Part shown: positions 1-64,000 of the stretch, piece by piece | How the letters are laid out: every line of letters starts with the position of its first letter | Numbering within the stretch: the first letter of the stretch is position 1 | Source: a virus | Taxonomy: Duplodnaviria; Caudoviricetes | IMG/VR virus record: IMGVR_UViG_3300049844_000087 | Span: 14,423 to 78,422 of that record | Length of the DNA: 64,000 bases | Direction: 5' to 3' (one strand) | Translations under genes and position numbers: made by a program | Notes under the pieces: model-generated | The model's database searches: none | What the model was told of the DNA's origin: nothing | Seen by the model: only the letters and a program-made list of their open reading frames with translations

Positions 1-1244
1 GCTTGAGAAACTTCGATAGCAGAAGCTTTTCCAGGAGTCCTGAAATCCGCAGCAGCAAAAGTAAAAGTTTCTTCTTCGTCACCAACAGAGACGATGATAG
101 TTTCGCCACCAACTAAGTTGTATGGTTCAGACGACTGAGAGATAAGGTTAGCTTTTACGACAGGAAAGTTCTTCAATTGAAAGAACGACTCTCCACCATT
201 CGCTTTAGAAATTAGAACTTCCAAGCCAATAGGAGCAAGTTCGGGCTCAAGGCCACGACCATTGTCGATGTAAACTTTCGTAGGACCATCTGCAAGAATA
301 ACAGGAGGAATAATGTTGGCAGATACGATACGGCTGTTTGAATTAGGATCTACTAGACCTGTGATTCGAGTTCTAACCGAGTCCTTAGTTCCACGAGAAA
401 GAGATTGAATTGTATCTCTAATACGGTCTCTAAGCTCCTGATCGCTTTCTTGGTCTCGACCATTTACGAAAGGAAGAGGGTTAGTTACTGCGGCAGCAGA
501 GAAAGGCTCGTTTACGAACTCAGTAATGGAATCAGAAGGTACGGAAAATCCGCCAGATTCAAGGGCAGTTACGAGAACGTTATCAATACGATTTTCACCG
601 TCAAGCAATGTTACAGATTGATTAAGTTCAAACAATACAGCTTCAGAAAAATCATTAGGTGGAATACGAACTTCTGTTCCAGCCGTAACAGTTCTGTCTC
701 CAAATTGAGCCAGAATAGCTGTTTCATCTGTACCGTGATCTTTTAAAAGATTGGTGTCAAGTGTAATAGTCCAGTACGAACCGTTATTCACTGGAGCGGC
801 AGAATAAGAAATAATACTCTCAGCATTCTGAGTTCCACGTCCTACATAAATAGAACCGCTGGCAGGAAAAGCAGAGGCATCATCTACGTTGATAGTATTT
901 GAGTTTGCTGTCGGTCCTGGAAGACCAGCGTAGATTTTACTAGAGATTTTGTTGAATCGAGTATCAATTACAGAAACGTAACCACTATGAGGTTGAGCGT
1001 CCAGTCTTGTTAGTCCGAACTCTTTAGCTCGTTTATCAAGGTCTTCTCCACTTGTAGTATCCAGGTTGTAAGCCAGGATGATTTCAAGCATAGCAACGTA
1101 CTGTTGAAAGTCTTCTTGCGCAGCAGCTTCAAGTAACGTTAAAATTACTGAGCCAGGATTGAAGTCGTTAATTGGCGTCTCGGCAGAGACTTTTGCCGCC
1201 ATGCTCGCAACTATTTCTGAATGTGATTTTGGACTAAATGCCAT
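1..1244 (-). CDS. Baseplate J-like wedge protein (runs off the window edge)
   Basis: Not in ORF track. Manual translation from ATG 1244: MAFSPKSHSEIVASMAAKVSAETPINDFNPGSVILTLLEAAAQE...GEDLDKRAKEFGLTR...GRDQESDQELRDRI...SRGT, typical baseplate-J motifs; follows the gp25-like gene. Confidence 0.85.
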   Translation of the reverse strand, partial: MAFSPKSHSEIVASMAAKVSAETPINDFNPGSVILTLLEAAAQEDFQQYVAMLEIILAYNLDTTSGEDLDKRAKEFGLTRLDAQPHSGYVSVIDTRFNKISSKIYAGLPGPTANSNTINVDDASAFPASGSIYVGRGTQNAESIISYSAAPVNNGSYWTITLDTNLLKDHGTDETAILAQFGDRTVTAGTEVRIPPNDFSEAVLFELNQSVTLLDGENRIDNVLVTALESGGFSVPSDSITEFVNEPFSAAAVTNPLPFVNGRDQESDQELRDRIRDTIQSLSRGTKDSVRTRITGLVDPNSNSRIVSANIIPPVILADGPTKVYIDNGRGLEPELAPIGLEVLISKANGGESFFQLKNFPVVKANLISQSSEPYNLVGGETIIVSVGDEEETFTFAAADFRTPGKASAIEVSQ

Positions 1245-1245
1245 G

Positions 1246-1665
1246 TTACTCCACCAACGCTAATTGAAGCGGGACCTCTTGATCAGTATTCTTCAAAGTG
1301 ACAAAGATGTCAAGGATATACGAACTACCTTGGACAGTTACATTCACTCTGGCACTGATAAATCTGGGGTCCAATAAAATTGAATTTAAAACTGAAGTCT
1401 TAACTGCAAACGCATCTTTAGTCTTTTCACCTATTTGCAATTGAGTTCCAATGCTAGGGTGATACGGAAGACTGCCGCTTTCTACTTCCAACTTTAATCT
1501 TAAAGCTTGAGCCGCATTATTTACTCCGGCAACTAACTTCAAATCTTTCAAGTTACTCATTTCCAAATCGCCATCAGCATTGATCTTTAAATCAACTCCC
1601 ATGTCCTTTTCTGTCTGCGACATGCCTTTGGTGATGTTGTACTGTTTATTACGAATAACTGACAT
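1246..1665 (-). CDS. Baseplate wedge / sheath initiator, gp25-like
   Basis: 139 aa; GDL...G..N..QAL..KL..E.GSLPYHPSIG pattern; between LysM gene and baseplate J. Confidence 0.8.
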   Translation of the reverse strand: MSVIRNKQYNITKGMSQTEKDMGVDLKINADGDLEMSNLKDLKLVAGVNNAAQALRLKLEVESGSLPYHPSIGTQLQIGEKTKDAFAVKTSVLNSILLDPRFISARVNVTVQGSSYILDIFVTLKNTDQEVPLQLALVE

Positions 1666-1667
1666 TT

Positions 1668-3467
1668 TTAGTTACCTACCATTAATTTATCACCATACGC
1701 CTTAACCCCATCAGCTTTAGTTTGGGCAATATATGGATATTTTAAACTGTTCAATACTGCCAAATCTACCCAACGAGTAACTGTTCCGTATTCTCTAAGT
1801 GAAATTCTTTCAAGCGTGTCACCTTGCATGATGACGATTTCTTTTACCGAAGCTGGAGATTGTAGCTCAACGATATTCTGTAAAAGCTCTTGATCGTTTT
1901 CAAACGTTGATTCAGTGTCGGTTAAGAACATGCTGTTCGTAGCCAATACCTGATTTAAAGCAGAAATAACTTTGATCGTAGCACCCAACAACAAGAACTC
2001 ATTAGAAGTGGCTTGTCGTAATGGATTTGCAATGATGGTTGGAGTTCTATTCTGAATTACATCATAATCTTCATTTCCAAGATTCACGGCATCAGCAATA
2101 TCATCAGCAAGTTTTTGAGCTTCATCTCTCAATGATTGCACAAAAGACTTAGGAAGTGGTTCTCTTGAAGAACTCTCTAAAGCTGAGATTGTAGAAGTTA
2201 CATAACTGTCCGCTTTAGCTTGATTCAGTAAATTGGTAGAAGTCAGGGGATCTGCTGAACCACGAGTGGAAATCTTTCCAATTGACGAGGGATTGTTTGC
2301 AGAAGCGCCGGAGACAGCAGTTGTGGCGATAAAACCAGAAGCCAGCAAATCAGTAGCCAAATCTTTAGCAGGTTTGGTAAAACGATTTTCTTGAATAGTC
2401 AAAATCGACTCATTCAAGTTTCTTCGCAAAATGGCTGGCACCGCAAGAATATTATCTCGGGCATCAGCAAGGTCGTTAAGAGCAGTTCCAAGAAGTCTGA
2501 GAGGTTGGATGAACGTCTTATCAATCTCTTGAGAAACGCTCTGCACCAATCTGTTTGTCGCTCCTACCGCAGCTCTGAACTGATTGATAGCAGCAACGGT
2601 ATTTCGTGAAATATTTACAATGTTATTTAGAATTCCGCCGACATCGGGAGCGCCGTTTCTCTCAGAAGAGAACACAGCATCCAAAGTGGTAATGCACTTA
2701 AGTACAATCCTGTACTGATATTGCATAGGATTCTTAGAGCTTCGTTCCATGTTGAACTCTAAGGGCTCTACAACAAGGGCCTGTTGATCTTTTTCGTTAA
2801 TGAAAACTAGAAACTTTGAACCTTTGTTTTGGATCTTGCTTTGTGCATACTTCAAAAAGAAAGCTCTAAGAGCCATGAACTCTGCATAGCCAGAGATTAC
2901 TGTGGAACTCTTAGAAGTTCCGTTTTCAGCAACACCGCCAGCCTTTGTAGGAGGTTTGGTGAAGTCTTTAAAGTTGGCCTGGTTTCCGCCAAAGTTATCA
3001 CGAGCGCCTGGAAATACGCCTGTAGTTCCGGCAATTACGATGTCTTTAAACACGACGCCTTCAGACTCAACCACAACCCCTCTGCGTGTTGCAGTGATGT
3101 TTGTGGCGAAGACTTCCTTTTGCGTAATAGCTTGGGGAGGGATGTCTAAGTAATAGGTGGCGACTGTAGATTGACTCGAAGAGCCCAAGCCTAAGTTTGT
3201 TCCGAAATCCTTCAGGTCTATGATCTTGAAACCATATCTTAGGCGCTTTTCGCCTTTGCGATTGGTATTACCTGTCCATCTAGTTGGATCAAAGTCTGCG
3301 GTGTCCGCAGTAAGACCTGTATCTCCAGAGCCTTCAGGACGCACCAAGTCACCTGCCAAACCAAGTTTGCCAGAACCGCCAGTGGTTCCTAAACCAAAGA
3401 TATTATTTAGAGATTTTGTAAAGTCCTCAACAATGCTATTGAACGGACCTAGACTTGGAAAAGCCAT
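1668..3467 (-). CDS. Tail tube initiator-like baseplate protein with C-terminal LysM-like domain
   Basis: 599 aa; C-terminal VIMQGDTLERISLREYG...W..LA.LN is LysM-like; baseplate context. Confidence 0.65.
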   Translation of the reverse strand: MAFPSLGPFNSIVEDFTKSLNNIFGLGTTGGSGKLGLAGDLVRPEGSGDTGLTADTADFDPTRWTGNTNRKGEKRLRYGFKIIDLKDFGTNLGLGSSSQSTVATYYLDIPPQAITQKEVFATNITATRRGVVVESEGVVFKDIVIAGTTGVFPGARDNFGGNQANFKDFTKPPTKAGGVAENGTSKSSTVISGYAEFMALRAFFLKYAQSKIQNKGSKFLVFINEKDQQALVVEPLEFNMERSSKNPMQYQYRIVLKCITTLDAVFSSERNGAPDVGGILNNIVNISRNTVAAINQFRAAVGATNRLVQSVSQEIDKTFIQPLRLLGTALNDLADARDNILAVPAILRRNLNESILTIQENRFTKPAKDLATDLLASGFIATTAVSGASANNPSSIGKISTRGSADPLTSTNLLNQAKADSYVTSTISALESSSREPLPKSFVQSLRDEAQKLADDIADAVNLGNEDYDVIQNRTPTIIANPLRQATSNEFLLLGATIKVISALNQVLATNSMFLTDTESTFENDQELLQNIVELQSPASVKEIVIMQGDTLERISLREYGTVTRWVDLAVLNSLKYPYIAQTKADGVKAYGDKLMVGN

Positions 3468-3514
3468 TCTTATATCCTATTTATTTTATTCTCTGTTCAT
3501 TATAACAGAGCCTA

Positions 3515-4729
3515 TTATGGAATTATACTACCCAATGCAGCGTTTGCACCTGCTAAACCTGCGGCCAAACCTTGAAGCGTAGTTTTCACGCTTTTAGCGT
3601 TCTCCACTGCCCTAAGAGTTCCTCTTTGAGTGTTGCCCCTATTGTTAGCCGTCTGGTATCGTTGTTCGTAATAATCCTCAGTTTGTCCTGTGTAATTAGC
3701 TAGAATCTCACCCAAGCGAATAGTCAGAAACGTTGACCTAAGTCCTCGTTCTGAAGCTAGGCTTGAAATTCCAGTATTTGAAATGTCGGTCGTTAGCAGA
3801 TAGTTCGTTAAGTAGTTTTTACTATTGTTTGCATTCGTAGTGGCAGTCGTAATTTGAGCTGCACCGTCTGCGTCTTCATTTCCTGCTAAGGCCGTCAATT
3901 GTTCATTTAGTCTACTAATTCTGTCATTTATTCTAGCTTCCAATTCGCCTATCAAATAGTCCATGAGCGGTTGGTAGTCAGGGTCCGTTGCAGTTTTAAT
4001 AGTCCGTTCTGGATTGGTAAAACCAGTAAAGGAATCTAAAGTAGTTCCGACAGGGATGGTTCCTGTAGGCGGGACTATGAGTTCAATGTCTAGATTTAGT
4101 TTGTACGGCGGTGGCGTGCCTGGGGGTACTGTGGTGTTTGTAACTTTTACAACGGCTAAATCACCGCCATCAATAAGCAAGAAGATAGTGCCTACCGTTA
4201 TTCCAGTAATCGCAACAGAGGCATCTTCTAGTTCCAAAGTCGTACTGCTAGGAGTCAGTGCCGTGAACGTTTCTAAAGTTGGCGGATAAGTTCCTGGACC
4301 ATAGCCATTCACGAGCACGTCTTCAACGTCGGCTTGATCAGCGATGTGAAGCTGTTCATAATTAGGAGCGATAGATGTATAAGCGCCGTCATCAAACTCA
4401 GGGATTCGTACTATGTCGTTAGCTGGGGGCGTGGGCACAAGACGGCCAGTTGGAGGGTTGCTTCCTACTCCGAGAATGTCAGCCTCGACTACAGGGCTCG
4501 CAACGAACTCACCATTAATAGCTTTGCGCTCTGCGTCATAAAACCCTATTACGTTGGTATTGTAATACTCAAACAAATCTTTGAAAGCATCATCAACTTG
4601 TTGCTTTTGCGCAATAATAGGATCTTGCAAAGGAACTGACTCTGTCAACGCCGCAGCTTGTGCAGCGTTACCTGCCATTTCCGCATTGATTGCTTCTGTC
4701 TGTTCGGGTGTTGGAGTTGGTTTTGCCAT
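3515..4729 (-). CDS. Hypothetical virion protein (baseplate region, Pro/Thr-rich)
   Basis: 404-aa ORF co-directional and tightly packed between spike and LysM genes. Confidence 0.55.
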   Translation of the reverse strand: MAKPTPTPEQTEAINAEMAGNAAQAAALTESVPLQDPIIAQKQQVDDAFKDLFEYYNTNVIGFYDAERKAINGEFVASPVVEADILGVGSNPPTGRLVPTPPANDIVRIPEFDDGAYTSIAPNYEQLHIADQADVEDVLVNGYGPGTYPPTLETFTALTPSSTTLELEDASVAITGITVGTIFLLIDGGDLAVVKVTNTTVPPGTPPPYKLNLDIELIVPPTGTIPVGTTLDSFTGFTNPERTIKTATDPDYQPLMDYLIGELEARINDRISRLNEQLTALAGNEDADGAAQITTATTNANNSKNYLTNYLLTTDISNTGISSLASERGLRSTFLTIRLGEILANYTGQTEDYYEQRYQTANNRGNTQRGTLRAVENAKSVKTTLQGLAAGLAGANAALGSIIP

Positions 4730-4730
4730 A

Positions 4731-5714
4731 TTAGTCTTTCAATTTAACAGACTTACTGAGTAAAGTCGAGGGTGGAGGTACTAATGGTGGCGATGTTGGT
4801 GCGGGTACTGGTCCGCCATCTCCCATGTGCGTGTGCGAAGAAAGCCACGCAATAAGCTGTGGACCTAGAGCGGCCAAAGCCGAAGCACCAGTTCCTACAT
4901 CTACAAGGTCTCCTTTAAGTTCAATTTTTCCAGAGTTTCCATCGACAACGATTTCAGTAGAGCCAGCTTTAACAGTAATGGTTTTAGAACCATCGACAGT
5001 AACTTCGGCTCCGCCTTTCGTGACTACAGTTACCTTATCACCTTTGCCATCAAATGTAACTTTCAAGCCAGACTTGTAAATGAACTCTGTTTTCTCAGCA
5101 TCTACGTCATGAGTTTGCTTGATCGTATCCTTTTTCAAGGATATAAGCATACTTCCCTTTTTATCTAACTTGATAAAACTTGGGCCTGTGGCTTCTGCTG
5201 TAAGTTTTCCATCAGGTCCATAAGGAGACTGATATGTGATAGTCCACTCACCATCTTTATTGATTTCTGTCTTCAAACCTCTAACAACTCGGACATAAGA
5301 AATGCCATCGGCTTTTTTACGTCTTTGCTCTTTAGGGTGTGAAAATGCGCCAATGATTATTGGCCTTTGGAAGTTGTTGCCAAAGAATGCTACAGCTACC
5401 AGAGAACCATTTCGATTCTTAAAAGTATTAGTGTTGTCGTTCTTTCCAGTGGAAGCTGCTTCCGCAGGTTCAAATACAAATTCCTCATAATCATTTCCGC
5501 CGCCAAAACTAGTCAGCGATGGAACATTCTTAAACGTGGACATACCAGAAGACATCTCAACTAGGACTTCGTACTCTACGTCGATCTTTGACAGACTCTC
5601 TGGATCATCTGGATAAATGATCTTTTGGACTTGTGCCTTATAGATGGCAGAGCCTAAGTTGTAAACATTACCTGAATCTGGAGATACTGGTTTGAAATAT
5701 GAACTTACTCTCAT
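4731..5714 (-). CDS. Baseplate central spike (gpV/gp5-like)
   Basis: N-terminal OB-fold-like region (LVAVAFFGNNFQRPIIIGAF), repetitive beta-strand C-half, HTH tip motif (SHTH). Confidence 0.75.
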   Translation of the reverse strand: MRVSSYFKPVSPDSGNVYNLGSAIYKAQVQKIIYPDDPESLSKIDVEYEVLVEMSSGMSTFKNVPSLTSFGGGNDYEEFVFEPAEAASTGKNDNTNTFKNRNGSLVAVAFFGNNFQRPIIIGAFSHPKEQRRKKADGISYVRVVRGLKTEINKDGEWTITYQSPYGPDGKLTAEATGPSFIKLDKKGSMLISLKKDTIKQTHDVDAEKTEFIYKSGLKVTFDGKGDKVTVVTKGGAEVTVDGSKTITVKAGSTEIVVDGNSGKIELKGDLVDVGTGASALAALGPQLIAWLSSHTHMGDGGPVPAPTSPPLVPPPSTLLSKSVKLKD

Positions 5715-7327
5715 AATTTTCTCCCAGGTATATTCTCTAGAACTGATTTAACTACTGTGGTTGACTGCATAGTGTCAATTGCGTTCAGCACATTGTTGGC
5801 TTCATAGCAACCACGAATGACTGAAAAATCTGAAACAAAGCTTATGTTACCGCTTGCGAACTGTTCGTAGGTGTGAGTGTACCCTTCTACATGAAACAAC
5901 TGTTTGATGTCTGAGATATAAATATTAGACCCAACAGAGACATGCTCATCTAAACCTTCAACAGAAACTACGCCGTTGTAATATCTCTCAGAATTAAAAA
6001 ACCATTCTGAAAGAAGATCCACACACAAATTACAGTAAGCTACGAAAGCTTCAGACTTGTTTGCAGCATAGGGAGTTTCCACTACTAGGGATCGTAGACC
6101 ATGTCGTTGAACGCTAGGAGGATTGATCGCTGATTTGTACGCCTCTGGATAAGGCGTTTCAATTCTAGGAACTACAACTATGTGATTGATGCGTTCTGCA
6201 TCAGTCATAGATAGACTTTTTCGTTTGATTATCGAAGAGTCGAATGATGTTCTACGAAGAGCGTGTAAAAATGATCGCTTCTCAGCGGGAACAGATGTTG
6301 ATATTTTCAAATTGCCACTGGACACAGAGTAAGGTAATTGCCTAAAGATTAGAGAAGGTTTCAAACCTTTTGGAGTAAAATCCAAATCGCAAAACAACTC
6401 ATTTAATGCTGCGTTTGAATAATAAGAGAGAACTTGCCAAATGCTTCCCGAAGCTGGCAAATTTTGAATGATGACATTTCCAGGAAGTTTGCCTTTGCTA
6501 ATTCCTTGTCCGCCAGCTAAACCTACAAAAGTCGTGTAGTCAAAGATGTCGATAAATGATGGTTTAGTTTTAGTTTGTATGTCAACTCCAAAGTACGCTG
6601 CCAAAGAAGGCGGAATGTACCAGAGTTCGTGCTCAGTGTTCTTTTTAGAGAATAGACCACCGTAGTAAAAACTGACCAAAGCTTTAATTACTTCATCAGG
6701 AGTTGGAGTAGCTGACGCACCTACAATCTTTAAAGAGTCTGATAAAAAGTCCGCACCAAAATAAGTAGCCGCTTGTTCTGCATTCATTACAGGATTATGA
6801 AAAATCTGAGTCTCAAACACTTTTCCAAAATCTTTTCCGGTAATGGAAAAGTATTGTGAAGGAACTCCTGTTTGTGGATTATCGACTTCTTCTATAGTTA
6901 CTTTTTCCACAATCCCTAACATCTTTATGTTTTTCTTTCCAACTTTAGTGTCGGTTTTGGACATGTAGATTATTACCCAATCACCAGGAGAAACTTTCTC
7001 GATGTAATTGATCATAGGTTTCGTGCTGTACTCGTCGGTATCTTTTCCAACTTTACCCGCTTTGAGTAGCATAGAAAATGATCCGGCATGACTGCCTTTG
7101 TCCTTGTTGACTGAGCACCGAACGATGTCGTTATTAACAACCATCACAGGTCGTTCTTTGTTACTTGCTTCAAAATCTCCACCAATCTTATTATTGGCAT
7201 CAAGCTTTACAACTTGTGGAGTAGCTCTATCCCAACGGTAAAAATGAGCCTCACACGTTGGACGTGCTGCGTTCAATAACGCTGTAGTTCCTGGTACTGC
7301 TGGACGACGTAAAGGAGTATTCTTCAT
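5711..7327 (-). CDS. Baseplate hub protein (gp27/gp44-like)
   Basis: 538 aa between tape measure and spike; GKDFGK and ending VG......LFHVEGYTH typical of hub proteins. Confidence 0.65.
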   Translation of the reverse strand: MKNTPLRRPAVPGTTALLNAARPTCEAHFYRWDRATPQVVKLDANNKIGGDFEASNKERPVMVVNNDIVRCSVNKDKGSHAGSFSMLLKAGKVGKDTDEYSTKPMINYIEKVSPGDWVIIYMSKTDTKVGKKNIKMLGIVEKVTIEEVDNPQTGVPSQYFSITGKDFGKVFETQIFHNPVMNAEQAATYFGADFLSDSLKIVGASATPTPDEVIKALVSFYYGGLFSKKNTEHELWYIPPSLAAYFGVDIQTKTKPSFIDIFDYTTFVGLAGGQGISKGKLPGNVIIQNLPASGSIWQVLSYYSNAALNELFCDLDFTPKGLKPSLIFRQLPYSVSSGNLKISTSVPAEKRSFLHALRRTSFDSSIIKRKSLSMTDAERINHIVVVPRIETPYPEAYKSAINPPSVQRHGLRSLVVETPYAANKSEAFVAYCNLCVDLLSEWFFNSERYYNGVVSVEGLDEHVSVGSNIYISDIKQLFHVEGYTHTYEQFASGNISFVSDFSVIRGCYEANNVLNAIDTMQSTTVVKSVLENIPGRKL

Positions 7328-9660
7328 TATTGTCCTTTAGATCGACCACTACCTGAGTATGTGGGATTTTGAATCTGTTGCATGTTCATATCCTTCAGTA
7401 CCTCATTAAATACTTTGACTGCATCTGAGAAAGCAGTCTTCAAGCGGTCCAAGTCTTTAGCAGTATTTTCGATAGCTGTTTTAAACGTGGTTCGACCTAA
7501 GTCAACCTCCGCTTTAGCTAACTGCGCATTTCGCACAGCCATGCCTTGCTCTTGACTTCCAGCTACTTCTTGATTAGTCATGTCTACGCCAGCCTTCAAA
7601 GTTCCAGCTTTAGTTTTCTCTAGGAAAGCTAGATTTTGTTCAGTTGGCAAGCCCGATGACTGCGACATTAAAAGTGCAGTAGGAGTGCCTAAGAGTTCTT
7701 GAGCTTTCTGACTATTCTGTGCTTTGTTCTGAATAAGCTCAGACAAGAATTCTTTTGCTTTTGGATTCGCTGCTAATTCTGGAGATACCGCTTTCATGGC
7801 GTCTTCTACAGTTGCATTTTGACTTAACCTAGACAAGTTTCCGAAATCTAGGCCGCCCAAATTAATACCGTATTTTTTGCTGGTATCTTGTAAATTTAAA
7901 ATGTTACCTAAGCCGCCGAGTCCACCTTTACCAAAACTTGCTTGGTATTGTTGGTCCATTGCTGTCTTAGCTTGCTGCATTGAAGTGTCATCAATACGAC
8001 CTTCACCAAAAGCTGATGCCAGTGAAGTAAACCTATCAGTTATAGTTCCAGTGTTGGTTTTTGCATACAGCGTACTGCCCTGCAATACACTTGAAGTTTC
8101 TTGTAAGAATTTAGAAGTTTTACTGCGATCTAGTCCATTAGCCATTGCACGAGAGATAACCATCTCAGTGCCCATAGCATTTACACCATAAGCTTGACGA
8201 TTAGCACCAGTTAAAGACTGGATCATCTGTCCAGTATCTCCAACACTTGCTCCAGTGTTTAAATTGATTCTTCGAGCAGTATTAATAGAAGACGCAGCAC
8301 CTTCGTTACCTAGCATATCCTGCAAGGTTCCGTATTGCTGAGCAGCTTCTCCAGGACTAAATCCCATAGCCGCAGCTTGAGCTTCATTGAGATTCAACAG
8401 GGCAGATGAACCACCACGCTTAATCATGTCAAGACGTTGACCATTCAAAGCCATTGCTGCATTAGTAGCATCTTGAAGAGGTTGTGTTTCTTTTTGGAAT
8501 CTTGCTGCTCGTTTCTCTGACATTCCCATGTAAGAGTCGATGCCTTTATAAATGGCTCCACCAAGACCGCCGATCAAGGCTCCTACTGCTGTACCCAAAC
8601 CAGGAATGATTGATCCCAATGCTGCGCCTGTCAAGGCTCCAGCACCAGCACCCATAACGGCTCCGCCAGCAGCGGCTCCAACATGGCTCATGCTAAATTG
8701 ACGACCGCTGTCCCTACTGTATTGAGATACAAACTGTCCACCTAAAAGGTTGGAAGTTGATTCGTGTCTTCGACTTGCTTGAAGCATTTTATAATCTTCA
8801 AACGCATTGGCTGCACCCATCATAGCGCCGCCAGCGGCCATCAAGCCGCCAGTACGTCCAAGCATTCTAAGAAGACCGCCGCCACGACCGCCCATGCCGC
8901 CCACGGACTCTGCTAAAGCACGAGCCTTATCATCAGACACGCCCATTGTTCTAGCAATCCTAGCAGTCACGGATCTATCTAATTGCGATTTACGAACCTG
9001 ATCCTCAAGGTGTTTTTTCTTTAGGAATTCAAAACGTTCTGCAATTGACTTTTTCTCGGAGTTTAAATCCTTCTGGCGCTGCGCCTCTTGACGTTGAATC
9101 TCTTTCTGTTCTATCTTAAGCTTCTGAGCTTGCTCACGCTGTTGCTTAACTTCTGCTCGTTTCGATTCTTGTTGCTCTCGTCGTACTTTTTGTTGTTCTT
9201 CTTTTTGCTTTTGAGATTCAACTCGTTTCGCTTCTTTTTGCTCAGCTTTAATCTTTTGAGCCTGTTCTTTCTCAATTAGAGTTTCGTTTTGCTTGATTTC
9301 TTTTTCAGTAGTCTTCTGTATCCGCTGCTCTTCTTTTTTAGCTTCTTCTTGCTTTCGAGCAGCCATCTTGCTCAGTTCACGAGTAGCCTTCTCTTGCTCA
9401 CGAGTAACTTCTTTCTGACGTTGTGCAAATGCCTTCTCAGTCTGATCTTGTTCTTTCTGACGCTGCCTATAAGCGAGGTTAATTTGCTTTGCTTTTTCCA
9501 AATCAGCAGCAACACCACTCTTTTTAGTAGCTTGTGTTCCTGGAGCACCTGTGACACCACGGCCAACGCTCTCTAGGTCTTTCTTTAAACCCGCAATTTC
9601 AGATTTGAGTTTTTGAGTGCCGAGGCTTACCTCTAGCACTAACTGTTTTTTAATGTCCAT
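7327..9660 (-). CDS. Tape measure protein
   Basis: 777 aa; E/K/Q coiled-coil N-half, Gly/Ala-rich GAxxGA repeats; follows tail chaperones. Confidence 0.85.
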   Translation of the reverse strand: MDIKKQLVLEVSLGTQKLKSEIAGLKKDLESVGRGVTGAPGTQATKKSGVAADLEKAKQINLAYRQRQKEQDQTEKAFAQRQKEVTREQEKATRELSKMAARKQEEAKKEEQRIQKTTEKEIKQNETLIEKEQAQKIKAEQKEAKRVESQKQKEEQQKVRREQQESKRAEVKQQREQAQKLKIEQKEIQRQEAQRQKDLNSEKKSIAERFEFLKKKHLEDQVRKSQLDRSVTARIARTMGVSDDKARALAESVGGMGGRGGGLLRMLGRTGGLMAAGGAMMGAANAFEDYKMLQASRRHESTSNLLGGQFVSQYSRDSGRQFSMSHVGAAAGGAVMGAGAGALTGAALGSIIPGLGTAVGALIGGLGGAIYKGIDSYMGMSEKRAARFQKETQPLQDATNAAMALNGQRLDMIKRGGSSALLNLNEAQAAAMGFSPGEAAQQYGTLQDMLGNEGAASSINTARRINLNTGASVGDTGQMIQSLTGANRQAYGVNAMGTEMVISRAMANGLDRSKTSKFLQETSSVLQGSTLYAKTNTGTITDRFTSLASAFGEGRIDDTSMQQAKTAMDQQYQASFGKGGLGGLGNILNLQDTSKKYGINLGGLDFGNLSRLSQNATVEDAMKAVSPELAANPKAKEFLSELIQNKAQNSQKAQELLGTPTALLMSQSSGLPTEQNLAFLEKTKAGTLKAGVDMTNQEVAGSQEQGMAVRNAQLAKAEVDLGRTTFKTAIENTAKDLDRLKTAFSDAVKVFNEVLKDMNMQQIQNPTYSGSGRSKGQ

Positions 9661-10208
9661 TAAAATCTATTTCCCTTTTTGCAATTATCGGATTTAGAAA
9701 GATATTGAAGATTTGTTTCAATGTGTAGTCCACAAATATTTTTACCCTTTAAAGGGATAACGTGATCTACTTCCATACCGATAGGACAGTTTAAATAAAT
9801 CTGCTCTATTTTTTGTAAATCTGCCCATTTAGGCGTTGCCTTTAAAAGTCGAGCACGTCTTGCCGCTTGAATTTTTCTGTGCTGTTCAGGATTAAGTCTT
9901 CTCCAATTATCTTTTATTAAATTACTTTGCTTTCGATTAGCTTTGGCCCATTTTTTATTTTTTTCATCTAAACGATCTTTGTGAGTTTGGTAGTAACGTT
10001 TTGCATATTCTGGGTCATTGAATTTTTCTGCGTTTTCCTGTCTATACTGTTTATTATAATTTTGTCTTTTAGGATTAGATTTCGTCCAAGCTTTAAAAAG
10101 TTCAGCTCTACAGCATTTACATTCATTTCTATAGCCATCTTTATAAGCCTTAGACTTGGCCATTTCTTCTAACGGTTTTTGTCTGTTGCAACGTTTACAA
10201 AGCTTCAT
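9660..10208 (-). CDS. HNH endonuclease (homing-type)
   Basis: N-terminal CxxC...CxxC, C-terminal EVDHVIPLKGKNICGLHIETNLQYL...N..K.N. Confidence 0.85.
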   Translation of the reverse strand: MKLCKRCNRQKPLEEMAKSKAYKDGYRNECKCCRAELFKAWTKSNPKRQNYNKQYRQENAEKFNDPEYAKRYYQTHKDRLDEKNKKWAKANRKQSNLIKDNWRRLNPEQHRKIQAARRARLLKATPKWADLQKIEQIYLNCPIGMEVDHVIPLKGKNICGLHIETNLQYLSKSDNCKKGNRF

Positions 10209-10657
10209 TCTTCATCCTGCGAGTCAAACGTACTCAGCTTAGGAAATTCTGTAGTAATTCGGTCAGGTAGCTCTCTTAACTTAGCCCGAAGTTCTTGGTC
10301 TTTGTTACGACGCTTATCCTTTTGACTTTCTTCATATTGTAGCATTCCTTGGACCATCTCTTCGTCGGTAACGTACTCCTCTTCCATTTCTTCTCGGAGC
10401 CAACGTTCGTAATCATCCTCGCCATCGGTGATCAATCGTTCTATAGTTTGCGGATCGTCTTGCAACTTGTGCATGTAATAGAACGTAACCAACTCTTCAA
10501 GAGTCAGTTCTTGTAAACGTTCATCATTGGGAGTAGTCTCAAACTTCGTACAAAACCAAGCTATCAAATACCGCTCCAGACCTTCCATCGAAGCAGTATT
10601 GGCATTCACCATTTCGTGAGCCGCTTTTACAAAGTTGAGAACGCCGAGCTTCGACAT
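10205..10657 (-). CDS. Tail assembly chaperone-like protein
   Basis: Acidic 150 aa, position just before tape measure. Confidence 0.55.
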   Translation of the reverse strand: MSKLGVLNFVKAAHEMVNANTASMEGLERYLIAWFCTKFETTPNDERLQELTLEELVTFYYMHKLQDDPQTIERLITDGEDDYERWLREEMEEEYVTDEEMVQGMLQYEESQKDKRRNKDQELRAKLRELPDRITTEFPKLSTFDSQDEE

Positions 10658-10670
10658 CCAAAACCTCTAA

Positions 10671-11090
10671 TTACTTGGCTTTACTAGCTTTGTCAGCCTT
10701 TACGCTTTCTTTAAGCTCTTCTTTAGCTTGCTCTTGATTTCCCCAGACCTTTTCAGTCCACTCGTTTTCAAAATCAACACAAGCCTTATAAACGTCAAAG
10801 ATAACGTTTGTATCATAAAGATCCAACCCAAAGTCGGCTTTCTGCCACCAATCAGGTGTCTGCGACAGGGAATAGCGAAGATTTGCCAAAACATCATGGA
10901 TGAACTTAGTGTCATCATCAAGATTCTTGAGGTCTTCGTTTAGGCGTGCTGCGAGCTTAGCAGCATTAGATTTTGCTCGTAAATTAGGACGTTTATAGGT
11001 GAACGTGCCTTGAAACTGCTGTCCTGTGTCGGACCCTTTCACGTCGATTGTGAAAGTCTTCTCCATAGAGGGGAGGGTAGTGATACTCAT
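10671..11090 (-). CDS. Tail assembly chaperone
   Basis: 139 aa (GTFTYKRPN...PDWW...Y...V.FE) after tail tube; SD AAGGAG. Confidence 0.65.
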   Translation of the reverse strand: MSITTLPSMEKTFTIDVKGSDTGQQFQGTFTYKRPNLRAKSNAAKLAARLNEDLKNLDDDTKFIHDVLANLRYSLSQTPDWWQKADFGLDLYDTNVIFDVYKACVDFENEWTEKVWGNQEQAKEELKESVKADKASKAK

Positions 11091-11161
11091 AAATGCTCCT
11101 TTATTATATTATTGCCAGTTACCTGACTTCTTCATCATATCACATGATAAAGCTAGGAGCA

Positions 11162-11196
11162 CAAAAAGTAAAGGGCTAGACCTAAGTCTAACCCTT
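11162..11196 (-). terminator. Intrinsic terminator after tail tube gene
   Basis: Minus strand AAGGGTTAGAC-TTAG-GTCTAGCCCTT followed by TACTTTTTG. Confidence 0.75.
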
Positions 11197-11335
11197 GTAA
11201 AATGCTGGTTCTGTCTATTCAACCCTTCCGGTCAGGCTGTCAGCAAGTTGTTTTACGTTTTACCCCATTCCTGGGCACTAGAGGTAAGATTTTCGTGTGC
11301 CGTCAGGTTAGAACCTATAAGCCTATCGTTTCAGC

Positions 11336-11749
11336 TTAGAGAGAGCCCTCGTCATCTTGTTTAATTCCAACAAATGACAAAGTAGTTTGACCCAATGAAC
11401 GAGCGTCTACGTTGAAATCCTCTTGAGTACATTTTACTCGTTGGATCAACATTAGAGTGGCTCCAGTGATTCGATCTACCAATTCAGCAGTCAATTCAGG
11501 TTGTGTCAGGATGTCTTGCAGTCTAGGACGCAAGCCAAGAGCCATAGCAGACTGATTTGAAACTCGAAATTGAGTTGCACTGAAATTCACTGTGTAACCA
11601 GTCTCGGCGTACTCAGCGGGTTCCAATTGATCGAGAACATCTACAGGTTGGTGTGCGTGAGCGACTGTGTAATTCAAAGAATTAGCAAAAGCAATCTTTT
11701 GCCCATTTACTCTAAATACAATCCTTGCACCAGTTGAAGTTTGACTCAT
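11336..11749 (-). CDS. Tail tube protein
   Basis: 137 aa, beta-rich (TGARIVFRVNGQKIAFA), downstream of sheath. Confidence 0.8.
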   Translation of the reverse strand: MSQTSTGARIVFRVNGQKIAFANSLNYTVAHAHQPVDVLDQLEPAEYAETGYTVNFSATQFRVSNQSAMALGLRPRLQDILTQPELTAELVDRITGATLMLIQRVKCTQEDFNVDARSLGQTTLSFVGIKQDDEGSL

Positions 11750-11761
11750 TTTATTCTCCTA

Positions 11762-12043
11762 TTACGACTCAATCTCAGCTTCTAGTGCATCACCAGCTTC
11801 TTGCGAAGCCATTGCAACATCTAGAACTTCTTCGTTTTGTTTACTGACTTGTCCACCAGCGGCTTCGATCTGAGCCTTAACATCGGCGGCAAGTTCTTTA
11901 CTTGCCAGACCGCTTGCCAAAATTCTCTCAGTACGTTTAGAAAGGGTAGCATCGCTAAGCATAGCTGCTTCCATTTCTTTTGCGGCTTTCTTGTCGCAAA
12001 GCATGATTTCCAATTCTCGTCTTTGTTTTTTAGTCAATGCCAT
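11762..12043 (-). CDS. Small protein with three tandem ~30-aa helical repeats
   Basis: Repeats begin LTKKQRRELEIML / LSKRTERILASGL / VSKQNEEVLDVAM. Confidence 0.65.
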   Translation of the reverse strand: MALTKKQRRELEIMLCDKKAAKEMEAAMLSDATLSKRTERILASGLASKELAADVKAQIEAAGGQVSKQNEEVLDVAMASQEAGDALEAEIES

Positions 12044-12056
12044 CTTGCCCTACCTT

Positions 12057-13868
12057 TTACGCACTCTGACGAATATTGTCAAGAGTGATTCGGTTAAGGA
12101 TGAAGTCAACACCTTGAACTGGAGTGATTGTGATGTCGATTACAGCAGTGTTGCCGTTGATCGTTACCAACAAGTTCTTAAATCCAAGATTATCATTTGT
12201 GTCGTCTCCGACAATGATATTTGCTCTAAGGAATGAATCCATGATAGAGATGACTGTGTTCTTGATTGCTTGAGCAGTTCCAGTTGCAGCCTTATTTCCG
12301 ATGAAGATAGCTTCCAACTGTTGTCTTAGGTTATAAGCAACATAGTCAGCAGCTTCAATAACAGAAACTCGGTTCCAAACAAAATTCGCATCAATTCCGT
12401 AAGTAGTGTTGTGAACTACTACTCGGAAACCGCCGCTGTCAGCTTCTTCCAAAGGCAACAATCCGGCATCAATAGCCAAGTCAATTTGAGTCTTAGAGTT
12501 GTAATCTTGGTGCTTAATAGCGTTGGCGTTTACAAACTTGAACGTAGCAGGAGTTCCTACTTCTGTTCCAGCCTGGATACCAGCTACCATACAAGCAGCT
12601 CCCCAAGGATCAACAAACTTCAAGTTGCCATCTGCACCCAAGACTTGAACATCTTGGAACAACATTGACGCACGTTCGTGATTCAATGCTTGTGAAGCAG
12701 TTTGCATAGCCGCAAAAGCACCTTTCTTAGAAACGTAACAGTTTCTTTCAGATCGGTTTTTAGTATTTGAAGCGGTAATGCAATGTGTCAAAGCTTGCAA
12801 GTTTACAGCGTCAACAGTGAAAGTAGAAGCGGGATCAGTGTCTCCACTTGCGATCAATGCTGAAGCGTCTTGAGAAATCAAAGGAACAACTTCATTACAA
12901 CGAACTGCCAACAAAGCATCGAAAGCTGCCTGGAAGTTTGAATTCGCAGAAGCTCCTCGTACAGCGCCAGACAAGAAGACAGGTCCTACGTTTGCAGGAA
13001 GTCCTTCGGCATTCGCCACTTGAGACATAGTAACCAATTGTGATTGGCTATTAACGATGTCAAGCAACTCTTGTTGTGCTCTTCGCAGAGTTTTCGCAGA
13101 AGTCTTTACATCCAAAGCTGTGCTGATAAAGTCAAGAGAAGAAGCAGAAGTAGACTTTGCGTTTTGGAATGAGGTTGATGCTGAGTATGAAGCATTTGAA
13201 TCAATAATGTCAACCAAATCCTGTACTGATTTTCCAGGAAGTGAAATGCTCAAATTGTCAGCAGGAGTAGAAGATGTGGTTGCTACCAACGTCTTTACAC
13301 CGCTCAAATTTTGAATAGTGATTGTGCAGCTTGCATCTGCGCCAGTGTATTGCATTTGCATTACAGCAGCATAAGCATTTTCAGTAAGAGTCTCGGTAAC
13401 ACCGTTCTTCTTAATAGTGAATACTTTGTTATTTGCAGACGAACCGTTTGCTACTTGAATGTTGATCAAATTCTCATCTTCGCCAAAGTTAGCAGAAGTG
13501 AGAGTGAACAAATTCGCAGGAGCAGAATTCTGTAGAATTTTAGACGCTTGCGTAGAAGCATTGGTCTTGTAGACTCGGATCATCGAAGCGCCGTTTGGAA
13601 CTCGATTGTCACGAGCAGGTGCTACTAGCAATCTAGCTGCATCTACGATAGGACCGGATTTATATTTTGCGATCAACGAAGCAATATCTTCGCTGGTAAA
13701 CGTTTGCACGCCATCGCTCGATCCAGGCGCACCACCGAGAGCTTCACCAACAATGGCTACAACACCAGTCGCAGACAGTGGAAAACCGCCGGACAGGTTG
13801 ACTCTGGTTTGAGAGTATGCGCCAGGTTTAGCGATACTTGCTCCGTTAAAATTAACTCTAATTGCCAT
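12057..13868 (-). CDS. Tail sheath protein
   Basis: 603 aa; start FNGASIAKPGAYS and C-terminal sheath domain (RVSVIEAADYV...ITITPVQGVDFI). Confidence 0.92.
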   Translation of the reverse strand: MAIRVNFNGASIAKPGAYSQTRVNLSGGFPLSATGVVAIVGEALGGAPGSSDGVQTFTSEDIASLIAKYKSGPIVDAARLLVAPARDNRVPNGASMIRVYKTNASTQASKILQNSAPANLFTLTSANFGEDENLINIQVANGSSANNKVFTIKKNGVTETLTENAYAAVMQMQYTGADASCTITIQNLSGVKTLVATTSSTPADNLSISLPGKSVQDLVDIIDSNASYSASTSFQNAKSTSASSLDFISTALDVKTSAKTLRRAQQELLDIVNSQSQLVTMSQVANAEGLPANVGPVFLSGAVRGASANSNFQAAFDALLAVRCNEVVPLISQDASALIASGDTDPASTFTVDAVNLQALTHCITASNTKNRSERNCYVSKKGAFAAMQTASQALNHERASMLFQDVQVLGADGNLKFVDPWGAACMVAGIQAGTEVGTPATFKFVNANAIKHQDYNSKTQIDLAIDAGLLPLEEADSGGFRVVVHNTTYGIDANFVWNRVSVIEAADYVAYNLRQQLEAIFIGNKAATGTAQAIKNTVISIMDSFLRANIIVGDDTNDNLGFKNLLVTINGNTAVIDITITPVQGVDFILNRITLDNIRQSA

Positions 13869-13884
13869 TTTTTACTCCCTCTTA

Positions 13885-14097
13885 TCAGTAAGACTTGAAG
13901 AGTTCATCAAACTCTGTTCGGGTTGCACTCGACATTCCGTTAGCTTCAGCGTGCTGTCGCATGGGCGGTTTGTGGTGAGCTAAAACCTTTCGTTCCTTCA
14001 AAAGAACCTGAAAGTACACGTCAAACGTCATTTCCTCAGACTCTTCCATTAGATTATCAGCTTCTAGTTCTACTTTTTTGAGTTTCTTATCCTTCAT
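13885..14097 (-). CDS. Hypothetical protein
   Basis: 70-aa ORF with SD GGGGT just upstream of sheath. Confidence 0.6.
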   Translation of the reverse strand: MKDKKLKKVELEADNLMEESEEMTFDVYFQVLLKERKVLAHHKPPMRQHAEANGMSSATRTEFDELFKSY

Positions 14098-14140
14098 TGT
14101 TACCCCTGTATTTTAGCACAGTCTTTTGGCCGTTTTCAGG

Positions 14141-15067
14141 CTACTCATCCTTGGGCTTGACCACTGTCGTGGATGTTGGTGTTATGCCGTCTGGCGCTCT
14201 AATAGTCAGATCAAAGTTATCAATCAGACTTACCTGCTCCTGATTCCAATCGAATTCGGTTATGCAGTTGACTTCCATAAAACGGCTAAAAACATTTTCG
14301 CCTTGATACTCATCGGCCCTATCAAAAATACCGCCGACTCCAAAGTCCAGGTGAATGCCACGTTCAATTAAAGAGTCCATTCTGGACTTTAAAATGTAAG
14401 TGAGTAAATAATACAGGTACTTTGCAATATGCACATCATTGCGAGCATGAACGCCTAAAGAGATAGTCTCTTCCAGTCTGATCATACGTCTAGCTATCCG
14501 TTGAACCCTGATACTACTAATAATCTCACCTGGGTCTACCAAATTGGGGGTATTGCCACCTTTACCAATATTGATATATTTATTCCCAGCTAAGTTACTG
14601 TTTCCACTACCAATTGTAAATTCTACACCGTCTGCGTCAACAAAGATCATTCCAGGAAATACAGGGCCTAAATTGACACTGGGGTCTATTTGAAGTTTTC
14701 CTGTGACCGGATCATACGATAAAGGCTGAACATTGGCCACTCGCACTATAGGGTCAATTTCCGTATCCACTTCTTCAAAGTCATTACTGAATTGTTGAAG
14801 TCTTGGTGTCTCAGAACTCTTAGTTATTTGAATTGAGATACAGGGCGTATTGGTAGGTACTTGAGCAAAAGAGTGGACTATTTTTACTTGATTCTGTTGG
14901 ATAAAGGTTTTAAGCTTGGTGATGTGCGGATCGCCGTATTGGGTATTAAACCAAGTTGCGGTGAACTTGCTAAAGATGTCATCTAAAACAGTAGGATTGG
15001 CTCGGAGAAATCCGATACCATCTCTGATAACTGTTTCGATCACAAATTCAGTAAGTGGGGCACCCAT
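14141..15067 (-). CDS. Tail completion/terminator-like protein
   Basis: 308 aa, position before sheath as in SPO1/Twort-type modules. Confidence 0.55.
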   Translation of the reverse strand: MGAPLTEFVIETVIRDGIGFLRANPTVLDDIFSKFTATWFNTQYGDPHITKLKTFIQQNQVKIVHSFAQVPTNTPCISIQITKSSETPRLQQFSNDFEEVDTEIDPIVRVANVQPLSYDPVTGKLQIDPSVNLGPVFPGMIFVDADGVEFTIGSGNSNLAGNKYINIGKGGNTPNLVDPGEIISSIRVQRIARRMIRLEETISLGVHARNDVHIAKYLYYLLTYILKSRMDSLIERGIHLDFGVGGIFDRADEYQGENVFSRFMEVNCITEFDWNQEQVSLIDNFDLTIRAPDGITPTSTTVVKPKDE

Positions 15068-15070
15068 TTA

Positions 15071-15775
15071 TTATCTCCCTAAGAAACTATCTATCATAGT
15101 AGCAAACAATTGCTCAACTTCCAAGTCCAACCTATCTAGCACTTTTTGGCCAGAATAAGGGCTCGAAGGCCACACGGAATTCTCTCCAACTCGTCGGATA
15201 GTCATATAAGCTACGGAACTATCTTTTTCGTTCTGTGACTTAATTAACCCCTCGACCTTCTTAGCCCTGGCTACCATTCGCTCTTCTTGCTCTACAGCTT
15301 TACCTCGGGAAAACTTTACTTGTTTTCGTTCCGGCTGGGAAAACTGCTTTCGTAATTCGTCGGCATTCTTAAATGATTGAACCTGAAATTTCTGTCCTTG
15401 AATAGATACGTTACCTGCGGAATCAGCATCCTTGTGCATTGGTACATCAACGTAATTTTTACCCTCTGCCTTATTGTGCTGAGCCCTGTTGCCTTGCATG
15501 ATCATGCGAGAAATCTCGCCAGTCTGAATGCCGTCTTCCATCATATTGGCTAGTTTGCCTTCTACAGATATGATGTATAAACCGTCTTCGACTTTTGCAA
15601 ACTTATAGCCTTTAGACCAATTCTTAAATCCACTAGCGCCAAACGATTGACGAGCGTATTCTAGACCTTTCATATAAAGGGCATTAGCTGTCGCTGCTCC
15701 AGCAGCTTTCACTTTTGGCTCTAGATCAGCAGTAATGTCATCGACATTCAAATTTAATTTAGCTTTTATTCTCAT
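15071..15775 (-). CDS. Neck/tail completion protein
   Basis: 234 aa, position in head-tail joining block. Confidence 0.5.
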   Translation of the reverse strand: MRIKAKLNLNVDDITADLEPKVKAAGAATANALYMKGLEYARQSFGASGFKNWSKGYKFAKVEDGLYIISVEGKLANMMEDGIQTGEISRMIMQGNRAQHNKAEGKNYVDVPMHKDADSAGNVSIQGQKFQVQSFKNADELRKQFSQPERKQVKFSRGKAVEQEERMVARAKKVEGLIKSQNEKDSSVAYMTIRRVGENSVWPSSPYSGQKVLDRLDLEVEQLFATMIDSFLGR

Positions 15776-16569
15776 GCTTCATTTGGATCATAATACTCAT
15801 TCGGCTGAAGCTTTGTAGGAGTATTTTGAGTCGCATCCTTTCGGTCTAATAGATAGTCTCTGCGAAGAACCCAAGTCTCTGGCAACTTTACAAAAGTCCT
15901 TCCATTCACAGTCTTTATTGCGGACTGTGGAATCTTTGATGCGGCCAAATCACGCAAGTCATTGTATTGCGAAAAACGGTCTCTGTGTACGGCTTTAGTG
16001 ACACGATATACCGGATGATATAAATAATAAACAGAGTAAATCTCTCTGTCGTTGGGACGATGTGCTCCAGTCCAAACAATTGAACCATTCGTATCTAGCG
16101 TAAAGTCTGTTCCATAGTGGAATCGAACTTTGGCCCCACTACGAATAACAAAGGCCGCAGTAACCTCACAGGCAGGATACTTTAGTTTGTCGATGTTCGT
16201 GGTGATCTGATCTTGTTTCTGAATCAGCTCATAAAACTCTTCTTTAAAGTCTAGAATTTCAACTTTTGCAAATGTTTGCAAACTTGAACCTACTTTAAAC
16301 GTGGCCAAAACTTCGTCGATACTAAACGTACCGTGAACTTTAAACTGCTCTACCAAATCCTGCTGTTGAAACATCGCAGTAGTCTCGTAACAATCAAAGT
16401 CGATCATGTTATTGCTGCACACTGCGCAGTTAGGGTCATGATCCATAGACTCAATAGAAGTCATGTTAGGGCAAGTCGTGGATTTCCACACTCTCACCCT
16501 AACTCCTAAATCTTCGACCAACTGATCGAGATTGACTACATTGATGCCACGAGTTAACTGTTTTGCCAT
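15772..16569 (-). CDS. Neck (head closure-like) protein
   Basis: 265 aa; CP...S...DH...CxxC motif seen in myovirus neck proteins. Confidence 0.6.
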   Translation of the reverse strand: MAKQLTRGINVVNLDQLVEDLGVRVRVWKSTTCPNMTSIESMDHDPNCAVCSNNMIDFDCYETTAMFQQQDLVEQFKVHGTFSIDEVLATFKVGSSLQTFAKVEILDFKEEFYELIQKQDQITTNIDKLKYPACEVTAAFVIRSGAKVRFHYGTDFTLDTNGSIVWTGAHRPNDREIYSVYYLYHPVYRVTKAVHRDRFSQYNDLRDLAASKIPQSAIKTVNGRTFVKLPETWVLRRDYLLDRKDATQNTPTKLQPNEYYDPNEA

Positions 16570-17135
16570 TATTTTTTCTGAGTAAGCTCAGCCTTCAATT
16601 GATCTTCGGTGTACGCTTGGTTTTTAGTTTTTCCAGCAGTTTGCACATAGTCTTGTGGACTCTTTCGTGCGTTATCAAGAACAGAACCAGAAGGGCTGTT
16701 TTTGATTACGGAACCAACTCGGAAATCTTGAAACAAATTGCCAGAGAACTTTACTTCTTTTGTGGCGGTAGGATCTGCAATCTCTTGCGTTCCTGCTGCA
16801 ATGGCTACTTGCTCTGCGGGAGTTTGAGGTTCTTCGCTCTTTTCTAGTTGTACTGCTTTAAGCATTACGTCTACTGAGATAAGCTCTTGCTCTTCTTGTG
16901 TCAATTCTTTGTCACTAAAACTTTTAGCAAGGCGATCTGCAACTTGCTTTTTCAGTTCTTGTGACTTCTGCATTGGCATGTCTTTCATGATCAGAGCCAG
17001 TTGCTTTTTTCGCTTCTGTGCTTCTTCCATGCAAAGTTTCATGTGCTCTTTATCTTGCTTAGCTTGCGCTGCACGCATCATAGCATATAAAGAACTGTCA
17101 ACATCATACTGCCCTAGTTTCGGTTGATTATCCAT
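16569..17135 (-). CDS. Candidate internal head protein
   Basis: 188 aa, charged, several hydrophobic-x-K(S/A) motifs. Confidence 0.5.
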   Translation of the reverse strand: MDNQPKLGQYDVDSSLYAMMRAAQAKQDKEHMKLCMEEAQKRKKQLALIMKDMPMQKSQELKKQVADRLAKSFSDKELTQEEQELISVDVMLKAVQLEKSEEPQTPAEQVAIAAGTQEIADPTATKEVKFSGNLFQDFRVGSVIKNSPSGSVLDNARKSPQDYVQTAGKTKNQAYTEDQLKAELTQKK

Positions 17136-17697
17136 TTTTCTTACTCCTAAAGTTTGTTACAAACTGTTGGTATTTATTTTCTGATTCAATAAAAGCCTCA
17201 AGAGACTTTTTAACTTTACCTGCATATTTTCGTTTGCCGCCGCTAGTTTGGATATATTGACCACCCTTGGGTCCTACCATAACTTGCTTCTTTGCTCGCT
17301 TAGGTTGAGACGCACTTTCTTGTTTTTTGTGCTTCTGTTCCTTAACCTCTCCCTTGGCCCTCTTGTGCGGCTTTGTCACGCCTGTAATAGAAACTTGTCC
17401 CAAAAGCTTCTTCTTCTTTCGCTTTAGTTTGCGAATTACACTCTTAATCTTGTCACGCTTGATTGAACTCTCAGCAGCGGGGTCTAAAGCTTTAGTTAAA
17501 GACTTTTCAACCTCTTTAAGCTTGTCGTAATACTTTGGATCTTCAGTTAAATGATCCATAGCAATTTCCTGAGCTACTTTTTTATCGTCAGTGTGTTCCA
17601 TTTCAATCTTTACTCCCTGAGCCAAAGCTTTCTTATCGAAATCTTCAGGCGACTTTTTGTCAGCTTTTCCGCCAGGAATCTTGTCTTTGTGCTTCAT
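17128..17697 (-). CDS. DUF5661-like, Lys-rich candidate internal head protein
   Basis: GVKIEMEHTDD..VA.EIAMDHLTEDP.YY..L matches DUF5661 as recalled. Confidence 0.65.
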   Translation of the reverse strand: MKHKDKIPGGKADKKSPEDFDKKALAQGVKIEMEHTDDKKVAQEIAMDHLTEDPKYYDKLKEVEKSLTKALDPAAESSIKRDKIKSVIRKLKRKKKKLLGQVSITGVTKPHKRAKGEVKEQKHKKQESASQPKRAKKQVMVGPKGGQYIQTSGGKRKYAGKVKKSLEAFIESENKYQQFVTNFRSKKNG

Positions 17698-18464
17698 TAG
17701 AAGTTCTCCTTCTTTCTGCGCTCTACCGATGCCTTGATGTCGGTTTTAAACTGCTCAAAAGCTTTTTTATATTCGTCTTGCATCGCAAAAACTTTTTTAC
17801 GAGTCAGTTGTCCTTCAGGTAACTTCTGACGATCATCTTGATGAGCCATGTCTAGCATATTCATAGCCTTCTGTTTTAATAGCATAAGGTCTTTCATTTG
17901 ACGTTGCAACTTCATCTTATCACCAGGATGCACGTTGTTCTTAGCGGTCTCAAAGAATGAGTCGCCTTGTGCTTGTGCTTCTGGACTTAACTCTTGAGCA
18001 TCGTGTGTATTATGTTCACTGTGCGCTTCGCCTGTTGCAATATTTACCCACATAGTCTTGCCTGTGCGCTTACTGACTACTTTTTTACGGCCATTTCTCA
18101 CGGTGCCCACTGGATCTGTGGGTTTTGCTGTCGAGGCTTTGCCGCCAGCACTTGCCGAAGGTTTTGCATTCTGCCCAATCTCGCCAACTAGGGTTTTAGG
18201 CTTGGCTCCATAATGTTCTGCTTTTTCCACAGATTCACCAGATGTTTTACTTAACATCTTGGTAATTGCGTCACGAGCATAAGCGATCTTATTAGAACGA
18301 TTATCTTCGAGTATGACGATCTTTGAGTCAGGCTTTGTTAACACTTTATAGTCATTATTGAAAAGCGTAATAAAAGAACCTTGTTCTGGAATTTTTCCTT
18401 CCACAACCGACTTCTTAAAAGCAGCAGCTTTTCTAGAAATGATAAAGTCCTTAAACTTCGACAT
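17697..18464 (-). CDS. Candidate internal head protein
   Basis: 255 aa, basic, FKKS and VEKA motifs. Confidence 0.5.
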   Translation of the reverse strand: MSKFKDFIISRKAAAFKKSVVEGKIPEQGSFITLFNNDYKVLTKPDSKIVILEDNRSNKIAYARDAITKMLSKTSGESVEKAEHYGAKPKTLVGEIGQNAKPSASAGGKASTAKPTDPVGTVRNGRKKVVSKRTGKTMWVNIATGEAHSEHNTHDAQELSPEAQAQGDSFFETAKNNVHPGDKMKLQRQMKDLMLLKQKAMNMLDMAHQDDRQKLPEGQLTRKKVFAMQDEYKKAFEQFKTDIKASVERRKKENF

Positions 18465-19129
18465 TACTTCCTCGATATTTGGCGAATAGCAAATAATGTC
18501 TGACTAAAGCTTTCTCGGTGAGCTTCCCAATTAGCGATAATAGCTTGAGCAGCTTCTCTATCAGACTCGAAACGAGAAAATTGTTGAGAGCGTCTCCAAG
18601 AACGAATAGCCTTTCTTAAGATTTCCTCGTCTTCTGTTTTTCCTTTTTTAAAGTCGTCCACGAATCTACGAATAGATTTTCGTAACTGTATTTCAACATC
18701 ACCAAATTTAATAGTAACTTGTGGAGAATTTGCTACTGAAGCTACAGGAGCAACTGGTGCTTGAGGTTCGTAATCCTCACCTTCACCGTATAAATCAAAA
18801 TCCGTAACTCTACCTTTAACTATCAAAGTCTTAGCAACTATCTCAAGAGTGTGTGCTTCAAACTTCTCTACAATTTGACCTTCACCATCGGTGAAAAACC
18901 CACTATACAAATTTGAGTCTTTATTGGCTAAGGTTAACAATCCCTTTTGAAGTTGAATCTTGTGGACTGTGTCTCCCTTTTTAATCTGACTGCGAAGCTT
19001 TTCTATAAAAGCCGAAGGAGTTCCCTCTTCAGCCGCCTGTTGATCTTTAGCATCAATGGTGGTCAAAGTGTCAGGATAGTCGTAGGACTTCTTAAAATGC
19101 TGTGCAAATGACTTGGGGTCTCTCTTCAT
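18464..19129 (-). CDS. Candidate internal head protein
   Basis: 221 aa, FKKS, LRKS and LRKA motifs. Confidence 0.5.
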   Translation of the reverse strand: MKRDPKSFAQHFKKSYDYPDTLTTIDAKDQQAAEEGTPSAFIEKLRSQIKKGDTVHKIQLQKGLLTLANKDSNLYSGFFTDGEGQIVEKFEAHTLEIVAKTLIVKGRVTDFDLYGEGEDYEPQAPVAPVASVANSPQVTIKFGDVEIQLRKSIRRFVDDFKKGKTEDEEILRKAIRSWRRSQQFSRFESDREAAQAIIANWEAHRESFSQTLFAIRQISRK

Positions 19130-19137
19130 AAAATTCC

Positions 19138-19917
19138 TTACGGCACTGTGAACGCAATTCCGTTATAGTATTTGTGCGCCACTTTCAAATACTCATCTAG
19201 CTTTTTCTGGTAAGAATCAATTCTGGCTCCAAAAGGTCCAGTAGCTCCAAGTTGTCTTCCTGTAGCTGCACCATCAATACTAGTGTTCTCGCCAGAGACA
19301 GGTCCAAAAACTGTATCTCGTAAAATATGAAACATAGAAATGGCGGCTTGTAGTCCGATCATTTCATTCAAAATTACAGGTATTTGATCATCACAAAAGC
19401 CAGCAGTGTAAGATACCTCAAACATGTGCGGCCAAGAGTCCTTAGTTCCAAACAACAAAGGAACGTAAGATCCACCATTAGTAATAATCAATCCATTAAA
19501 AGTTCCCTCAATAGGAGCAAGCTGCAATTGCGCTGCTTCTTTTTCTATAACAAACCACTCTTTTGGAAAATCCACAAGAACTCGGTTATTTGGAAACTTA
19601 GCTTTTAATTCGGTAACTTCCATTACCGGACGTTTTTTTAATTGCAGAAAATTGAATTCCTGGTAGTCAACTTGACGCATGTCGTGCTTGTCTACGATCT
19701 TAGTTGGGAAAATAATGATGTCAAGCTTGTGCTCAATATAAGAGACTGCGGCATTTATCTGATGCTGTAAGACTTCTGGAGGAATTTCTTTTCCATGACG
19801 ATCAGTCATGTCCACGCCAAAGAAATAGCGTTGCTTTAACTGCTCTGGTGTGATAATAGCTTCCCCTCTGGTAAAACCAGCGGAAGAAACTGAATTTGGA
19901 GGAAATTGAAATCCCAT
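19138..19917 (-). CDS. Head-tail adaptor / head completion protein
   Basis: 259 aa; early A..YIEHKLDI, later V.YTAGF...IP..L.E.I...AAI typical adaptor pattern. Confidence 0.7.
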   Translation of the reverse strand: MGFQFPPNSVSSAGFTRGEAIITPEQLKQRYFFGVDMTDRHGKEIPPEVLQHQINAAVSYIEHKLDIIIFPTKIVDKHDMRQVDYQEFNFLQLKKRPVMEVTELKAKFPNNRVLVDFPKEWFVIEKEAAQLQLAPIEGTFNGLIITNGGSYVPLLFGTKDSWPHMFEVSYTAGFCDDQIPVILNEMIGLQAAISMFHILRDTVFGPVSGENTSIDGAATGRQLGATGPFGARIDSYQKKLDEYLKVAHKYYNGIAFTVP

Positions 19918-19924
19918 TTATACC

Positions 19925-20185
19925 TCAAACATGAAAAAATGGATCTGCTTGCGTGTTGCAATAGATCATCTTATGAGGATTCTCTTCTGCAATTTTCTCG
20001 ATCACATACGTTGGATTGTGTTCCAACATTCTGTCAAAAAGCGCAGACTTAAGAGCCGTCTTAGTCTCGCTGTTTGCGTTTTTGTAGCGTTCTACCATTT
20101 TAGCAAAAAACACTTCGTCGTTCGGATTGTTCCTTGCGTATTCTAAGTCCTCTTCAAGTTGTTGAAGATTTGCATAAGCATTCAT
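19925..20185 (-). CDS. Hypothetical protein
   Basis: 86-aa ORF, co-directional. Confidence 0.55.
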   Translation of the reverse strand: MNAYANLQQLEEDLEYARNNPNDEVFFAKMVERYKNANSETKTALKSALFDRMLEHNPTYVIEKIAEENPHKMIYCNTQADPFFHV

Positions 20186-20188
20186 AAC

Positions 20189-20611
20189 TCACTTCTTTGT
20201 GCGAAAGTCCCAGCGAGCTTTCACGCCTTTCTGCTGCAAGCTCCTGCTGTCAACGTGTGTGAAGGTGTCATATCTACCCAAACCATTAAAAATTGGTTCA
20301 GCTAAATCAGCAACTTGATCAGGAGTTAAGCCAAGAACTTGAATGTCAGAAGCGTATCCCAAAACGTGCTGTGAGTTAGAAACTCCGCCAACAGCTTTGT
20401 TGTGCTCTGGACACCTATAGCCACAAGTTTGCTTGATTGGCTTTCCTAGTTTATCCCTTAGCGTTTGCATATTTTTTACATGATCTAGGTCAATAATAGT
20501 TTGTTTGCAAGAGGGCAATTTACAATTGCAATCGAATTCCGTAGAAGAAAAATTCTTCGTTAACGGAACATTTACACCTTTTACAAAAATCTTAACATTG
20601 GCCATTAACAA
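20189..20611 (-). CDS. Peptidase M15A family Zn peptidase (probable endolysin)
   Basis: GYRCPEHNKAVGG..NSQH..G.ASDI...GLGRYDTFTHVDSR = R/H/D/H M15 motifs. Confidence 0.88.
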   Translation of the reverse strand: MLMANVKIFVKGVNVPLTKNFSSTEFDCNCKLPSCKQTIIDLDHVKNMQTLRDKLGKPIKQTCGYRCPEHNKAVGGVSNSQHVLGYASDIQVLGLTPDQVADLAEPIFNGLGRYDTFTHVDSRSLQQKGVKARWDFRTKK

Positions 20612-20985
20612 TTACTTCCATCTGTAATAACTTTAGACAATCCGTACTGAAGCACAGCCAATTGCACATTGGCTCCTTCTTGAACTTTTACTATTAGATT
20701 TTGTCCAATGACATCAACCGTTTCTACAGCAGATAGATCAAATTCAATAATTGATCTGTCATCTGCGAACGTAAAGGCACAAGTCTTAGTTAAGAGTGTA
20801 CCATCAGACTTTTTTAAGTCAATGGTAATCGTAGCTGCTACATCTGGAATGTATCTGATATTCTTGTCCGGCTGCATCAAGCGCATTGTAACTTTTGCAG
20901 TCTCGCCAGAAGCAAAGGTAAATTGTTTACCGACCAGGAAAGAATTTAATTGTGGGTTTTTTGATAGGATTTCAAGTGTTAACAT
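20605..20985 (-). CDS. Hypothetical virion beta-sandwich protein
   Basis: 126-aa beta-rich ORF. Confidence 0.5.
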   Translation of the reverse strand: MLTLEILSKNPQLNSFLVGKQFTFASGETAKVTMRLMQPDKNIRYIPDVAATITIDLKKSDGTLLTKTCAFTFADDRSIIEFDLSAVETVDVIGQNLIVKVQEGANVQLAVLQYGLSKVITDGSNC

Positions 20986-20986
20986 C

Positions 20987-21382
20987 TTAACTTCCTGAGA
21001 GCAATTTGATTAGCTCGACAATTCCCGCCACAGAAGCGGCTACGGCTGCTAACCACATAATGCCCTTTTTAGTGGTTAGAATCCATTTCCACGGCGTTTC
21101 TAACACCGAGATACGATTGTCTAATTGTTTCGTAGTTACAGTAAAGTCCTGTCTTAGTGCAGCTTCACGAAGTTTGTTATCTAGCTCTAAACGATCACTT
21201 CGTTTTGCATGTTCTGCTAATAGTTCGTTTTGTTGATTGTCTAGTTTACGAATTGCGTCAAATTCTTGCTCTGTGCGCAAAGCGTGTAGGTCCAGCTTCT
21301 TATCTAGTGTTGTCACTACCTCATGCGTTTTATCTAACTTGTCCAGCATTCTGGAGATAAGTTGCTCGTCCAATTTACTCAT
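20987..21382 (-). CDS. Holin-like protein (coiled coil plus C-terminal TM helix)
   Basis: Ends GIMWLAAVAASVAGIVELIKLL; close to endolysin. Confidence 0.55.
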   Translation of the reverse strand: MSKLDEQLISRMLDKLDKTHEVVTTLDKKLDLHALRTEQEFDAIRKLDNQQNELLAEHAKRSDRLELDNKLREAALRQDFTVTTKQLDNRISVLETPWKWILTTKKGIMWLAAVAASVAGIVELIKLLSGS

Positions 21383-21903
21383 AACGACAATTCCTCTACC
21401 CTTACTTCTTGTGCTTTAATTTGAGCTAGGCTATCTTCAATTTGATCCGGTCTGACCAGATGGGCAGGACGAGTAAAAACTGCACCTAACCCTATCAGAA
21501 GCTCTGCTAAAAGCTCTGAACAGATATAACCTCTGCTATTCTCTACCATTTTACACTGAAAGCCAAGCAAATCACAGGTATCTTTTACTAGTATTTTGAT
21601 CAGTTCGGCATATCCGTAATTTATGCCAGATAAATCAATGCACTTCTGTATCAAACTCTTATATTGTTCGTCCGTAAGCCAAATCTCATACAGTTTTACT
21701 ATTTTGTTCTCTTCTAAGAAAAGCCCCGAAGAGCGAAAGTGTACTGAACCGTGGGCTGCGTGATAGAGTAATACTCTACTAAATTGGTCACTTTTCCAAG
21801 CTACAAAAACATGTGAATAGGGCTTTTTGATCCACGCTTTAATTGCCTGGGCTCCTATCTTAAATGTTTTGGGAGTTGAGAATCCAATGTAGATTTTGTG
21901 CAT
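21379..21903 (-). CDS. Permuted papain-like (YiiX/YaeF, NlpC/P60 superfamily) amidase
   Basis: Catalytic His first (YSHVFV) then Cys (YICSELLA), G..YG in between. Confidence 0.75.
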   Translation of the reverse strand: MHKIYIGFSTPKTFKIGAQAIKAWIKKPYSHVFVAWKSDQFSRVLLYHAAHGSVHFRSSGLFLEENKIVKLYEIWLTDEQYKSLIQKCIDLSGINYGYAELIKILVKDTCDLLGFQCKMVENSRGYICSELLAELLIGLGAVFTRPAHLVRPDQIEDSLAQIKAQEVRVEELSL

Positions 21904-21910
21904 AAGCTTC

Positions 21911-22459
21911 CTAAACGGACAGAGGTAGTCCTAAGAACGTCTCTATGCTGTTTTTCATGCTCAGCAATCGACTGTCAGTGATGAACGGAGATAAGCCGTC
22001 GTATTCTGTAGGATTGTCTCTGACATGCTGGATTATTGATCTGGACACATACAGGCTTCCAGTATCAAAAGAAGCTTTTAAAGATACTGGCTTAGAAATT
22101 CCAGCTATGGTGTACTGCTTTTCAAACAAACCCAAAACATCTCCGGTTTTCCCAGCTTGGGTGATTCCCATAGAAATGTTCTCGGCAGCGAAAGTTCTGA
22201 TCAAATTTTGAATAAAAGGGAAAACCTGAATATCTAGATAAGCTGAAAGTTGCTGTGCTGAAGTGGCACCAGTGTGCGCCGTTACAATGCCCTCTAAAGA
22301 GGTCTGTTCTTCGGAGGTCAATTCAATGTTGAAGTTTACAACAAGACTAGTACCCAGGGCAGAGGCGTTTGCGTACTTGGCTTTAAGGGCAGTGTTTGCT
22401 TGAATCTCAAGATTAAGTTGCTCTAAATAGACGGATTTTGTAAAATTATAAGAAAACAT
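21911..22459 (-). CDS. Hypothetical virion protein (tail fibre associated)
   Basis: ORF track 21911-22477; second ATG at 22459 avoids overlap. Confidence 0.5.
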   Translation of the reverse strand: MFSYNFTKSVYLEQLNLEIQANTALKAKYANASALGTSLVVNFNIELTSEEQTSLEGIVTAHTGATSAQQLSAYLDIQVFPFIQNLIRTFAAENISMGITQAGKTGDVLGLFEKQYTIAGISKPVSLKASFDTGSLYVSRSIIQHVRDNPTEYDGLSPFITDSRLLSMKNSIETFLGLPLSV

Positions 22460-22460
22460 C

Positions 22461-23252
22461 TTAAATCTCTGGTCCAAGACGTATAAGTGTTAAGGATCTG
22501 TCGTAGACGGTCAAAGTTCCACCATCTCTACGAACTCGCATGTCAATAGCTTGTGTGCCATTGACAGAGATAACTGTTTGAGTCGGACAAGGAAAATCTG
22601 TACTTGCTGCTCCAAAACGAGCCCCTCTACGAGAGTCAGAGATTATACTTCCGCCTTTATACAAAGTCCAAAAATTTGTTGCCGAACCGTTAGAGTTCTG
22701 CATCCTGGCATTGCTCCAAACAGCATAGCGTCCAGCAACAGGAGTTACAGTAAATCCAGTTATTAAAGTGTCCGTTGCAGATGTAGTAGAAAAAGTTACA
22801 GAAGATGTAACGTTATAACTCAGAATTCCAGTTGCAAATCCAGATACGACGTATCCTGTCCATACTCCGGCAGAAGTTCCATTGGACTGAAGAAAAATAG
22901 TGGCTATGGATTCTGCCAATACTTCAAATAACTGAGTTCCAGTAAAATCATTTATATGTACGGCTGCCGAACTTTCATTTACTACGATATAAAGTTGACC
23001 ATTAAAAAGCGTAGTTGCGTTGGGAAGGGTTAAATCATGATTGATAGCTGAACCTGTAAAAAACTGCAACGTGCTACTTGTGGTGTCAAGTGGCGTATTT
23101 CCGTTCAGAGTAGTGACTGTATATTGAGGGTCGTAAACAGTTTGCTTTCTGAGTTCTTCAGCAACTTCCTGCAAATTAGTGCTTCTAATGCTGGTACTGA
23201 CTGGGTCAAAGGGAGTGCCTCTGGCATGTTGAATAAAAGCGTCTCTAGACAT
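22461..23252 (-). CDS. Fibre/decoration-like virion protein
   Basis: Thr/Ser-rich beta protein; LTLPNATTL..GQ.YIVVN repeat type; C-terminal BclA-like domain. Confidence 0.55.
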   Translation of the reverse strand: MSRDAFIQHARGTPFDPVSTSIRSTNLQEVAEELRKQTVYDPQYTVTTLNGNTPLDTTSSTLQFFTGSAINHDLTLPNATTLFNGQLYIVVNESSAAVHINDFTGTQLFEVLAESIATIFLQSNGTSAGVWTGYVVSGFATGILSYNVTSSVTFSTTSATDTLITGFTVTPVAGRYAVWSNARMQNSNGSATNFWTLYKGGSIISDSRRGARFGAASTDFPCPTQTVISVNGTQAIDMRVRRDGGTLTVYDRSLTLIRLGPEI

Positions 23253-23560
23253 TATGCCCTCTCCGCTACAACTACGTCAATCGTACCAGCGGCAGCTAAA
23301 ACAAAAATTTTCTGCTTAGGCCCCGCTTCGTATGTCTCTTTAGTATTTTTATAGTGATCAAAGCCGTTTGCTAAAACTGTAGCAGCAGATGGAGTTTCGC
23401 CATCATTAGCAAAATAAACCTTCATATTTCCAGAAGGTTGCATAGAAACTACTTGACGATCAGTCAAGGGAGATGCGCCAGCTTTTGCTTCGACCGGAGT
23501 CGAAGTTCCGACGCTAGTTAATTTAGATTGTACTGATGGTCCATCTAGGGGTTGAAGCAT
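23252..23560 (-). CDS. Small beta-sandwich decoration-like protein
   Basis: 102 aa resembling the C-terminus of 23862-24671. Confidence 0.55.
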   Translation of the reverse strand: MLQPLDGPSVQSKLTSVGTSTPVEAKAGASPLTDRQVVSMQPSGNMKVYFANDGETPSAATVLANGFDHYKNTKETYEAGPKQKIFVLAAAGTIDVVVAERA

Positions 23561-23781
23561 TATTCACCTTGTTTTGCTGCGTCTTTATTTTCCGTAATCT
23601 TTTTTACTTCTAAAATGTTTGCGTCGATCTTAGGTATCAGCACTTGCTGCATAAAAGACAGAAGTTTAAAATAAGCGATTACTTCACTAGTATTCAATTT
23701 AAAGTCGGCATTAGCAGCAACCATGTTCAAAAATTGAACTACTTTCTGTTTGTCTTCTTCCGTAAAATTCAAAGGTCCCAT
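23560..23781 (-). CDS. Hypothetical protein
   Basis: ATG 23781 with GGAGG SD; track start 23796 overlaps the terminator U-tract. Confidence 0.6.
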   Translation of the reverse strand: MGPLNFTEEDKQKVVQFLNMVAANADFKLNTSEVIAYFKLLSFMQQVLIPKIDANILEVKKITENKDAAKQGE

Positions 23782-23794
23782 TACACCTGCCTCC

Positions 23795-23832
23795 AAAATA
23801 AAAATAGGGGTACACTATCAGCATACCCCTAC
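23795..23832 (-). terminator. Intrinsic terminator
   Basis: TAGGGGTA...TACCCCTA hairpin followed by TTTTTATTTT on minus strand. Confidence 0.65.
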
Positions 23833-23848
23833 TAGATGGATTTTACAA
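23820..23848 (-). promoter_or_regulatory. sigma70-like promoter overlapping the terminator hairpin
   Basis: TTGTAA-17-TATGCT on minus strand. Confidence 0.55.
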
Positions 23849-23861
23849 GTTGTATTAGAGA

Positions 23862-24671
23862 TTAGCTCAACTCAAGAGTTCTAATTTCTGGGGTTTTTCC
23901 TGATTGTCCTACGAAGAAAGGAGAGATTGCAGGACCCGCTCGAAGTTCCATAACGGAACCAGGAGACAACGGAAATCCGTTTGCTGCTGTCACTCCAGAC
24001 TGTCCGATAAACACCTTCGTGTTATCGTTGTTGTAGATCATCAGATATTTTCTATTTGCGAGTGCAGAGGCTTTAACTGCCTCCGCCGTGTCTGCAACGT
24101 TTAGAGGATTTGCTGCTGCTAAAATTGCTGTATTTGCCAAAGCTGCATCATTAACTGAGATGGTATTCGCAATATATACGTCTAGAGCTTGTTTGCCGCC
24201 TTCCAGAGTAGAAGTTAAAGCAGTTCCAGCTCCATCGTGCATCCAAGACTCAACGCTATCCTGTGCGGCGCTAAGATCACGAATATCGAGGTCAGTAGCA
24301 CTAACGGTGATGTTTTCCAATGCGGCCAAAGTAGCAGAATCAAGAGAAACCTCAGATCCACTAACATCGACTTTATCAGTTGCAAAAGCAAGGTCACGAA
24401 TGTCTAAATTTGTCGCCTGGACAGTAACAGCGTTTGTAATGCTGTCAATAGTCCATGTGCCGCCTTGATGAGCGGTTACAGAGTCGTCTGCGAAGTTTAA
24501 ATCAACTTCTACGTTGATACCTTCAGCTACACGAACGTCAAGGGCCTTTTTACCACCGACATCGGTATGCGTTAGAAGAGTACCATCTGCGGAACGTAGA
24601 TACGCACCAACGCTATCGCTATCTGCAATACTTTGTGCGTCTGTGGTATCAAAAATTAACTGGTCTTTCAT
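23862..24671 (-). CDS. Decoration/fibre-like virion protein with internal repeats
   Basis: Repeated (A)TDLDIRDL and GKQALDV segments; C-terminal small beta-sandwich. Confidence 0.6.
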   Translation of the reverse strand: MKDQLIFDTTDAQSIADSDSVGAYLRSADGTLLTHTDVGGKKALDVRVAEGINVEVDLNFADDSVTAHQGGTWTIDSITNAVTVQATNLDIRDLAFATDKVDVSGSEVSLDSATLAALENITVSATDLDIRDLSAAQDSVESWMHDGAGTALTSTLEGGKQALDVYIANTISVNDAALANTAILAAANPLNVADTAEAVKASALANRKYLMIYNNDNTKVFIGQSGVTAANGFPLSPGSVMELRAGPAISPFFVGQSGKTPEIRTLELS

Positions 24672-24687
24672 GGTTCAAACTCCTGAG

Positions 24688-25158
24688 CTACGCTCGCCAT
24701 GTTTCAATTTCTACTGTAGTTCCGCCGAGTTCGATCTTGTTTAACTGAAAGTAAATAGATGTGGGCACGTCAAAACTAAGTCCAGATATTTTTCGGCTTG
24801 ACCCTGGTCTAACCTGTATAAAGTTTACACCGGATTGGCCTACCTGGAAGCTATATCTTAGCACGATAGCTTTATTACTTTTTACTCGAATAGTAAAAAT
24901 TTCAGTCTTAGCGGGAAGAACTACTGAAAATTCAGTGTTCGCCGCTGTGACCAACGTATTGAATACGCCTTGGGTATCAGGTCTTGTGGCACTTAGATTT
25001 ATTATGGCATCTGTGGGAAGAGGGTTATCCTGATTTACAGGATTTCCATTCTCGTCTACGAGAAGGACTCTTTTCGCATCTGCTTTTTCCTCGTGCTCAT
25101 TTTGATTTATGGTCCGAGGATCTGTGATCTGGTTGCCACGAATCCTTTGATTAGGCAT
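24688..25158 (-). CDS. Decoration-like virion protein
   Basis: VLLVDENGNPVNQDNPLP linker plus beta-sandwich. Confidence 0.55.
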   Translation of the reverse strand: MPNQRIRGNQITDPRTINQNEHEEKADAKRVLLVDENGNPVNQDNPLPTDAIINLSATRPDTQGVFNTLVTAANTEFSVVLPAKTEIFTIRVKSNKAIVLRYSFQVGQSGVNFIQVRPGSSRKISGLSFDVPTSIYFQLNKIELGGTTVEIETWRA

Positions 25159-25168
25159 CGTGACTCCA

Positions 25169-25567
25169 TTATGGACGCATTACAATTACTTGAACACCTG
25201 CGTCAGAAGTTCTCAATTTAAGAGACTTCATTTCTGAACTTGCAATTCCAGTAAAGATCATCAATGTAGAATTAGGGGCAATTGCCATTCCAGTAGTTAT
25301 ATCAACGGTAGCTGGAACAGCATCATGATCTGTTACCGAAACATATTGCCAACTAGCAGTGGTATTTGCGATTCGTACTGATCCTCGCTCTGGGACATTT
25401 GCTCCGGCAACAGCGGTGTGTTCAGCCGAAGGTACAATTCGCTCTACAGCGTGAATATCTCCATTCGCTGATCTACTTGTTCCTGAAGCATCATTGTGTT
25501 GATCATTTGCGATTGAAGAAGGGTTTCTAGAAGTCTTCTTCAAATTTAGGTTTTGATTGCTACTCAT
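25169..25567 (-). CDS. Decoration-like virion protein
   Basis: 132 aa, beta-rich C-terminus like its neighbours. Confidence 0.5.
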   Translation of the reverse strand: MSSNQNLNLKKTSRNPSSIANDQHNDASGTSRSANGDIHAVERIVPSAEHTAVAGANVPERGSVRIANTTASWQYVSVTDHDAVPATVDITTGMAIAPNSTLMIFTGIASSEMKSLKLRTSDAGVQVIVMRP

Positions 25568-25862
25568 TTTCTTCCTCTTCGTTTAGATCGGCTTCAACTG
25601 AAGAAGCTCTTTTCTTAATCAAACTTCTATTCACTTTCTCAATTTCATTTCTAAAAAAGAAAAGTAAATCTCTGTATCGTTTGTAATCTGATCGCATAAA
25701 GTCTAGTTGAAGATCCCTACCCTGCCCTAGAGAATCTTGAAAAACAAATAATACTGTAGGCTTGTCATGCTTACCTACTGTAACTTCTGTCCTTAAAAAT
25801 TTCAATCCATTCATTTCTAAAAATGGACATAGTGCAAGATTATCAGTCTTAAACTCTTTCAT
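25560..25862 (-). CDS. DUF5659-like small protein
   Basis: F.T.NLAL..FL...G........V.FVF pattern as recalled for DUF5659. Confidence 0.55.
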   Translation of the reverse strand: MKEFKTDNLALCPFLEMNGLKFLRTEVTVGKHDKPTVLFVFQDSLGQGRDLQLDFMRSDYKRYRDLLFFFRNEIEKVNRSLIKKRASSVEADLNEEEENE

Positions 25863-25869
25863 AGATTAC

Positions 25870-25898
25870 AGACTATCTCAAGTTTAGCATAAAGGCAA
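25870..25898 (-). promoter_or_regulatory. sigma70-like promoter, probably giving a leaderless mRNA
   Basis: TTGCCT-17-TAGTCT ending 7 nt before ATG 25862; no SD. Confidence 0.55.
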
Positions 25899-25908
25899 GC
25901 CACTATTC

Positions 25909-25940
25909 AAAAAAAGGCCCCTGGCAGAACGCCAGAGGCC
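25909..25940 (-). terminator. Intrinsic terminator
   Basis: GGCCTCTGGC-GTTCT-GCCAGGGGCC then T7 on minus strand. Confidence 0.75.
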
Positions 25941-26037
25941 AAGGAGGAGGAAGTAACTGAGGAGGGGATCTTTCAGTTACAAGACCCTTGCGGTCCTATA
26001 CTAAATATAACACTTTTCGTCTACTTTTCAAGCCCAG

Positions 26038-26070
26038 AAAAAGAAAAGGGCCGATCCTAAGACCAGCCCT
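26038..26070 (-). terminator. Intrinsic terminator after major capsid gene
   Basis: AGGGCTGGTC-TTAG-GATCGGCCCT then TTTCTTTTT. Confidence 0.8.
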
Positions 26071-26099
26071 CTATTTGAGATTTAATTTCTCAGTTTGGA

Positions 26100-27560
26100 T
26101 TAAGCAGCTCGACCGATATTCTCAATCAAGAAGTTCTTGCGAGGAGCGTAAACAATCGGAGTTCCGTACAAGAGTTGCATCCAGCGATAAGCAGTAGCAA
26201 CAACTGCAAGGTCCATCTTCATCAGAGGAGCCAATTGTTTGAAGCGGAGAACCTCTGCATCCTTAGTCAACAGGTAAGCCTGTGAAAGACCAGGAAGCTT
26301 GTGGTTCAGGTCTCGCATAGTAGCGTTACCACCAACAGCCGCAGGAGCAATGTATCCAATGAACTCATGTCCAGTAGAAGCACCAAGCGGTGAGCGATAA
26401 ACTGCATAAGCGATTGCACCAGCAACACCTACGATAGAAACTTCTACTCGCTGACCAGCAGCTACAGCTTGAGCCGCAGAAACAGGAGAGATAGGTCCTT
26501 CGCCGGATTCAGTGATGGCAGAAGCACGGTAAGTGTAGTTACCAGCATCAGCAGCAGTGAACTTTGAAAGAGCGTCCGCAGCAACAGCCAAAGTAGGAGC
26601 AGCAGGAGCAGCAATTCCAGCCAAAGGAGCAGCAGGAGTGCGCTTAGGTCGCATGAACACTGAACTCATGAGTTGGAACTCACCAGCAGCAGCTACGAAC
26701 GACTGAAGAACGAAACCAGCTTTACCTTGAGCGATACCCATTGGGTTAACACGCTCTTTAGGGAAGAACTGACGGCCAAGGTCAGAGTGAGCCTTAGTGT
26801 CCATCAACATGATTGAAGGAATACCGAAGTTTTCACCGACAACACGAGCAGCATCTTCAAGCAAGTCGCTATCCAAAACATCACCACGGATGTCACGGAT
26901 TACGTCTTCTTCAACACCGTAACCAGTGAAAGCCTTTGCTTTAGCAGACGCATCAGTGTTACCTTTGCGGATTTGCTTATCAAGACCTTCCCAAGCAGTG
27001 TCATCATCAAGGATCGCAGCGTCCGAACCATCATGAACACCAGACGCAGAAGCGTAGTGACCACGACCGTCAACCAATGCTCGCTCGACGATTTCGAGGA
27101 TTCGCATAGTTCCGTTTCGGATTTCACGAGCGATTGCGTCGCCGTGAGCGTTACGAACCAACGTGTAAACGTGAGTCAACTCACGAGTAACGCCGATGAA
27201 ACGTACTCTTTGGATTTGACGAGTGTAGCTCGAATCCTCAGAGCGGGGAAGAGCGCCTTCCTTAATGAAGCCACGGCCTTGATCACCGTATGCGTCAGTT
27301 CGGTTGTACTCTTCGATTGTGTTGAACGCCTGATCTTTGTCGATCATAGGCCACAACTTCAGGTGTTTCATTTCATAGGTAACAGACTTCAAAGACGAAT
27401 CAAGAGATTCAACTTGTAGTGCTCCGCCACCAGTTAGAGAAGAGGGGGCACCTGCGTAACCTGCACCTGCTTCCAAGGCTTTATTCAGTTCACCAACTTC
27501 CATTGCAGTGGTAGCACCGAATCCTTCGCCAAAATTTACGAAGTTATAATTTTGAGACAT
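26100..27560 (-). CDS. Major capsid protein (SPO1/Twort-type HK97 fold)
   Basis: ELNKALEAG...GGGALQVESLD..LK...EEYN...YG...FIKEG.LP...DS.Y.R; C-terminal WMQLLYGTP....P.K...I.NIG. Confidence 0.95.
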   Translation of the reverse strand: MSQNYNFVNFGEGFGATTAMEVGELNKALEAGAGYAGAPSSLTGGGALQVESLDSSLKSVTYEMKHLKLWPMIDKDQAFNTIEEYNRTDAYGDQGRGFIKEGALPRSEDSSYTRQIQRVRFIGVTRELTHVYTLVRNAHGDAIAREIRNGTMRILEIVERALVDGRGHYASASGVHDGSDAAILDDDTAWEGLDKQIRKGNTDASAKAKAFTGYGVEEDVIRDIRGDVLDSDLLEDAARVVGENFGIPSIMLMDTKAHSDLGRQFFPKERVNPMGIAQGKAGFVLQSFVAAAGEFQLMSSVFMRPKRTPAAPLAGIAAPAAPTLAVAADALSKFTAADAGNYTYRASAITESGEGPISPVSAAQAVAAGQRVEVSIVGVAGAIAYAVYRSPLGASTGHEFIGYIAPAAVGGNATMRDLNHKLPGLSQAYLLTKDAEVLRFKQLAPLMKMDLAVVATAYRWMQLLYGTPIVYAPRKNFLIENIGRAA

Positions 27561-27583
27561 AGTTTCTCCTTAATAAGAACTAT

Positions 27584-28501
27584 TTAGTTTGAAAAACGTT
27601 TTTTAGTTTCTTCCATTACAAGAGCTTTTACTTGAGGGTTACTTAAATTCTTAGTAGCCTCAAATTCAGCAATGTGTCGGCTGTTGATGCCTTTACCAGC
27701 TTTCTGAAGTTCCAACATAGTGTCTAGGACTTGAGATTTTGAAATAGTGACTTCGCTAGAACCACTCTTCTCGATTGTCTCAAGGCTATCAACTGATTGC
27801 CGACCATGAGCAGGTTGTGTAGAGAGTTTCTTGACTTCTACACTCAACGATTTGATCATATCATCCTTTTCGGACAATTTTTGTTCAAAAGATTTTTTGA
27901 TGTCTTCAAGTTGAGCACCTACTGCTTGAGCAACAGATTTTGCGATGTCAACAGAACTCTCTTGTTCTTCTGATTCATCGTTCTCTTCTCTCCAAGCTTT
28001 GATTAACTCAAGCTCTTCAGCATCTACTCCAGCAGCAGCAAGTTCTTCGATAGATTTTTTCATCTTCTTGTTCTTGTGCATTTCTTTTTCGTGCTCATCA
28101 ACTTCTTTGTCTGCTTCTTTATCAGCAATTTTCTTTGCTTCTTCTTTAGAAACAGCCTTTTTCAAGTCAGCTTCAGACTGCGCAGACTTTTCAGATTTTT
28201 CATCATCCTCGTCTTCATCGTCTTCTTCTTTCTCTTTTTTAGCTTTGGCTTTTTTAGCAGCTTCAGCTTTTTGCTCTTCGCTCATAGGAGCGCCAGACTT
28301 AATTTTGTCTTCGCCACCATTAGCTTGCTTATTTTCGTCTTTTGACTCTTCAGACTTAGCAACGGTTTCAGTCGAAGCGGGTTTCTCAGAAACAACCTCT
28401 TCATCTTTCCCCATAGTCTCGTCGATGATTGCATCGAGCGACTTCAGAATTTCTTCTTCAGTCATTTTTTTCTTAGCTTCAGACATCTTTTTCTCCTTCA
28501 A
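27584..28501 (-). CDS. Capsid scaffold protein
   Basis: Highly charged 305 aa between protease and MCP, many xKS motifs. Confidence 0.75.
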   Translation of the reverse strand: MKEKKMSEAKKKMTEEEILKSLDAIIDETMGKDEEVVSEKPASTETVAKSEESKDENKQANGGEDKIKSGAPMSEEQKAEAAKKAKAKKEKEEDDEDEDDEKSEKSAQSEADLKKAVSKEEAKKIADKEADKEVDEHEKEMHKNKKMKKSIEELAAAGVDAEELELIKAWREENDESEEQESSVDIAKSVAQAVGAQLEDIKKSFEQKLSEKDDMIKSLSVEVKKLSTQPAHGRQSVDSLETIEKSGSSEVTISKSQVLDTMLELQKAGKGINSRHIAEFEATKNLSNPQVKALVMEETKKRFSN

Positions 28502-29330
28502 TGCTCTTGAGCTTTGATGCGATCACCTTGAGCAAATCACGAGGATCTTCTTCAGGGTGCAGTTCGCACATGCGCTGCAAGATTGATTTTAACATTCGTT
28601 TTTGACTTTTTTTGTCTTTTTTGTTCATACGTTTGAGCTTAGACTCTAAAGACTCTTTAGAAAGTGCCTCTCCGCCTGTTCGCATAGCAGGAGCCAAAGC
28701 GGGGCCAGCACCAGCAGCTAGAGCTTTTGCAACTCCAACTTCAATAGCTTTTTCAAGTTCTGTTCTTTCCATAGTCAGATAAGCTGGCTCTGGAATCTCT
28801 TCCATATTGCCAGAAGCTAGTGATTTAGATAGATCAGCATAGGTGTATGGGTTGACAGGGTCTAACGTCAACGCAACCTTATCAATTCGAGCATTTCTGA
28901 TCACTGATTTATTAACAGTATCTCGCTGAAGAATCTTACCTTCGATACTCATGTGAACACGAGGCGCACTGCCTTTCTTCACTGATTTCATGATGTTATA
29001 GAATGCTTGCGCACGAGGTTGATGCTTAAAAAGATAACCTTTAACCATCAAAACTTTCTTACCATCTGACTTCACAAATTCAGCATCTTCAATTTGACCA
29101 ATGACGTTTTCTGGTCCTTTCTGATGATCGACATTAAACAATCCACGTCCGGCCTTTAAAGGAGATATATCCAGACCATTTTGGTCAACTACTTCACCTT
29201 GAAGATCCTGATCTGGAGTCGAAGCGATACCCTTGACGATCCAAGTATCTTCGCCATCAGCGTCTTTTGATTTTTCAAGTTCCACAGGAACGTGGATTTG
29301 AAATGATTTTACGAGTTTTTCATCAGACAC
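28479..29330 (-). CDS. Prohead protease
   Basis: IVKGIASTPDQDLQGEVV...G.FNVDH...IG; MSIEG; VALT..PVNP. Confidence 0.9.
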   Translation of the reverse strand: MSDEKLVKSFQIHVPVELEKSKDADGEDTWIVKGIASTPDQDLQGEVVDQNGLDISPLKAGRGLFNVDHQKGPENVIGQIEDAEFVKSDGKKVLMVKGYLFKHQPRAQAFYNIMKSVKKGSAPRVHMSIEGKILQRDTVNKSVIRNARIDKVALTLDPVNPYTYADLSKSLASGNMEEIPEPAYLTMERTELEKAIEVGVAKALAAGAGPALAPAMRTGGEALSKESLESKLKRMNKKDKKSQKRMLKSILQRMCELHPEEDPRDLLKVIASKLKSIEGEKDV

Positions 29331-29376
29331 GATTAATTCCTAGAATCCTGACTATGCAGGTTCAGCATTTAGATTA

Positions 29377-29631
29377 TCACAAGCCCTTGAGCTTTTTTAC
29401 TTTCTCAAGGTCTGCCATCTTTCGCTGGACCTTTGCCAAGGCTTTTTTCTCGATTGCGGTGACTGCTGCGATTGACATTCCCAGTAACTTACCAATTTCG
29501 TTCAATGTGTGAGGTCGTGCATTATGACGCATGTATGTAAAAAAGCAATTATAGAACGCAGGAGCGTTTACACGCCATTCCTCTGGGTTCTCATTGCACT
29601 TACAATTGTCACGGTGTACGATCTTACTCAT
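29377..29631 (-). CDS. Small sigma70 region-4-like HTH protein with Cys-rich N-terminus
   Basis: HTLNEIGKLLGMSIAAVTAIEKKALAKVQR matches sigma R4 (TLxEIGxxLGxSxxxVxxIExxALxKLR). Confidence 0.75.
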   Translation of the reverse strand: MSKIVHRDNCKCNENPEEWRVNAPAFYNCFFTYMRHNARPHTLNEIGKLLGMSIAAVTAIEKKALAKVQRKMADLEKVKKLKGL

Positions 29632-29646
29632 GTCTCAAAGTTAGAC
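29632..29646. promoter_or_regulatory. Palindrome GTCTCA-AAG-TTAGAC overlapping the -10 box
   Basis: 1 mismatch to GTCTCA-N3-TGAGAC; same variant as the copy at 51132. Confidence 0.55.
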
Positions 29647-29666
29647 GAGTAATGCTAAGTTGTCAA
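29638..29666 (-). promoter_or_regulatory. sigma70-like promoter for the HTH gene / late module, leaderless
   Basis: TTGACA-17-TAACTT; -10 ends 6 nt before ATG 29631. Confidence 0.65.
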
Positions 29667-29680
29667 GTTCACTCATGTTT

Positions 29681-29695
29681 TAACGCACTGCGTCA
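29681..29695. promoter_or_regulatory. Palindrome TAACGCA-C-TGCGTCA (second operator family)
   Basis: Matches copies at 48415, 48537 and 48675. Confidence 0.55.
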
Positions 29696-29974
29696 ACCTG
29701 TAATTGTTATATCGGACTTGACAGTCGTTTAAAAAATCCTTTACTTTGAGGGGTAGGGGAGTCTTATTCACCTATTGCTACTAAATACTCAGAACTTAAA
29801 TAATACTCTGAATGTATAAGATCAGAGTATTAATACTCTGTTATCCATTTTCGCAGGAATTCGACATATTTCAAATTCCTAGCACCCAAAGGTTTGTTCC
29901 GCCGCTCGGCCATGTAAAATTTACCTATTTTATTTTTCTATTGACTAAAAACGAGAATCCGCAGAAGATAAGTT

Positions 29975-30148
29975 TGTGTGGCAGCGGAAGTTTAGCAGGA
30001 TTCGGTTTGTTACCGAGGAGCGAGCCGCCCTGACCAGAAAGCTCGTAAAACCGCCTGTCTGCTAGTTCAGCAGGTTGAGTGAGTACACCTGATAGGGTTC
30101 GCTTAGGGTGTAAAAGCGGCAAGTCGGAGTATGCGTCCGACCCACACA
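29975..30148 (+). ncRNA. Candidate structured ncRNA with tRNA-top-half-like end
   Basis: TGTGTGG(29975-81)/CCACACA(30142-48) closing stem stacked on GTCGGA-7nt-TCCGAC; five further nested helices. Confidence 0.5.
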
Positions 30149-30169
30149 CTTTAGTTTGTTTTAAAATTA

Positions 30170-30247
30170 TGCGGGATGGACTGGAAGTAGTGCCAGCTTA
30201 GGCTCATAACCTAAACGATGTGAGTGCAAGTCTCACTCCCGCAACCA
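30170..30247 (+). tRNA. tRNA with CAT anticodon, initiator(fMet)-like
   Basis: TGCGGGA/TCCCGCA acceptor plus ACCA; TTAGG-CTCATAA-CCTAA anticodon arm; GTGAG-TGCAAGT-CTCAC T arm. Confidence 0.9.
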
Positions 30248-30316
30248 GTCCACAACAGCCAGTGTTGGTCCGAGCTGGAGGAAGAGTGGGTTTCGGACCC
30301 CATTTTGAGGAGAGGT

Positions 30317-31231
30317 ATGGGAGCGGGATTTAAAGTTAGATCGAATAAACAGAAGCCCAAAGTCAAAGGGCAGTTTAGAGTTTGGGCAGATGGATCTATT
30401 TCTGCACAAAAAACTCCAATAGATAGTTTTAATTTTGTAATGCACTACGGTGCTCCTGCCGTATGGGAAGGAATTAGAAGTTATCGCAAAGCCGATGGGA
30501 CAACGCACATTTGGCTTTTAAAGCAGCACATCGTTAGACTTTTCAATTCAGCAAAAATTCTTAATATCGAAATTCCTTATTCAGTTGAACAGTTAGTCGA
30601 AGCTTGTAACGAAGTTGTAGAAGCTGCTGGTGGCGGAGATTTATATTTACGTCCGATTGCTTATGCCACACAAGACGCAGAATCCGTTCGTGCGCAGACA
30701 ACGAGAATAGCTGTAGATATTTACTGTTTTCCAATTAATCCGCCTAACAGAGAAGCTGGAATAAAAGCAAGAATTTCATCCACTCCTCGTGGGTATCCGA
30801 ATTATCACATGCAAGCAAAAACTACTGCAAACTACGCTGTGCTACACAATTGTAAAAATGAGTTTCAAGGTGTAGACGAAGTTTTGTTTTGTGACAACGA
30901 GGGGTATGTGGTAGAAGCTTCGGTAGCAAATCTTTTCATAGTGAAACAAGGCGTAGTGTTTACGCCTCCACAAACAGGCTCGATTCTTTCTGGACTAACT
31001 CGACAATGGGTTGCACAAAAACTGGCCGAATTAAATATCCCAGTTATAGAACGACGATTAACTAGACCAGACGTTTTTACAGCAGATGAAGTTTTTATTA
31101 CTGGAACGTATGTTGAAACGGCTGGATTGATTGAAGTAGACGGTAGGGTAATAGGTTCGGGTGAACCTGGACAGATTTCACGAATGATTCGTTTTGAACT
31201 TTCAAAAGCAACAAGAGGAATTGAACGATGA
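30317..31231 (+). CDS. ilvE: Branched-chain amino-acid aminotransferase (class IV PLP enzyme)
   Basis: MHYG..VWEGIRSY, YLRP, AKTTANY (PLP Lys), EASVANLF, ILSGLTR, ADEVFITGT; ATG 30317 after GAGGAGAGG. Confidence 0.88.
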   Translation: MGAGFKVRSNKQKPKVKGQFRVWADGSISAQKTPIDSFNFVMHYGAPAVWEGIRSYRKADGTTHIWLLKQHIVRLFNSAKILNIEIPYSVEQLVEACNEVVEAAGGGDLYLRPIAYATQDAESVRAQTTRIAVDIYCFPINPPNREAGIKARISSTPRGYPNYHMQAKTTANYAVLHNCKNEFQGVDEVLFCDNEGYVVEASVANLFIVKQGVVFTPPQTGSILSGLTRQWVAQKLAELNIPVIERRLTRPDVFTADEVFITGTYVETAGLIEVDGRVIGSGEPGQISRMIRFELSKATRGIER

Positions 31232-31509
31232 TAAATATTGAACTTGTGGATACAAACGAACAACCAAACTTAAAGACTATCGCTTTGCGAGAATCTAACT
31301 TGTGGATGGAGCCGACGACCGTAAAAAGTGATATGGACTTTTGGGTTAAGCGGTTTAAAAGCGAAAAGATTCCATTCGTGCTAGTCAAATATGACACCGA
31401 ATTGATGAATGAACGAAAAGAAAAAATGTATCGAAGAGTTTATGGATTATTTATTGATATGAAATCTTGGGAGAAGCAACATGATGAATGTAAAACCAAT
31501 AAGTCTTGA
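31228..31509 (+). CDS. Hypothetical protein
   Basis: Overlapping stop/start in operon. Confidence 0.6.
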   Translation: MINIELVDTNEQPNLKTIALRESNLWMEPTTVKSDMDFWVKRFKSEKIPFVLVKYDTELMNERKEKMYRRVYGLFIDMKSWEKQHDECKTNKS

Positions 31510-32017
31510 AAGTAAAGAAACTTGGAAAACTAAGCTCACTGAGCTTTTTTGGCCAGTTGTGAGATTTTACAGAAAGGTAGCTAGGTCTTTGGCTTTTGCT
31601 AGAATCGGATGGAATAACTACGATTGGGATCATGCCTATCTTTTAAAACTCATGATTTTTAAAATGAAGCGTATGCAAAAGGCGTGCTTTGAGGAAGGGC
31701 ATCATATTCCAGAAAAATTGCCACAGCAAAGTCTCAGGTTGTGTATAAAACTTGGAGAGAAGCTTCTAGAAGATGATTACTTCTATTTCACAGGTTTGCA
31801 TAACGAGAAGTGGGGTGACATTGAATTCATCGAGAAAGTGGACCAAGAAGGTCGCAAATACACTGGAATGGGAAGACCAGGAGTACCGCCGGAAAAAGAA
31901 GCAGAAGAACGAGCAGAGTTTGTGGAAGCATATAAAAAAGACGATTCAGTTAAAGCTCGGGACACTCGTTGGTTTTTTGGGATTATGGCGAAGTATCAAG
32001 AGTCATGGTGGGATTAA
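31481..32017 (+). CDS. Conserved phage hypothetical protein
   Basis: YDWDHAYLLKL...K..RM...ESWWD pattern. Confidence 0.65.
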   Translation: MMNVKPISLESKETWKTKLTELFWPVVRFYRKVARSLAFARIGWNNYDWDHAYLLKLMIFKMKRMQKACFEEGHHIPEKLPQQSLRLCIKLGEKLLEDDYFYFTGLHNEKWGDIEFIEKVDQEGRKYTGMGRPGVPPEKEAEERAEFVEAYKKDDSVKARDTRWFFGIMAKYQESWWD

Positions 32018-32027
32018 GGAGAAAAAT

Positions 32028-32216
32028 ATGAAGCAAAGAATTAAGAAATCAGAATTTGTTGGAAAGTGTATGGACCTTGCGGAGAAGCTTACTCGCAAAG
32101 AACATAACTTGCGAGAAGAATCACATCTAAGTCATCAGCACTGGTTGTTTAGAAATGGAGCTATGGCTATGGCGGTTGAATTGCTAAAAGAGCAATATGA
32201 AGTTGTAGAGGACTAA
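32028..32216 (+). CDS. Hypothetical protein
   Basis: ATG 32028 after AAGGAG (3' part of track ORF 31773). Confidence 0.55.
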   Translation: MKQRIKKSEFVGKCMDLAEKLTRKEHNLREESHLSHQHWLFRNGAMAMAVELLKEQYEVVED

Positions 32217-32217
32217 A

Positions 32218-32892
32218 ATGAAAGTCAAGCTTATTGCTAAAACTATAATCTGTGACGAAGAAGTAAAAGCTGCTTTGAACGGTTTTGATAACCCTGAGCA
32301 GTTGGTGATGTATTGCGCCAGAGTGTCAAATCCCAATAATCAGAATTCTGGTAAACCAGGACTTTTGAAGTATTGTCTGGAGCATGGCCACGTTTCTATT
32401 TTTGAAATGGGAAATATGGTTTTTGAGATTGAGACTTCTCGGGCAATTGCCGCCCAGATACTCAGACACCGTTCGTTCTCTTTTCAAGAGTTCAGTCAGC
32501 GTTATGCAGAAGCGCAGAACATCGAAGTTTACGAAGCTAGAAGCCAAGATCCTAAAAATCGTCAAAACTCTAAAGACGACATGACTGATGAAGAAAAGGC
32601 TTGGTTTATTCACGCTCAGAAAAAGCACAATGAGAATTGCATAAAGCTTTACAAAGAAGCTCTTGCTAGGGGAGTAGCTAAGGAACAGGCGAGATTTTTG
32701 TTGCCGCTTTCTACTACGACGAAACTCTACATGAACGGTTCACTTCGCTCATGGATTCACTATCTAGCTCTGCGCACTGGAAACGGCACGCAAAAGGAGC
32801 ACCAGGAAATAGCTTTAGCGATTCGGGAGATTTTTGTAAAAGAACTCCCTACTATTGGGGAGGCGCTCGGATGGACGACCAAGGCGGAATAA
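32218..32892 (+). CDS. thyX: Flavin-dependent thymidylate synthase
   Basis: ARVS, H.SIFE, QILRHRSFSFQEFSQRY signature, EQARFLLP, NGSLRSWIHY. Confidence 0.97.
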   Translation: MKVKLIAKTIICDEEVKAALNGFDNPEQLVMYCARVSNPNNQNSGKPGLLKYCLEHGHVSIFEMGNMVFEIETSRAIAAQILRHRSFSFQEFSQRYAEAQNIEVYEARSQDPKNRQNSKDDMTDEEKAWFIHAQKKHNENCIKLYKEALARGVAKEQARFLLPLSTTTKLYMNGSLRSWIHYLALRTGNGTQKEHQEIALAIREIFVKELPTIGEALGWTTKAE

Positions 32893-33080
32893 ACGATCCA
32901 AAGGTCATCATGACTAAAACAGACCTTGAAATGATTAGGTCTCAGGCCATTAGGCTCTATGTGGATCTTAATCCGCAAAAGCTAAAGATGGATGATTCTC
33001 AATTTAGGACATATTGTTATGTCCAAGCAGTACAGGCGTGGCTCAGAACGAGAGGGCTTTTAAAAATAATTATTGACTAA
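32871..33080 (+). CDS. Hypothetical protein
   Basis: ATG 32871 after GGGGAGG. Confidence 0.5.
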   Translation: MDDQGGINDPKVIMTKTDLEMIRSQAIRLYVDLNPQKLKMDDSQFRTYCYVQAVQAWLRTRGLLKIIID

Positions 33081-33117
33081 TTTTGTAGGCTATGACAGTA
33101 TGGAAACAGGAGGACTC

Positions 33118-33363
33118 ATGAATAAATGGAAAACTTGCAACCATAACTGGAAAGCCGTAGCAGTGTACTCCGTGTACGGAACTGTCTACCAAGACGAATG
33201 CACTGAATGTGGGTGTATCGGGGTTCTAGCAGAGGAACCGGATGAGCATGGTTTTTATAAAATCGTAGCTCAACCTATGGCAGACGTAATTGATTTAAAC
33301 GAATATAGAAAGAGAAAGGAACAAAAGAATGTCCAACCAAGCAAAGAAACTGTCGGCGGCTGA
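33118..33363 (+). CDS. Small Zn-ribbon-like protein
   Basis: CNH...CTECG; ATG 33118 after AGGAGG. Confidence 0.55.
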   Translation: MNKWKTCNHNWKAVAVYSVYGTVYQDECTECGCIGVLAEEPDEHGFYKIVAQPMADVIDLNEYRKRKEQKNVQPSKETVGG

Positions 33364-33628
33364 TGCAATTGTTATAGCAAAGAAAAACTCGCTCGCTCGT
33401 AAGCAAAAAGTTGCCCGAGGGTTGAGACAACTTTGTTTTGAAAAAATCGGAGAAATGGTAGCTAATGGAGTAGTGAGTGTTTACGTTCCGATGAACGAAG
33501 AACAACACTTCTGGGGTTTGGCGATTATTCAGAAAGAACTAGAAGACCTTGGCTATAAAGTTATCTTGCACGAAGATGAAGAGAGCGAAACTCCTGATTT
33601 GGAACTCTCAATTGAACACTTGAAATGA
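33329..33628 (+). CDS. Hypothetical protein
   Basis: 99-aa ORF in operon. Confidence 0.6.
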   Translation: MSNQAKKLSAADAIVIAKKNSLARKQKVARGLRQLCFEKIGEMVANGVVSVYVPMNEEQHFWGLAIIQKELEDLGYKVILHEDEESETPDLELSIEHLK

Positions 33629-33635
33629 GGACTAA

Positions 33636-34472
33636 ATGAATGTCGATTACGAATTCCTTGGTGGACAAAATTCTGACGAAACCGTAAGAGCCTATAAAAC
33701 GGATCTTGAGCAGTTTCAAGTTATTGCTGGTGGAGAGTTGACTAGAGGCGGAGTCATCCTTTTTAGGGATGAGTTGCTCAAACAAGGACTGTCCCCTTCT
33801 ACAGTTGCCCGAAAGATGTCTACAATTCGTAGTTACTGTGAATTCCTGCGAGGCCAAGGAAAACTTAGCATTGATCCCTTTGCTGGCGTCAAAGCACCTA
33901 AAGTGTCAGTGTCCGAGCCTACTCAAGCTTTTACCGACGATGAAGTTCGTAAAATGTTCAAAGTAGTAGAGAAGACGCAAAAACCAGTAGAGCGTGAGCG
34001 AGATAAGCTGGTATTGGGATTTTTGTTTTATGCAGGATTGCGCAGATCAGAGATTGCTAGTCTAAAATTCTCTGACATCAAAGAACTTGAAGGCCAAATA
34101 GTTATTCGAGTATTTGGTAAAGGCGGAAAGTACAGAATGATTCCTGCGCACCCAAAGCTCGCCGAAATGCTGTTACCACATTTGGTAAGCACTCCGTTGT
34201 GGCCTAAAGCATCCGATAGATCCCTTCTAGATATTAGCGGCGGAACAATTTACGCCATTGTAAAGAAATATGCAAAAATGGTTGGAGTTACGAGAAGCGT
34301 GTCTCCTCACTCTTGCAGAGCAACGGCAATCTCTCAGTTGTTAGAAAACGGAGAATCGCCAAGAAACGTTGCAGATTTTGCAGGTCATGCCAGTGTCAAT
34401 ACGACTATTGGCTCTTATGACAAAAAACGAGATGGAATTAAAAACAGCGCAGCAATGAAGTTGCGATTTTAA
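33636..34472 (+). CDS. Tyrosine recombinase (XerC/D-like)
   Basis: SAM-like N-domain (T..RKMSTIRSY..FL); YAGLRRSE, GKGGK, HSCR, GHAS..TT..Y catalytic set. Confidence 0.93.
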   Translation: MNVDYEFLGGQNSDETVRAYKTDLEQFQVIAGGELTRGGVILFRDELLKQGLSPSTVARKMSTIRSYCEFLRGQGKLSIDPFAGVKAPKVSVSEPTQAFTDDEVRKMFKVVEKTQKPVERERDKLVLGFLFYAGLRRSEIASLKFSDIKELEGQIVIRVFGKGGKYRMIPAHPKLAEMLLPHLVSTPLWPKASDRSLLDISGGTIYAIVKKYAKMVGVTRSVSPHSCRATAISQLLENGESPRNVADFAGHASVNTTIGSYDKKRDGIKNSAAMKLRF

Positions 34473-34484
34473 GAAAGGCACAAA

Positions 34485-35054
34485 ATGAAATATCTAGTTT
34501 TGGATACGGAGACCGGAGGATTTGAAGGCACTTCGTTACTTACTGCTTATTTTTCCGTGCATGATGAAGTTTTCAACGAGTTAGATACTATGCTCTTGGA
34601 AATGAAGCCAGAAGACGGAAAATACATCGTTACCGCAGAAGCTCTAAGAATTAATGGAATTGATTTGAAATTGCACGATCAAAGGGCAATTACTTATAAA
34701 GAGGCTGGAACTAGGCTCTACAACTTCTTAAACGGAAATTCTGTACTAGGCTCAGACAAACTCATTCCAGTTGGTCACAACGTTCAGTTTGACATTCAAA
34801 AGTTGCTTGAGTTCTTGATGAGCAAGCAGACGTGGCAAAAGTTTGTTTCTTATAGAACTATGGACACCGGAGTGATTGCTAGAGCTTGTATTCAAGCAGG
34901 TCTATTGCCGTCTTCAATCTCTGGAAGTTTGGGTTCTATTGCTGAGCATTTTAAGATCGACACTACGCAAGCGCACACGGCAGATCATGATGTTTTTATG
35001 ACTGTTACAGTTCTTGAAAAAATGTTGGAGTTGATGCGCAATGGAAAACGATGA
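34485..35054 (+). CDS. DEDDh 3'-5' exonuclease
   Basis: VLDTETGG, GHNVQFD, MDT, HTADHDV. Confidence 0.9.
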   Translation: MKYLVLDTETGGFEGTSLLTAYFSVHDEVFNELDTMLLEMKPEDGKYIVTAEALRINGIDLKLHDQRAITYKEAGTRLYNFLNGNSVLGSDKLIPVGHNVQFDIQKLLEFLMSKQTWQKFVSYRTMDTGVIARACIQAGLLPSSISGSLGSIAEHFKIDTTQAHTADHDVFMTVTVLEKMLELMRNGKR

Positions 35055-35490
35055 TCTGTATAAGTTAGTCCTACATCCTAACACTTCTCTGAAAGAAAAA
35101 CTTTCAGAGGAGGTCCATTGGGTGACTGATGAACATAAAGCTATAGCAGAGAAGATGCTACGCACTATGTATGCAAAGAAGGGCTGTGGCCTTTCTACGC
35201 CGCAGGTAGGACTTAAGATCAGATTAATCGTGTACGATGCAGGAGACGGTCCTAAAGTTATGTTTAATCCCTTTATCACCAATCGCTTACCTAAAAAGGA
35301 ACGTGCGGGAGAGGGGTGTTTAAGTTTTCCAAAATTGGGCATTTTTGTTCAACGTTTCAAAACCATTCTAGTTCGTTATAGAGGTTTAGATAATATTGTG
35401 CGAGAAGAACAATTTTCTGATTTTGAAGCTAGAATCATCCAGCATGAAATAGATCATCTCGATGGAATAACTTTCTTACAAAGGAAATAA
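35041..35490 (+). CDS. def: Peptide deformylase
   Basis: GCGLSTPQVG, EGCLS, QHEIDHLDG. Confidence 0.93.
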   Translation: MENDDLYKLVLHPNTSLKEKLSEEVHWVTDEHKAIAEKMLRTMYAKKGCGLSTPQVGLKIRLIVYDAGDGPKVMFNPFITNRLPKKERAGEGCLSFPKLGIFVQRFKTILVRYRGLDNIVREEQFSDFEARIIQHEIDHLDGITFLQRK

Positions 35491-35491
35491 T

Positions 35492-35749
35492 ATGGCTGAG
35501 CAAGTTTTTGTAAAACCTACAGATGTACTTTCGGCACCAAAGCTTTTGAAGCTTTTGTCCGATACAGTAGAAAAACTTCGTAATCAAATCGTCACCGAGA
35601 CTGATGAAACTAAGCGGTATGCTCTCGGCGGTGCAGCAGAAATGCTAGTTGATTTGCACAACGTAATTCTAGAAGATATTAAAAAGCAAAGACTCACAGA
35701 AAGCTTCGATGACAATTCAGGCCGAGGCGATGGGCACTTTGATGCTTAA
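35492..35749 (+). CDS. Hypothetical protein
   Basis: 85-aa ORF in operon. Confidence 0.55.
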   Translation: MAEQVFVKPTDVLSAPKLLKLLSDTVEKLRNQIVTETDETKRYALGGAAEMLVDLHNVILEDIKKQRLTESFDDNSGRGDGHFDA

Positions 35750-36107
35750 GCTTTTGTTGGTAGGCGACAAGCCATCAAAAAAGAACAAAGATCCAAACGT
35801 TGCGTTTGTTGGCACAGCTTCGCACAAGCGCATTCAAGAATGGCTCAATAAAATTCTGACTTCAAAAGCTAAGATTCTAATGGTCAATAGGGTAGATCCA
35901 CAGTTTCATAGAACCCTTATTCACGCCACGCTTAATCAATATAAAATTGTAGCGTTGGGTAATGAGGCCGCTCAAGCTTTAGTTGAGTATGGCATTGTTA
36001 ATTTTTTCAAATTACCCCATCCATCGGGTAAAAATAGAAAACTTAACAATAAAGCTTTTGTAGCTGCTGAGTTGGCTAATTGCAAAACCTGGATAGAAGG
36101 GGATTAG
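35742..36107 (+). CDS. Minimal uracil-DNA-glycosylase-superfamily protein
   Basis: LLLVGDKPS...F.G.AS..RI..W...IVALG..A...LPHPSG (motifs A and B). Confidence 0.7.
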   Translation: MLKLLLVGDKPSKKNKDPNVAFVGTASHKRIQEWLNKILTSKAKILMVNRVDPQFHRTLIHATLNQYKIVALGNEAAQALVEYGIVNFFKLPHPSGKNRKLNNKAFVAAELANCKTWIEGD

Positions 36108-36436
36108 AAATCTATGCGGAAGTTTACTGTAGTTTCTTTTTCGCCAACAGTCATTCGTATAGATGAGTTTTTAATGCTTGGGTTTGGAATGGCTATTGTG
36201 GCACTTCTTCTTGCAACTATTTGTGCGGTATATCCAGCTACGGCAGCCGCCATTTCGACTTCTGCTGAAGGATCTATGTACTGTATGACATCTCGTTCGG
36301 TTCTCTTGGCAACTCTTTCAAAAGCTCCAGCAAAACCACTTTGCGCCGCACCTTGTTCTAAGGCAGCTTTACAAGCGTCCGTGTATGTCGGACCTGTGTT
36401 TACGCATAATGCAACTATTAAAGGCGATAACGTCAT
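36104..36436 (-). CDS. Lone antisense gene, possibly exported protein
   Basis: Hydrophobic N-terminus MTLSPLIVALC, ends in alternating beta strand VNFRIDF; fills the gap between plus genes exactly. Confidence 0.5.
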   Translation of the reverse strand: MTLSPLIVALCVNTGPTYTDACKAALEQGAAQSGFAGAFERVAKRTERDVIQYIDPSAEVEMAAAVAGYTAQIVARRSATIAIPNPSIKNSSIRMTVGEKETTVNFRIDF

Positions 36437-36453
36437 AGTAAAAGGATACCACA

Positions 36454-36651
36454 ATGAAAATTATTAGAAAAGCACTTTGGGGAATTGTTCTCATTTTGAT
36501 ATTAACGAATGTGTGTTTGGAGTTTTGGCATCGTGGCTTTGATTCTGGTTACAGTATGGCGATGTCCGATGTGTTGCTTCAAATTGAGACACCTGAAAAT
36601 TATTTCATAAAAAAGTTTGACATACAGATACCTCGTAGAGTACAACAATAA
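36454..36651 (+). CDS. Small membrane protein
   Basis: N-terminal TM helix. Confidence 0.5.
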   Translation: MKIIRKALWGIVLILILTNVCLEFWHRGFDSGYSMAMSDVLLQIETPENYFIKKFDIQIPRRVQQ

Positions 36652-36663
36652 CAGGAGGCGGAA

Positions 36664-36927
36664 GTGATTAAAGTAAAAGGAATAGAAGATTCAGAACTTG
36701 AGTGGAACTATACTTCTCCACCTAAGTTTTACAAGAAAATCAGCAAGACTCCAGACTCAGATGGAATCTTTAAAGTAGAAGTTTTTAAGCTGAAGAGTTT
36801 TAACGTTTTCACTAAGGAAGCTGTTTATGTGAAAGCAAAGAACGAGAAAATGCGTTCTACTCTTCCAGCAGAGCAACAGTTTAATTATGCTACGCCTAAG
36901 AAACGTGGCTATGATATTGAAGATTAA
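36664..36927 (+). CDS. Hypothetical protein
   Basis: GTG start after AGGAGG. Confidence 0.6.
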   Translation: MIKVKGIEDSELEWNYTSPPKFYKKISKTPDSDGIFKVEVFKLKSFNVFTKEAVYVKAKNEKMRSTLPAEQQFNYATPKKRGYDIED

Positions 36928-36952
36928 TAACCGAAGTAACATAGGAGGGAAA

Positions 36953-37462
36953 ATGTCTACTTCAAAAACGCAGAATAATAAATTGGCCGTAACCGTAGCT
37001 GCTTCTAGCCGCTATAAAATCCAAAAGAACGGAGTTATTAAAAAACTCACGTCTAGTGGAAATTATCGTGCAATTGGCACAGAAAGGCACGGATATAACG
37101 TTATATCTGTTGGCGGTAAAAAAATCGTCACAGCTCGAATCTTGGCAGCAAAGCAGTATTTACAACTTGGCTTTTCTCCTCAGTACGTTGTCGAGCTTTT
37201 GAATAAACGAGTGGTGGTTCGCAGAAATGGTAAAAGCCTTGACGACCGAAGAGTAAATCTTACGGCTGTAACTTCTACAGCACTTGTTAGAAAAGAGACT
37301 ACAAAACGTTTAACGCAAAAACAAATTGATCGAATGGTCGAATTGTTTTTCGATGGTTACTCTGTTGCAAAAATTGCTCGTCGATTTCGACGTAAAGTCT
37401 CTCGTTCTCACATCAGTCGCATTATTCGCAAAGAACTCGGTATTGAAACGGTAGGAGCATAA
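36953..37462 (+). CDS. Degenerate NUMOD4/HNH-like protein with C-terminal HTH
   Basis: YKIQKNG.I..., RRNGKSLDDRRVNL where HxxGxxxNN..xNL is expected; LTQKQI..M..LF.DGYSVAKIARRF...SRSHISRI HTH. Confidence 0.55.
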   Translation: MSTSKTQNNKLAVTVAASSRYKIQKNGVIKKLTSSGNYRAIGTERHGYNVISVGGKKIVTARILAAKQYLQLGFSPQYVVELLNKRVVVRRNGKSLDDRRVNLTAVTSTALVRKETTKRLTQKQIDRMVELFFDGYSVAKIARRFRRKVSRSHISRIIRKELGIETVGA

Positions 37463-37463
37463 A

Positions 37464-37775
37464 ATGAAAAGCGCAAAAGGCAAAAAGAAGTCAACAGAAG
37501 AAAAAGGCCCAAATCCTTACGATTTTTCTCTGAAACGTCAAACACGTTTAGATAAAGCTGCGGCCAATACTAAACCAGCTCGTCCTGAACTAATGGCGGC
37601 TGGAATGCTTAAGGCACACGGCTTGGAGAAAGCAAAGCGAATTGTAGAGCCTTTGACAGTTACGTCCTTCAAGGATAAAGATGGCAATCCAGTTGCTCCC
37701 AACGAGTCCGCAAATTATTGGAAGCACGTCCTGCAATACCTTAACAAAGGAAAAAGGAATGCAATCGCAAGTTAA
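37464..37775 (+). CDS. Hypothetical protein
   Basis: 103-aa ORF in operon. Confidence 0.6.
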   Translation: MKSAKGKKKSTEEKGPNPYDFSLKRQTRLDKAAANTKPARPELMAAGMLKAHGLEKAKRIVEPLTVTSFKDKDGNPVAPNESANYWKHVLQYLNKGKRNAIAS

Positions 37776-37980
37776 AACTATTCAGTTCAGAATAACTACT
37801 AAAGATTTGATGGAAGTCAAGGACGCATACAATTTGTACGACACACGCTCGGCAATCAAATTTATGTTCGAGCAGCAATTTCCACAGAAAGAAGTTATTC
37901 TTGAGCACGGATTTTGCTCAGACCCTTGTCCTGTAAACTCAGATGCGGTAGTAATTACCGTGAAAGCGAGAGATAAATGA
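37759..37980 (+). CDS. Hypothetical protein
   Basis: ATG 37759 after AAGGA. Confidence 0.5.
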   Translation: MQSQVKTIQFRITTKDLMEVKDAYNLYDTRSAIKFMFEQQFPQKEVILEHGFCSDPCPVNSDAVVITVKARDK

Positions 37981-38396
37981 ATTTGATTTTTCATAATAGA
38001 GAACAACCAGATGCTTGGGATGGATCTTATGGACATCGCTCAACTGTGGTTCTAGAAAAGCCCGATGTTCGAGAGATTATGCAAGAACTGCGAAAACAGT
38101 TCATCCCTTCTTGCATGAAGATTCCTAAAATCACAGTAAATGTTGGAGTTGCCAAAGTTCATCCAAAAGACTCATTTAATAAGAAGCTCGGCAGAAAGCT
38201 TGCCGAATCTCGAATGAAGCCTATCGAGATGACTATCGGCATTCACGATATGTATCAGAACTCAGAAGAAGCTATTTGGCTAGTTCTTACTGGAATTGAT
38301 TCTGAGAAACAGATTCATTACTCTTTGAACGTTAAAGTTTACAGAGACTCTGGAACAATGCGAGCACTCGCTTGTTACACGAGGAGTTGGCGATGA
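37977..38396 (+). CDS. Conserved phage hypothetical protein
   Basis: GVAKVHPKDSFNKKLGRKLAESR motif common in phage ORFs. Confidence 0.65.
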   Translation: MNLIFHNREQPDAWDGSYGHRSTVVLEKPDVREIMQELRKQFIPSCMKIPKITVNVGVAKVHPKDSFNKKLGRKLAESRMKPIEMTIGIHDMYQNSEEAIWLVLTGIDSEKQIHYSLNVKVYRDSGTMRALACYTRSWR

Positions 38397-38593
38397 AAAT
38401 CTACCTCGTTTACATGGGAGAAAGTTTTGAGTCTGCCGTAAAACGGCATGGTGATAACTTTTTTAAAAGTGTGAATGAAGCTGTAGATTTTGGAAAGCTA
38501 ATGTTGGAGCCAGGGCAGCGATTTTGGGTTTGTGATGAAAACGGCGGAGTTTTGGTTATTAGCCAAGCTCCGAGAATTGTAGGTAAGGCGTGA
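38393..38593 (+). CDS. Hypothetical protein
   Basis: ATGA overlap with upstream stop. Confidence 0.5.
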   Translation: MKIYLVYMGESFESAVKRHGDNFFKSVNEAVDFGKLMLEPGQRFWVCDENGGVLVISQAPRIVGKA

Positions 38594-38859
38594 ACAAACG
38601 TCAACAAATAAACGCCGAAATATTAAAACAGCTAGAAGCAGCAAACTCTGCCCTACCTGATCAACGTTTTAGCCAGTTGCTTGTGAATGCGGGGATAACG
38701 CACGACGTATCTAAGAATTTAGAAGGATGGCAAGCTCCTGTTCACATGGTTTTTTATAACGAAGAGTCTGAAGTTACTTTGAAGCGTCTTCTAGAAACAC
38801 TGGAAGACCTTTACGCAAAGATGTTGGAGGGATCTGATGTTGATCGTGAAGAAGTGTAA
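38590..38859 (+). CDS. Hypothetical protein
   Basis: PDQRFSQLL.N.G....FY.ES..TL.RL phage pattern. Confidence 0.6.
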   Translation: MNKRQQINAEILKQLEAANSALPDQRFSQLLVNAGITHDVSKNLEGWQAPVHMVFYNEESEVTLKRLLETLEDLYAKMLEGSDVDREEV

Positions 38860-39190
38860 ATACGGTAGGGGAGTTTTTACTACTGCCAAAATAGAAGCTG
38901 GCGATGTTCTATTGGTGGATGATCTATTGCTGATTACTCCTGAAGATAGACTTGGAAGTCTTACCCTACGGCGTTATGATTTTGCTTTTCACGATACTAA
39001 GGAAGCTGAGAGTGGAATTGCGTTAGGTCTGGCATCTTTGCTTAATCATTCTTCTAGGCCAAATGCTGAGTTCGATACGGCGTATAATAGTAAAGGCTTG
39101 CCTGTAGTTTTTGTAACGGCGATCAAAGACATTAAAGCTGGCTCTCAAATTACTATTGATTACGGCTACGATCCTTTGGAGGTTACATGA
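38837..39190 (+). CDS. SET-domain protein (putative Lys methyltransferase)
   Basis: YGRGVFT, SLLNHSSRPNA, TAIKDIKAGSQITIDYG. Confidence 0.9.
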   Translation: MLIVKKCKYGRGVFTTAKIEAGDVLLVDDLLLITPEDRLGSLTLRRYDFAFHDTKEAESGIALGLASLLNHSSRPNAEFDTAYNSKGLPVVFVTAIKDIKAGSQITIDYGYDPLEVT

Positions 39191-39498
39191 GCGTACTTAA
39201 TGAGATTGCGCAGCTTTGCGAACAAAAGACGCTAGAAACATTGCGAATTCCAGTATTGGCAAAAGTTCCTTCTAGCAAGTACAAAGAACTTATAGAACAG
39301 ATGAAAGGTATTATGCGCCTACCGCCAATGGAGATGGTCCATGGTGAAAATGGATGGCGTATGGAAACTGCACAAGAGTATAGCGAGCGTATTAATAAAC
39401 CGCCTACTTATGTGACTCTTACGTTAACAACTGGAACGCTGAGAATCGTACCGCATTCTGGAATTAACATCGAGGTGGAATTTGAAAAAGAAAATTAG
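39187..39498 (+). CDS. Hypothetical protein
   Basis: 103-aa ORF in operon. Confidence 0.55.
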   Translation: MSVLNEIAQLCEQKTLETLRIPVLAKVPSSKYKELIEQMKGIMRLPPMEMVHGENGWRMETAQEYSERINKPPTYVTLTLTTGTLRIVPHSGINIEVEFEKEN

Positions 39499-39703
39499 TT
39501 TAATACTGCCGCTTGACACTGTTGACAGATTGCGCTCTATAGCAGAGCTTGCAGGAGTGACTTTTGACGACGTGATTGGTGTGGTACTTGCAACGAAAAT
39601 TATAAAATTACGAGAGGAAGAAAATGGACGCTCAAAGAAAAGCTCAAATAAAAAAAGTAATGCTAGATCATCTTCAAAGTCTAGGCTGGCCAAACGTAAA
39701 TGA
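39482..39703 (+). CDS. Ribbon-helix-helix-like DNA-binding protein
   Basis: KISLILPLDTVDRLRSIAELAGVTFDDVI fits RHH pattern; basic tail. Confidence 0.5.
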   Translation: MKKKISLILPLDTVDRLRSIAELAGVTFDDVIGVVLATKIIKLREEENGRSKKSSNKKSNARSSSKSRLAKRK

Positions 39704-39857
39704 TCCAGAGACTTTTGCTTTCAATCAGTCGGAAGTCATGTTTAAATTACTTCTGCGTTTGAATCTCGTGAAATATGCAGATTGGGAATCTTACTACATG
39801 GCCGCTATTCAGCAGTACGAAAGAGCCCAAATGCGAAAAGCTGGATTTCCAGTATGA
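39624..39857 (+). CDS. Hypothetical protein
   Basis: ATG after GAGGAAG. Confidence 0.55.
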   Translation: MDAQRKAQIKKVMLDHLQSLGWPNVNDPETFAFNQSEVMFKLLLRLNLVKYADWESYYMAAIQQYERAQMRKAGFPV

Positions 39858-39882
39858 ATCACGTTTTTAATGGAGGTACTCT

Positions 39883-40761
39883 GTGAATATTGATAATTAT
39901 AAACTCATTCAGTCCGGTGGCGACGGTGGAGACACTTGTCATAGAATGTTTACAGTCGCTTTGCGAATTCTCGTGAACTTCAAGATGGTACTCAGCGATA
40001 GGCAACCTGTTCCAGACATCGTAAAGAATCCAGTATGGAGTGAAATTGCTTCTATCGAGAAGTCTTTCGAGTTGTTGGAAGATTCTCCTGGAATTTACAA
40101 ACGTCACTGTGACCCTAACTTTTGGGGTTCTGATCCAAACAACTGCTCTCGTGATCAATTGACCCCAGTAATTTGTACGCTTGCCTTTTTAGCGGCTCGT
40201 TCTGGAGATATTGGTAAAACTTATAGAGCTAAACTGACTGCCCTACTGAAGCAATCTCTTAAGCGTTTTATGTTTGCGCAGAACATTTACCCTAACTGGG
40301 TTGATGCTCGAAAAGACTCCACGGTCAAAAAGAAAACTCCTGACTTCTTGAATTTTGAGTTGTGGGGAGTTTTTGCTCGTGGATACTTGGGTACGATCTT
40401 CGCTCCTTTGGCTCTGCTGTTTGTCATCTTTGGCGATCTTGTTTTAGTGCTATCTGCACTATTTAAAGTTTTTGCCCCAATCACTAAGGATGGCACGCTG
40501 GAATTTCGTATGCCTACTCCTGACGACGTGGACGATGACAATATGAATAATGTGCTCATGGTAACTCAGCATGTTTTTCAAACTCCGCTTTCTTGGTTAG
40601 CTCGCAAGATTTACAAACGTTTTAGAGCTAAGAACTTCGGCAATACCGTTCTAGGAGAATCAGATCCTATAATGGGAGCATTGGCCTATTACCACAGGGC
40701 TGACGCACAAGGTAATCCAGAGATTGCCGAACTTGCTCGTCCCATTGTGAAACACTATTAA
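39883..40761 (+). CDS. Uncharacterised all-alpha protein
   Basis: 292 aa after GGAGG; DGGDT, YKRH.DP, SRDQ motifs; hydrophobic helix near residue 180. Confidence 0.7.
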   Translation: MNIDNYKLIQSGGDGGDTCHRMFTVALRILVNFKMVLSDRQPVPDIVKNPVWSEIASIEKSFELLEDSPGIYKRHCDPNFWGSDPNNCSRDQLTPVICTLAFLAARSGDIGKTYRAKLTALLKQSLKRFMFAQNIYPNWVDARKDSTVKKKTPDFLNFELWGVFARGYLGTIFAPLALLFVIFGDLVLVLSALFKVFAPITKDGTLEFRMPTPDDVDDDNMNNVLMVTQHVFQTPLSWLARKIYKRFRAKNFGNTVLGESDPIMGALAYYHRADAQGNPEIAELARPIVKHY

Positions 40762-40768
40762 ATAATCG

Positions 40769-40797
40769 TTGACTTTTTTAGTCAAATGCTACAGTCT
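40769..40797 (+). promoter_or_regulatory. sigma70-like promoter containing inverted repeat TTGACT-5-AGTCAA
   Basis: TTGACT-15-TACAGTCT. Confidence 0.45.
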
Positions 40798-40814
40798 AGG
40801 TAAACGGAGGACGT

Positions 40815-41015
40815 ATGGATAAAAAAGTAAGCATAACAGTTGGACCTGGACTCGGTGGACTTTTAACAGTTCTATTCGTTGCCCTTAAGCTGACAAACCA
40901 TATAGATTGGTCTTGGCTTTGGGTACTTAGCCCTTTATGGATTCCGTGGGCTATCATTTTTAGTATTTTCTTAGGCGCACTGTTGGTTTCCTTCATTGCG
41001 GCATTATTGAAATAA
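40815..41015 (+). CDS. Small two-TM membrane protein
   Basis: LLTVLFVALKLT.HIDWSWLWVLSPLW, a common phage membrane family. Confidence 0.75.
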   Translation: MDKKVSITVGPGLGGLLTVLFVALKLTNHIDWSWLWVLSPLWIPWAIIFSIFLGALLVSFIAALLK

Positions 41016-41027
41016 AGAAAGGGTTTT

Positions 41028-41942
41028 ATGAAGAAGCGAGAAGTTAGTTACGACGGTTACTCAAGAGATAACGACAAATATTACGTTTTGCCAAAAGCGG
41101 TGAATCGTGAATCAAAGATCCCAACTGGGATTTATCGTATGGATTTTAACCACGAAAGCAAGCGTGCTTATCTGTACGAGACTGAGTTGACACATGATGA
41201 CATTTTGGATCTTCCTAGCGAAGAGTATGTCGAAGTCATGCGAACCATGTCTCGATTTCTTCTTCCAGAGGTTCGAGCGGGTTACGAGCGACTTGGATAC
41301 TTGTATAAGCGTAACTTGCTTATGCACGGAGTTCCTGGCGCTGGAAAGACGATCTTGGTTAATCGAATCACTGAGTCTGCGGTTAAGAACCAAAATGCGA
41401 TTTGTATTTTCGTAGATCGTAAAACTGCAACTGGAAACGTAGATGGCGTGCTTTTGTTGGAACTGGTCATGAATTGGTTTAAGGATACTAACCCAGATAG
41501 TTTGCTGGTTTTGATCTTGGAAGAAGTTGACGAGATGATTGCTCGAAGTGAGCACCAATTGCTCGTTTTCTTGGACGGTCAGATGCAGCGACCAAATACT
41601 ATCGTGCTCGGGACTACAAACTACATTCACAAGATTCCACCTAGATTCTTGCGTCCTGGTCGATTCAGTCAGACTATCGAAGTTAAGTTGCCTTCGCTCA
41701 AAGCTCGTAAGCACTATTTGACTCACAAGCTTGGTAAAGATTTCGAGCATCTTGACACTTGGGCAAAAGAGACAAAACAATTCTCTATTGATGATTTGAA
41801 AGAAGTTATTCAATCCTGTTACCTCATCGGCGAGCCGTTCAAGAAAGTTGTTGAACGTCTGCGTAAGACCAAAGGTCTGAGTGGTGATGAACCGGAGGAT
41901 AATCAATGGGATGACACTGAGTCCTTCGAGGTTGTTGAGTAA
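41028..41942 (+). CDS. AAA+ ATPase
   Basis: GVPGAGKT Walker A, ILEEVDE Walker B, TTN sensor, FLRPGRF. Confidence 0.9.
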   Translation: MKKREVSYDGYSRDNDKYYVLPKAVNRESKIPTGIYRMDFNHESKRAYLYETELTHDDILDLPSEEYVEVMRTMSRFLLPEVRAGYERLGYLYKRNLLMHGVPGAGKTILVNRITESAVKNQNAICIFVDRKTATGNVDGVLLLELVMNWFKDTNPDSLLVLILEEVDEMIARSEHQLLVFLDGQMQRPNTIVLGTTNYIHKIPPRFLRPGRFSQTIEVKLPSLKARKHYLTHKLGKDFEHLDTWAKETKQFSIDDLKEVIQSCYLIGEPFKKVVERLRKTKGLSGDEPEDNQWDDTESFEVVE

Positions 41943-42020
41943 AGGATTTGAATTGGAAGTTAAAGAAGTTATGCGCAAAATGGCGCAGTCTTTAGCAAAG
42001 TCATTTGAGGGAGGGAATAA

Positions 42021-42377
42021 ATGACGACTAGATTACAACTATCAGGAAAAGCATCAGATCAGTTTGCAATTATTGACTCGGAAGATTTTGAGAAGGTAAA
42101 AGGCTACAACTGGTATATCGGATCAAATGTGAAGAAGCGCAAGGACGGTACTGTAGGGTATCGTCGATATTACGTCTTTACTACTATTAATGGGAAAACC
42201 GTTCGATTGCACCGTTTACTTAAAGATGTCACAGACTCCTCTTTAGACGTAGACCACATTGACGACGATTTCCTAAATAACACTAAAGCTAACTTGTGTG
42301 TCATGGATCACGTTTCGCACGCAAAGAAAAGCTGTATGCGTAGAAAAGAAATTCAGAAACTAAGGAAGAGTGCATGA
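42021..42377 (+). CDS. HNH endonuclease
   Basis: RLHRLL...VDHIDDDFLNNTKANL. Confidence 0.85.
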   Translation: MTTRLQLSGKASDQFAIIDSEDFEKVKGYNWYIGSNVKKRKDGTVGYRRYYVFTTINGKTVRLHRLLKDVTDSSLDVDHIDDDFLNNTKANLCVMDHVSHAKKSCMRRKEIQKLRKSA

Positions 42378-43102
42378 GATGGTTCACTAGCGATATTCAC
42401 TTCTGGCATCGCAATGTCATTCAGTATTGCAATAGACCTTGGTCTACTGTCGAAGAAATGAATCAAGGTATTATTGATAATTTTAATGCTCTAGTTAAGC
42501 CTGAAGACTTGGTGTATTGCTTGGGTGATTTCAGCCTCAGTTATCAAGGTGCCGAGATGCGCAAGTATCTTAACGGTACTTGGTTTCTAGTTCCTGGCAA
42601 TCACGATAAGTGTCATCAAGTGTTTCACAAAAACAGAGAAGAGAAAAAAGCCAACTCAGAGAAGCGTTACGCAGATATGGGTTTCATTATTCTGCCAGAA
42701 CGCTACTCTACGATTTTGACTGATCAAGGTGAAGAGATTGCTGCACAGATTTGTCATTTCCCATTTCAAGAGGATCATGGAAACTTCGAGCAACAACCTC
42801 GGTATCAGAAGCTAAGACCTTCTCCCACTTGTTTGACGCAAGTTCTTCTCAATGGTCATGTCCACAATGCGTGGAAGTCTCGAATGTTCAAGTTTGAAGA
42901 GGAAAATCGTTTTATTCCTCAGATCAATCTTGGAGTTGACGTTTGGGATTGGAAACCTGTATCCGAGCCTGAATTGTTTCAATTTGCGAAAAGCGAAATC
43001 ATCAGGGCTGAAGAATTGACAAATTTGAGCAATTCGCTAATAAAGGTTGACTTGGGGCCTGATGCGAGTAAGAATTATAAAAAAGACTTATTTGAGGATT
43101 AA
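42374..43102 (+). CDS. Calcineurin-like metallophosphoesterase
   Basis: SDIH, LGD, GNHD, CHFP, GHVH. Confidence 0.92.
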   Translation: MRWFTSDIHFWHRNVIQYCNRPWSTVEEMNQGIIDNFNALVKPEDLVYCLGDFSLSYQGAEMRKYLNGTWFLVPGNHDKCHQVFHKNREEKKANSEKRYADMGFIILPERYSTILTDQGEEIAAQICHFPFQEDHGNFEQQPRYQKLRPSPTCLTQVLLNGHVHNAWKSRMFKFEEENRFIPQINLGVDVWDWKPVSEPELFQFAKSEIIRAEELTNLSNSLIKVDLGPDASKNYKKDLFED

Positions 43103-43104
43103 TT

Positions 43105-43437
43105 ATGAAAGTACACCAAATGATAGTAAACAACAAACCTGAACTAGTGGCCGACATCAGAGCTAATGCAATGCAGGTAGGATTAGACAAGCTGGACTAT
43201 GAAGGCTTTTACACGTTGAAGAAACTCGGTGCCAAGAATGAATCTCCACTCGGGTATCCAAATCAGTACACAGTAATCAAAGGTTCGGTGTGCTTGATTG
43301 GTAATGAGGACTTCGTTGCGATTTATATGACTGGCATCAGTGAGTGGTTTAAGACTAGTCCGGTGATGTCGTGCAAGAAGACTAAGCAAGGTTTTAAGAT
43401 CGAAACTGAAAATTCATTTTATCTACTGGAGAAGTAA
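43105..43437 (+). CDS. Hypothetical protein
   Basis: WFKTSPV....K....F..ETENS.Y phage pattern. Confidence 0.6.
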   Translation: MKVHQMIVNNKPELVADIRANAMQVGLDKLDYEGFYTLKKLGAKNESPLGYPNQYTVIKGSVCLIGNEDFVAIYMTGISEWFKTSPVMSCKKTKQGFKIETENSFYLLEK

Positions 43438-43779
43438 ATGAGAATCGGACGATACGAGTTTGGATTAGTAGAGCCTTTGACGTTTAGGTGGAAGATGTGG
43501 AAAACTGCCGCTGAAAACCCTTGTGGCTGCACTATCTGGGAGTGGGGATTTTGGTACTTCACTATTTTGCGCTACGCTTGCGCAGGAGAACCAGATACTC
43601 GCTCTATTAGTAAATCTGAAATGAAACGCTTGAACGTGCTCAACAACCGTCCGATGATGGAAGGTATTTCGGAGCTAAAGCAATTGCCTCCAGATAAAAT
43701 CAAAAAGGCACGCAAAGCTCTGAAAAGGCTTGATATGAAAATTAAACCGAAGCGTAAGCGTCGGAAGAAAAAGAACTAA
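43438..43779 (+). CDS. Hypothetical protein, basic C-terminus
   Basis: 113-aa ORF in operon. Confidence 0.55.
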   Translation: MRIGRYEFGLVEPLTFRWKMWKTAAENPCGCTIWEWGFWYFTILRYACAGEPDTRSISKSEMKRLNVLNNRPMMEGISELKQLPPDKIKKARKALKRLDMKIKPKRKRRKKKN

Positions 43780-43882
43780 GGGTGCAGTGGATGTGGTGGA
43801 GTTGGGTGGCATCGCTCTCGCTTGAAGCCGGAATATATGGCGAGAAACGTAATGACCAGACAAGACCAAGAGTTGCTGAGCC

Positions 43883-43950
43883 TGGGGTAAGGTAGTTGGG
43901 TAACTACACCGTAGCAACGGAGATTGGGAGTTCGAGTCTCTCTACCCCGA
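43883..43950 (+). ncRNA. tRNA-like RNA with truncated anticodon arm
   Basis: TGGGGTA/TACCCCG acceptor, GTAG/CTAC D stem, GGGAG-TTCGAGT-CTCTC T arm, but anticodon arm only 12 nt (CCGT-AGCA-ACGG); followed by T7. Confidence 0.6.
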
Positions 43951-43960
43951 ATTTTTTTAG

Positions 43961-43989
43961 TTGACAAAAACAGTTAAGTATTATAAGGT
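43961..43989 (+). promoter_or_regulatory. sigma70-like promoter
   Basis: TTGACA-17-TAAGGT. Confidence 0.6.
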
Positions 43990-43995
43990 GGGTAC

Positions 43996-44217
43996 ATGAG
44001 TCAAATAATGATAAAGAAGAAAAAGCCTAAGAGGGTTTACAAAATGGAAGAACTAACTAAGAGTGACATTGAGTTGTTGATTCAAGCTGCTAGTACGCCA
44101 CCAGAGTATTTTTTCTGCTTTGGGATGGCTTGGTACAAACTGTTCGCTTTGGGTTTGATTGATGAAGATACTCGGGTGACTCAGGATGGGATTATGGCGA
44201 TAAGGAGTTTTCAATGA
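43996..44217 (+). CDS. Hypothetical protein
   Basis: 73-aa ORF after promoter. Confidence 0.5.
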   Translation: MSQIMIKKKKPKRVYKMEELTKSDIELLIQAASTPPEYFFCFGMAWYKLFALGLIDEDTRVTQDGIMAIRSFQ

Positions 44218-44504
44218 AAAGGAAAGAGCGAATTCGTGTTTTAAAATATTTGGCGGTAGAGGGTCTGGCTCTTCTGGCAGCAATCTACCTAGTGCTTTCT
44301 ATTGGTGCATTTCTAGGTGGGGCATCGGATTCTGGTTACACCAATAAGTATTCAAATGATTTGGATCAATGCTATGACACTCCTCTGCGAATAGAACAAG
44401 CTTTCCCATCTTACCGACTTGGTTGTTATATCTTTGGTCTGCAAGGCAAAAGTTATGACTATTGGTCTTTAAAGGAAGTTCAAAATGAACGCTCAGGAAA
44501 TTAA
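44214..44504 (+). CDS. Membrane-anchored hypothetical protein
   Basis: N-terminal TM helix. Confidence 0.55.
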   Translation: MKRKERIRVLKYLAVEGLALLAAIYLVLSIGAFLGGASDSGYTNKYSNDLDQCYDTPLRIEQAFPSYRLGCYIFGLQGKSYDYWSLKEVQNERSGN

Positions 44505-44709
44505 GACCATTATCGAAGAGGTGATCAATCCTGCACTCGAAGGACACATGGGCTGCTGCGAATTCCAGTCTTTTGAAGCTGGCATTGTGACCGTAAAGAT
44601 GGCTGGCTCTTGTCAGGCATGTCCTGGTAAGAAGCGAACATTTGAACAGGGCATCAAACCATTTTTGATGGAGCACTGCCCTGAAGTGAAGGATGTGGTG
44701 CTGGTGTGA
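44485..44709 (+). CDS. NifU/NfuA C-terminal-like Fe-S scaffold domain
   Basis: IEEVINPALEGHMG..E......VTVKMAGSCQACP....TFEQGI. Confidence 0.85.
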   Translation: MNAQEIKTIIEEVINPALEGHMGCCEFQSFEAGIVTVKMAGSCQACPGKKRTFEQGIKPFLMEHCPEVKDVVLV

Positions 44710-44939
44710 ACAAATGGTCCAAACCCCACACTAAAGGCAAAGATTGTAAAATCTGCTGTTGCAGCGGACCTGAGAAATGTAAAGAGCCAGGTTGTGACGG
44801 TTGGGTTCATCAAGACGTAGTTGACGAGATTGAGTACGAAGAAGGCGACTGGGCCTGGATGCACAACTACAAATGTGACACTTGTGGCAAAACGGAATAT
44901 TTTAACTCCGAAGAGGGGTATGAAGTGGAGATTGAATGA
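44706..44939 (+). CDS. Cys-rich small protein
   Basis: CKICCC, CKEPGC, CDTCG. Confidence 0.55.
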   Translation: MNKWSKPHTKGKDCKICCCSGPEKCKEPGCDGWVHQDVVDEIEYEEGDWAWMHNYKCDTCGKTEYFNSEEGYEVEIE

Positions 44940-45262
44940 AAAATCTTGCAATTAGCTTAGGAGCTTTGTGCTTATTGATTACGGTCATACTGCTTCTCTC
45001 TTTCAGAGAAAACGCCAATCTAAAGCGAGAACTTACGTTAGAACGAGGAGATGAAGTCGAAATCATTTACATGTCTGAATCTGAACGTGAGAATCGTTTA
45101 TTTGAGGGGTGCAGCGCACACTACATTACTGGCGTAGCCACTAGCGTAGGAAACGTGGTTCTGTTGACCCTTCGAGACTGCGCTCATCCATTTTTTAAAG
45201 ACAAGCCAGTTTATCCAGAATTACGAAACAGAGAGACTATCAGAAAGAAGTTGAATATATGA
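44936..45262 (+). CDS. Membrane-anchored hypothetical protein
   Basis: N-terminal TM helix. Confidence 0.55.
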   Translation: MKNLAISLGALCLLITVILLLSFRENANLKRELTLERGDEVEIIYMSESERENRLFEGCSAHYITGVATSVGNVVLLTLRDCAHPFFKDKPVYPELRNRETIRKKLNI

Positions 45263-45522
45263 GAGTCGGCTATCTTGGACTTCAGATGTGTAATGGATTT
45301 TCGGACAGAATGCAAGAAGGTCCGATGCAACGCTTAGTGTTCACCATTGACTGTTGGATCGAAAAGAATACCGGACTCATCTCGGAAATCACGGTCTCCC
45401 CGAAGTTCTACCACGCTCTGACCAAAGAAGTTGGTTATCCAGTCCTATTCGTAGAAACATTAGTCGGCGGCACCGAAATAGTGGTTAAGCCCATGCAAGA
45501 CACTGAAATCGAGGTTAGATGA
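45259..45522 (+). CDS. Hypothetical protein
   Basis: 87-aa ORF in operon. Confidence 0.5.
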   Translation: MRVGYLGLQMCNGFSDRMQEGPMQRLVFTIDCWIEKNTGLISEITVSPKFYHALTKEVGYPVLFVETLVGGTEIVVKPMQDTEIEVR

Positions 45523-46166
45523 TGAGACAAGTAAAGTGCGTTAGACCTTTAGGCCATTTGACGAAAGACCGCATCTACACTGTGGTCGGTGAACCCGCTA
45601 AAGATGCCAAGTGGTTAACAGTGGTAGATGACCGAGGTGAATGCGCAACTTATGATGCTGCTAGGTTCGAGGCTCTTTTAGCACCGCAGGTCGCACCAAA
45701 TTTTCGCCAGATGCAACAGATTGCAGATGAGGTAAAAATTACATGCCCTGTGGTTGAAGAAGCCGAGGCTCGCAAAGCGCAGCCCAAGACCATCATGCAA
45801 GAGTACACAGATAACCCCCAACTAGATACTTCAACTGTCCCGCTACCCGCTGCCTCAGACGTTCCATACGACGCTAACGGTCACATAACCCTAAGTGCCG
45901 AAGACTTTGACAAACTAGTCGAAGACCTAGAATCCGACCTTCCTCCATCCCCTGCCCTGCTATCCGCTAGAATTCGATTCCTATCATTAAAACTCCAAGA
46001 TTCTAAAAAAGAAGTTGACAGATTGAATCAAGTATTACAAGATAAAGACTTAGAGATTGAGACCTTAAGACGGTATGGGAATAAGGACTGTACCGCTATG
46101 GCAGAGGAAGAATTAGAAAGAGTAAGGGAAGAGTGGAAGCAAAGAATACTGAGGGGTGGAGTTTGA
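45519..46166 (+). CDS. Mosaic protein: SH3-like N-terminus, DUF1778-like segment, coiled-coil tail
   Basis: VKCVRPLGHLTKDRIYTV; ITLSAEDFDKLVEDLESDLPPSPAL; LRRYGNKDCTAMAEE. Confidence 0.55.
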   Translation: MMRQVKCVRPLGHLTKDRIYTVVGEPAKDAKWLTVVDDRGECATYDAARFEALLAPQVAPNFRQMQQIADEVKITCPVVEEAEARKAQPKTIMQEYTDNPQLDTSTVPLPAASDVPYDANGHITLSAEDFDKLVEDLESDLPPSPALLSARIRFLSLKLQDSKKEVDRLNQVLQDKDLEIETLRRYGNKDCTAMAEEELERVREEWKQRILRGGV

Positions 46167-46327
46167 GTTTGGTAAATCTTAAAAGCGAACTTTCTTCTAT
46201 ACGAACTTGGGGCATTAACTTTGTGTGGCGCAATTCGGAATGTTATCGGTATTTCAGGATTAACTTGTATATGGGCAGAAAGCATTATCAATGGGATTTC
46301 TTTCGTAAGGAGAAGTTTTTACAATGA
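46133..46327 (+). CDS. Hypothetical protein
   Basis: 64-aa ORF, start uncertain. Confidence 0.4.
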   Translation: MEAKNTEGWSLSLVNLKSELSSIRTWGINFVWRNSECYRYFRINLYMGRKHYQWDFFRKEKFLQ

Positions 46328-46530
46328 TCAAACTAGGTGGGACCATCTGCGACATGTGCCGTATCATCATCAGAGATGGAAATGCTATGTACGAGCGACA
46401 CACTAAGAAAGGTCGAATAATGCACTTTTGTTCGGACAAGTGCAAAGACAAGGATACAACTCCTGGACTGCTTAAAGCTGATTTAGGTCCGAATGCTAGT
46501 AAGAATTATAAAAAGGATCTGTTTAAATGA
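46324..46530 (+). CDS. Small Zn-finger protein with shared C-terminal tag
   Basis: CDMC...HFCSDKC; ends DLGPNASKNYKKDLFK. Confidence 0.6.
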   Translation: MIKLGGTICDMCRIIIRDGNAMYERHTKKGRIMHFCSDKCKDKDTTPGLLKADLGPNASKNYKKDLFK

Positions 46531-46982
46531 ACATATTTGTCGTTAGCCCAGAACCGTGGAAATGTGCAAGCTACCTAGACGATAAGAGGGTAGTGAAGAT
46601 GGTATTGGAGACTGCTCAACTGTTAGCGACGGCAATCAATGTATCTGGCGGAAAAGCTTCGTATAGAACAACTCATGTGAATCACCCTTGCTCGATATGG
46701 GTCAGGCAGTCTAAAGGTAATTATCAGTGGACTTTGCAGCTATTTAAGGAATTGCTTCAGGAATATGAAAACCGATACGGACGTATTCATAAGTGTAGAG
46801 ATTACATGCTTGAGTTCTGTTCTGGTGTTGATTTGATGCCAGAGGGTGAAATGACGCCTTTTGTAAACTGTACTCCATTTAAAGATGAGGCAGATGTTTT
46901 TGTTGCGTATAAAGCCTGTCTTCAAGAGAAATGGAAAAACGATAAACGGAAACCGACTTGGAAAGGTTTGAGTCATGGATGA
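46527..46982 (+). CDS. Pyrimidine-dimer DNA glycosylase / endonuclease V family
   Basis: MNIF....P..CA..L.DKRVVKM.LETAQLL...Y..TH.NHPCSIWV. Confidence 0.85.
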   Translation: MNIFVVSPEPWKCASYLDDKRVVKMVLETAQLLATAINVSGGKASYRTTHVNHPCSIWVRQSKGNYQWTLQLFKELLQEYENRYGRIHKCRDYMLEFCSGVDLMPEGEMTPFVNCTPFKDEADVFVAYKACLQEKWKNDKRKPTWKGLSHG

Positions 46983-47172
46983 GGTAAAAACCGGATACAT
47001 GTGCCAAACCGATTGGAACTGGGAATTGGGTGAAGCTTTAGGCGGAACCACGATTTACCCTACAATCGAGGATTTGAAAACGGAGCGCAAGTGTACGGAT
47101 TCTTGTGGCGTTGTGAAAGTAAAGATTGAACTTATCGAAGTTGTCGAACCAGGCAAGGAGTGGGGAAAATGA
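46975..47172 (+). CDS. Hypothetical protein
   Basis: 65-aa ORF in operon. Confidence 0.55.
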   Translation: MDEVKTGYMCQTDWNWELGEALGGTTIYPTIEDLKTERKCTDSCGVVKVKIELIEVVEPGKEWGK

Positions 47173-47325
47173 AAAACGAGAAGAGTGACAATTATTTCCT
47201 AAATAAAATTAGGGACTTTTATGAGAATGGTGGAGGCAAAGAACTAGAACAATTGCCAGACAACGTCTCATTTCTAAGAGATGAAGACGTAGAGCACTTT
47301 GTAGAACAAGTGCGAAAGGAAAAAG

Positions 47326-47628
47326 ATGAAGCGAAGTGAGGCTCTAAAACTCATAGCAAACCAATTGGATTTCCTAAATGGACGTTTTCATGGATTGCGT
47401 GTAAATTTTACAGAACAAGAATTGAAGAGTGCTGATGTCATCTTGACCACGCTCGAACAAGCCGGAATGCAACCGCCAGTTAGATACGTTCATTTTGCAG
47501 ATGGACAAAAAGTTCCTGGAAGTTACGAGTATGGAGTGGCCGATTACACTTGGGAACCTGAAGATGGCGCTCAACAAGATCAGCGAGCTTTTTGGGATGA
47601 TGACAATCGTGGTAGTGGTGCGGTATGA
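47326..47628 (+). CDS. Hypothetical protein
   Basis: MKRSE...A..IL..LEQAGMQPP...WEPE phage pattern. Confidence 0.6.
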   Translation: MKRSEALKLIANQLDFLNGRFHGLRVNFTEQELKSADVILTTLEQAGMQPPVRYVHFADGQKVPGSYEYGVADYTWEPEDGAQQDQRAFWDDDNRGSGAV

Positions 47629-47775
47629 GCAAGAACGTAATGAAAGCCATTTTGATCAACGTTTGCTTATTGTTGGGAGCTTTGTCCGAAACGCCAGAGC
47701 GAAAAGCAGTCGCAATGTACTTTGTACTGGTGGCAGCTCTAGTTGCTGCTGATCATGTAAAAAATATACTAAACG

Positions 47776-47943
47776 ATGAAAACTAAAGACTACGTTGCCG
47801 AGAGATTGAAAATCTGTAAAGCCTGTCCTGCTAACCGTGGTTTTCGTTGTTCGGTGTGTAAATGTTTCATAGAGGTCAAGGTGAGAGTGAAATGGGCTTC
47901 GTGCCCAAAGGGGAAATGGGGAGAGTACCGTGAGTCACGATAA
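47776..47943 (+). CDS. DUF6171-like Cys-rich miniprotein
   Basis: Below track cutoff; MKTKDYVAERLKICKACP...CSVCKCFIEVK...ASCPKGKW. Confidence 0.7.
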   Translation: MKTKDYVAERLKICKACPANRGFRCSVCKCFIEVKVRVKWASCPKGKWGEYRESR

Positions 47944-48175
47944 TTTGCTTATTCAGGTAGAAAACACCAAATTTGCTATTTGTCTAATAACGGACAACCA
48001 TAAGCAGCATGTGCTGGCTCATTTGCGTTATGCCTACAAGCCTCGTATCATGAGACATATACTTGACCATTTGTATCTGTGGTTTAGAGCTAGACGAATG
48101 GGAATTCCAAATATCAGCCTCGAAGAAGTTTTGTCCAGCGTTCGAGGATTGCAGAAAGAAAAGGGGAATAAGTGA
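47930..48175 (+). CDS. Hypothetical protein
   Basis: 81-aa ORF. Confidence 0.45.
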   Translation: MSHDNLLIQVENTKFAICLITDNHKQHVLAHLRYAYKPRIMRHILDHLYLWFRARRMGIPNISLEEVLSSVRGLQKEKGNK

Positions 48176-48286
48176 TGTACGAAAGTTTCGCAGCCCGACT
48201 ATTAGCATTTTGGATACCAGTCATAGCATCCTTGATTTTAGGATACCTGCTGGGAATGAATACCGGACACGTTCAAGTGATCAAAG

Positions 48287-48529
48287 ATGATGGGACGATC
48301 TGTGCGGAAATTAAGTGACCGACTCGAAACCGCAGTTTTCTGGACGTGCTTAATCGGAACTTCGATTGCCGTCCTGACGATCCTATTCTTTAAAGGTGCC
48401 ACCAAAGAAACCGTTAACGCAGTGCGTCAGAAGATACGTCCTACTTGTAGCAAACGTTCCTGCCCACTTCCACCGGAGTTCGGAATTCCTTCCGATGAGC
48501 CCTCCGAACCCGAAGATTTACGCAAATAG
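48287..48529 (+). CDS. Small membrane protein, last gene of middle block
   Basis: TM helix; contains a TAACGCAGTGCGTCA site. Confidence 0.5.
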   Translation: MMGRSVRKLSDRLETAVFWTCLIGTSIAVLTILFFKGATKETVNAVRQKIRPTCSKRSCPLPPEFGIPSDEPSEPEDLRK

Positions 48530-48689
48530 TAATTTATGACACCATGCGTCATTTAGGTGTGCAAAAATTACAAAAAGTAGTAGAACTATCAAGAACTTAT
48601 TACACACTATAAAAAAAATTTTTCAATCAGAATTTTGACCCGATGGAACCAAACTTTCGGGGCGGTTGAAATCTTGACGCAGTGCGTCA
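48415..48689. repeat. Three 15-bp palindromes TGACGCA-N-TGCGTCA
   Basis: 48415 TAACGCAGTGCGTCA, 48537 TGACACCATGCGTCA, 48675 TGACGCAGTGCGTCA. Confidence 0.7.
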
Positions 48690-48799
48690 TCTAATATAAT
48701 ACAAAAAAATTTTGTGACAGACTACTAGGCACAGGTATTGGGCTCGGCACTGCAAGGCAGCTATCCCCCCGTAACCACTAGGGAATCCCATATTGATAC

Positions 48800-48827
48800 A
48801 TTGATGATAATGTATATTATCGTCAGA
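48800..48827. other. dif-like tyrosine-recombinase site
   Basis: ATTGATGATAA-TGTATA-TTATCGTCAGA: 11-6-11 layout, core ATAATGTATATTAT identical to E. coli dif, arms nearly symmetric. Confidence 0.7.
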
Positions 48828-49025
48828 GTCTCATTTTGAGACGCTCATTTTGTTTTTTCTTTTTTATCTTATAAGGTCTTGAAAGTTTAGGATTGAAAGC
48901 CTTATGCGCTCGACTAGATACTGTCTAGACGGCTTTCGTCTGTCTTGCAAGCCGTTGACTTTCGTCTTGAAACCGCTGTCAGTCTCATTCTGAGAATTTA
49001 TTTTTGATTTTTTTGCTTTCAAGCC

Positions 49026-49052
49026 TTAAGTCCTGTCAATTGACGCCGATAA
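49026..49052 (+). promoter_or_regulatory. sigma28-type promoter 1
   Basis: TTAAGTCC-11-GCCGATAA. Confidence 0.7.
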
Positions 49053-49099
49053 GTATAAGGTCAAGACAAGCAAGTCTTGCAAAACAAAGGAGTATCAAA

Positions 49100-49351
49100 A
49101 TGAAACGAAATTCAATCAACGGACATCTTGTTTCAATATGGAACGAAATCGTTGACCAACTAAGTCTGTCTCAATATGAGTCAACTATGGGTGGCGACAT
49201 GTCTTATAAGTCTAAGGCGGAAAGGGCAATGCAAGTGTCTCGAAATAAGACGGTTCATGCCTTATGTCTCGAATTGATAAACGTCTATGATTCTCATTTC
49301 GGGACAAGTGCCTTAACTGTCTCAAATAGAGACTTTTCTGATTTTGAGTGA
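49100..49351 (+). CDS. Early hypothetical protein
   Basis: ATG 49100 after AAAGGAGTATCAAA. Confidence 0.7.
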   Translation: MKRNSINGHLVSIWNEIVDQLSLSQYESTMGGDMSYKSKAERAMQVSRNKTVHALCLELINVYDSHFGTSALTVSNRDFSDFE

Positions 49352-49383
49352 TTTTCACGGTCTGTCAATATAAGGCTTTCGTC

Positions 49384-49415
49384 AAGGCGGCGGTTTCAAG
49401 ACCGCCGTTTTATTT
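49384..49415 (+). terminator. Intrinsic terminator
   Basis: GGCGGCGGT-TTCAAG-ACCGCCGT then TTTTATTTTT. Confidence 0.7.
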
Positions 49416-49606
49416 TTGCTTATCCTTATCAGTCCTGAAAGCCGTTGACCTGTCTTGTCTGTCCTTATGCCTTTCGGTCTGTCTTATCCTGTCTTGTCCT
49501 TATGTTTCCTTATACGGTCTTAAGACTTTCAATTTATTTTTTGCTGTCTAAGGCATTGAATTCAAGGTCGAATCTCATTTTGAGAATAAATAGTTGACTT
49601 TTTCTC

Positions 49607-49633
49607 TCAAGTTTTATAAACTGAAACCGATAA
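49607..49633 (+). promoter_or_regulatory. sigma28-type promoter 2, overlapping sigma70-like TTGACT-17-TAAACT (49594-49622)
   Basis: TCAAGTTT-11-ACCGATAA. Confidence 0.8.
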
Positions 49634-49681
49634 GACAGTATAAGCAAGTCAAGACGGCTTGCAAAACAAAGGAGTATCAAA

Positions 49682-49855
49682 ATGAGAATACCTAAGTTGC
49701 CAATTGGACAAGCGAACGTGTGTATCAAAAAGATACGGACAGCGAAAGCGCAAGGCTGCAAAATGCTGAAAGGCTGGAAAGCGATGAAATCGGCTCAAAT
49801 TGAGACGGCTTTCAATACGCCAGTCCTTTGTATCAAAGTGAGACGTGCGGCATAA
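49682..49855 (+). CDS. Early 57-aa basic protein
   Basis: Below track cutoff; MRIPKLPIGQANVCIKKIRTAK... after the conserved SD. Confidence 0.7.
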   Translation: MRIPKLPIGQANVCIKKIRTAKAQGCKMLKGWKAMKSAQIETAFNTPVLCIKVRRAA

Positions 49856-49884
49856 GTTTTTTTTGATTTTTTTGCTTTCAGGTC

Positions 49885-49911
49885 TCAAGTTTATTTTTGA
49901 TTGACCGATAA
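49885..49911 (+). promoter_or_regulatory. sigma28-type promoter 3
   Basis: TCAAGTTT-11-ACCGATAA. Confidence 0.8.
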
Positions 49912-49961
49912 GACAGTATAAGCGGCGAAATGATTCGACCGCAAAAACAAGGAGTATCAAA

Positions 49962-50756
49962 ATGAGTCAGATTCAAGTTTTCGACAAAAATGCAGGTTTC
50001 AACGTATCAGAACGATACAAGGCTGTTAACACGGCGACTTTGGTGTCTCAATTCGAGGCGGCTGGCTATACAGTGTCTCAAGTTAAGACGGCTCGTGTTC
50101 GCTTGCCTGAAAAGCAAGGCTTTCAAAAACACCTTATCAGATTGAGACATCCGTCGTTGACAGTCAATGCGCTTTCAGGCTTGACGCCCGAAATCGTTGT
50201 CTCAAATTCATACGATGGCACGGCGGCTTTCCGTCTCATGATGGGAATTTTCCGCATTGTCTGCTCGAACGGTCTCATTGTGGGACAGGCTTATGAGTCA
50301 ATTCGAGTCGTCCACGTTGGCGACGCATTGACTAAGGTCTTGCAAGCCGCAAATCGAGTTCAGTCTCAAACTGATACGATTGCGTCTCAAATCGAGAAAT
50401 GGTCGTCAATCCAATTGACCGATGCACAAGCGTCTCAATTTGCGACAGCAGCAAGCAAGTTGCTTTTGCCGTCTCAAAGTGATACAAACGTGATTCCATT
50501 GGTTCGTTCTGAGACACTTTTGAAAGTCCGCCGTCTTGACGATAGGTCTCAAGACCTTTGGACCGTATTCAATCGAATTCAGGAAAATGCTTTGCAAGGC
50601 GGTCTGTCTTATACTCGACTCGGCGGTCAAGGTCAAGTCCGAAACATGACGGCACGTCGAATCAATTCGATTGACCGATCAATCGAAGTCAATCGGGCCT
50701 TATGGGATCTTGCGTCTCAGATTGAGACAAGCGGTGGCATTATTCAAGCCGCATAA
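49962..50756 (+). CDS. DUF932/DUF945 family protein
   Basis: SERY......L......G....Q...R...K..FQKH.IRLR...PEIVV.NSYDG..AF.LM.GIFR.VCSNGLIVG. Confidence 0.85.
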   Translation: MSQIQVFDKNAGFNVSERYKAVNTATLVSQFEAAGYTVSQVKTARVRLPEKQGFQKHLIRLRHPSLTVNALSGLTPEIVVSNSYDGTAAFRLMMGIFRIVCSNGLIVGQAYESIRVVHVGDALTKVLQAANRVQSQTDTIASQIEKWSSIQLTDAQASQFATAASKLLLPSQSDTNVIPLVRSETLLKVRRLDDRSQDLWTVFNRIQENALQGGLSYTRLGGQGQVRNMTARRINSIDRSIEVNRALWDLASQIETSGGIIQAA

Positions 50757-50771
50757 GGTCAAGACCTTGAA

Positions 50772-50805
50772 ACGGCGGCGCTTTCGAGCGCCGTCGATTT
50801 TTTTG
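50772..50805 (+). terminator. Intrinsic terminator
   Basis: ACGGCGGCGC-TTTCGA-GCGCCGT hairpin then T-tract. Confidence 0.65.
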
Positions 50806-50814
50806 ATTTTTGCC

Positions 50815-50841
50815 TTAAGTTTTATTTTTTTGCGCCGATAA
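50815..50841 (+). promoter_or_regulatory. sigma28-type promoter 4
   Basis: TTAAGTTT-11-GCCGATAA. Confidence 0.85.
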
Positions 50842-50885
50842 GCATAAGGTCAAGGCATTGACGCCGAGACCGAAGGAGTATCAAA

Positions 50886-51173
50886 ATGAGAACATTCAAG
50901 TTTATAAGGTTTCAAGACTTGACAGGGACAAGCGGCGTCGGTCACGTTGCAAGCGGTCAAGTTGACGCAAGCGGCTTGACTCAAGTCCGCTGGACCGTTG
51001 ACGCAAGACTTGCGGACGGCTCGACTCGCAAGATCAATTCAGTGACTCAATTTGAGACGTGGACTGATGCGGTCTTGCTTCACGGTCACGGCGGACGGAC
51101 TGTCTTAGTTTGGGACGACACCAACGAAACTGTCTCAGATTTAGACATCTTAGGCTTGAAAGCCGCCGCATAA
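50886..51173 (+). CDS. Conserved phage hypothetical protein
   Basis: MRTF...R..D.TG.SG.G.VA.G......G....RW......HGHGG.T..VW. Confidence 0.75.
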   Translation: MRTFKFIRFQDLTGTSGVGHVASGQVDASGLTQVRWTVDARLADGSTRKINSVTQFETWTDAVLLHGHGGRTVLVWDDTNETVSDLDILGLKAAA

Positions 51174-51202
51174 GTTTTTTTTGATTTTTTTGCTTTCAGG
51201 TC

Positions 51203-51229
51203 TCAAGTTTTAAAACTTTCGACCGATAA
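51203..51229 (+). promoter_or_regulatory. sigma28-type promoter 5
   Basis: TCAAGTTT-11-ACCGATAA. Confidence 0.8.
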
Positions 51230-51277
51230 GACAGTATAAGCAAGTCAAGACGGCTTGCAAAACAAAGGAGTATCAAA

Positions 51278-52024
51278 ATGAGATTGTTAACTGAAGCCCA
51301 TGCCAATGCGAAAACCGCAAAAAATGCCTCAAAAGGAGATTTTCTGTCCTATATTTTGCATTTTGCGCCTTATAAGCTTTCAGGCGTCAACGTCTGTCCA
51401 ATGGCAAGCCGTGGATGCGCCGCCGCTTGCCTTAACACGGCTGGACGTGGCCGTTTCGATTCGATACAACAGGCTCGTATCAAAAAGACACAACGATTTT
51501 TTAAAGACCGTCAAGGTTTCCTTGCGGACTTAGTTAAGGACTTGCAAGCGGTCGAGCGCAAGGCAAAAAAACACGGCTTGCAAGCGGTCGTGAGACTCAA
51601 CGGGACAAGTGACATTGACTGGACCGCTGTCAAGACAGACGACGGTCAAAACGTGTTCGAGCGTTTCAAAACGATACAGTTTTACGACTATACCAAAGTG
51701 ATACGCCGTCTCGAAAAGATGCGTCTCAATCCGATACCTAATTATCATTTGACATTTTCTCGAAGTGAGTCAAATCATGCTGACTGTCTCAAAGCGATAC
51801 AGTTAGGTTTCAACGTTGCCGCCGTGTTTCAAACTGAGGCGTTTCCTGAAACCTTTGAAAGCCGTCCAGTGATTGACGGCGACTCTCACGACTTGCGTTT
51901 CCTTGACTTGAAACCGCTGGACGGTCAAGGCGCTTTCGTTGCCTTGAAAGCCAAAGGACAGGCAAAAAAAGACCTTTCAGGTTTCGTGATTCAACTTGAG
52001 ACAGCCATCGGAAAGGTGGCTTAA
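51278..52024 (+). CDS. GP88-family protein (radical-SAM-related)
   Basis: NAKT.K, VCPMASRGCAAACL, RLNGTSDI, QFYDYTK, YHLTFSRSE, DGD.HDLRFLD. Confidence 0.85.
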   Translation: MRLLTEAHANAKTAKNASKGDFLSYILHFAPYKLSGVNVCPMASRGCAAACLNTAGRGRFDSIQQARIKKTQRFFKDRQGFLADLVKDLQAVERKAKKHGLQAVVRLNGTSDIDWTAVKTDDGQNVFERFKTIQFYDYTKVIRRLEKMRLNPIPNYHLTFSRSESNHADCLKAIQLGFNVAAVFQTEAFPETFESRPVIDGDSHDLRFLDLKPLDGQGAFVALKAKGQAKKDLSGFVIQLETAIGKVA

Positions 52025-52025
52025 T

Positions 52026-52217
52026 ATGAGACAAATCAAATTAAAACAGTCAATGATTCAAGATGAGACACTATGCTGTCCGTACTGCATGGACGAAGTG
52101 TCTCAAGATGATACAGGTTGTTGTGGCGAGTCGTCGGCTCATTTTGAGAAAGCTTATGTGACTCAAGATGAGACATATCTTGACTCTGAGGTCGAAATCA
52201 TTGACGACTCAAATTGA
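52026..52217 (+). CDS. Small Cys-rich acidic protein
   Basis: CCPYC...GCCGES; ATG 52026. Confidence 0.6.
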   Translation: MRQIKLKQSMIQDETLCCPYCMDEVSQDDTGCCGESSAHFEKAYVTQDETYLDSEVEIIDDSN

Positions 52218-52243
52218 TTCAAAAATAAAGTTGACCGAAAGTC

Positions 52244-52270
52244 TCAAGTTTTAAAACTTTCGACCGATAA
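52244..52270 (+). promoter_or_regulatory. sigma28-type promoter 6
   Basis: TCAAGTTT-11-ACCGATAA. Confidence 0.8.
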
Positions 52271-52334
52271 GGATAAGGACAGCAAAAAAACCGAGACCGT
52301 CAAGACGGCGGTCTCAAAACAAAGGAGTATCAAA

Positions 52335-52814
52335 ATGGGATATACGCATTATTTCACTTTCAAAAAAGCGCCGAAAGGCAAGGCGTCTCAAATCGAGACG
52401 AACTATCAAAAGGCATTGATTGACTGTCAACGTATCATTTTGGCATATAGCAACGTCAACGGCGGTCTGTCCGGTTTCAGTGCCCATACCAAATTGGGAC
52501 AGTATGGCGGTCTCAATGTGAATGGCTCAAAAGAAGACGGTCACGAGACTTTCGTCTTGCGTGAACACTTTTCTCAAAATGAGTCATTCAATTTTTGCAA
52601 GACCGCTCGAAAGCCTTATGATACGGTCGTCACGGCTTGCCTTATCGTCTTGTCTTATCGACTCGGCGCTTGCATTGACGTGTCAAGCGACGGCGACGCA
52701 ACGGACTGGACCGAAGGCTTGCGGCTTGCGCAAAAAGTTCTCAAATTGAAACGATTACAAATTCCATCAGGTGTCTCAAATCGAGACAACGATTCAATGG
52801 ATGAGTCGGCTTGA
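52335..52814 (+). CDS. Conserved phage hypothetical protein (MGYTHY family)
   Basis: MGYTHY...HETF...FNFCKTARKPYD..V.A.L...SSDG. Confidence 0.75.
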   Translation: MGYTHYFTFKKAPKGKASQIETNYQKALIDCQRIILAYSNVNGGLSGFSAHTKLGQYGGLNVNGSKEDGHETFVLREHFSQNESFNFCKTARKPYDTVVTACLIVLSYRLGACIDVSSDGDATDWTEGLRLAQKVLKLKRLQIPSGVSNRDNDSMDESA

Positions 52815-52878
52815 TACTCCACGCCCCTGTCTCATTTTGGGGCAGGGGCTTTCTTAACATAAGCAAAGGAGTCTCACA

Positions 52879-53073
52879 ATGGAACGTATCAAAATGCAAC
52901 GAAGTGTTTGGTGGCCTATCAAATTGAAACAAGGTCAAACTGTCTCATTTCAAGGCAAGACTTATAAGGTCGTGTCTCAAACTGAGAAACCTTCTGATTC
53001 ATGGTGTTTCAGAATGAGATACTACACGTCTCTAATCGAGACAGAAATGGAGTCTCAAAATGGGATCAACTAA
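52879..53073 (+). CDS. Early hypothetical protein
   Basis: SD AAAGGAG. Confidence 0.6.
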   Translation: MERIKMQRSVWWPIKLKQGQTVSFQGKTYKVVSQTEKPSDSWCFRMRYYTSLIETEMESQNGIN

Positions 53074-53665
53074 TATCGAATTGATACAAAAAGGAAAGCT
53101 GTCTCGAAATGAGATTTACGACGCTTTCAAAAATCAGCAAGATCAAGACCGTCTCGAAAATGGACATCAATCGGGATATTCTGGCGACTTTCAAACTGTC
53201 TCAAAAGTAGACTATCGACTTGATCAAGTCTTTACGTCTCAATCTGAGGCACATGATTTTTGTTTGAAACATGCCTCAAAATGGGACACTGTGGTGGCCG
53301 TCTATTTTCTTGACCTGAAAGTCGAAAGCAAGCGCATTGATAAGGCAAGGCAAGCGGTCAAGGCATTGACTCAAGACCTTGCAAGCCTTGAATCGACGCC
53401 GCTTGATAAGTCCAGCGGTTTCAAGACTTGCGGCGCTTGCAAGTCTCGACTTTCAATGAGTCACGTCAAGCGGTCTTGCTGTCCAGTCTGTCAATCGGAC
53501 TTAAGACCGAAAGCCTTAGTCAAGCGCATTGAAAGCCTGAAAGCAAAAATCAAGGCGGCGCAAGACAGGCTCGAAAGTCTTGTCAAGTCCGAAAGGCAAA
53601 AAGCATTGACGAAAGCAAAACCGTCTCAATTTAGTACGATGCTGGCTGGCTGGGGAGCGTGTTAA
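53060..53665 (+). CDS. Early protein with Zn ribbon and coiled coils
   Basis: GH.SGYSGD, CGACKS...CCPVC; ends AGWGAC. Confidence 0.7.
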   Translation: MGSTNIELIQKGKLSRNEIYDAFKNQQDQDRLENGHQSGYSGDFQTVSKVDYRLDQVFTSQSEAHDFCLKHASKWDTVVAVYFLDLKVESKRIDKARQAVKALTQDLASLESTPLDKSSGFKTCGACKSRLSMSHVKRSCCPVCQSDLRPKALVKRIESLKAKIKAAQDRLESLVKSERQKALTKAKPSQFSTMLAGWGAC

Positions 53666-53684
53666 TTTGAGACACAAAAATCCC

Positions 53685-53712
53685 TTAAGTTTTTGAGCGT
53701 TTCGACCGATAA
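53685..53712 (+). promoter_or_regulatory. sigma28-type promoter 7
   Basis: TTAAGTTT-12-ACCGATAA. Confidence 0.7.
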
Positions 53713-53743
53713 GGTTTCAGACAATAAACAAAGGAGTATCAAA

Positions 53744-53992
53744 ATGAGTCAATCAAATGTTATCAAGTTGAATGATCGTCGAGCAAGTCCAGTCAATGAG
53801 GAAAGTCTTTTGCTGGTCAACCTTGCGCAAGTATTGATCGAAGTCGTGAGGCAACACGGAGCCCACACGACATTGACAGCGGTCCAAGGCATGATTCAAG
53901 AGGCACAAAAACAAGTCCGCACCGAGCGTCAACACAAGCCGACAAAGACCAATCTACCTGTCTCAAAACGAGCCGTTGGGGGTGCCAAGTGA
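53744..53992 (+). CDS. Early hypothetical protein
   Basis: ATG 53744 after the conserved SD. Confidence 0.65.
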   Translation: MSQSNVIKLNDRRASPVNEESLLLVNLAQVLIEVVRQHGAHTTLTAVQGMIQEAQKQVRTERQHKPTKTNLPVSKRAVGGAK

Positions 53993-54198
53993 AATGTCTC
54001 ATTGTGAAGCATACCCTTGGCGGTCGTTCTTGGTACATGGTCCAGCAAGGCGCTTTGACCTTATCGACTCCGCTCGACACTTTCGAGCAAGCTACCGAGT
54101 GGATCAAGTCAATGGCTGGTGTCCAGCGTCTCGGATGCTACCGCATAAGCGACGACTTGACAGCGGTCCATTTTGAAGAGTCGAAAGGAGTCTCATAA
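53989..54198 (+). CDS. Early hypothetical protein
   Basis: GTGA overlap. Confidence 0.5.
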   Translation: MKCLIVKHTLGGRSWYMVQQGALTLSTPLDTFEQATEWIKSMAGVQRLGCYRISDDLTAVHFEESKGVS

Positions 54199-54500
54199 TG
54201 GAACAGCCTAAGCTTATCGCAAGGCTCGAAGAGATTGTCAAAGGTATTGACAGACATCAACGAGTCAATGCGTCGGACATGCCAATGCTGGCACAGTTTT
54301 TGAAAGTAGAGATTGCAAGGCTTAAGCGTATCAATTCAGCGCAAACAGTCGAGCGCATGAGACAAATTTCGGAGCGGCTTAGCGACTTAAGTCCAAAGAT
54401 TGACAGCGGTCGTTTCAAGTATTCCGAAAAGCAAGAAAAGGACAGGCTTGTCAATGAGTATCTAGAATTGGAACAACAAATTGAAGGGGTTTCAAAATGA
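54198..54500 (+). CDS. Early coiled-coil protein
   Basis: SD AAAGGAG, TAATG overlap. Confidence 0.6.
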   Translation: MEQPKLIARLEEIVKGIDRHQRVNASDMPMLAQFLKVEIARLKRINSAQTVERMRQISERLSDLSPKIDSGRFKYSEKQEKDRLVNEYLELEQQIEGVSK

Positions 54501-54715
54501 AACGTAATGCGTATCTCTTTGAGACAGATGCCTTTCAAGTGAGAGTTTACAACGAAGCCGAGACCGTTGACATGTTTGGTCAAGACTACCTCGAAGAGTA
54601 CGGTCACACGGTCCCGATTGAATTGCTCGAAAGGTATCGAAAGGCTTTCGTCGAAATGCAAGCCGTACAAGATCAATTGAGAGCCATTATAAAGACTCAA
54701 GAAAAGGAGTATTAA
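54497..54715 (+). CDS. Early hypothetical protein
   Basis: ATGA overlap. Confidence 0.6.
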   Translation: MKRNAYLFETDAFQVRVYNEAETVDMFGQDYLEEYGHTVPIELLERYRKAFVEMQAVQDQLRAIIKTQEKEY

Positions 54716-54716
54716 A

Positions 54717-54938
54717 ATGATACTAATTAAAGGTCAATCCAAATATGCCAGAGTTGAGCGTCTTGTCCATAAGTTAGACGATGACATACTGTCTTGGATC
54801 GAGTCACTTGAGGAGTCGGGTTTCGTGATCTTGTTCACCAATCTACCGTCTCACATTAATACACATGAGGTGTACGCCGCAATTCTACTTGATCAGTTCG
54901 CAGATATGTATCTACCTGAGACATCTACAGGTCACTAG
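54717..54938 (+). CDS. Early hypothetical protein
   Basis: SD AAGGAG. Confidence 0.55.
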   Translation: MILIKGQSKYARVERLVHKLDDDILSWIESLEESGFVILFTNLPSHINTHEVYAAILLDQFADMYLPETSTGH

Positions 54939-54975
54939 GGTGACATTTTTTTATTGTAATACTTGATAATTTTGC

Positions 54976-55003
54976 TAAAGTATTTCAATCAACCTACCGA
55001 TGA
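54976..55003 (+). promoter_or_regulatory. Possible variant sigma28 promoter
   Basis: TAAAGTAT-12-ACCGATGA, -10 inside CCTAC...GTAGG hairpin. Confidence 0.45.
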
Positions 55004-55027
55004 GAGTAGGAGAAAGGCAAGGGACCA

Positions 55028-55816
55028 ATGTTTAAGTTTGAATCAATAGACCAATTAGACACAAAGGGCAACACAAGCTGGCTCATTGAGGGACTTTTGC
55101 CAGAGTCGTCAACTTGTCTCGTGGCAGGTGATCCCAAGACGAGAAAGTCTTGGTTGGCAGGGGAATTGCTAGTCAGTATTGCCACAGGTGAGAAGTGTTT
55201 CGGAGTTTACAACGTTGTCAAGCAAGGTCGAGTGATGATGATACAAGGCGAGGACAGCGGTGCAATCATTCGAGAGCGTCTAGAGCAAATCAATCGAGCC
55301 AAGCAAGGCAGTGCCAAGGCATTGAAAGAGAATGTTTCAATCGTGGCAGGTCAAAGCTTTGCGCTTGATAATGATGAACACTTTGAGGCATTGCGCTTGC
55401 AAGTCTTAAAGGAAAGGCCATTGCTTATCATTTTAGACCCTTTGGTCCGTCTCATTCCGAACACTGCCGAAGGTTCAACGTCTCAGATGTCTAAGATTTT
55501 GACAAAGCTTCGTCACTTGCAACGTGACAGCGGGACATCAATCATGCTGGTGCATCACAACAAGACATCGAAGTCTAAGAATGCCGCTGACAATATCCGA
55601 GGCAGTTCAGACTTGCGGTCCTGGTATGATGCGGCGTATTTCCTGACCAAGCCAGTCGGACACGTCACGCAAATTGATTTTGAATTCAAGGCTTTCGGCG
55701 AGCAACCTGCTTTCTTCTTTGAATTAAAGAATGCGAACACTGGACTTGCGCCGATGGGACTTGTATCAATGGAAGACATTAGAAAGTTGGTTAAAAATGA
55801 AAACGATATTGTATAA
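55028..55816 (+). CDS. AAA_25 / RecA-fold (RepA-helicase-like) ATPase
   Basis: WLIEGLLP, GDPKTRKSW, MIQGED, IILDPL, LVHHNK, IRGSS. Confidence 0.85.
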   Translation: MFKFESIDQLDTKGNTSWLIEGLLPESSTCLVAGDPKTRKSWLAGELLVSIATGEKCFGVYNVVKQGRVMMIQGEDSGAIIRERLEQINRAKQGSAKALKENVSIVAGQSFALDNDEHFEALRLQVLKERPLLIILDPLVRLIPNTAEGSTSQMSKILTKLRHLQRDSGTSIMLVHHNKTSKSKNAADNIRGSSDLRSWYDAAYFLTKPVGHVTQIDFEFKAFGEQPAFFFELKNANTGLAPMGLVSMEDIRKLVKNENDIV

Positions 55817-56033
55817 ACGACACATTGCATTCCATATTGGAGACGTTTTACTTGTCTCATTTTCAGACAAGCCTTCTCGTTTTCAAGTTGTTGAAGTTAA
55901 CAAGCGCAAAAACATTTTAAAAATTGAGGTATTAGAGGATCATTACAAAGATCCGTTTCAAGTTGGAGCAGTCGTCGATATAGGAACGCAGATTTTTAAA
56001 AAGTATTGGTTTTTTAATTTTGAAAACCGCTAA
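55797..56033 (+). CDS. SH3/KOW-like small protein
   Basis: FHIGDVLLV; ATG 55797. Confidence 0.5.
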   Translation: MKTILYKRHIAFHIGDVLLVSFSDKPSRFQVVEVNKRKNILKIEVLEDHYKDPFQVGAVVDIGTQIFKKYWFFNFENR

Positions 56034-56057
56034 AGTTTTTCAGAATTGTGCCGATAA
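56031..56057 (+). promoter_or_regulatory. sigma28-type promoter 8 (perfect consensus)
   Basis: TAAAGTTT-11-GCCGATAA. Confidence 0.9.
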
Positions 56058-56077
56058 GCATTGAAATAGGAGAGAAC

Positions 56078-56290
56078 ATGGGACCGTATGCTTACGCAAT
56101 TAAAATTAACTATGGAAAGCAGAAAGTGCAAACGAGTCACAAAGCTTTGTTGCCAGACACGGCGATAAATATCGAACAATTGCAAGAGATTGTAGGCCAT
56201 AACACTTTTGTTTTTGTTGCAGAGGATAGCTCATTCTCGCAAGACATTTTTGTTTGTTGGAATACTTATCGAGATGAGACTGATGAATAG
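56078..56290 (+). CDS. Early hypothetical protein
   Basis: ATG 56078 after AGGAG. Confidence 0.55.
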   Translation: MGPYAYAIKINYGKQKVQTSHKALLPDTAINIEQLQEIVGHNTFVFVAEDSSFSQDIFVCWNTYRDETDE

Positions 56291-56359
56291 CAAGCGTCTC
56301 GAATTGCGAAAGACGAAGCTTACATGGCTGAGTATAGAAAAAGAAATTCAAAATAACGC

Positions 56360-56386
56360 TAAAGTTTTTTGGAAAGCTGCCGATAA
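56360..56386 (+). promoter_or_regulatory. sigma28-type promoter 9 (perfect consensus), before rIIA
   Basis: TAAAGTTT-11-GCCGATAA. Confidence 0.9.
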
Positions 56387-56431
56387 GTATTATATGAAAG
56401 GCAATGAAGCCGAGTAACAAGGAGTAATAAA

Positions 56432-58498
56432 ATGAGAATCGCAGGACACGGTAACAAATACGAAAGCAATCAACAAACTGAGACACAGTCGTTTGGCATC
56501 GGTGATGCAAGCGTGGTGATCGAAATCCTGCGCAATAGATTGTATGAGCATAAGATTCGCACACTCGTTCAAGAGTATATGAGCAATGCTCGTGATGCTC
56601 ATCGTGAGGCTGGACAGACACGACGCATTGAAGTTGTGGCACCGACTCAACTTGAGCCAACATTCAAGGTTCGAGACTTTGGTCCTGGCATTAGTCCAGA
56701 CCGCATGGCTAACGTGTTCGTGCTTTACGGAGCATCAACAAAGCGTCAAAACAATACACAAACTGGTGGCTTTGGCATCGGTGCTAAGTCCGCATGGTCT
56801 TATGCTGATGGTTTCATCATCGTGTCAACGGTCAACGGCACTCGTCGCACTTATCATGCACACGTTGGAGCGTCTAACGTTGGTCAACTTGACTTGCTGT
56901 CTACTGAAAAGACAGACGATCCGAATGGATGCGAAATTCAAGTGGCAGTCAATCCTCGTGATGTTACAGAATTTTGTAACTCGATCAAGCGTGCATGTTA
57001 CTTCTGGAATAAAGAAGAGACTCCACTGCTTAAGAATGTGACACTCCCTGATGCGCTGTCAACTTATGATGTCAACGCTTTGAGCATCGTACCTAGCAAC
57101 GTGTCAATGCCTGACTTCTTGAATGCTTATGGTCGCACTGACTTGCTAGTCGTTGACGGCATCATTTACAACCTTAACAGAGACTTGCTCGACAAGGTGC
57201 CACAGTTGCGAGACCTTCGCAACGAATTGAATGGCTCGATGGTGATCCGTATCCCTAATGGTCTTGTGCAAGTATCAGCAAGCCGTGAGAAGCTTGACGA
57301 CTCAGACTTCACTCGTAAAGGTCTTGCTAAGATTGGCACGAAACTATTGACTGACGTAAAGAAACACGTTTCAGATAAGATCGGCGCAATCTCTACTGTC
57401 AAAGGTTTCGTTGAGACTTATCACAGCATGTTCCGTTTCTTTGTGATGCAGAACAACGAGTACAAAGGTTTCCGTTTCGATGGACAGTTCCTTTACACTC
57501 CCCTTTTGGGTTCAGTTCACTTCGCAAAGTACACTGAATTCAGAGACAAGGTCAAGGCATCGTCTACCAAGGGAATTCCTTTCGAGCACATGGACAGAAT
57601 TTTCTTGCAAACTAAAGACGAGAATGCGGTCACATTCAATCGCAGAGTTCGAGCGTATCTCGCAAACAACCCTGAAATGTATGTGATCAGAGAGCGTCAA
57701 ACTACCTCTATCGACTCGACTGGAGCAACGGTCCAATTGAAGTTTGATGTTCCACCTGCGAAAGCCATGAAAGAATTGCAAGCTGTCTTGAACAAGTTTC
57801 AAGACTTTCATTCGATCAGTTTCGTAGTTCCACCTCGAACGCCGAAAGCCATGAAAGCCGCAAAGCTTGCGTCACAGCAAAGTTTTCACTACTTGAATGG
57901 CTGGGGCCGAGATACTCAAAACACGACCGTCACAGACTTGCAGTCCAAAGGTCGGGAGTACATTTACTTGCTGGTCTCTGAGTGGCAGAACGAAGGAAAG
58001 TACAAGTACAATCCGATGATCAAAGAATTCGGCGGTGACAGACGTGATCCTAAGTGCAAAAAGCCGATCTTTATCGCCGTGTCCAATACCACTGCGGACA
58101 TCATTAAGGACGAAGCTGGCTTCACTCCTTATGCTGATTGGATTGCCGGAGTCAAGTTAACTAATGATCTGCGTCTCAGAATGATGAATGCTAAAGCGTT
58201 GAATTCAGACGTGATTGAGAAACTGTCTCAACTTGAGGGTGTTAAGAATAAAAAGTTGACTAAAATGGTCGATCATTATAAGCTGATGAAGAAAGCCGCA
58301 AGTCAAGTTCACGGTTCGGAAGTACCTGACATGCTGGTAAAGATGTTTAAAGATGATGCGGACTATGTATCTTTCCTTGAGCAAGATCAAGAATTGAAAA
58401 CCTTGATCAATGATAAGTATCCGTTGCTTAAGCACATGGACCGATACTCGCACGCTGAATGTAAACGTGAAATGACTTGGTATTTGAACAATAAATAA
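56432..58498 (+). CDS. rIIA: RIIA-like protein (GHKL ATPase N-terminus)
   Basis: ILRNRLYEHKIRTLVQEYMSNARDAH, VRDFGPGIS, YGASTK, GGFGIGAKS. Confidence 0.85.
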   Translation: MRIAGHGNKYESNQQTETQSFGIGDASVVIEILRNRLYEHKIRTLVQEYMSNARDAHREAGQTRRIEVVAPTQLEPTFKVRDFGPGISPDRMANVFVLYGASTKRQNNTQTGGFGIGAKSAWSYADGFIIVSTVNGTRRTYHAHVGASNVGQLDLLSTEKTDDPNGCEIQVAVNPRDVTEFCNSIKRACYFWNKEETPLLKNVTLPDALSTYDVNALSIVPSNVSMPDFLNAYGRTDLLVVDGIIYNLNRDLLDKVPQLRDLRNELNGSMVIRIPNGLVQVSASREKLDDSDFTRKGLAKIGTKLLTDVKKHVSDKIGAISTVKGFVETYHSMFRFFVMQNNEYKGFRFDGQFLYTPLLGSVHFAKYTEFRDKVKASSTKGIPFEHMDRIFLQTKDENAVTFNRRVRAYLANNPEMYVIRERQTTSIDSTGATVQLKFDVPPAKAMKELQAVLNKFQDFHSISFVVPPRTPKAMKAAKLASQQSFHYLNGWGRDTQNTTVTDLQSKGREYIYLLVSEWQNEGKYKYNPMIKEFGGDRRDPKCKKPIFIAVSNTTADIIKDEAGFTPYADWIAGVKLTNDLRLRMMNAKALNSDVIEKLSQLEGVKNKKLTKMVDHYKLMKKAASQVHGSEVPDMLVKMFKDDADYVSFLEQDQELKTLINDKYPLLKHMDRYSHAECKREMTWYLNNK

Positions 58499-58527
58499 AC
58501 AGACCGAAAGGTCAGAAAGAAGGATTT

Positions 58528-58851
58528 ATGGAAACAATTAGCATTAACCGCATCATGGCTCGATCATTTATGAATACGTTGCAGTACGCAATGGTGATTG
58601 ATCAAGCCGCTCCAGTATTGCAATTAGACCGAGTCGGAGCCTTGCGGTTTCGATTGCTGAGCGATGCACAGTTGTCGGTTCTTTACAGCCTTGCGGCGCA
58701 TGTAACTGACCGCAATGAGGTCTTGGCCGAATATGATCTGATGATAAACACTGTTAAAGAGAAGTCACCTGACAATGCTTTCGTGCTTTCAGCATTGACA
58801 GAAGGTCGAGAGGCTTTGACAGAATTGTTAATTCAAGCAAAAAGTCACTAA
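58528..58851 (+). CDS. Hypothetical protein between rIIA and rIIB
   Basis: SD GAAGGA. Confidence 0.55.
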   Translation: METISINRIMARSFMNTLQYAMVIDQAAPVLQLDRVGALRFRLLSDAQLSVLYSLAAHVTDRNEVLAEYDLMINTVKEKSPDNAFVLSALTEGREALTELLIQAKSH

Positions 58852-58875
58852 AGTTTTTTGAAAAGTTGCCGATAA
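58849..58875 (+). promoter_or_regulatory. sigma28-type promoter 10 (perfect consensus), before rIIB
   Basis: TAAAGTTT-11-GCCGATAA. Confidence 0.9.
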
Positions 58876-58898
58876 GAGTAATAACAAAGGAGAATTGT

Positions 58899-59834
58899 AT
58901 GACACAAGTAAACTATCACATCACTCAAAATAGCGTGACTGTGAATTTTGAAGGAAAAACGTTTGCGATTGCTCGTGGCGACGAAAGGTTTCCAAGAGTT
59001 ATCGCAGCAATCAAGGAAAGCCGCTTGACAGATATTCCAGACATCGTGGATATTTACAAGCAATTTCAAGCTGATGGGCTTCGCTTGGTTGACGGTCAAG
59101 TCGTCACTTCAGACGGCGAGGCATTGCCAACGGAACTAAATGCTCGAATTCTTGAGTTTAGACGTGAGGGTTTGCCCTTTGAACACTTGCTCAAGTTCTG
59201 GGAAAACCTTAAGAGCAATCCTAGCTTTCGGTCTCGTGAACAGTTGTTCAAGTTTCTTGAACACAATGGACATCCGTTGACTGAGGACGGCTGCTTCATT
59301 GCCTACCGAGGCGTGACAAGCGACTTCAAAGATAAGCACACCGGAAAGTTTGACAACTCCCCTGGTGCCATTTGCGAAATGCCTCGAACGCAGGTTGATG
59401 ATGATCCTACTAGGACTTGCAGCGCAGGTCTGCACGTCGCAGCGTGGGAGTATGCTTCAGGCTTTGGCGAGACAAAGATAGAAGTTAAGGTCAATCCAAA
59501 GGACGTTGTTGCGGTGCCAGTTGATTACAACGGTCAAAAGATGCGTGTTTGTCGCTTTGAAGTGATTCAGCAATGTCACGACATGCGTGCTGATGAAGCT
59601 TTGTACGGTCGCAAGAACACGTTCCAAGACGAGGAAGTAGATCCGTTTGATTATGAAAACGAAGAAGACCACGGCTATGAGGGTATTGATGAGTCAGTTA
59701 GAGAAGACATTCTCCACTTGGCAAATCAACACTCACAGTACGAAGGTGAAGCTTTGGTTATGCGAGTGTGTGAGGATTCATTTGAAGAAGAAGAAACGAT
59801 TAGGCAAATTTTGTCAGATGATGGTCGTATTTAA
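58899..59834 (+). CDS. rIIB: RIIB-like protein
   Basis: FWENL..NP, FL......LTEDG.FIAYRGV, DNSPG, MPR.QVDDDP..TCS.GLHV, V.P.DVV.VP.DYN..K.R.C. Confidence 0.9.
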   Translation: MTQVNYHITQNSVTVNFEGKTFAIARGDERFPRVIAAIKESRLTDIPDIVDIYKQFQADGLRLVDGQVVTSDGEALPTELNARILEFRREGLPFEHLLKFWENLKSNPSFRSREQLFKFLEHNGHPLTEDGCFIAYRGVTSDFKDKHTGKFDNSPGAICEMPRTQVDDDPTRTCSAGLHVAAWEYASGFGETKIEVKVNPKDVVAVPVDYNGQKMRVCRFEVIQQCHDMRADEALYGRKNTFQDEEVDPFDYENEEDHGYEGIDESVREDILHLANQHSQYEGEALVMRVCEDSFEEEETIRQILSDDGRI

Positions 59835-59858
59835 TAAAAACTAAAAGGAGAAAATAAA

Positions 59859-60551
59859 ATGAAAAACGTAATGATTTTGCTAGTAATGGTTCTTATCGCA
59901 GGTTGTGCTAATGATCGAAATCTAGAGGCAACGGTCACGGCTATTGATGGTCGAAATGGTCACTCAATCGTGTCCGAGTACAAACAGTCTACCCAATTGG
60001 AGTGTGAGTCGTCGGGGTCACGTCTTGACATGTATATCGACATGGATGATTCGTTGACAGTATCTCAAGGCGATGTTTATGCCAATAGTTTGATTGCGTG
60101 CAACGGTCTCAATGGTCTTCAAGGTATCCAAGGCTTGCCAGGTACTAACGGCTCGAACGGTTCGGATGGAGCACAGGGTATTCCAGGTGCTCAAGGGCCA
60201 CAAGGTATTCAAGGAATTGCAGGTCCGCAAGGGGCTCCAGGATTGGACGGTGCTGATGGACAGCCTGGACCAACTGGTCCACAAGGCCCTCAAGGACCGC
60301 AGGGGATTCAAGGTCCGGCTGGCTCGTCTGGTGCTACAATCGTCTCATTCTCAGGAAGTTCTTGCACTCGATTGACAGGCACAAACTCTTACTTGAAGGC
60401 TTCAAATAACAATTATGCACTCTATACGAGTAGCAATTGTTCTAGCAACTCTAAGTTTGCTGAAGTTTCAGAAGGCGAGTCTTATTGGGTTAGTGCGAAT
60501 GCTTTGGCAGTTTATTCTGACACTGGACTTCGAGTAATTACTTTTAACTAA
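59859..60551 (+). CDS. Collagen-like lipoprotein
   Basis: Lipobox LIAGC; about 25 G-X-Y repeats. Confidence 0.8.
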
Positions 60552-60562
60552 GGAGAATTTAT

Positions 60563-61054
60563 ATGAAATACGCAATTGTTTTTATGATTATGTTTCTTGT
60601 GAGTGTTGTAAATGCGGCTGAAAATTGCTCTGAGTCTGCGCAAGTGGAAACTCAAGACGTAGTTTACGAAGTGAACACTGAACTTCCCAAGCACTTAAAG
60701 GGAGCGACTATCACTGTGACGCTTGCCGATGGAAAGACTAGTACGGTTCCCGCTGAGAAGTTTATGGTCGTGCCTCGTAAGCAGAAAACTTTAGTTGGGC
60801 AAAATCAAACTCTCACTAAGAAGTTGTACTGTAAAGTTTCAGGCAAAAAGAACATCATTATGGGAGAAGCTCGTAAAGATGTTACCGAGATTGAAACGAC
60901 AACCAACGGTAAGAGCGCATCAGTTCACAGCAAAAAAGAAGTTGTGCCTGGATTGAACTACTACCGAAGAGAATTGTTTGATAGTCCGATTGGTGCTGGC
61001 GTAGGTGTTGACACTAACGGAACTGTTAAAGGAATGATTGGTCTAGATTTTTAA
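60563..61054 (+). CDS. Secreted protein
   Basis: Signal peptide ending VVNA-A; C-terminal beta strands ending GLDF. Confidence 0.65.
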   Translation: MKYAIVFMIMFLVSVVNAAENCSESAQVETQDVVYEVNTELPKHLKGATITVTLADGKTSTVPAEKFMVVPRKQKTLVGQNQTLTKKLYCKVSGKKNIIMGEARKDVTEIETTTNGKSASVHSKKEVVPGLNYYRRELFDSPIGAGVGVDTNGTVKGMIGLDF

Positions 61055-61064
61055 AGGAAGTTTT

Positions 61065-61778
61065 ATGAGTAAAGCCTTGATTTTCTTATCTACTGTGTTC
61101 ATAGTTTCTTGCATATCATCCTTTGGACGAGATGTACCGAAGCCTGTGGTAAGTAAGAGAATCAAGGTTATGATCATTGACACTGGCATCTACACCCATC
61201 CTAAGATAAAGCCGTACCTATCTACCAAGAATAGAAAATCTGAGCTAGTGGACACTCACGGACACGGCACTCACGTCGCAGGTTTAGTTTTATACGGGCC
61301 TGAATTGAATGATCCAGTTTGTAAAGAAGTTGAAGTCTACTCTTGTAGGTTTTTTGGGCCGCAGAGTCATTCTACTGATACTTGTTTGGAGTACGCCAAT
61401 AAGCTAGGAGTAGAGTTTATCAATTTTTCTGGTGGTGGTTACGAGTATATGAAAGAAGAAGTGGTAGAGATTAGACGCTCAAAGGCCACGGTTGTTGTTG
61501 CTGCCGGAAATGACTCAGTAAACATATCAACAAAACCTTATTATCCTGCTGCCTTGCCGCTTAAAAATTTAATTGCAGTCGGCAACGGCGTAAGTGAACG
61601 ATTAAAATCAAAGAGTTCTAACTTTGGCTTGAGCAAACTAGTTTGGCGTGACGGCGAAGCCAAGAAATCCTTTTCACAGAAAGGCTTTGCTTATATGAGT
61701 GGAACTTCTCAAGCCACGGCAATCTACACACACGAACTACTAAAGAAGCGTTGTCAAGACTTTCGGTCTACTAAGTAG
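61065..61778 (+). CDS. Subtilase (S8) serine protease, probably a lipoprotein
   Basis: IIDTG, HGHGTHVAG, AAGND, MSGTSQA; N-terminal IVSC. Confidence 0.92.
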   Translation: MSKALIFLSTVFIVSCISSFGRDVPKPVVSKRIKVMIIDTGIYTHPKIKPYLSTKNRKSELVDTHGHGTHVAGLVLYGPELNDPVCKEVEVYSCRFFGPQSHSTDTCLEYANKLGVEFINFSGGGYEYMKEEVVEIRRSKATVVVAAGNDSVNISTKPYYPAALPLKNLIAVGNGVSERLKSKSSNFGLSKLVWRDGEAKKSFSQKGFAYMSGTSQATAIYTHELLKKRCQDFRSTK

Positions 61779-61975
61779 TCCTTAAGCTGCTGAAGAAACC
61801 TTTCACCATCAGCATCCAAGCACTGAAGGGCATTTCGATTTTGCTTTCTCGGAATGGGTTTCTCTAGGTACTCAACCACTTCTTCAAGTGTGAGACCGAA
61901 GTCAAGCTTGTCACCATACGATAGCATGTGGACCAACTCAACTAAGAGGCGATCCCTTTCCGACAACCTTCTCAT
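61754..61975 (-). CDS. Hypothetical protein
   Basis: 73 aa, last gene of converging minus block. Confidence 0.5.
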   Translation of the reverse strand: MRRLSERDRLLVELVHMLSYGDKLDFGLTLEEVVEYLEKPIPRKQNRNALQCLDADGERFLQQLKDYLVDRKS

Positions 61976-62331
61976 TACAACACCGTGATAGTTGAGATTA
62001 CTCGCATCAATTCTGAGTGTACGGCTTGGTTAAGCTGCGTACTTTCTTCAGAAGGGACTGCGTGTTTCAACTGTTTTGCGGCTTCAACGGCGTCCATTAC
62101 TTCAAGCAGAGTCATGCCTACTAGCTCACGGCCAGAAACATAACCTCCACCTGGGCCACGCACAGAGCGAAGAGCGCCATGAATGCGCAAAGCCCTAGCA
62201 ACTTGCTCCAAGAAGTTAAGATCAAGTTGGTGCTTTTGTGCCACCGACTTCAATTTCACTGGACGACCATCTGCCTGGTCTCGAACTTCTCGCAAGAGAG
62301 TTAGAGCATATTGAACTTTTGCAGTGATCAT
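61975..62331 (-). CDS. Rrf2-family winged-helix regulator without Fe-S cysteines
   Basis: YAL..L, LEQV...L...G.L.SVRGPGGGY; no Cys; ATG 62331. Confidence 0.85.
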   Translation of the reverse strand: MITAKVQYALTLLREVRDQADGRPVKLKSVAQKHQLDLNFLEQVARALRIHGALRSVRGPGGGYVSGRELVGMTLLEVMDAVEAAKQLKHAVPSEESTQLNQAVHSELMRVISTITVL

Positions 62332-62332
62332 T

Positions 62333-63079
62333 TTAGATACCTCCGATAAACTCTCGAAGCAGTTCGAGAGGAACAAATAAACTACCATACACTTTACTTC
62401 TGTCTTTTGCATGACCTGTGCGCTTCTCTGACGTAAGGAGATTAGACATTACGCCTACCACTTCGCCATCACTATTAATTACCGCAGAGCCACTGATACC
62501 GTACCAAGCAAGCATGTTTGACTCGTTGTAAATACCCAGCCAATAAGGATCATGTTTCTTAATCACACCTTTCAAGTAGACAGGACCGCCTTGAGGAAAT
62601 CCATACGAAGAAACGACATCGCCAATTTTATAACTCTTAGCAATCTTCAAAGTATGTTTAAAGCGCATGGGAGTGTAGATTAAACAAAGATCAGCATTCT
62701 GTGACACTTTAATGATCTGTCCTGGGCTCTTCTTTCCATTTCGTCTAGTCACTTCAGCAAATCCGAATCTATAGACATCTTGCCCATACGTTCGCTGTTC
62801 TTGCGGCCTGAATATTCCGTTAGAGCAGACGTGCTTATTAGTAACGATGAAGGCACCTTGTTCAGTCTGACTGACTACAAAACCAGTTCCACCACTGCAC
62901 GCATTTCTATAAATACACACTGATAGTTGAACCGTAGCATCTTTCAAGTCTTCTTCGATCTGCGTAGCTCTGTACTCTTTGTACTCTAAGTTGAGGTGTC
63001 TAACTCCCCCAACTGCCGCAACTAGCAGGGCAAAGACTAGAGCAATTCTCACGCCTTTAATAATTCTTCGTAGTATCAC
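62333..63079 (-). CDS. Trypsin-like (S1) serine protease, membrane anchored
   Basis: GTGF, VTNKHVC, DLCL, GISGSAV; N-terminal TM. Confidence 0.9.
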   Translation of the reverse strand: MILRRIIKGVRIALVFALLVAAVGGVRHLNLEYKEYRATQIEEDLKDATVQLSVCIYRNACSGGTGFVVSQTEQGAFIVTNKHVCSNGIFRPQEQRTYGQDVYRFGFAEVTRRNGKKSPGQIIKVSQNADLCLIYTPMRFKHTLKIAKSYKIGDVVSSYGFPQGGPVYLKGVIKKHDPYWLGIYNESNMLAWYGISGSAVINSDGEVVGVMSNLLTSEKRTGHAKDRSKVYGSLFVPLELLREFIGGI

Positions 63080-63087
63080 AACATCTC

Positions 63088-63342
63088 CTAATTGAAAGTT
63101 TCCGTATTGGAATTTGTTTCATTGATAAGACCTGTCAAAAAGTTTAAGATGTTGCCCAAATCAGTAATCTCTTGAAACATCTCAAGAGTAGCTGGATGTT
63201 GGTCTCCAAATTGTTCTTTGACTGAAAGGAATACATTAGTTCTATCCTGGTGGTAAACTGTTAGCGCCTGTATTCCTGCTAAAAAATCTTTGCGCTTGAT
63301 GACCACATTTCTTTCTCTCTTTTTAAGTTTCTTCTGTGACAT
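63088..63342 (-). CDS. Hypothetical protein
   Basis: 84-aa ORF in operon. Confidence 0.55.
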   Translation of the reverse strand: MSQKKLKKRERNVVIKRKDFLAGIQALTVYHQDRTNVFLSVKEQFGDQHPATLEMFQEITDLGNILNFLTGLINETNSNTETFN

Positions 63343-63913
63343 GATCCACCAAGCCTAGTTCAAGAACTTCTTCTGCACGAATGTAATGGTCTTTCGCACA
63401 TAGTTTCTTCCACTGCTTAGCAGATATTTTTTTGCCTGACAGACGCTCATACAAGTGGTACATTTGCTCTTGTACTTTATTGTGGTGCGCAAGGTCGTGA
63501 TTCATATCGTCAGTCTTACCTCGGATACTGTCACTAGCTTGATGCACCATCACCCAAGAGTTTGGCCCAATTGAACGTTCGTCTCCGGCAGCTAAAATAA
63601 ATGTTGCAGCAGACATGATCTTCCCCAAGCCTCGGGTTATTACCGTACAAGGGGAAGCTTTGATTCGGTCAATAATACCGAACATGTCGTACACCGACCC
63701 TCCATAAGAGGAGACCTCGATGCGAATGGGCTTATCAGGCGCATTCTCCATTTCGTCGAAAGCTTTCTGGATAACTTCCAGAGAACATTCGTCGATTTCA
63801 TCATTTAGATAGATGACTCGCTCTTTGAAGTTGACGTTATACTCGAATAAATTCTCGTAGTGCGTCGAATCTTTAGTGCGAGTCGAGTTAGTTTTGTTCG
63901 CTCGACTCGACAT
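63323..63913 (-). CDS. ClpP-like (S14) protease
   Basis: RVIYLNDEID, SSYGGSV, IMSAAT, MVHQ. Confidence 0.88.
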   Translation of the reverse strand: MSSRANKTNSTRTKDSTHYENLFEYNVNFKERVIYLNDEIDECSLEVIQKAFDEMENAPDKPIRIEVSSYGGSVYDMFGIIDRIKASPCTVITRGLGKIMSAATFILAAGDERSIGPNSWVMVHQASDSIRGKTDDMNHDLAHHNKVQEQMYHLYERLSGKKISAKQWKKLCAKDHYIRAEEVLELGLVDHVTEET

Positions 63914-63916
63914 AAA

Positions 63917-64000
63917 TTACGCCTCTTGCTGAGTAGAAGACTCCTGCTGTTGAGCAGCGGCCTGTTGCTCCGCAGCTTTCTTCGTAGCACGCTCTTTCTG
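63917..64000 (-). CDS. 3' end of a gene entering from beyond the window
   Basis: Open frame QKERATKKAAEQQAAAQQQESSTQQEA-stop. Confidence 0.6.
   Translation of the reverse strand, partial: QKERATKKAAEQQAAAQQQESSTQQEA

Follow-up and report, generated by a model that had tools for sequence, protein, structure and literature searches.

A conserved palindrome with dif geometry in a clade of large phages, a candidate core site of their Xer-like recombinase

Does a phage that carries a dif-like sequence use it with a recombinase of its own, does it use it to enter the host chromosome, or does the resemblance to dif belong to some other kind of element? The question is raised by a 28-bp site at positions 48800-48827 of the window (the whole stretch of phage DNA analysed here, 64,000 nucleotides). 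A first-pass annotation had offered two answers, the cognate site of the recombinase encoded at 33636 or an attP for integration at the host dif. We found no published description of this clade or of the site in the literature. Our own reading is that the palindrome is quite possibly, if somewhat short of probably, the core recombination site of the single Xer-like recombinase of the phage, serving dimer resolution or circularisation.

Genomic setting

The window corresponds to bases 14423-78422 of a single, incomplete phage contig of 78,422 bp (G000). A complete relative, G003 (117,954 bp, with direct terminal repeats), has ~45 kb (G003 34-79 kb; L099-L101) that are absent from this contig and that encode a family-A DNA polymerase, a primase-helicase, an SF2 helicase, a Mre11-like phosphoesterase, ribonucleotide reductase, a ligase, a GroEL-like chaperonin and the portal protein. 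In the window the virion genes are on the minus strand, up to ~29.3 kb, and a plus strand block extends from 30.2 to 61.8 kb with genes for a class-IV aminotransferase, thymidylate synthase, the recombinase, an exonuclease, peptide deformylase, DUF932, GP88 and rIIA/rIIB. No repressor-integrase switch and no lysogeny or partition genes were seen among the ~40 proteins scanned.

The divergent switch region between both blocks (window 29760-29850) contains an array of TCAGAGTAT/ATACTCTGA boxes that is conserved in G003 (L038, 109912-109939) and rearranged in L057 (6140-6250). A perfect 13-10-13 palindrome at 29799-29834, considered as a rival recombinase site, is part of this TCAGAGTAT array and was rejected as what looks like an operator array, not a conserved core, because its arrangement differs in L057 and it is absent in L060. 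Just downstream of the switch a tRNA-Met (CAT) gene at 30170-30247 extends over the GTG start listed for the aminotransferase ORF (30224).

The dif-like site itself is located inside a 570-bp non-coding gap (48530-49099) between plus strand genes. It can be described in two ways:

48800-48827, no strand: 28-bp site with dif geometry, left arm ATTGATGATAA, centre TGTATA, right arm TTATCGTCAGA
48802-48825, no strand: 10-4-10 palindrome TGATGATAAT-gtat-ATTATCGTCA, the part under dyad-symmetry selection

The complete 28-mer, ATTGATGATAATGTATATTATCGTCAGA, is the sole copy in the window even when up to 3 mismatches are allowed (shuffled sequences gave an expectation of 0), its central 14-mer occurs once at 0 mismatches, and neither a second copy nor an invertible segment was found in the window. 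As reference we used the 28-mer of the E. coli dif, which is printed verbatim in 11 papers (for example PMC3025954). Positions 8-21 of the phage site are identical to it (14/14), with 18/28 identities overall. The 11-6-11 layout and the shared central 14 bp of the first-pass annotation are both correct. To the dif of Bdellovibrio bacteriovorus HD100, as printed in PMC2731167, the identity is 16/28. The same annotation called the arms near-perfect inverted repeats; inverted copies they are, but "near-perfect" was generous because the 11-nt arms agree at just 8/11 positions, while in the 10-4-10 reading TGATGATAAT and ATTATCGTCA pair at 9/10 positions with one T.G. The distinct XerC and XerD arms of dif are not found here. 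The right arm TTATCGTCAGA agrees with the XerD arm TTATGTTAAAT at 6/11 positions and has C at position 25, and against the HD100 dif it has only TTAT in common with the XerD arm, without the conserved A25; the XerD arm is the best-conserved part of dif and A25 is highly conserved (PMC2731167).

Conservation across the clade

The window had no DNA match in the phage collection and its protein matches were all distant. The site was nevertheless located at the syntenic non-coding place in 12 related sequences (13 with the window). These are G001, G002 and G003, four short contigs reached via the downstream 83-aa gene or an upstream anchor that excludes the site, two long ENA/Logan contigs reached gene by gene starting from the recombinase, and the distant, near-complete genomes G005, G011 and G012, with recombinases 41, 37 and 39% identical (the structural proteins of G005 are 30-84% identical). 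Every sequence holding the independent upstream anchor also holds the palindrome. The first-pass annotation had made its proposal depend in part on conservation of the site in relatives, and in these 12 it is conserved. Counting outward from the 4-nt centre, the pairs of the palindrome are:

Positions 2-5: invariant
Position 6: G-C; T-A in G005
Position 7: T.G in 11/13, C-G in 2/13
Position 8: A-T or G-C
Position 9: G-C or C-G; A.C in one lineage
Position 10: T-A or G-C

The skeleton ATAA-N6-TTAT and its spacing are invariant in 13/13 sequences, even in G005, whose arms have otherwise changed. Compensatory two-sided changes of the arms were observed at positions 6, 8, 9 and 10. One lineage (L035, L036, L053, L061 and L062) has mismatches at positions 9-10, and its dyad is therefore only 8 bp. 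The non-Watson-Crick pairs at positions 1-8 are all T.G on the plus strand with two exceptions, both at position 8 (G002 and G011). The central 4 nt take six forms (GTAT, ATAC, GCTT, AGGT, AAGA and AAAC), never palindromic and always 4 nt long. GTAT and ATAC are reverse complements of each other between unchanged flanks, by two transitions or by inversion of the loop within an inverted repeat, which is compatible with all the models discussed below. The exact E. coli dif core is present in only 7/13 members, counting either orientation, and the centre varies freely, so the identity with E. coli is incidental.

A single matching locus per genome was found in the 5/5 genomes searched whole (0.1-1.0 expected). 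The site is 10-18 kb downstream of the recombinase gene and on the same strand in the 9/9 genomes holding both, and within a non-coding gap of 0.6-1.6 kb in every genome. Actually, this genome has 372 short palindromes and this is the only one that recurs in the distant G012 with identical 8+8 arms and spacer. To judge from these alignments the palindrome is not a chance occurrence. Its sequence, spacing and dyad symmetry are all deeply conserved, which suggests either that a dimeric protein recognises it or that it forms a hairpin.

Some other hits were discarded. L017, L069, L070, L072 and L073 were chance pattern matches. In L071 (G007; IMGVR_UViG_3300029959_000029, 51 kb) ATCCCCCCGTA, a motif also found beside the site in the window, is followed 58 nt on by a 7-6-7 palindrome, CGCATAA-TGTACC-TTATGCG. 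This genome has no tyrosine recombinase and belongs to an unrelated-looking phage, and we treated it as chance or unrelated; the palindrome may be fortuitous or a site served by the host Xer.

The recombinase

The enzyme is encoded in the same plus strand block as the site:

33636-34472, plus strand: Xer-like tyrosine recombinase, 278 aa, with R136, K162/K165, H225, R228, H251 and Y261 all present

That the phage encodes an Xer-like recombinase of its own, as initially annotated, is confirmed by its domains (Phage_integrase and SAM_1), its profile matches and its intact catalytic residues. The best profile matches were XerC, XerD and XerA, at 116-140 bits and thus far under the equivalog cut-offs of 220-335, and the nearest solved structure is the Pyrococcus XerA (4a8e). 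The catalytic residues are invariant in an alignment of 19 family members that reaches down to 36% identity. Homologues numbered 405 at E<=1e-10, many on contigs of 97-124 kb, and from these matches the recombinase is a clade-wide gene. It is always found among nucleotide-metabolism and replication genes and not at a lysogeny switch, flanked by tightly packed coding sequence that leaves no free intergenic space. Two genomes were checked for further enzymes, G003 and G005, and each has exactly one tyrosine recombinase. The nearest cellular relative is a chromosomal Xer-like gene of 364 aa, 38% identical (L097, ENA ERZ23491473 scaffold_12, 384 kb), with housekeeping neighbours (ftsH and tilS-like and thioredoxin-reductase-like genes). 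Since this homologue sits in a chromosomal housekeeping context, "Xer-like" is a fair description, and its lineage may be the cellular source of the phage recombinase. An integron-like reading was rejected, the recombinase being too short for an integron integrase and not adjoining the palindrome array described below.

A core site for the phage enzyme

The sequence features of an Xer core site are found at this locus, namely inverted arms of ~11 bp around a centre of 6-8 bp, ATAA...TTAT as the most conserved part, one site per replicon, and a recombinase with the R-K-H-R-H/W-Y residues in the replicon. The dif and XerA sites have the same organization, two inverted arms around a 6-bp centre with ATAA/TTAT adjoining it (PMC5357621; PMC2731167). 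With one copy per genome in a clade whose members each carry one Xer-type recombinase, the site is the best candidate target of that enzyme. Among single readings a cognate core is the one best supported, given the Xer-specific skeleton, the occurrence in one copy, the clade-wide intact enzyme and the lack of another conserved site that could be its target. The proposal of the first-pass annotation is thus strengthened in its conservation, its dif geometry, its single copy and its co-occurrence with an Xer-like enzyme, a support that is one of association.

If the palindrome is such a core, two recombinase monomers would bind the two inverted arms and two sites would synapse. By analogy with dif, the strand cuts would be expected 6 bp apart, at the boundaries ATAA|T and A|TTAT. 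With two directly repeated copies, exchange would resolve dimers or head-to-tail multimers of a circular replication intermediate; alternatively, it would circularise a terminally redundant genome once injected, much like Cre at lox in P1. Speculatively, the ~100 nt conserved on one flank of the site could act as an accessory sequence like those of cer and psi. In this scheme the binding of the arms, the cleavage positions and the biological role are inferred.

Several points weigh against the cognate-site reading. The link between recombinase and site is co-occurrence within one clade, where everything co-occurs, and the gene does not adjoin the site, unlike lox and cre, difSL and xerS or the Tyrovirus site. 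The plus strand T.G pairs are tolerable in an RNA hairpin, and the dyad of one lineage is limited to the 8 bp noted above. The conserved block is promoter-proximal and probably transcribed, with a T-run after the site in the close family. Palindromes of similar size are also common in this genome (43 combinations of spacer and arm with arms >=10, at ~35 distinct places).

Flanking elements and alternative readings

The following elements surround the site:

48674-48700, plus strand: promoter-like TTGACG (48674-48679) and TATAAT (48695-48700), 15 nt apart
48705-48799, plus strand: conserved non-coding block left of the site, with CACTG (48748-48752) and the invariant ATCCCCCCGTA (48763-48773)
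48781-48846, plus strand: extended imperfect hairpin with the site as its apex, built with two flanking 15-bp GTCTCA-N3-TGAGAC copies (RNAalifold and RNAfold prediction)
48785-48799, no strand: degenerate left copy of the 15-bp palindrome, ATCCCATATTGATAC, 9/12 positions, overlapping the -35-like TTGATA
48828-48842, no strand: first perfect GTCTCA-N3-TGAGAC, left edge of the palindrome-rich island
48848-48865, plus strand: T-rich tract after the hairpin, a terminator-like or unwinding element, in 10/10 close relatives and absent in G011 and G012

The first GTCTCA palindrome does begin at the next base after the site, as annotated, with the perfect GTCTCATTTTGAGAC at 48828. Allowing <=2 mismatches, the 15-mer palindrome has 3 copies left of 48828 and 62 from 48828 on; 59 of these are within 48828-55854. 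The island, at 48828-55868, starts one base after the dif-like site. The copies occur within genes and over start codons (AAGGAGTATCAAAATGAGA). Also in this region, promoter-like modules of the form CT(C/T)AAGT..-N-GCCGATAAG are repeated before small early genes (window 49026-49051; repeats D2, D7 and D9), each followed by a near-identical AAAGGAGTATCAAAATGA start region. The site had been placed exactly at the boundary of the early region, with an abrupt change in sequence character. Palindrome density does shift there and the GC skew drops from about +0.2 to about +0.05, but the orientation of the genes does not change. With regard to a terminus position such as that of dif, the cumulative GC skew climbs steadily through the site, and the skew tracks the direction of transcription in this phage.

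The strongest of the alternatives, which we consider unlikely although worth keeping in view, is a DNA regulatory or origin element unrelated to the recombinase. In its regulatory form a dimeric regulator would bind the site as its operator, at a promoter flanked by two GTCTCA-N3-TGAGAC sites. In its origin form it would belong to a transcription-activated origin made of promoter, palindrome, T-rich unwinding tract and GCTATCC-type iterons, within the longest non-coding stretch that the genome has. In the window the site is indeed spanned by a good sigma-70-like promoter, TTGATA-16-TATTAT (10/12 positions), and a 15-bp palindrome lies to either side, but the promoter is not conserved in relatives (G001 has a 15-nt spacer and ATGAGA as its -35). 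The non-coding gap around the site in every genome suits this reading, and so would the GCTATCCG(C/T)TGA or GGATAG boxes right of it in G003, L035, L061 and L062, although the half-site is unlike the iterons. Fixed spacing, a variable spacer and symmetric changes of the arms suit any dimeric DNA-binding protein; no candidate regulator was identified, and the retention of ATAA-N6-TTAT where other arm positions changed (G005) is a specific signature of Xer sites. Phages whose replisome, like that of this phage, includes a family-A DNA polymerase and a primase-helicase (T7, for example) use origins composed of a promoter and AT-rich DNA; the GC skew, however, gives no origin signal at the site.

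As for the repeats themselves, the iteron-like GCTATCCG(C/T)TGA is found in 3-4 copies right of the site in L014 (G003, minus strand, ~1240-1400) and L035 (1040-1260), again in L061 (13940-13990) and L062 (14970-15010), and in a weaker version in the window (48910-48980). A ACTGGATAGT box is also conserved right of the site in several relatives. Both could be origin- or partition-type DNA. The half-sites TGATAAT/ATTATCA resemble those of Fur, but with a spacing of 4 rather than 1. A sigma-28 promoter reading of the CGATAA arms was discarded because neither strand has a TAAAGTTT-like -35 at the appropriate distance.

Slightly less probable again is an RNA element, a stem-loop within a conserved leader or small transcript of ~150-190 nt whose start would lie immediately right of the TGACGCAnTGCGTCA palindrome. 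The end of the transcript in the close family would be the T-run, the hairpin acting as terminator, attenuator or processing signal at the entry to the early island. The conserved block left of the site gives this reading some weight. In a four-sequence alignment of 48660-48875 the column identity is 77%, compared with 32-61% for the flanking proteins, and the block is still recognisable in G005, G011 and G012. It follows a -10-like TATAAT that within alignment A1 is found in the window and G003 only, and at a similar distance also in G012. In the promoter to which this box would belong the two elements are spaced by 15 nt, and the -10 is poor in G001 and G002. A palindrome, TGACGCAGTGCGTCA (48675-48689), overlaps this promoter and is invariant in the four-sequence alignment A1. 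Copies of the TGACGCAnTGCGTCA palindrome are at window 48535-48550 and 48675-48689, just upstream of the conserved block and one of them over the promoter-like TTGACG, and it is likewise just upstream in all close relatives (L001, L002, L014, L034, L035, L061 and L062).

The compensatory changes of the stem, the freely variable loop and the nearly exclusive plus strand T.G among the non-canonical pairs at positions 1-8 also fit an RNA hairpin, but the loop is always exactly 4 nt, and the invariance of positions 2-5 despite 32-61% identity of the neighbouring proteins goes far beyond what a terminator stem needs. A composite hairpin with a direct U-rich tract is predicted in 5/7 close-family sequences and a scan flags a terminator-like site. 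The extended hairpin is likewise predicted in 5/7 close relatives and absent in G011 and G012. A stem-loop followed directly by a U-tract, as in intrinsic terminators, is not kept across relatives but found in the close family only, and there as the composite hairpin. L062 has its T-run 10 nt away from the site and lacks the second hairpin, and G011 and G012 have neither T-run nor flanking 15-bp palindromes. For these reasons the terminator-like flanks and the adjoining GTCTCA palindrome are, by this comparison, specific to this lineage. The 158-nt stretch folds with no more than ordinary energy (z = -0.52), and Rfam and tRNA/tmRNA scans of the non-coding gap gave sub-threshold noise only.

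Very improbable, finally, is an IMEX-like attP, in which the site would mimic the host dif and be integrated at the chromosome terminus by the host XerCD or by the phage enzyme. The inner arms and the centre are dif-like, the left-arm TGATAA equals the inner XerC arm of the B. bacteriovorus HD100 dif (PMC2731167), and degenerate XerD arms are frequent among the attP sites of IMEXs (PMC3025954). The host could plausibly be Bdellovibrio-like because a recombinase homologue 40% identical is named from a Bacteriovoracales MAG. Against this, the right arm has neither the XerD consensus nor A25, the whole site matches the HD100 dif at just the 16/28 positions given above, and the six variants of the centre among relatives mean that no match to one host dif is possible. 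A scan of one genome per species (185,579 species, GTDB) for the arm-plus-core pattern gave four unrelated palindromes only, in Bacteroides, Campylobacteraceae, Ruminococcus and Chloroflexota, and thus no integrated or host copy. The MAG with a 78%-identical recombinase has no such site, and a generic dif pattern, tried as a way to the dif of the MAG that contains a related contig, had no more matches than its control. Known IMEXs have no recombinase of their own, whereas this phage encodes an intact Xer-like one. The genomes, of 110-118 kb, have their own replisome and rIIA/rIIB, with no lysogeny genes seen among the proteins scanned. Integration at the host dif, the second proposal of the first-pass annotation, is thus not supported, and the scan of species genomes, along the lines of the host-chromosome search that it recommended, did not recover the site.

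Comparison with known systems

Returning to the cognate-site reading, one of the two nearest mechanistic models is Cre/loxP of P1, a phage-encoded single tyrosine recombinase with one palindromic site that serves cyclisation and dimer resolution and not chromosomal integration. The arrangement is different, since loxP is 13-8-13 and adjoins cre, whereas the phage site is 11-6-11 and at a distance from its gene in 9/9 genomes (10-18 kb). P1 is besides a temperate plasmid prophage with partition genes, none of which were seen here, and Cre is not Xer-like in sequence, unlike the phage recombinase.

The single-recombinase Xer systems, above all XerA/dif, are the other. Archaeal XerA/dif, XerH/difH and XerS/difSL likewise use one Xer recombinase on imperfect inverted 11-bp arms with a 6-bp centre (PMC5357621), and in many archaea the Xer gene and the site are apart, as in this phage. 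These systems are chromosomal and near the replication terminus, whereas the candidate system described here is phage-borne. The proteobacterial dif, including that of E. coli, shares the 11-6-11 geometry and the ATAA/TTAT beside the centre, and in this phage also the central 14 bp; it has distinct XerC and XerD arms and two recombinases, in contrast with the mutually inverted arms, the one recombinase and the unconserved centre of the phage clade.

The nearest parallel in print is another putative phage 11-6-11 site, predicted in silico only, that of gp50 in Tyrovirus, large Bacillus phages in which the site is conserved among relatives and which have conserved Xer-type tyrosine recombinases, one of them co-transcribed with lytic genes (PMC9703825). 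There the site is immediately downstream of the gene and has perfect arms, and the phages carry three recombinases together with plasmid-maintenance genes; here it is distant, with imperfect co-varying arms and a one-sided conserved block, in phages with their own replisome and no visible lysogeny genes. We detected no sequence relationship between Tyrovirus and this clade.

The conserved block recalls the plasmid sites cer and psi, in which, as at the phage site, a long stretch of conserved non-coding DNA borders the Xer core on just one side. In cer the 280 bp with the accessory sequences impose resolution selectivity (PMC5357621). However, cer and psi use the host XerCD with ArgR, PepA or ArcA, and no sites for accessory proteins were identified at the phage locus. 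The left block may equally well be a transcript as an accessory sequence.

Implications

Bringing these parts together, and with less assurance than for the core site itself, we tentatively propose that this clade of 110-118 kb phages could have a self-contained Xer system within its lytic DNA metabolism, with one enzyme, one site of dif geometry 10-18 kb away and a one-sided accessory block, that would resolve or circularise replicating genomes. To our knowledge a Cre/lox-like function has so far been found only in temperate plasmid prophages, and if the proposal is true the same function would here be made from Xer/dif parts. Compared with Tyrovirus, the new elements are the distance between gene and site, the one-sided conserved block, the imperfect co-varying arms and the non-temperate-looking background. 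The case also illustrates that a site may match the E. coli dif core incidentally; what is conserved is the Xer geometry and not the central hexamer.

If the pairing of enzyme and site holds, it would provide a compact orthogonal recombinase/site pair, whose natural variants of the arms (window type and G005 type) and of the centre could serve as tools. For the phages themselves, with hosts that are probably Bdellovibrio-like, it would mean that dimer resolution or cyclisation is a conserved step of the lytic cycle across a group of large uncultured phages.

Follow-up and report, generated by a model that had tools for sequence, protein, structure and literature searches.

We found that a cassette block of this uncultured tailed phage carries about 60 copies of a short interrupted palindrome, and that these copies behave as a set of predicted sites for a DNA-binding protein, a reading supported by their number, symmetry and conservation. 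The explanation that we favour, and to which we give about an even chance, is that the block is a double-stranded operator array for one homodimeric protein, which would silence or time it in a stoperator-like way, a copy at the virion promoter included. The features concerned are given below in coordinates of the window, that is, the whole 64-kb stretch of DNA that was analysed.

29377..29631, minus strand: P0001, 84 aa, with a Cys-x-Cys...Cys...His set, a sigma-70 region-4 HTH and a long C-terminal helix
29632..29646, no strand assigned: sole copy of the motif outside the array; the minus strand reads GTCTAACTTTGAGAC
48550..48827, plus strand: conserved non-coding stretch, left boundary of the array, ending in a dif-like 28-bp site
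48675..48689, no strand assigned: second palindrome family, TGACGCA-N-TGCGTCA, also at 29681, 48415 and 48537
48828..55868, no strand assigned: palindrome array, about 60 copies of GTMTCA-WWN-TGAKAC at two mismatches or fewer, 21 of them at one or fewer
49016..58876, plus strand: ten predicted sigma-28 (FliA)-type promoters, CT[ACT]AAGTTTT-N11-CCGATAAG, with -10 starts at 49046, 49627, 49905, 50835, 51223, 52264, 53706, 56051, 56380 and 58869
49100-49351, plus strand: g1, cassette gene carrying the array
49682-49855, plus strand: g2, cassette gene carrying the array
49962-50756, plus strand: DUF932, cassette gene carrying the array
50886-51173, plus strand: cassette gene carrying the array
51278-52024, plus strand: GP88, cassette gene carrying the array
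52026-52217, plus strand: cassette gene carrying the array
52335-52814, plus strand: cassette gene carrying the array
52879-53073, plus strand: cassette gene carrying the array
53060-53665, plus strand: cassette gene carrying the array
53744-53992, plus strand: cassette gene carrying the array
53989-54198, plus strand: cassette gene carrying the array
54198-54500, plus strand: cassette gene carrying the array
54497-54715, plus strand: cassette gene carrying the array
54717-54938, plus strand: cassette gene carrying the array
55028-55816, plus strand: AAA_25, cassette gene, site-poor
61975..62331, minus strand: phage Rrf2-family winged-helix regulator without the Cys cluster, inside a ClpP/trypsin/FKBP operon

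The preliminary description had reported at least 18 copies of GTCTCA-N3-TGAGAC at one mismatch or fewer and about 15 more at two, which was confirmed and proved an understatement, as the block holds 2 perfect, 19 one-mismatch and 39 two-mismatch copies (60 at two mismatches or fewer). At one mismatch or fewer there are 22 matches in the 64 kb, against 0.19 +/- 0.44 in 100 dinucleotide shuffles of the window, none of which reached 22; 21 of these matches lie within 48828-55868 and the remaining one at 29632. The cluster is unique in the 78.4-kb contig, whose other 71 kb are essentially free of copies at two mismatches or fewer. This contig represents 67% of a phage genome of about 118 kb, with about 40 kb absent, and a complete relative of about 118 kb that assembles as a circle (G001) likewise has a single motif cluster, at 84-94 kb only, so that a similar density genome-wide was seen in neither. 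Within the block there is about one site per 120 bp, with the highest density in 48.8-54.9 kb, and the spacing is irregular (minimum 21 bp, median about 60 bp), with no helical phasing at 10, 10.5 or 11 bp. The word first proposed is indeed a palindrome, but in this genome it is asymmetric in strength (41 copies of GTCTCA vs 16 of TGAGAC in the block), and its refined consensus here is Y-GTMTCA-WWN-TGAKAC-R, an interrupted palindrome of 15-17 bp with an A/T-rich 3-bp spacer and symmetric flanks, Y at -1 and R at +1. The inequality of the half-sites is gone in relatives (10:11 in L032, 9:10 in L001). As had been suspected of parS, matS and NBS, the sequence fits none of the KorB-OB, ParB-parS, matS, NBS and SBS consensus sites; searched at the nucleotide level, the block matched none of 50,697 phage records; an Rfam search of the window at gathering thresholds also gave zero matches, and a literature search for the word as an operator returned primer sequences only.

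The copies are written through genes as well as between them, 16 being intergenic or overlapping gene ends and 44 intragenic, and the intragenic ones use every reading frame, 27 of them the one encoding xSQxET and 9 and 8 the remaining two. In the frame where TGA would be a stop, 8 of 8 copies have that triplet altered. Shuffling synonymous codons within each gene leaves 1.2 copies at one mismatch or fewer where 18 are observed, and shuffling codon order leaves 0.03. Thus selection acts on the DNA, as the preliminary description had proposed, and local codon bias does not account for the enrichment; since both shuffles lose the signal, the DNA word has imposed itself on the choice of codons and also on the order of amino acids.

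The form of the degeneracy tells what kind of site this is. Across 211 sites from six genomes, Watson-Crick compensation was found at 3 of 315 non-consensus pair positions, and substitutions in the left half are mirrored in the right half: C3>A 26 times vs G13>T 24, C3>T 16 vs 17, T2>A 13 vs 12, C5>T 10 vs 11 and A6>G 14 vs 19. Within a half-site C3>A is tolerated, and T4 and C5 stand out as critical. Such a pattern agrees with a site of two-fold symmetry in double-stranded DNA, bound by a homodimer, and not with a hairpin. One change is asymmetric, A12>G, with 32 cases vs 2 of the mirror change, an excess only partly explained by coding and start-codon contexts. The earlier idea of a loading zone for a DNA-binding protein is therefore strengthened by the symmetric half-sites, the A/T spacer, conservation with turnover and the promoter copy, while the single-stranded hairpin with a 3-nt loop that had been offered beside it is rejected by the lack of compensation.

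The array is kept in at least seven relatives while individual sites turn over; besides the complete genome it is present in L001, L002, L009, L031, L032 and L036, whose flanking proteins are down to 55-61% identical. Between DUF932 orthologs some sites hold their position and others are lost and replaced nearby. Overall identity is 0.69 within sites vs 0.74 outside, and the comparison with synonymous sites that had been suggested shows 73% conservation of synonymous positions inside sites vs 58% outside (p=0.03). In a distant relative, the homologous block, located through an rIIA homolog, has promoters of sigma-70 type, and its array is built from another palindrome, GCATGC, with 17 copies in the 4.7-kb block vs 1 in 17.3 kb and none at the HTH promoter. 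Such a swapped palindrome together with a swapped promoter class is the pattern expected of a lineage-specific regulator/operator pair. The promoter class of the block differs across three lineages (sigma-28, sigma-70 and sigma-54-type), its gene content varies among relatives, and several metagenomic contigs break inside it. A search for the host through capsid relatives in genome collections returned only mis-binned MAG contigs from three different phyla.

The array fills about 14-15 small accessory or anti-defence-type cassette genes (49100..55816, plus strand), and motif copies overlap most of the ribosome-binding and start sites of the block. The sigma-28 consensus has a -35 of TAAAGTTT, an 11-bp spacer and a -10 of GCCGATAA (PMC2859248), and it is met by ten sites, the best being CTAAAGTTTTT-N-GCCGATAAG; these ten are the only promoters of this type in the contig, all on the plus strand. 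No sigma region-2 protein was found in this phage or in the complete relative, implying that a host sigma factor would serve these predicted promoters, and a literature search for phages using sigma-28 promoters found no paper. The array is confined to the part of the genome with these promoters, and 0 of 60 copies lie over a -35 or -10 box, the sites around these promoters lying at -47 to -113 and +30 to +49. The three best promoters (56051, 56380, 58869) and their genes rIIA and rIIB are free of sites, which means that the array does not simply mark every unit with this class of promoter. At the left boundary, the dif-like 28-bp site (48800-48827) directly abuts the first, perfect copy. The conserved non-coding stretch was also considered as a structured RNA and rejected, since its covariation is confined to the dif-like arms and is equally explained by a symmetric recombinase site. 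Copies of the second palindrome family overlap TTGACG -35 boxes of predicted sigma-70-like promoters.

The copy at 29632 directly adjoins the ATG of the P0001 HTH gene and lies over the -10 predicted for it (TTGACA-17-TAACTT), a placement that implies a leaderless transcript; lying upstream of this predicted start and kept in four genomes, it cannot act as RNA. It has one mismatch in three of the four genomes and three mismatches in the complete relative. The virion operon opens with P0001, followed by two genes and the major capsid gene, and the Cys-x-Cys...Cys...His set of P0001 is invariant. A Foldseek search of its model against the PDB gave weak sigma-region-4 matches (E about 0.5), and its putative recognition helix is near-invariant in the family, including homologs whose promoters lack the site. 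We tentatively propose P0001 as a possible reader of the array, given the motif copy in its own promoter. The phage Rrf2 protein, present in every lineage sampled with the GTCTCA array, is a rather unlikely alternative; its presence or absence does not discriminate, because the G004 contig ends short of the locus. Other candidates are an unrecognised small block protein or a host factor. The product of g1 was considered too and is weakened as reader, since L010 has a g1 homolog yet no array, and loose-threshold searches of the small block proteins against Pfam and PHROGs found no DNA-binding domain. An HTH_7-like protein (36887-37462) also counts among the candidates.

In the mechanism that we favour, one sequence-specific homodimer would bind each 15-17 bp interrupted palindrome, with sites held at high density despite turnover and at a cost in codon and amino-acid choice. 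The occupied array may repress or time the block as stoperators do, through roadblocks inside transcription units, and copies over most ribosome-binding and start sites could add to this repression. The same protein may act on the single copy over the -10 of the virion-operon promoter, and expression of the cassette block and late expression might be coupled, with direct repression as one route and titration, in which the array would draw the protein away, as the other. Among the roles first suggested for the array (to protect, segregate, pull in or silence the DNA), silencing or timing alone is supported, indirectly, by sites around the sigma-28-type units and over the virion-promoter -10.

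A DNA-organising role, in which a coat protects, positions, partitions or recombines the segment (a centromere-like element, a nuclease shield or crossover points for cassettes), could be considered since the array begins exactly at the dif-like site, the phage encodes a tyrosine recombinase, block gene content is variable, with contigs breaking within it, and most sites are intragenic and away from promoters. We regard it as unlikely. Neither ParA nor ParB turned up in the ORFs that were scanned against Pfam and PHROGs, a scan that was not exhaustive for the 40 kb outside the fragment; known centromeres span a few hundred bp, vs 7 kb of expressed genes here; intragenic sites would be useless as cassette joints; and the extra copy lies on a promoter -10. 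Somewhat more doubtful is a decoy role, in which copies multiplied by phage DNA replication would soak up a nucleoid protein or transcription factor of the host, and differences between hosts would explain why lineages differ in motif. In its favour, none of the phage proteins could be linked to the motif as its reader, the motif and the host sigma class of the block change together across the three lineages, and selection is on density and not on position, which a sink would predict; however, the same motif is kept over wide phage divergence (flanking proteins down to 55% identity) and one copy is placed precisely on a phage promoter (29632).

We also hypothesise, with little confidence, a titration device in which the roughly 60 decoys on each genome copy would keep P0001 off its own -10 operator, so that DNA replication and the build-up of P0001 jointly time a hand-over and the filled array silences the block. 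P0001 would then be a small repressor consisting of sigma region 4 only, made from the first virion-operon gene, the hand-over would lead from a host-sigma-28-driven anti-defence block to virion production, and in related phages the same circuit would have been remade around different words and different host sigma factors (sigma-70, sigma-54).

The remaining explanations fare far worse. It is very improbable that the motif is there to be recognised by a DNA-modifying enzyme, of restriction-modification-like or other kind. Each of the two arrayed words includes a classical restriction sequence (type IIS GTCTC, type II GCATGC), and restriction-type selection on this genome is extreme, 37 of 64 palindromic hexamers being absent from it, but what is conserved is a dyad of 15-17 bp around an A/T-rich spacer and not a 5-mer, GTCTC/GAGAC is neutral in frequency outside the block, no N6/N4 methyltransferase domain was found in the complete relative, and restriction pressure would deplete sites where the array is enriched. 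RNA or single-stranded DNA hairpins (6-bp stem, 3-nt loop), serving as processing, termination, translational or N4-type promoter signals, would suit a block whose genes are all on one strand and whose start codons are mostly overlapped by copies, a few of them with TTT loops followed by T-runs (48828, 48982, 52829, 55854); GTCTCA is the commoner half on the coding strand here, and A12>G would keep a U-G wobble pair in plus-strand RNA. The covariation test largely refutes them, and we consider them highly unlikely. Without position 12, plus-strand wobble pairs number 65, hardly above the minus-strand equivalent of 54; perfect copies number just 2 of 60; C3>A and G13>T, both frequent, break the stem in its middle and do not co-occur; the strand asymmetry is absent in L032 and L001; the copy at 29632 lies upstream of the predicted transcript; and the replacement motif GCATGC cannot form a hairpin. 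Finally, selection on a peptide motif S-Q-x-E/D-T, for example a protease or kinase site, has almost no chance of being right and is refuted by the synonymous shuffle, which destroys the signal with proteins fixed, for although 27 of 44 coding copies encode xSQxET and the phage has proteases of the ClpP, trypsin-like and S8 kinds, the other two frames account for 17 coding copies and a further 16 copies are intergenic.

Dispersed phage operator arrays are already known, few of them understood, and what is unusual here is the extreme density. In more than 12 unrelated genes the operator-like array has left a visible mark on codon use and on protein sequence, and the block to which it is tied appears to borrow the host flagellar sigma factor. 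The exchange of word and promoter class between relatives is a natural experiment for the reader and for how regulatory vocabularies are exchanged. Should the array indeed silence an anti-defence island or time it by titration, it would offer a compact and portable off-switch for a multi-promoter region, of interest to phage biology and to the synthetic control of gene blocks.

Several known systems resemble parts of this arrangement. The hyperplastic regions of T4-like phages carry PeSL-type promoter/terminator cassettes, in which each small accessory gene comes with a terminator-promoter-leader module of its own, repeated from gene to gene, and relatives can differ in gene content; the likeness concerns the intergenic modules here, not the intragenic palindrome, and the promoters here are sigma-28-type, not sigma-70-type. 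The KorB-OB / ParB-parS, matS, NBS and SBS arrays also consist of multiple palindromic sites for a dimeric protein, and some also regulate transcription at a distance, but their sites are thinly scattered, at intervals of kb to tens of kb, and for the most part do not reshape coding sequence, and ParB-, MatP-, Noc- and SlmA-like proteins are absent from the ORFs scanned. Precedents also include the published cases of dispersed repressor sites inside phage transcription units (PMC6550527, PMC4351075). The stoperators of Cluster A mycobacteriophages (L5 gp71, Bxb1 and Trixie repressors) are asymmetric 13-mers oriented with transcription, 20-30 across a whole genome of about 50 kb, mostly in short intergenic gaps and read by the immunity repressor (PMC6550527). 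Shared with our array are tens of copies of a short word through transcription units, mostly off promoters, a motif that co-varies with lineage, and a proposed elongation block with classical operator action at few promoters; unlike them, the site here is palindromic with mirrored substitutions rather than asymmetric and orientation-fixed, about three quarters of the copies are intragenic, about 60 are packed in one 7-9 kb block of a genome of about 118 kb, and for the reader there are candidates only. Cluster O mycobacteriophages carry a 17-bp dyad, TGTTCGG-NNN-CCGAACA, in more than 30 copies, of unknown function and reader (PMC4351075). In architecture this repeat is nearly identical to the array described here, with inverted half-sites, a 3-bp A/T-rich spacer, a number above 30 and a placement both genic and intergenic; its copies are near-invariant and genome-wide, whereas ours are degenerate (2 of 60 perfect), about ten times denser, in one block and of a different word.

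The interrupted palindrome GTCTCA-N3-TGAGAC occurs 22 times in the window with at most one mismatch, against 0.19 copies expected, and 21 of these copies lie in the cassette-gene block at 48828-55868, the interval for which the preliminary description had claimed an array denser than chance; the remaining copy is at 29632. The earlier count (at least 18 copies and about 15 more) was an understatement, as the block holds 60 copies at up to two mismatches. The density is not a genome-wide property: the remaining 71 kb of contig has essentially none at this threshold, and in the complete relative G001 the array is again limited to a single cluster, about 9 kb long. Spacing within the array is irregular and unphased. 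Sixteen of the block copies are intergenic and 44 lie in genes, where all three frames are represented and the one encoding xSQxET is favoured. The frame in which TGA would be a stop is also used, with the triplet altered in every copy. Shuffling synonymous codons within each gene left 1.2 copies and shuffling codon order left 0.03, compared with 18 observed, which excludes a peptide-level explanation and indicates that the word has influenced the choice of codons and the protein sequences alike. The selection on DNA previously proposed from intergenic copies and copies in different frames is thus borne out.

Symmetry was examined on a combined set of 211 sites, drawn from the window and from five relatives. 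Substitutions in the left half are mirrored as complements on the right (C3>A 26 and G13>T 24; C3>T 16 and 17; T2>A 13 and 12; C5>T 10 and 11), A and T prevail in the 3-bp spacer, and the flanking bases are symmetric too (pyrimidine 5', purine 3'). Two identical half-sites, each read by one of two identical subunits, would give such a spectrum. Together with the finding that only 3 of 315 non-consensus pair positions are Watson-Crick compensated, it argues against the suggested alternative of hairpins with a 3-nt loop in single-stranded DNA. The coding strand of the window genome does carry more GTCTCA than TGAGAC (41 vs 16), but this excess is absent in the array-bearing relatives L032 and L001 and is therefore not a property of the element. 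The remaining asymmetry is A12>G (32, against 2 for its mirror T4>C); in the window, a TGA-to-TGG change or an ATG-G start context accounts for five of the eight such copies, and the remainder, outside such contexts, would be the sole residue of an RNA-type signal. The arrayed word is double-stranded DNA, symmetric and under strong selection, and it is very dense in one promoter-defined block.

Between 49 and 54 kb a module is repeated gene by gene, consisting of a T-rich terminator, a promoter, a leader and a GGAG ribosome site. The promoters, CT[ACT]AAGTTTT-N11-CCGATAAG, match the sigma-28 consensus TAAAGTTT-n11-GCCGATAA (PMC2859248). Features of the block, its left boundary and a recombinase gene elsewhere in the contig are:

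49016-58876, plus strand: ten sigma-28 (FliA)-type promoters, found nowhere else in the contig, serving the cassette block and rIIA/rIIB
48800-48827: dif-like 28-bp site with central ATAATGTATATTAT, directly 5' of the first word copy
33636-34472, plus strand: tyrosine recombinase gene, 14 kb from the dif-like site

No sigma region 2 protein is encoded in the contig or in complete G001, and for the cassette, rIIA and rIIB gene class the phage therefore apparently relies on the flagellar sigma factor of its host. The array spans the first seven promoter units and leaves out the three best promoters with their genes, rIIA and rIIB. Its sites do not overlap promoter hexamers; they lie upstream of promoters, within genes, and over the interval from ribosome site to ATG (GGAG-TMTCA-AAA-TG) of most cassettes. 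Because the block encodes DUF932 and GP88, to which relatives add an Acb5-like protein, it resembles an accessory or anti-defence island. The left array edge coincides exactly with a conserved non-coding stretch ending in the dif-like site, whose arms change together across relatives and whose 6-bp centre is inverted in three of them. Conservation here covers about 150 nt (48700-48870, plus strand), from a TTGACG...TATAAT promoter through the first word copy and a T-run; this stretch could be a small RNA, and covariation among the four sequences compared gave nothing clear except the dif-like arms.

The 78,422-bp IMG/VR contig, of which the window is bases 14423-78422, has a CheckV completeness of 67% and belongs to a contractile-tailed phage whose tail sheath and major capsid are encoded on the minus strand and whose rIIA and rIIB are on the plus strand. 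Its capsid is about 35% identical to those of SPO1-like Bacillus phages, a nucleotide search with the block gave no match, and by sequence cultured phages are only distantly related. The relative G001 is complete (117,954 bp, 122-bp end overlap). Hexamer palindromes are strongly avoided in the contig (window plus 14.4 kb upstream): 37 of 64 are absent from 78 kb, and copies total 646 against about 1311 expected by base composition, with AAGCTT, TTGCAA, CAATTG and AACGTT over-represented. A ClpP, trypsin-like protease and FKBP operon is present in every lineage (window 61754-63913, minus strand), and in relatives L027-L030 GGDEF, PilZ-like and HD-domain proteins of cyclic-di-GMP signalling lie beside a divergent promoter region (L029 5677-8107). 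Among the metabolism genes are:

30224-31231, plus strand: class IV aminotransferase ORF
32218-32892, plus strand: ThyX
38837-39190, plus strand: SET-domain protein

A tRNA-Met at 30170-30247 overlaps the 5' end of the aminotransferase ORF as listed, whose true start probably lies further downstream.

The same word, kind of array and adjoining promoter type recur in six relatives (L001, L002, L009, L031, L032 and L036) with flanking proteins 55-88% identical to those of the window. In DUF932 orthologs some sites hold position and others are lineage-specific, with a substitute site lying a few to some tens of bases away. Synonymous positions are only mildly better conserved within sites (73% vs 58% outside, p=0.03), and over all their bases the sites do not exceed the surrounding sequence in conservation (0.69 vs 0.74), so selection maintains density more than position. 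The distant relative L034, a 119-kb JGI contig whose rIIA is 36% identical to the window's, has a homologous block with DUF932 and GP88 and lacks both GTCTCA sites and sigma-28-type promoters. Its cassette promoters are sigma-70-type, with the -35 embedded in a TTGACnC...GCGTCAA palindrome, and GCATGC occurs 17 times in the 4.7-kb block (3700-8400) against once in the other 17.3 kb, in genes and between them, one copy touching a dif-like site as the word does in the window. A different repeated unit of leader plus ribosome site, AAGGGAAGGGATAACAAA-ATG, stands before the genes of L034. In a third lineage (L010) the block lacks both a palindrome array and sigma-28-type promoters, and three perfect sigma-54-type elements (TGGCATC-N4-CTTTGC) precede block ORFs:

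780-794: sigma-54-type element
1905-1919: sigma-54-type element
3422-3436: sigma-54-type element

This makes the array principle older than the word, which changes together with promoter class, and the same block seems to be driven via three different host sigma factors in three related phage lineages.

The copy outside the block points to a candidate reader, P0001, an 84-residue protein, and a second palindrome has one of its copies nearby:

29377-29631, minus strand: P0001, passing the Pfam threshold for sigma-70 region 4
29681-29695, 48415-48429, 48537-48551 and 48675-48689: copies of TGACGCA-N-TGCGTCA

The outside copy is on the minus strand directly 5' of the P0001 ATG and overlaps the -10 of a predicted promoter, TTGACA-17-TAACTT, which would make the transcript leaderless; of four array-bearing genomes, three retain it with one mismatch and G001 has it with three. 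P0001 has an invariant Cys-x-Cys...Cys...His set (a metal-type motif), in its predicted model a small N-terminal part is followed by an HTH and then a long C-terminal helix, with weak matches to the sigma region 4 fold, and in all relatives the virion operon opens with its gene. The copy on its own promoter, the sigma region 4 HTH and its place at the operon head make P0001 the best candidate. Against it, the putative recognition helix is near-invariant even in 49-63%-identity homologs with word-free promoters, and no GCATGC lies at its promoter in the GCATGC lineage. This helix could equally be matched to TGACGCA-N-TGCGTCA, which has five copies at up to two mismatches (0.2 expected), is located at sigma-70-like promoters, one of its copies lying upstream of the P0001 promoter, and is conserved in relatives more widely than the GTCTCA word; having only sigma region 4, P0001 could also act on RNA polymerase itself instead of DNA. 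Every GTCTCA lineage sampled encodes a phage Rrf2 protein, of which only a distant paralog occurs elsewhere; Rrf2 sites are usually longer than the word. No DNA-binding domain was seen in any other block protein, and the reader may alternatively be a host factor.

We propose that a dimeric protein would fill the array and lower block expression, by roadblock and by covering start regions, on the model of Cluster A repressors at stoperators (PMC6550527). The copy on the virion-operon promoter -10 would tie the array to late expression, by autoregulation if P0001 reads the word, or, should the array serve as a sink, by titration.

Of described systems, Cluster A stoperators and the Cluster O mycobacteriophage dyad repeat (7-N3-7) come nearest. 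The window array lacks the defining features of stoperators, being palindromic, confined to one block and without a known repressor. The Cluster O repeat, itself without a known reader, shares the A/T-rich 3-bp spacer (PMC4351075) but differs from the window array in density, degeneracy and confinement.

Follow-up and report, generated by a model that had tools for sequence, protein, structure and literature searches.

The promoter island

Positions 49026 to 58875 of the window (the whole stretch of 64,000 nucleotides that was analysed) fall within a 10-kb block of early-type genes that includes an rIIA-like/rIIB pair. The phage is uncultured and has a genome of about 118 kb. An earlier note had described ten promoter-like sites in this island. 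A pattern scan recovered all ten where they had been placed, co-oriented on the plus strand and of the form T[ACT]AAGT(TT/CC)-N11/12-[GA]CCGATAAG, and a degenerate site at 54976 brings the total to eleven:

49026..49052, plus strand: sigma-28-type promoter 1, TTAAGTCC-N11-GCCGATAA then G, with the weakest -35; before an 83-aa ORF (49100-49351)
49607..49633, plus strand: sigma-28-type promoter 2, TCAAGTTT-N11-ACCGATAA then G; before a 57-aa ORF (49682-49855)
49885..49911, plus strand: sigma-28-type promoter 3, -35 reading GTCTCAAGTTT; before a DUF932 gene (49962-50756)
50815..50841, plus strand: sigma-28-type promoter 4, TTAAGTTT-N11-GCCGATAA then G; before a 95-aa ORF (50886-51173, phrog_7499)
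51203..51229, plus strand: sigma-28-type promoter 5; before a GP88-family gene (51278-52024)
52244..52270, plus strand: sigma-28-type promoter 6; before a 159-aa ORF (52335-52814)
53685..53712, plus strand: sigma-28-type promoter 7, N12 spacer; before an 82-aa ORF (53744-53992)
54976..55003, plus strand: degenerate eleventh site, TAAAGTAT-N12-ACCGATGA; before an AAA_25 ATPase gene (55028-55816)
56031..56057, plus strand: sigma-28-type promoter, perfect consensus; before a 70-aa ORF (56078-56290)
56360..56386, plus strand: sigma-28-type promoter, perfect consensus; before an rIIA-like GHKL ATPase gene (56432-58498)
58849..58875, plus strand: sigma-28-type promoter, perfect consensus; before an rIIB gene (58899-59834)

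The -35 octamer is close to TAAAGTTT, with AAGTTT preceded by TA, TC or TT in nine of the 11 sites. The -10 octamer [GA]CCGATAA (reference GCCGATAA, an extended GC plus the core CGATAA) is present in 10 of 11, and is perfect at 49026. The octamers are separated by 11 nucleotides in nine sites and by 12 in two, and a G directly follows the -10 box in all 11; the result is CCGATAAG, except at the degenerate site, which has CCGATGAG. A stricter search for AAGTTT-N10-13-CCGATAA returned nine matches, all on the plus strand between 49609 and 58875, where shuffled sequences predict 0.02. No comparable site was found outside 49026-58875, on either strand, in a scan of the whole 78.4-kb contig.

The two octamers and the spacer of 11 ± 1 nucleotides are those of sigma-28 (FliA/SigD/WhiG) promoters. 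The earlier identification of the motif with the FliA/SigD consensus agrees with the published one: class 3 flagellar promoters, read by sigma-28/FliA in E. coli and Salmonella, have the form TAAAGTTT-n11-GCCGATAA (PMC2859248). The phage sites share both octamers and the 11-nucleotide spacer, and those at 56031, 56360 and 58849 are perfect matches, as had been claimed. Other Proteobacteria are known to have TCAAG and TTAAG forms of the -35 box. In contrast to class 3 flagellar promoters, the eleven phage sites lie together in an array, precede phage genes that are not flagellar, and without exception have a G after the -10 box.

Cassettes, genes and conservation

The island genes appear to be set out as short promoter-leader-SD-gene cassettes, some closed by an intrinsic terminator. 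The SD block AAGGAGTATCAAAATG occurs in 11 copies in the region. The claim that a near-identical block usually follows the sites holds for seven of the ten; the three perfect ones do not use it. Site 49026 shares with the other sites both the T-tract upstream and the SD block. Promoter 2 is overlapped by a sigma-70-like TTGACT-17-TAAACT, and promoter 5 lies within an 83-nucleotide promoter-leader cassette that is 93% identical to the one at 49605. Promoter 4 stands directly 3' of the second of three strong terminators:

49384..49411, plus strand: intrinsic terminator, 12-bp stem and T-tract
50773..50796, plus strand: intrinsic terminator, 10-bp stem with eight GC pairs
52823..52849, plus strand: intrinsic terminator, 12-bp stem containing a copy of the palindrome described below

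The early-type gene content reported earlier was confirmed. The product of 58899-59834 matches the rIIB family phrog_609 (E 1e-66), and we call its large neighbour, whose N-terminal part carries a GHKL ATPase domain (HATPase_c and HATPase_c_3 at residues 40-148 of the 56432-58498 product), rIIA-like on the basis of domain and synteny. T4 rIIA and rIIB likewise adjoin, as do the ~690-aa GHKL-ATPase protein and the rIIB homologue here. The T4 proteins are abundant early products of sigma-70 early and MotA-dependent middle promoters; here, by contrast, each of the two genes has its own perfect sigma-28-type promoter.

In the clade, the genes headed by the sites code for DUF932, GP88, AAA_25 ATPase, rIIA-like and rIIB proteins or are small ORFs; virion genes are never among them. 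The virion arm is free of the sites, as is the replication block of G001, a complete relative of 117,954 bp (the present contig is G000). Over 25 sites in four clade genomes, both boxes are fixed while spacers and flanks drift. [GA]CCGATAA is kept in 24 of them, the exception being the degenerate 54976 site with its CCGATGAG, whose counterpart in G001 is canonical. Site positions are retained at 60% protein identity, and those of 56360 and 58849 are conserved in G001 and L032. We counted the invariant boxes with drifting spacers as a probable mark of selection.

Single genes framed by their own promoter and terminator recall morons. Could host sigma-28 be reading moron-like accessory or exclusion cassettes in a prophage, plasmid-prophage or carrier state, and not in early lytic growth? 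Promoter-gene-terminator cassettes are the classic moron layout, and a tyrosine recombinase is encoded at 33636-34472. Plasmids and integrative elements often encode DUF932 and AAA_25 proteins, and T4 rII proteins take part in exclusion and defence interplay. However, the 118-kb myovirus G001 has a gene set typical of virulent phages, with PolA, primase-helicase, RNR, ligase and chaperonin of its own; we saw no integrated copy in the clade, nor did we recognise a repressor/antirepressor module. We regard this moron-like reading as quite unlikely.

A palindrome co-extensive with the island

A second dense repeat occupies the same region:

48828..58239, unstranded: GTCTCA-N3-TGAGAC array, 62 of the window's 65 copies (up to two mismatches)

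Most copies are intragenic, and the array is co-extensive with the promoter island. At promoter 3, half a palindrome is fused to the -35 box. Among Bdellovibrionales genomes, 343 of 384 contain the same palindrome, against five of 201 outgroup genomes, and in one host promoter it overlaps the sigma-28 -35 box (GTCTCAAGTTGAGAC-N7-GCCGATAAG). Since the palindrome can overlap -35 boxes in Bdellovibrionales promoters, as it does at phage sites, it probably lets a DNA-binding protein, of the host or of the phage, gate or shut off the island.

As the island also holds this palindrome, its DNA is unusual in any case. The two-box repeats might then be protein-binding sites serving replication, packaging or recombination, and resemble the sigma-28 consensus by chance. 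Against this, they are strictly co-oriented with the genes, intergenic, and placed 20-65 nucleotides before an SD and start codon; they are located after terminators, and consist of two boxes around a variable spacer of fixed length, identical to a known promoter consensus. Each of these traits is characteristic of promoters. We consider such a coincidence highly improbable.

Which sigma factor reads the sites?

We favour as the probable reading that the sites are promoters for host RNA polymerase with the host sigma-28/FliA, with no sigma factor made by the phage. Phage-specific promoter arrays usually come with a phage-made reader, so that the sites could instead be middle promoters of a phage-encoded sigma factor too divergent to be detected. 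The earlier note had called for a check of the rest of the genome for a sigma28-like factor, and none was detectable, even in the complete G001. PF04542, PF08281 and TIGR02937 revealed no sigma factor in G000 or G001, and about 130 proteins scanned against Pfam and PHROGs gave none either (for PHROGs, among the matches listed, to E ~2e-9). Within HMM sensitivity, neither genome has a region 2 or a full-length sigma. A very divergent factor of the T4 gp55 kind could escape HMMs.

In both genomes, PF04545 and TIGR02937 match a single ORF, which corresponds to region 4 only. This 84-aa protein (29377-29631, minus strand) is conserved throughout the clade and, in a variant of the phage-sigma hypothesis, would read the -35 box as half of a split sigma with an unrecognised region-2 partner. 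However, it resembles region 4.2 of primary sigma factors and not FliA, and it is encoded by the first gene of the late head operon. Where sigmaA has TRERIRQIE in the recognition helix, this protein has SIAAVTAIE, and so the DNA-reading residues are gone.

The position of the sites in the distal half of the arm, after about 18 kb of other genes, would also suit a middle promoter class. Other points speak against a phage sigma: no region-2 signal was found in the complete G001, and the motif is the exact cellular consensus, identical across unrelated phages. Known phage sigmas (SPO1 gp28 and gp33/34, T4 gp55, phiEco32 gp36, phage 7-11 gp47) read idiosyncratic motifs such as tAATGTAtA or GTAAtg-16-aCTA, ahead of middle or late genes (PMC8948821). 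As in those cascades, a distinct promoter class is confined here to one gene block and the host core polymerase would be reused; but we found no encoded sigma, no lineage-specific motif and no middle or late gene set, and instead a cellular consensus before early-type genes. We therefore judge a phage sigma unlikely. The lack of a detectable one suggests that the phage probably uses the motility sigma of its host.

Under this host-sigma reading, FliA holoenzyme would read the eleven predicted promoters as a regulon of its own, comprising some 25 non-structural genes: rIIA/rIIB, DUF932, GP88, the AAA_25 ATPase and many small ORFs. Because this holoenzyme pre-exists in a motile cell, the island genes could be switched on at DNA entry, and their expression would thus be tied to the swimming state of the host. 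That FliA is the reader, that the timing is early and how the palindrome acts are all things we infer. Such sites are missing from the promoter-proximal half of this arm (30.3-48.3 kb) and sigma-70-like promoters are present elsewhere, so the island is not necessarily the very first DNA to be transcribed; for the same lack of sites in 30.3-48.3 kb, the earlier statement that the phage launches infection from them is also one we can only infer.

A candidate host among the Bdellovibrionales

The most likely host is a Bdellovibrio-like predator of the order Bdellovibrionales. A 93% identical capsid gene lies on a 15-kb clade contig, phage DNA throughout, that was binned with the MAG after which the Bdellovibrionales family SG-bin7 is named, and GC content matches at about 42%. 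Binning placed two short clade contigs in other phyla. The host prediction proposed earlier thus points to the Bdellovibrionales by binning, GC content and palindrome, whereas no CRISPR spacer linking phage and host was found. All four SG-bin7 genomes encode FliA, above the curated cut-off, and have seven or eight flagellins, whose promoters have the same geometry as the phage sites; the phage sites are nearer the consensus.

For Bdellovibrio bacteriovorus, of the same order, Karunker et al. (2013, PMC3627812) mapped 140 promoters of the attack phase, 92 of them with TTAAG-N16-CCGATA. This accords with the earlier statement that FliA dominates the attack phase (about two-thirds of mapped promoters), in a regulon that reaches far beyond flagella. 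That regulon is chromosomal, whereas the present sites are on a phage, and we found no description of a phage tapping it in the literature searched. In a Bdellovibrionales host, FliA would drive the free-swimming attack phase, which would be the predator's sole phage-exposed stage.

Attack-phase cells do not replicate and carry out little housekeeping transcription. The array thus bears on an old puzzle, namely how phages start up in such Bdellovibrio-like cells.

Similar arrays in other phages

The earlier note knew of no precedent for such a programme. None emerged from the literature searched. Arrays of this type are nevertheless not confined to this phage: they are present in unrelated viral and phage contigs of 28-55% GC. 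None was found in five cultured myoviruses of flagellated hosts. Two array-bearing genomes, G012 and G013, are complete and have no sigma factor that we could find. Two others, G016 and G018, encode a divergent RpoD-like protein with sigma-like regions 2 and 3, which makes a phage reader possible in principle; a homologue of this protein is absent from G000, G001, G012 and G013. One consensus shared by unrelated phages is what a conserved cellular reader predicts, since phage sigmas read idiosyncratic motifs.

Phage transcription usually relies on the host housekeeping sigma first and on phage-made factors later. Under an alternative host sigma, a phage gene block would tie infection to the physiological state of the host, here motility. 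The occurrence of the array in several unrelated viral lineages means that this may be a general strategy, not one specific to this phage. We tentatively raise the possibility that sigma-28 arrays make up a class of phage promoters, widespread but so far unrecognised, through which early and accessory genes come to depend on host cell state, with many sigma-less lineages using the host motility sigma. The present phage may then be joined twice to the predator's attack-phase switch, by FliA promoters and by a Bdellovibrionales-specific palindrome able to occlude the -35 box, reading and perhaps manipulating the life stage of its host.

A related wiring exists in alphaproteobacterial phages regulated through CtrA boxes (Mascolo et al. 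2022, PMC9437464), which meet only the motile or appendage-bearing subpopulation and, likewise, connect their genes to a host cell-state regulator. CtrA, however, is a response regulator acting on sigma-70 promoters, whereas here the promoter class, and hence the sigma factor, would be switched. Taken together, the promoter array and the lineage-specific palindrome could serve as a signature for assigning hosts to uncultured phages, and the three perfect promoters ahead of rIIA/rIIB and the defined palindrome are among the parts that can be synthesised.

Sigma-28-type sites on the plus strand

The pattern AAGTTT-N10-13-CCGATAA has nine matches in the window, where dinucleotide shuffles give an expectation of 0.02, and all nine lie on the plus strand between positions 49609 and 58875. 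Another site, at 49026, combines a perfect GCCGATAA with a weaker -35 box, TTAAGTCC, and has the flanking T-tract and SD block common to the other sites. These are the ten sites claimed in the earlier note, and all of them hold; an eleventh, degenerate site at 54976 (TAAAGTAT-N12-ACCGATGA) was missing from that count and emerged from a mismatch-tolerant scan of the whole 78,422-bp contig, in which neither strand showed a comparable site beyond 49026-58875. The three sites described as perfect, at 56031, 56360 and 58849, read exactly TAAAGTTT-N11-GCCGATAA and are identical to the sigma-28 consensus as published (PMC2859248). A G directly follows the -10 box at every site. The SD block, AAGGAGTATCAAAATG, occurs 30-65 nt downstream of seven sites and in 11 copies across the region. 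Promoter and leader form duplicated cassettes, with identity of up to 93% over 83 nt, some of which are set apart by strong intrinsic terminators (n = 3).

The sites recur in the relatives of this phage. G001 (IMGVR_UViG_3300021437_000001), a relative rated 100% complete at 117,954 bp and collinear with the window phage, has eight strict sites on one strand within a single 8-kb stretch; a further clade member, G003, has four at its contig end. In L032, where identity of the rIIA-like protein is down to 60%, perfect sites are kept about 70 nt before the rIIA-like gene and just after it. Neither AAGTTT nor CCGATAAG changes across the 25 sites of the four genomes, save for CCGATGAG at the degenerate site 54976, whereas spacer and flanks differ freely from site to site. 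Invariant boxes with a drifting spacer and flanks are what selection on a two-box promoter would be expected to produce.

Genes of the phage and those behind the sites

The window covers bases 14423-78422 of a single viral contig of 78,422 bp, with a completeness of 67% (CheckV). The part absent from this contig and present in G001 encodes chaperonin, primase-helicase, PolA, RecA, RNR, TerS, portal, ligase and dUTPase. The phage is a myovirus, encoding tail sheath, baseplate and head protease, and its major capsid protein is about 35% identical to SPO1-like Herelleviridae counterparts. It has no close cultured phage: nucleotide searches against cultured phages gave no match for this clade, nor for two other array-bearing viral contigs, G012 and G013, and protein-level relatives of the phage are at most 25-36% identical. 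No Rfam match was found in the whole window. The main features are as follows.

From 29.6 kb downwards, minus strand: virion genes
29377-29631, minus strand: 84-aa protein with sigma region 4 alone, first gene of the late head operon
30.2-61.8 kb, plus strand: plus-strand arm
49962-50756: DUF932 gene, behind a sigma-28-type site
51278-52024: GP88-family gene, behind a sigma-28-type site
55028-55816: AAA_25 ATPase gene, behind a sigma-28-type site
56432-58498: 688-aa protein with a GHKL ATPase domain at its N-terminus, behind a sigma-28-type site
58899-59834: clear RIIB homologue (phrog_609, E 1e-66), directly after the GHKL gene and likewise behind a sigma-28-type site

The proximal half of the plus-strand arm (30.3-48.3 kb) encodes class IV aminotransferase, ThyX, tyrosine recombinase, exonuclease, peptide deformylase, UDG, a SET-domain protein, AAA ATPase and DenV, and contains no sigma-28-type site; the sites are confined to the distal 10 kb of the arm. 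The remaining genes behind sites are several unannotated ORFs of 57-159 aa. No virion or replication gene is preceded by a site, so that 'early-type', the label previously given to these genes, is a fair description of their content (rIIA/rIIB-like, DUF932, GP88, AAA_25), timing aside. In phage T4, rIIA and rIIB are both abundant early proteins. The succession of a GHKL protein and RIIB reproduces the T4 rIIA/rIIB arrangement, and from its domain and synteny the GHKL gene is a candidate rIIA-like gene. A single-protein search found no relatives of its product; an alignment-based search did. Homologues of the rIIA-like GHKL ATPase (33-38% identity) occur in two much larger phages, L033 (170-kb contig) and L035 (176-kb contig), neither of which has a sigma-28-type site within 10 kb of the gene. 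Directly 3' of rIIB, on this non-structural arm, lies a gene (59859-60551, plus strand) whose 230-aa product contains collagen triple-helix repeats.

Search for a phage sigma factor

Is there a sigma factor elsewhere in the phage genome that could read these sites? None is detectable, the complete G001 included. Six-frame searches with Sigma70_r2, Sigma70_r4_2 and full-length sigma-70 family models gave, aside from the 84-aa ORF, no match in the contig or in G001. Pfam and PHROGs searches with about 130 proteins of the two genomes returned no sigma among the matches listed; the bulk table extends to E values of about 2e-9 or lower, and this part is therefore supportive only. One protein with a C-terminal Sigma70_r4 match, P0001 (36887-37462), was considered as a small sigma and rejected: it is a HTH_7/resolvase-type helix-turn-helix protein in Pfam, and region 2 is absent.

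The 84-aa protein belongs to a family of 27 proteins, found in this clade only and all of about 84 aa, with invariant His6, Cys10, Cys12 and Cys29 in the N-terminal third. We considered it as a mimic of FliA region 4 that would read the -35 box and rejected this role. Its matches do not favour FliA models, and its best alignment is to region 4.2 of the primary sigmaA (1KU3/1KU7), where the recognition helix reads TRERIRQIE versus SIAAVTAIE in the phage protein. The residues that read -35 DNA are lost, which makes reading of TAAAGTTT unlikely. The protein could instead be a decoy or a beta-flap binder acting on host sigma-70. A FlgM-like anti-sigma, the candidate off-switch, was not found in the window's own viral genome (G000), G001, G012 or G013.

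The same array in other viral contigs

Across the viral collection, AAGTTT-N11-RCCGATAAG occurs at more than 114 loci. Single matches are at about chance level; strand-consistent clusters, with the motif TAAAGTTT-N11-RCCGATAAG, are present on several unrelated contigs of 28-55% GC.

G012 (L173-L177), 87.6 kb, 31% GC, rated complete: 11 co-oriented sites at 53.7-82.6 kb
G013 (L178-L182), 89.9 kb, rated complete: 4-5 sites near the end, at 87-89.9 kb and 1.1 kb
L105, L099, L058, L077, L107: further strand-consistent clusters
G016, L170:1465-2484, minus strand: RpoD-like protein
G018, L172:1066-2112, plus strand: RpoD-like protein

Behind the sites in these other lineages lie small genes or genes without known function, never structural ones. 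No sigma gene is detectable in G012 or G013. The large contigs G016 and G018, which also carry sigma-28-type clusters, each have a gene for a divergent RpoD-like protein (about 340 aa) that covers regions 2-3 and seems to lack region 4. These two proteins share 31% identity, and their family has no homologue in G000, G001, G012 or G013. The motif has no match in five cultured myoviruses with flagellated hosts (Mx1, PHB04, Dolphis, ST4 and Touem01).

Known phage sigmas use idiosyncratic motifs that shift between relatives, such as tAATGTAtA in phiEco32 and GTAAtg-16-aCTA in phage 7-11 (PMC8948821), whereas the array phages display one sigma-28 consensus. An identical consensus in unrelated phages is the outcome to expect from a conserved cellular reader.

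Host evidence

A 15-kb contig from the MAG 'Proteobacteria bacterium SG_bin7', made up wholly of phage DNA, carries a capsid gene 93% identical to that of the phage. In a published table, a 3.26-Mb MAG with 42.3% GC has the GTDB lineage Bdellovibrionota; Bdellovibrionales; SG-bin7. The GC content of the phage is likewise about 42%. Two short clade contigs (2-2.7 kb) were found in Saccharibacteria and Chitinophaga MAGs, where they are probably mis-binned. In each of the four SG-bin7 family genomes a FliA passes the curated cut-off and there are 7-8 flagellin genes, and the flagellin promoters have the geometry of the phage sites in a less perfect form, for example TCAAGTCT-N11-ACCGATCA.

The routes to a host proposed in the earlier note, CRISPR spacers, tRNA and auxiliary metabolic genes, gave no host signal. 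No spacer matched when about 49 kb of the window was compared to the SG-bin7 family and one 20-kb segment to 384 Bdellovibrionales genomes, the yield being only def/thyX gene homology and marginal short matches without repeats. The phage tRNA-Met has no similarity to SG-bin7 family sequences, and searches with the deformylase and ThyX were saturated by phage-clade proteins, with no close cellular neighbour. The strongest host link is the palindrome GTCTCA-N3-TGAGAC described below. Overall, we consider it likely, with appreciable room for doubt, that the host belongs to Bdellovibrionales.

A palindrome shared with the candidate host lineage

Allowing up to two mismatches, 62 of the 65 palindrome copies in the window fall within 48.8-58.2 kb (48828-58239), mostly inside genes and at a density of about one copy per 150 bp in the island of sigma-28-type sites. 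In G001, two 5-kb bins (85-95 kb) hold 61 of 75 copies together with most of its sigma-28 sites. The palindrome array is absent from G012 and G013.

Perfect copies number 3-6 per SG-bin7 genome, versus 0 for the reversed control, and occur in 343 of 384 Bdellovibrionales genomes, usually at 3-35 copies (control, 0-2). In the Chitinophagales outgroup, only 5 of 201 genomes have one, a single copy each and not above control. Of 20 copies in two complete Bdellovibrionales genomes, 17 lie in 215 bases of surrounding sequence that no open reading frame spans. Some of the palindromes in these two genomes include a sigma-28 promoter's -35 box, GTCTCAAGTTGAGAC-N7-GCCGATAAG being an example. The same fusion of half-palindrome and -35 box is present in the phage, where the -35 boxes at 49885, 51203 and 52244 read GTCTCAAGTTT. 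We found no fixed operator geometry between palindrome and promoter, because the copies are scattered and mostly lie within genes. A degenerate copy of the palindrome also makes up the conserved SD-ATG block, GTATCAAAATGAGA.

A possible early regulon read by host FliA

In the best-supported reading, host core polymerase carrying host FliA would initiate at the sigma-28-type sites. Such a regulon would be able to fire on DNA entry into a motile cell, with no need for a phage protein. For a phage whose only encounters are with attack-phase cells, free-swimming and not growing, promoters of the sigma-28 class would be an advantage. The dominance of FliA in attack phase, invoked in the earlier note, is borne out by TTAAG-N16-CCGATA at 92 of 140 mapped attack-phase promoters in B. 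bacteriovorus (PMC3627812). Overlaid on the island, the palindromes suggest a further level of control, in which a host or phage DNA-binding protein might block access to the -35 box or coat the whole stretch.

The sigma-28 promoter class itself is already known. As the earlier note had supposed, we found no precedent in the literature searched for such an array on a phage without a sigma of its own, placed before rII and further early-type genes and accompanied by a palindrome specific for the candidate host lineage. Closest in concept is the control of alphaproteobacterial phages through CtrA boxes (PMC9437464).

Sigma-70-like promoters and nearby intergenic features

Sigma-70-like and extended -10 promoters precede the late operons and also occur near 44.0 and 48.7 kb, and some sigma-28 sites are overlapped by a TTGAC hexamer; the phage therefore probably uses both holoenzymes. 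In about 6 of the 25 clade sites this hexamer, TTGAC(T/C/A), lies 7 nt 5' of the sigma-28 -35 box (window 49590-49600 and 52226-52235, with orthologues in G001 and G003), and it could reflect overlapping sigma-70 and sigma-28 promoters or, alternatively, an upstream element.

The intergenic region 43780-44043 contains a tRNA-like sequence (43900-43990) with GGTTCGAGTC-type T-arm letters at its end and no ARAGORN call, followed downstream by a strong sigma-70-like promoter (TTGACA ... TATAAG). At 48620-48830, a near-consensus sigma-70 promoter (TTGACG ... TATAAT) has no ORF behind it; about 150 nt of GC-rich sequence follow, then a dif-like site at the island edge. This stretch may be a small RNA gene.
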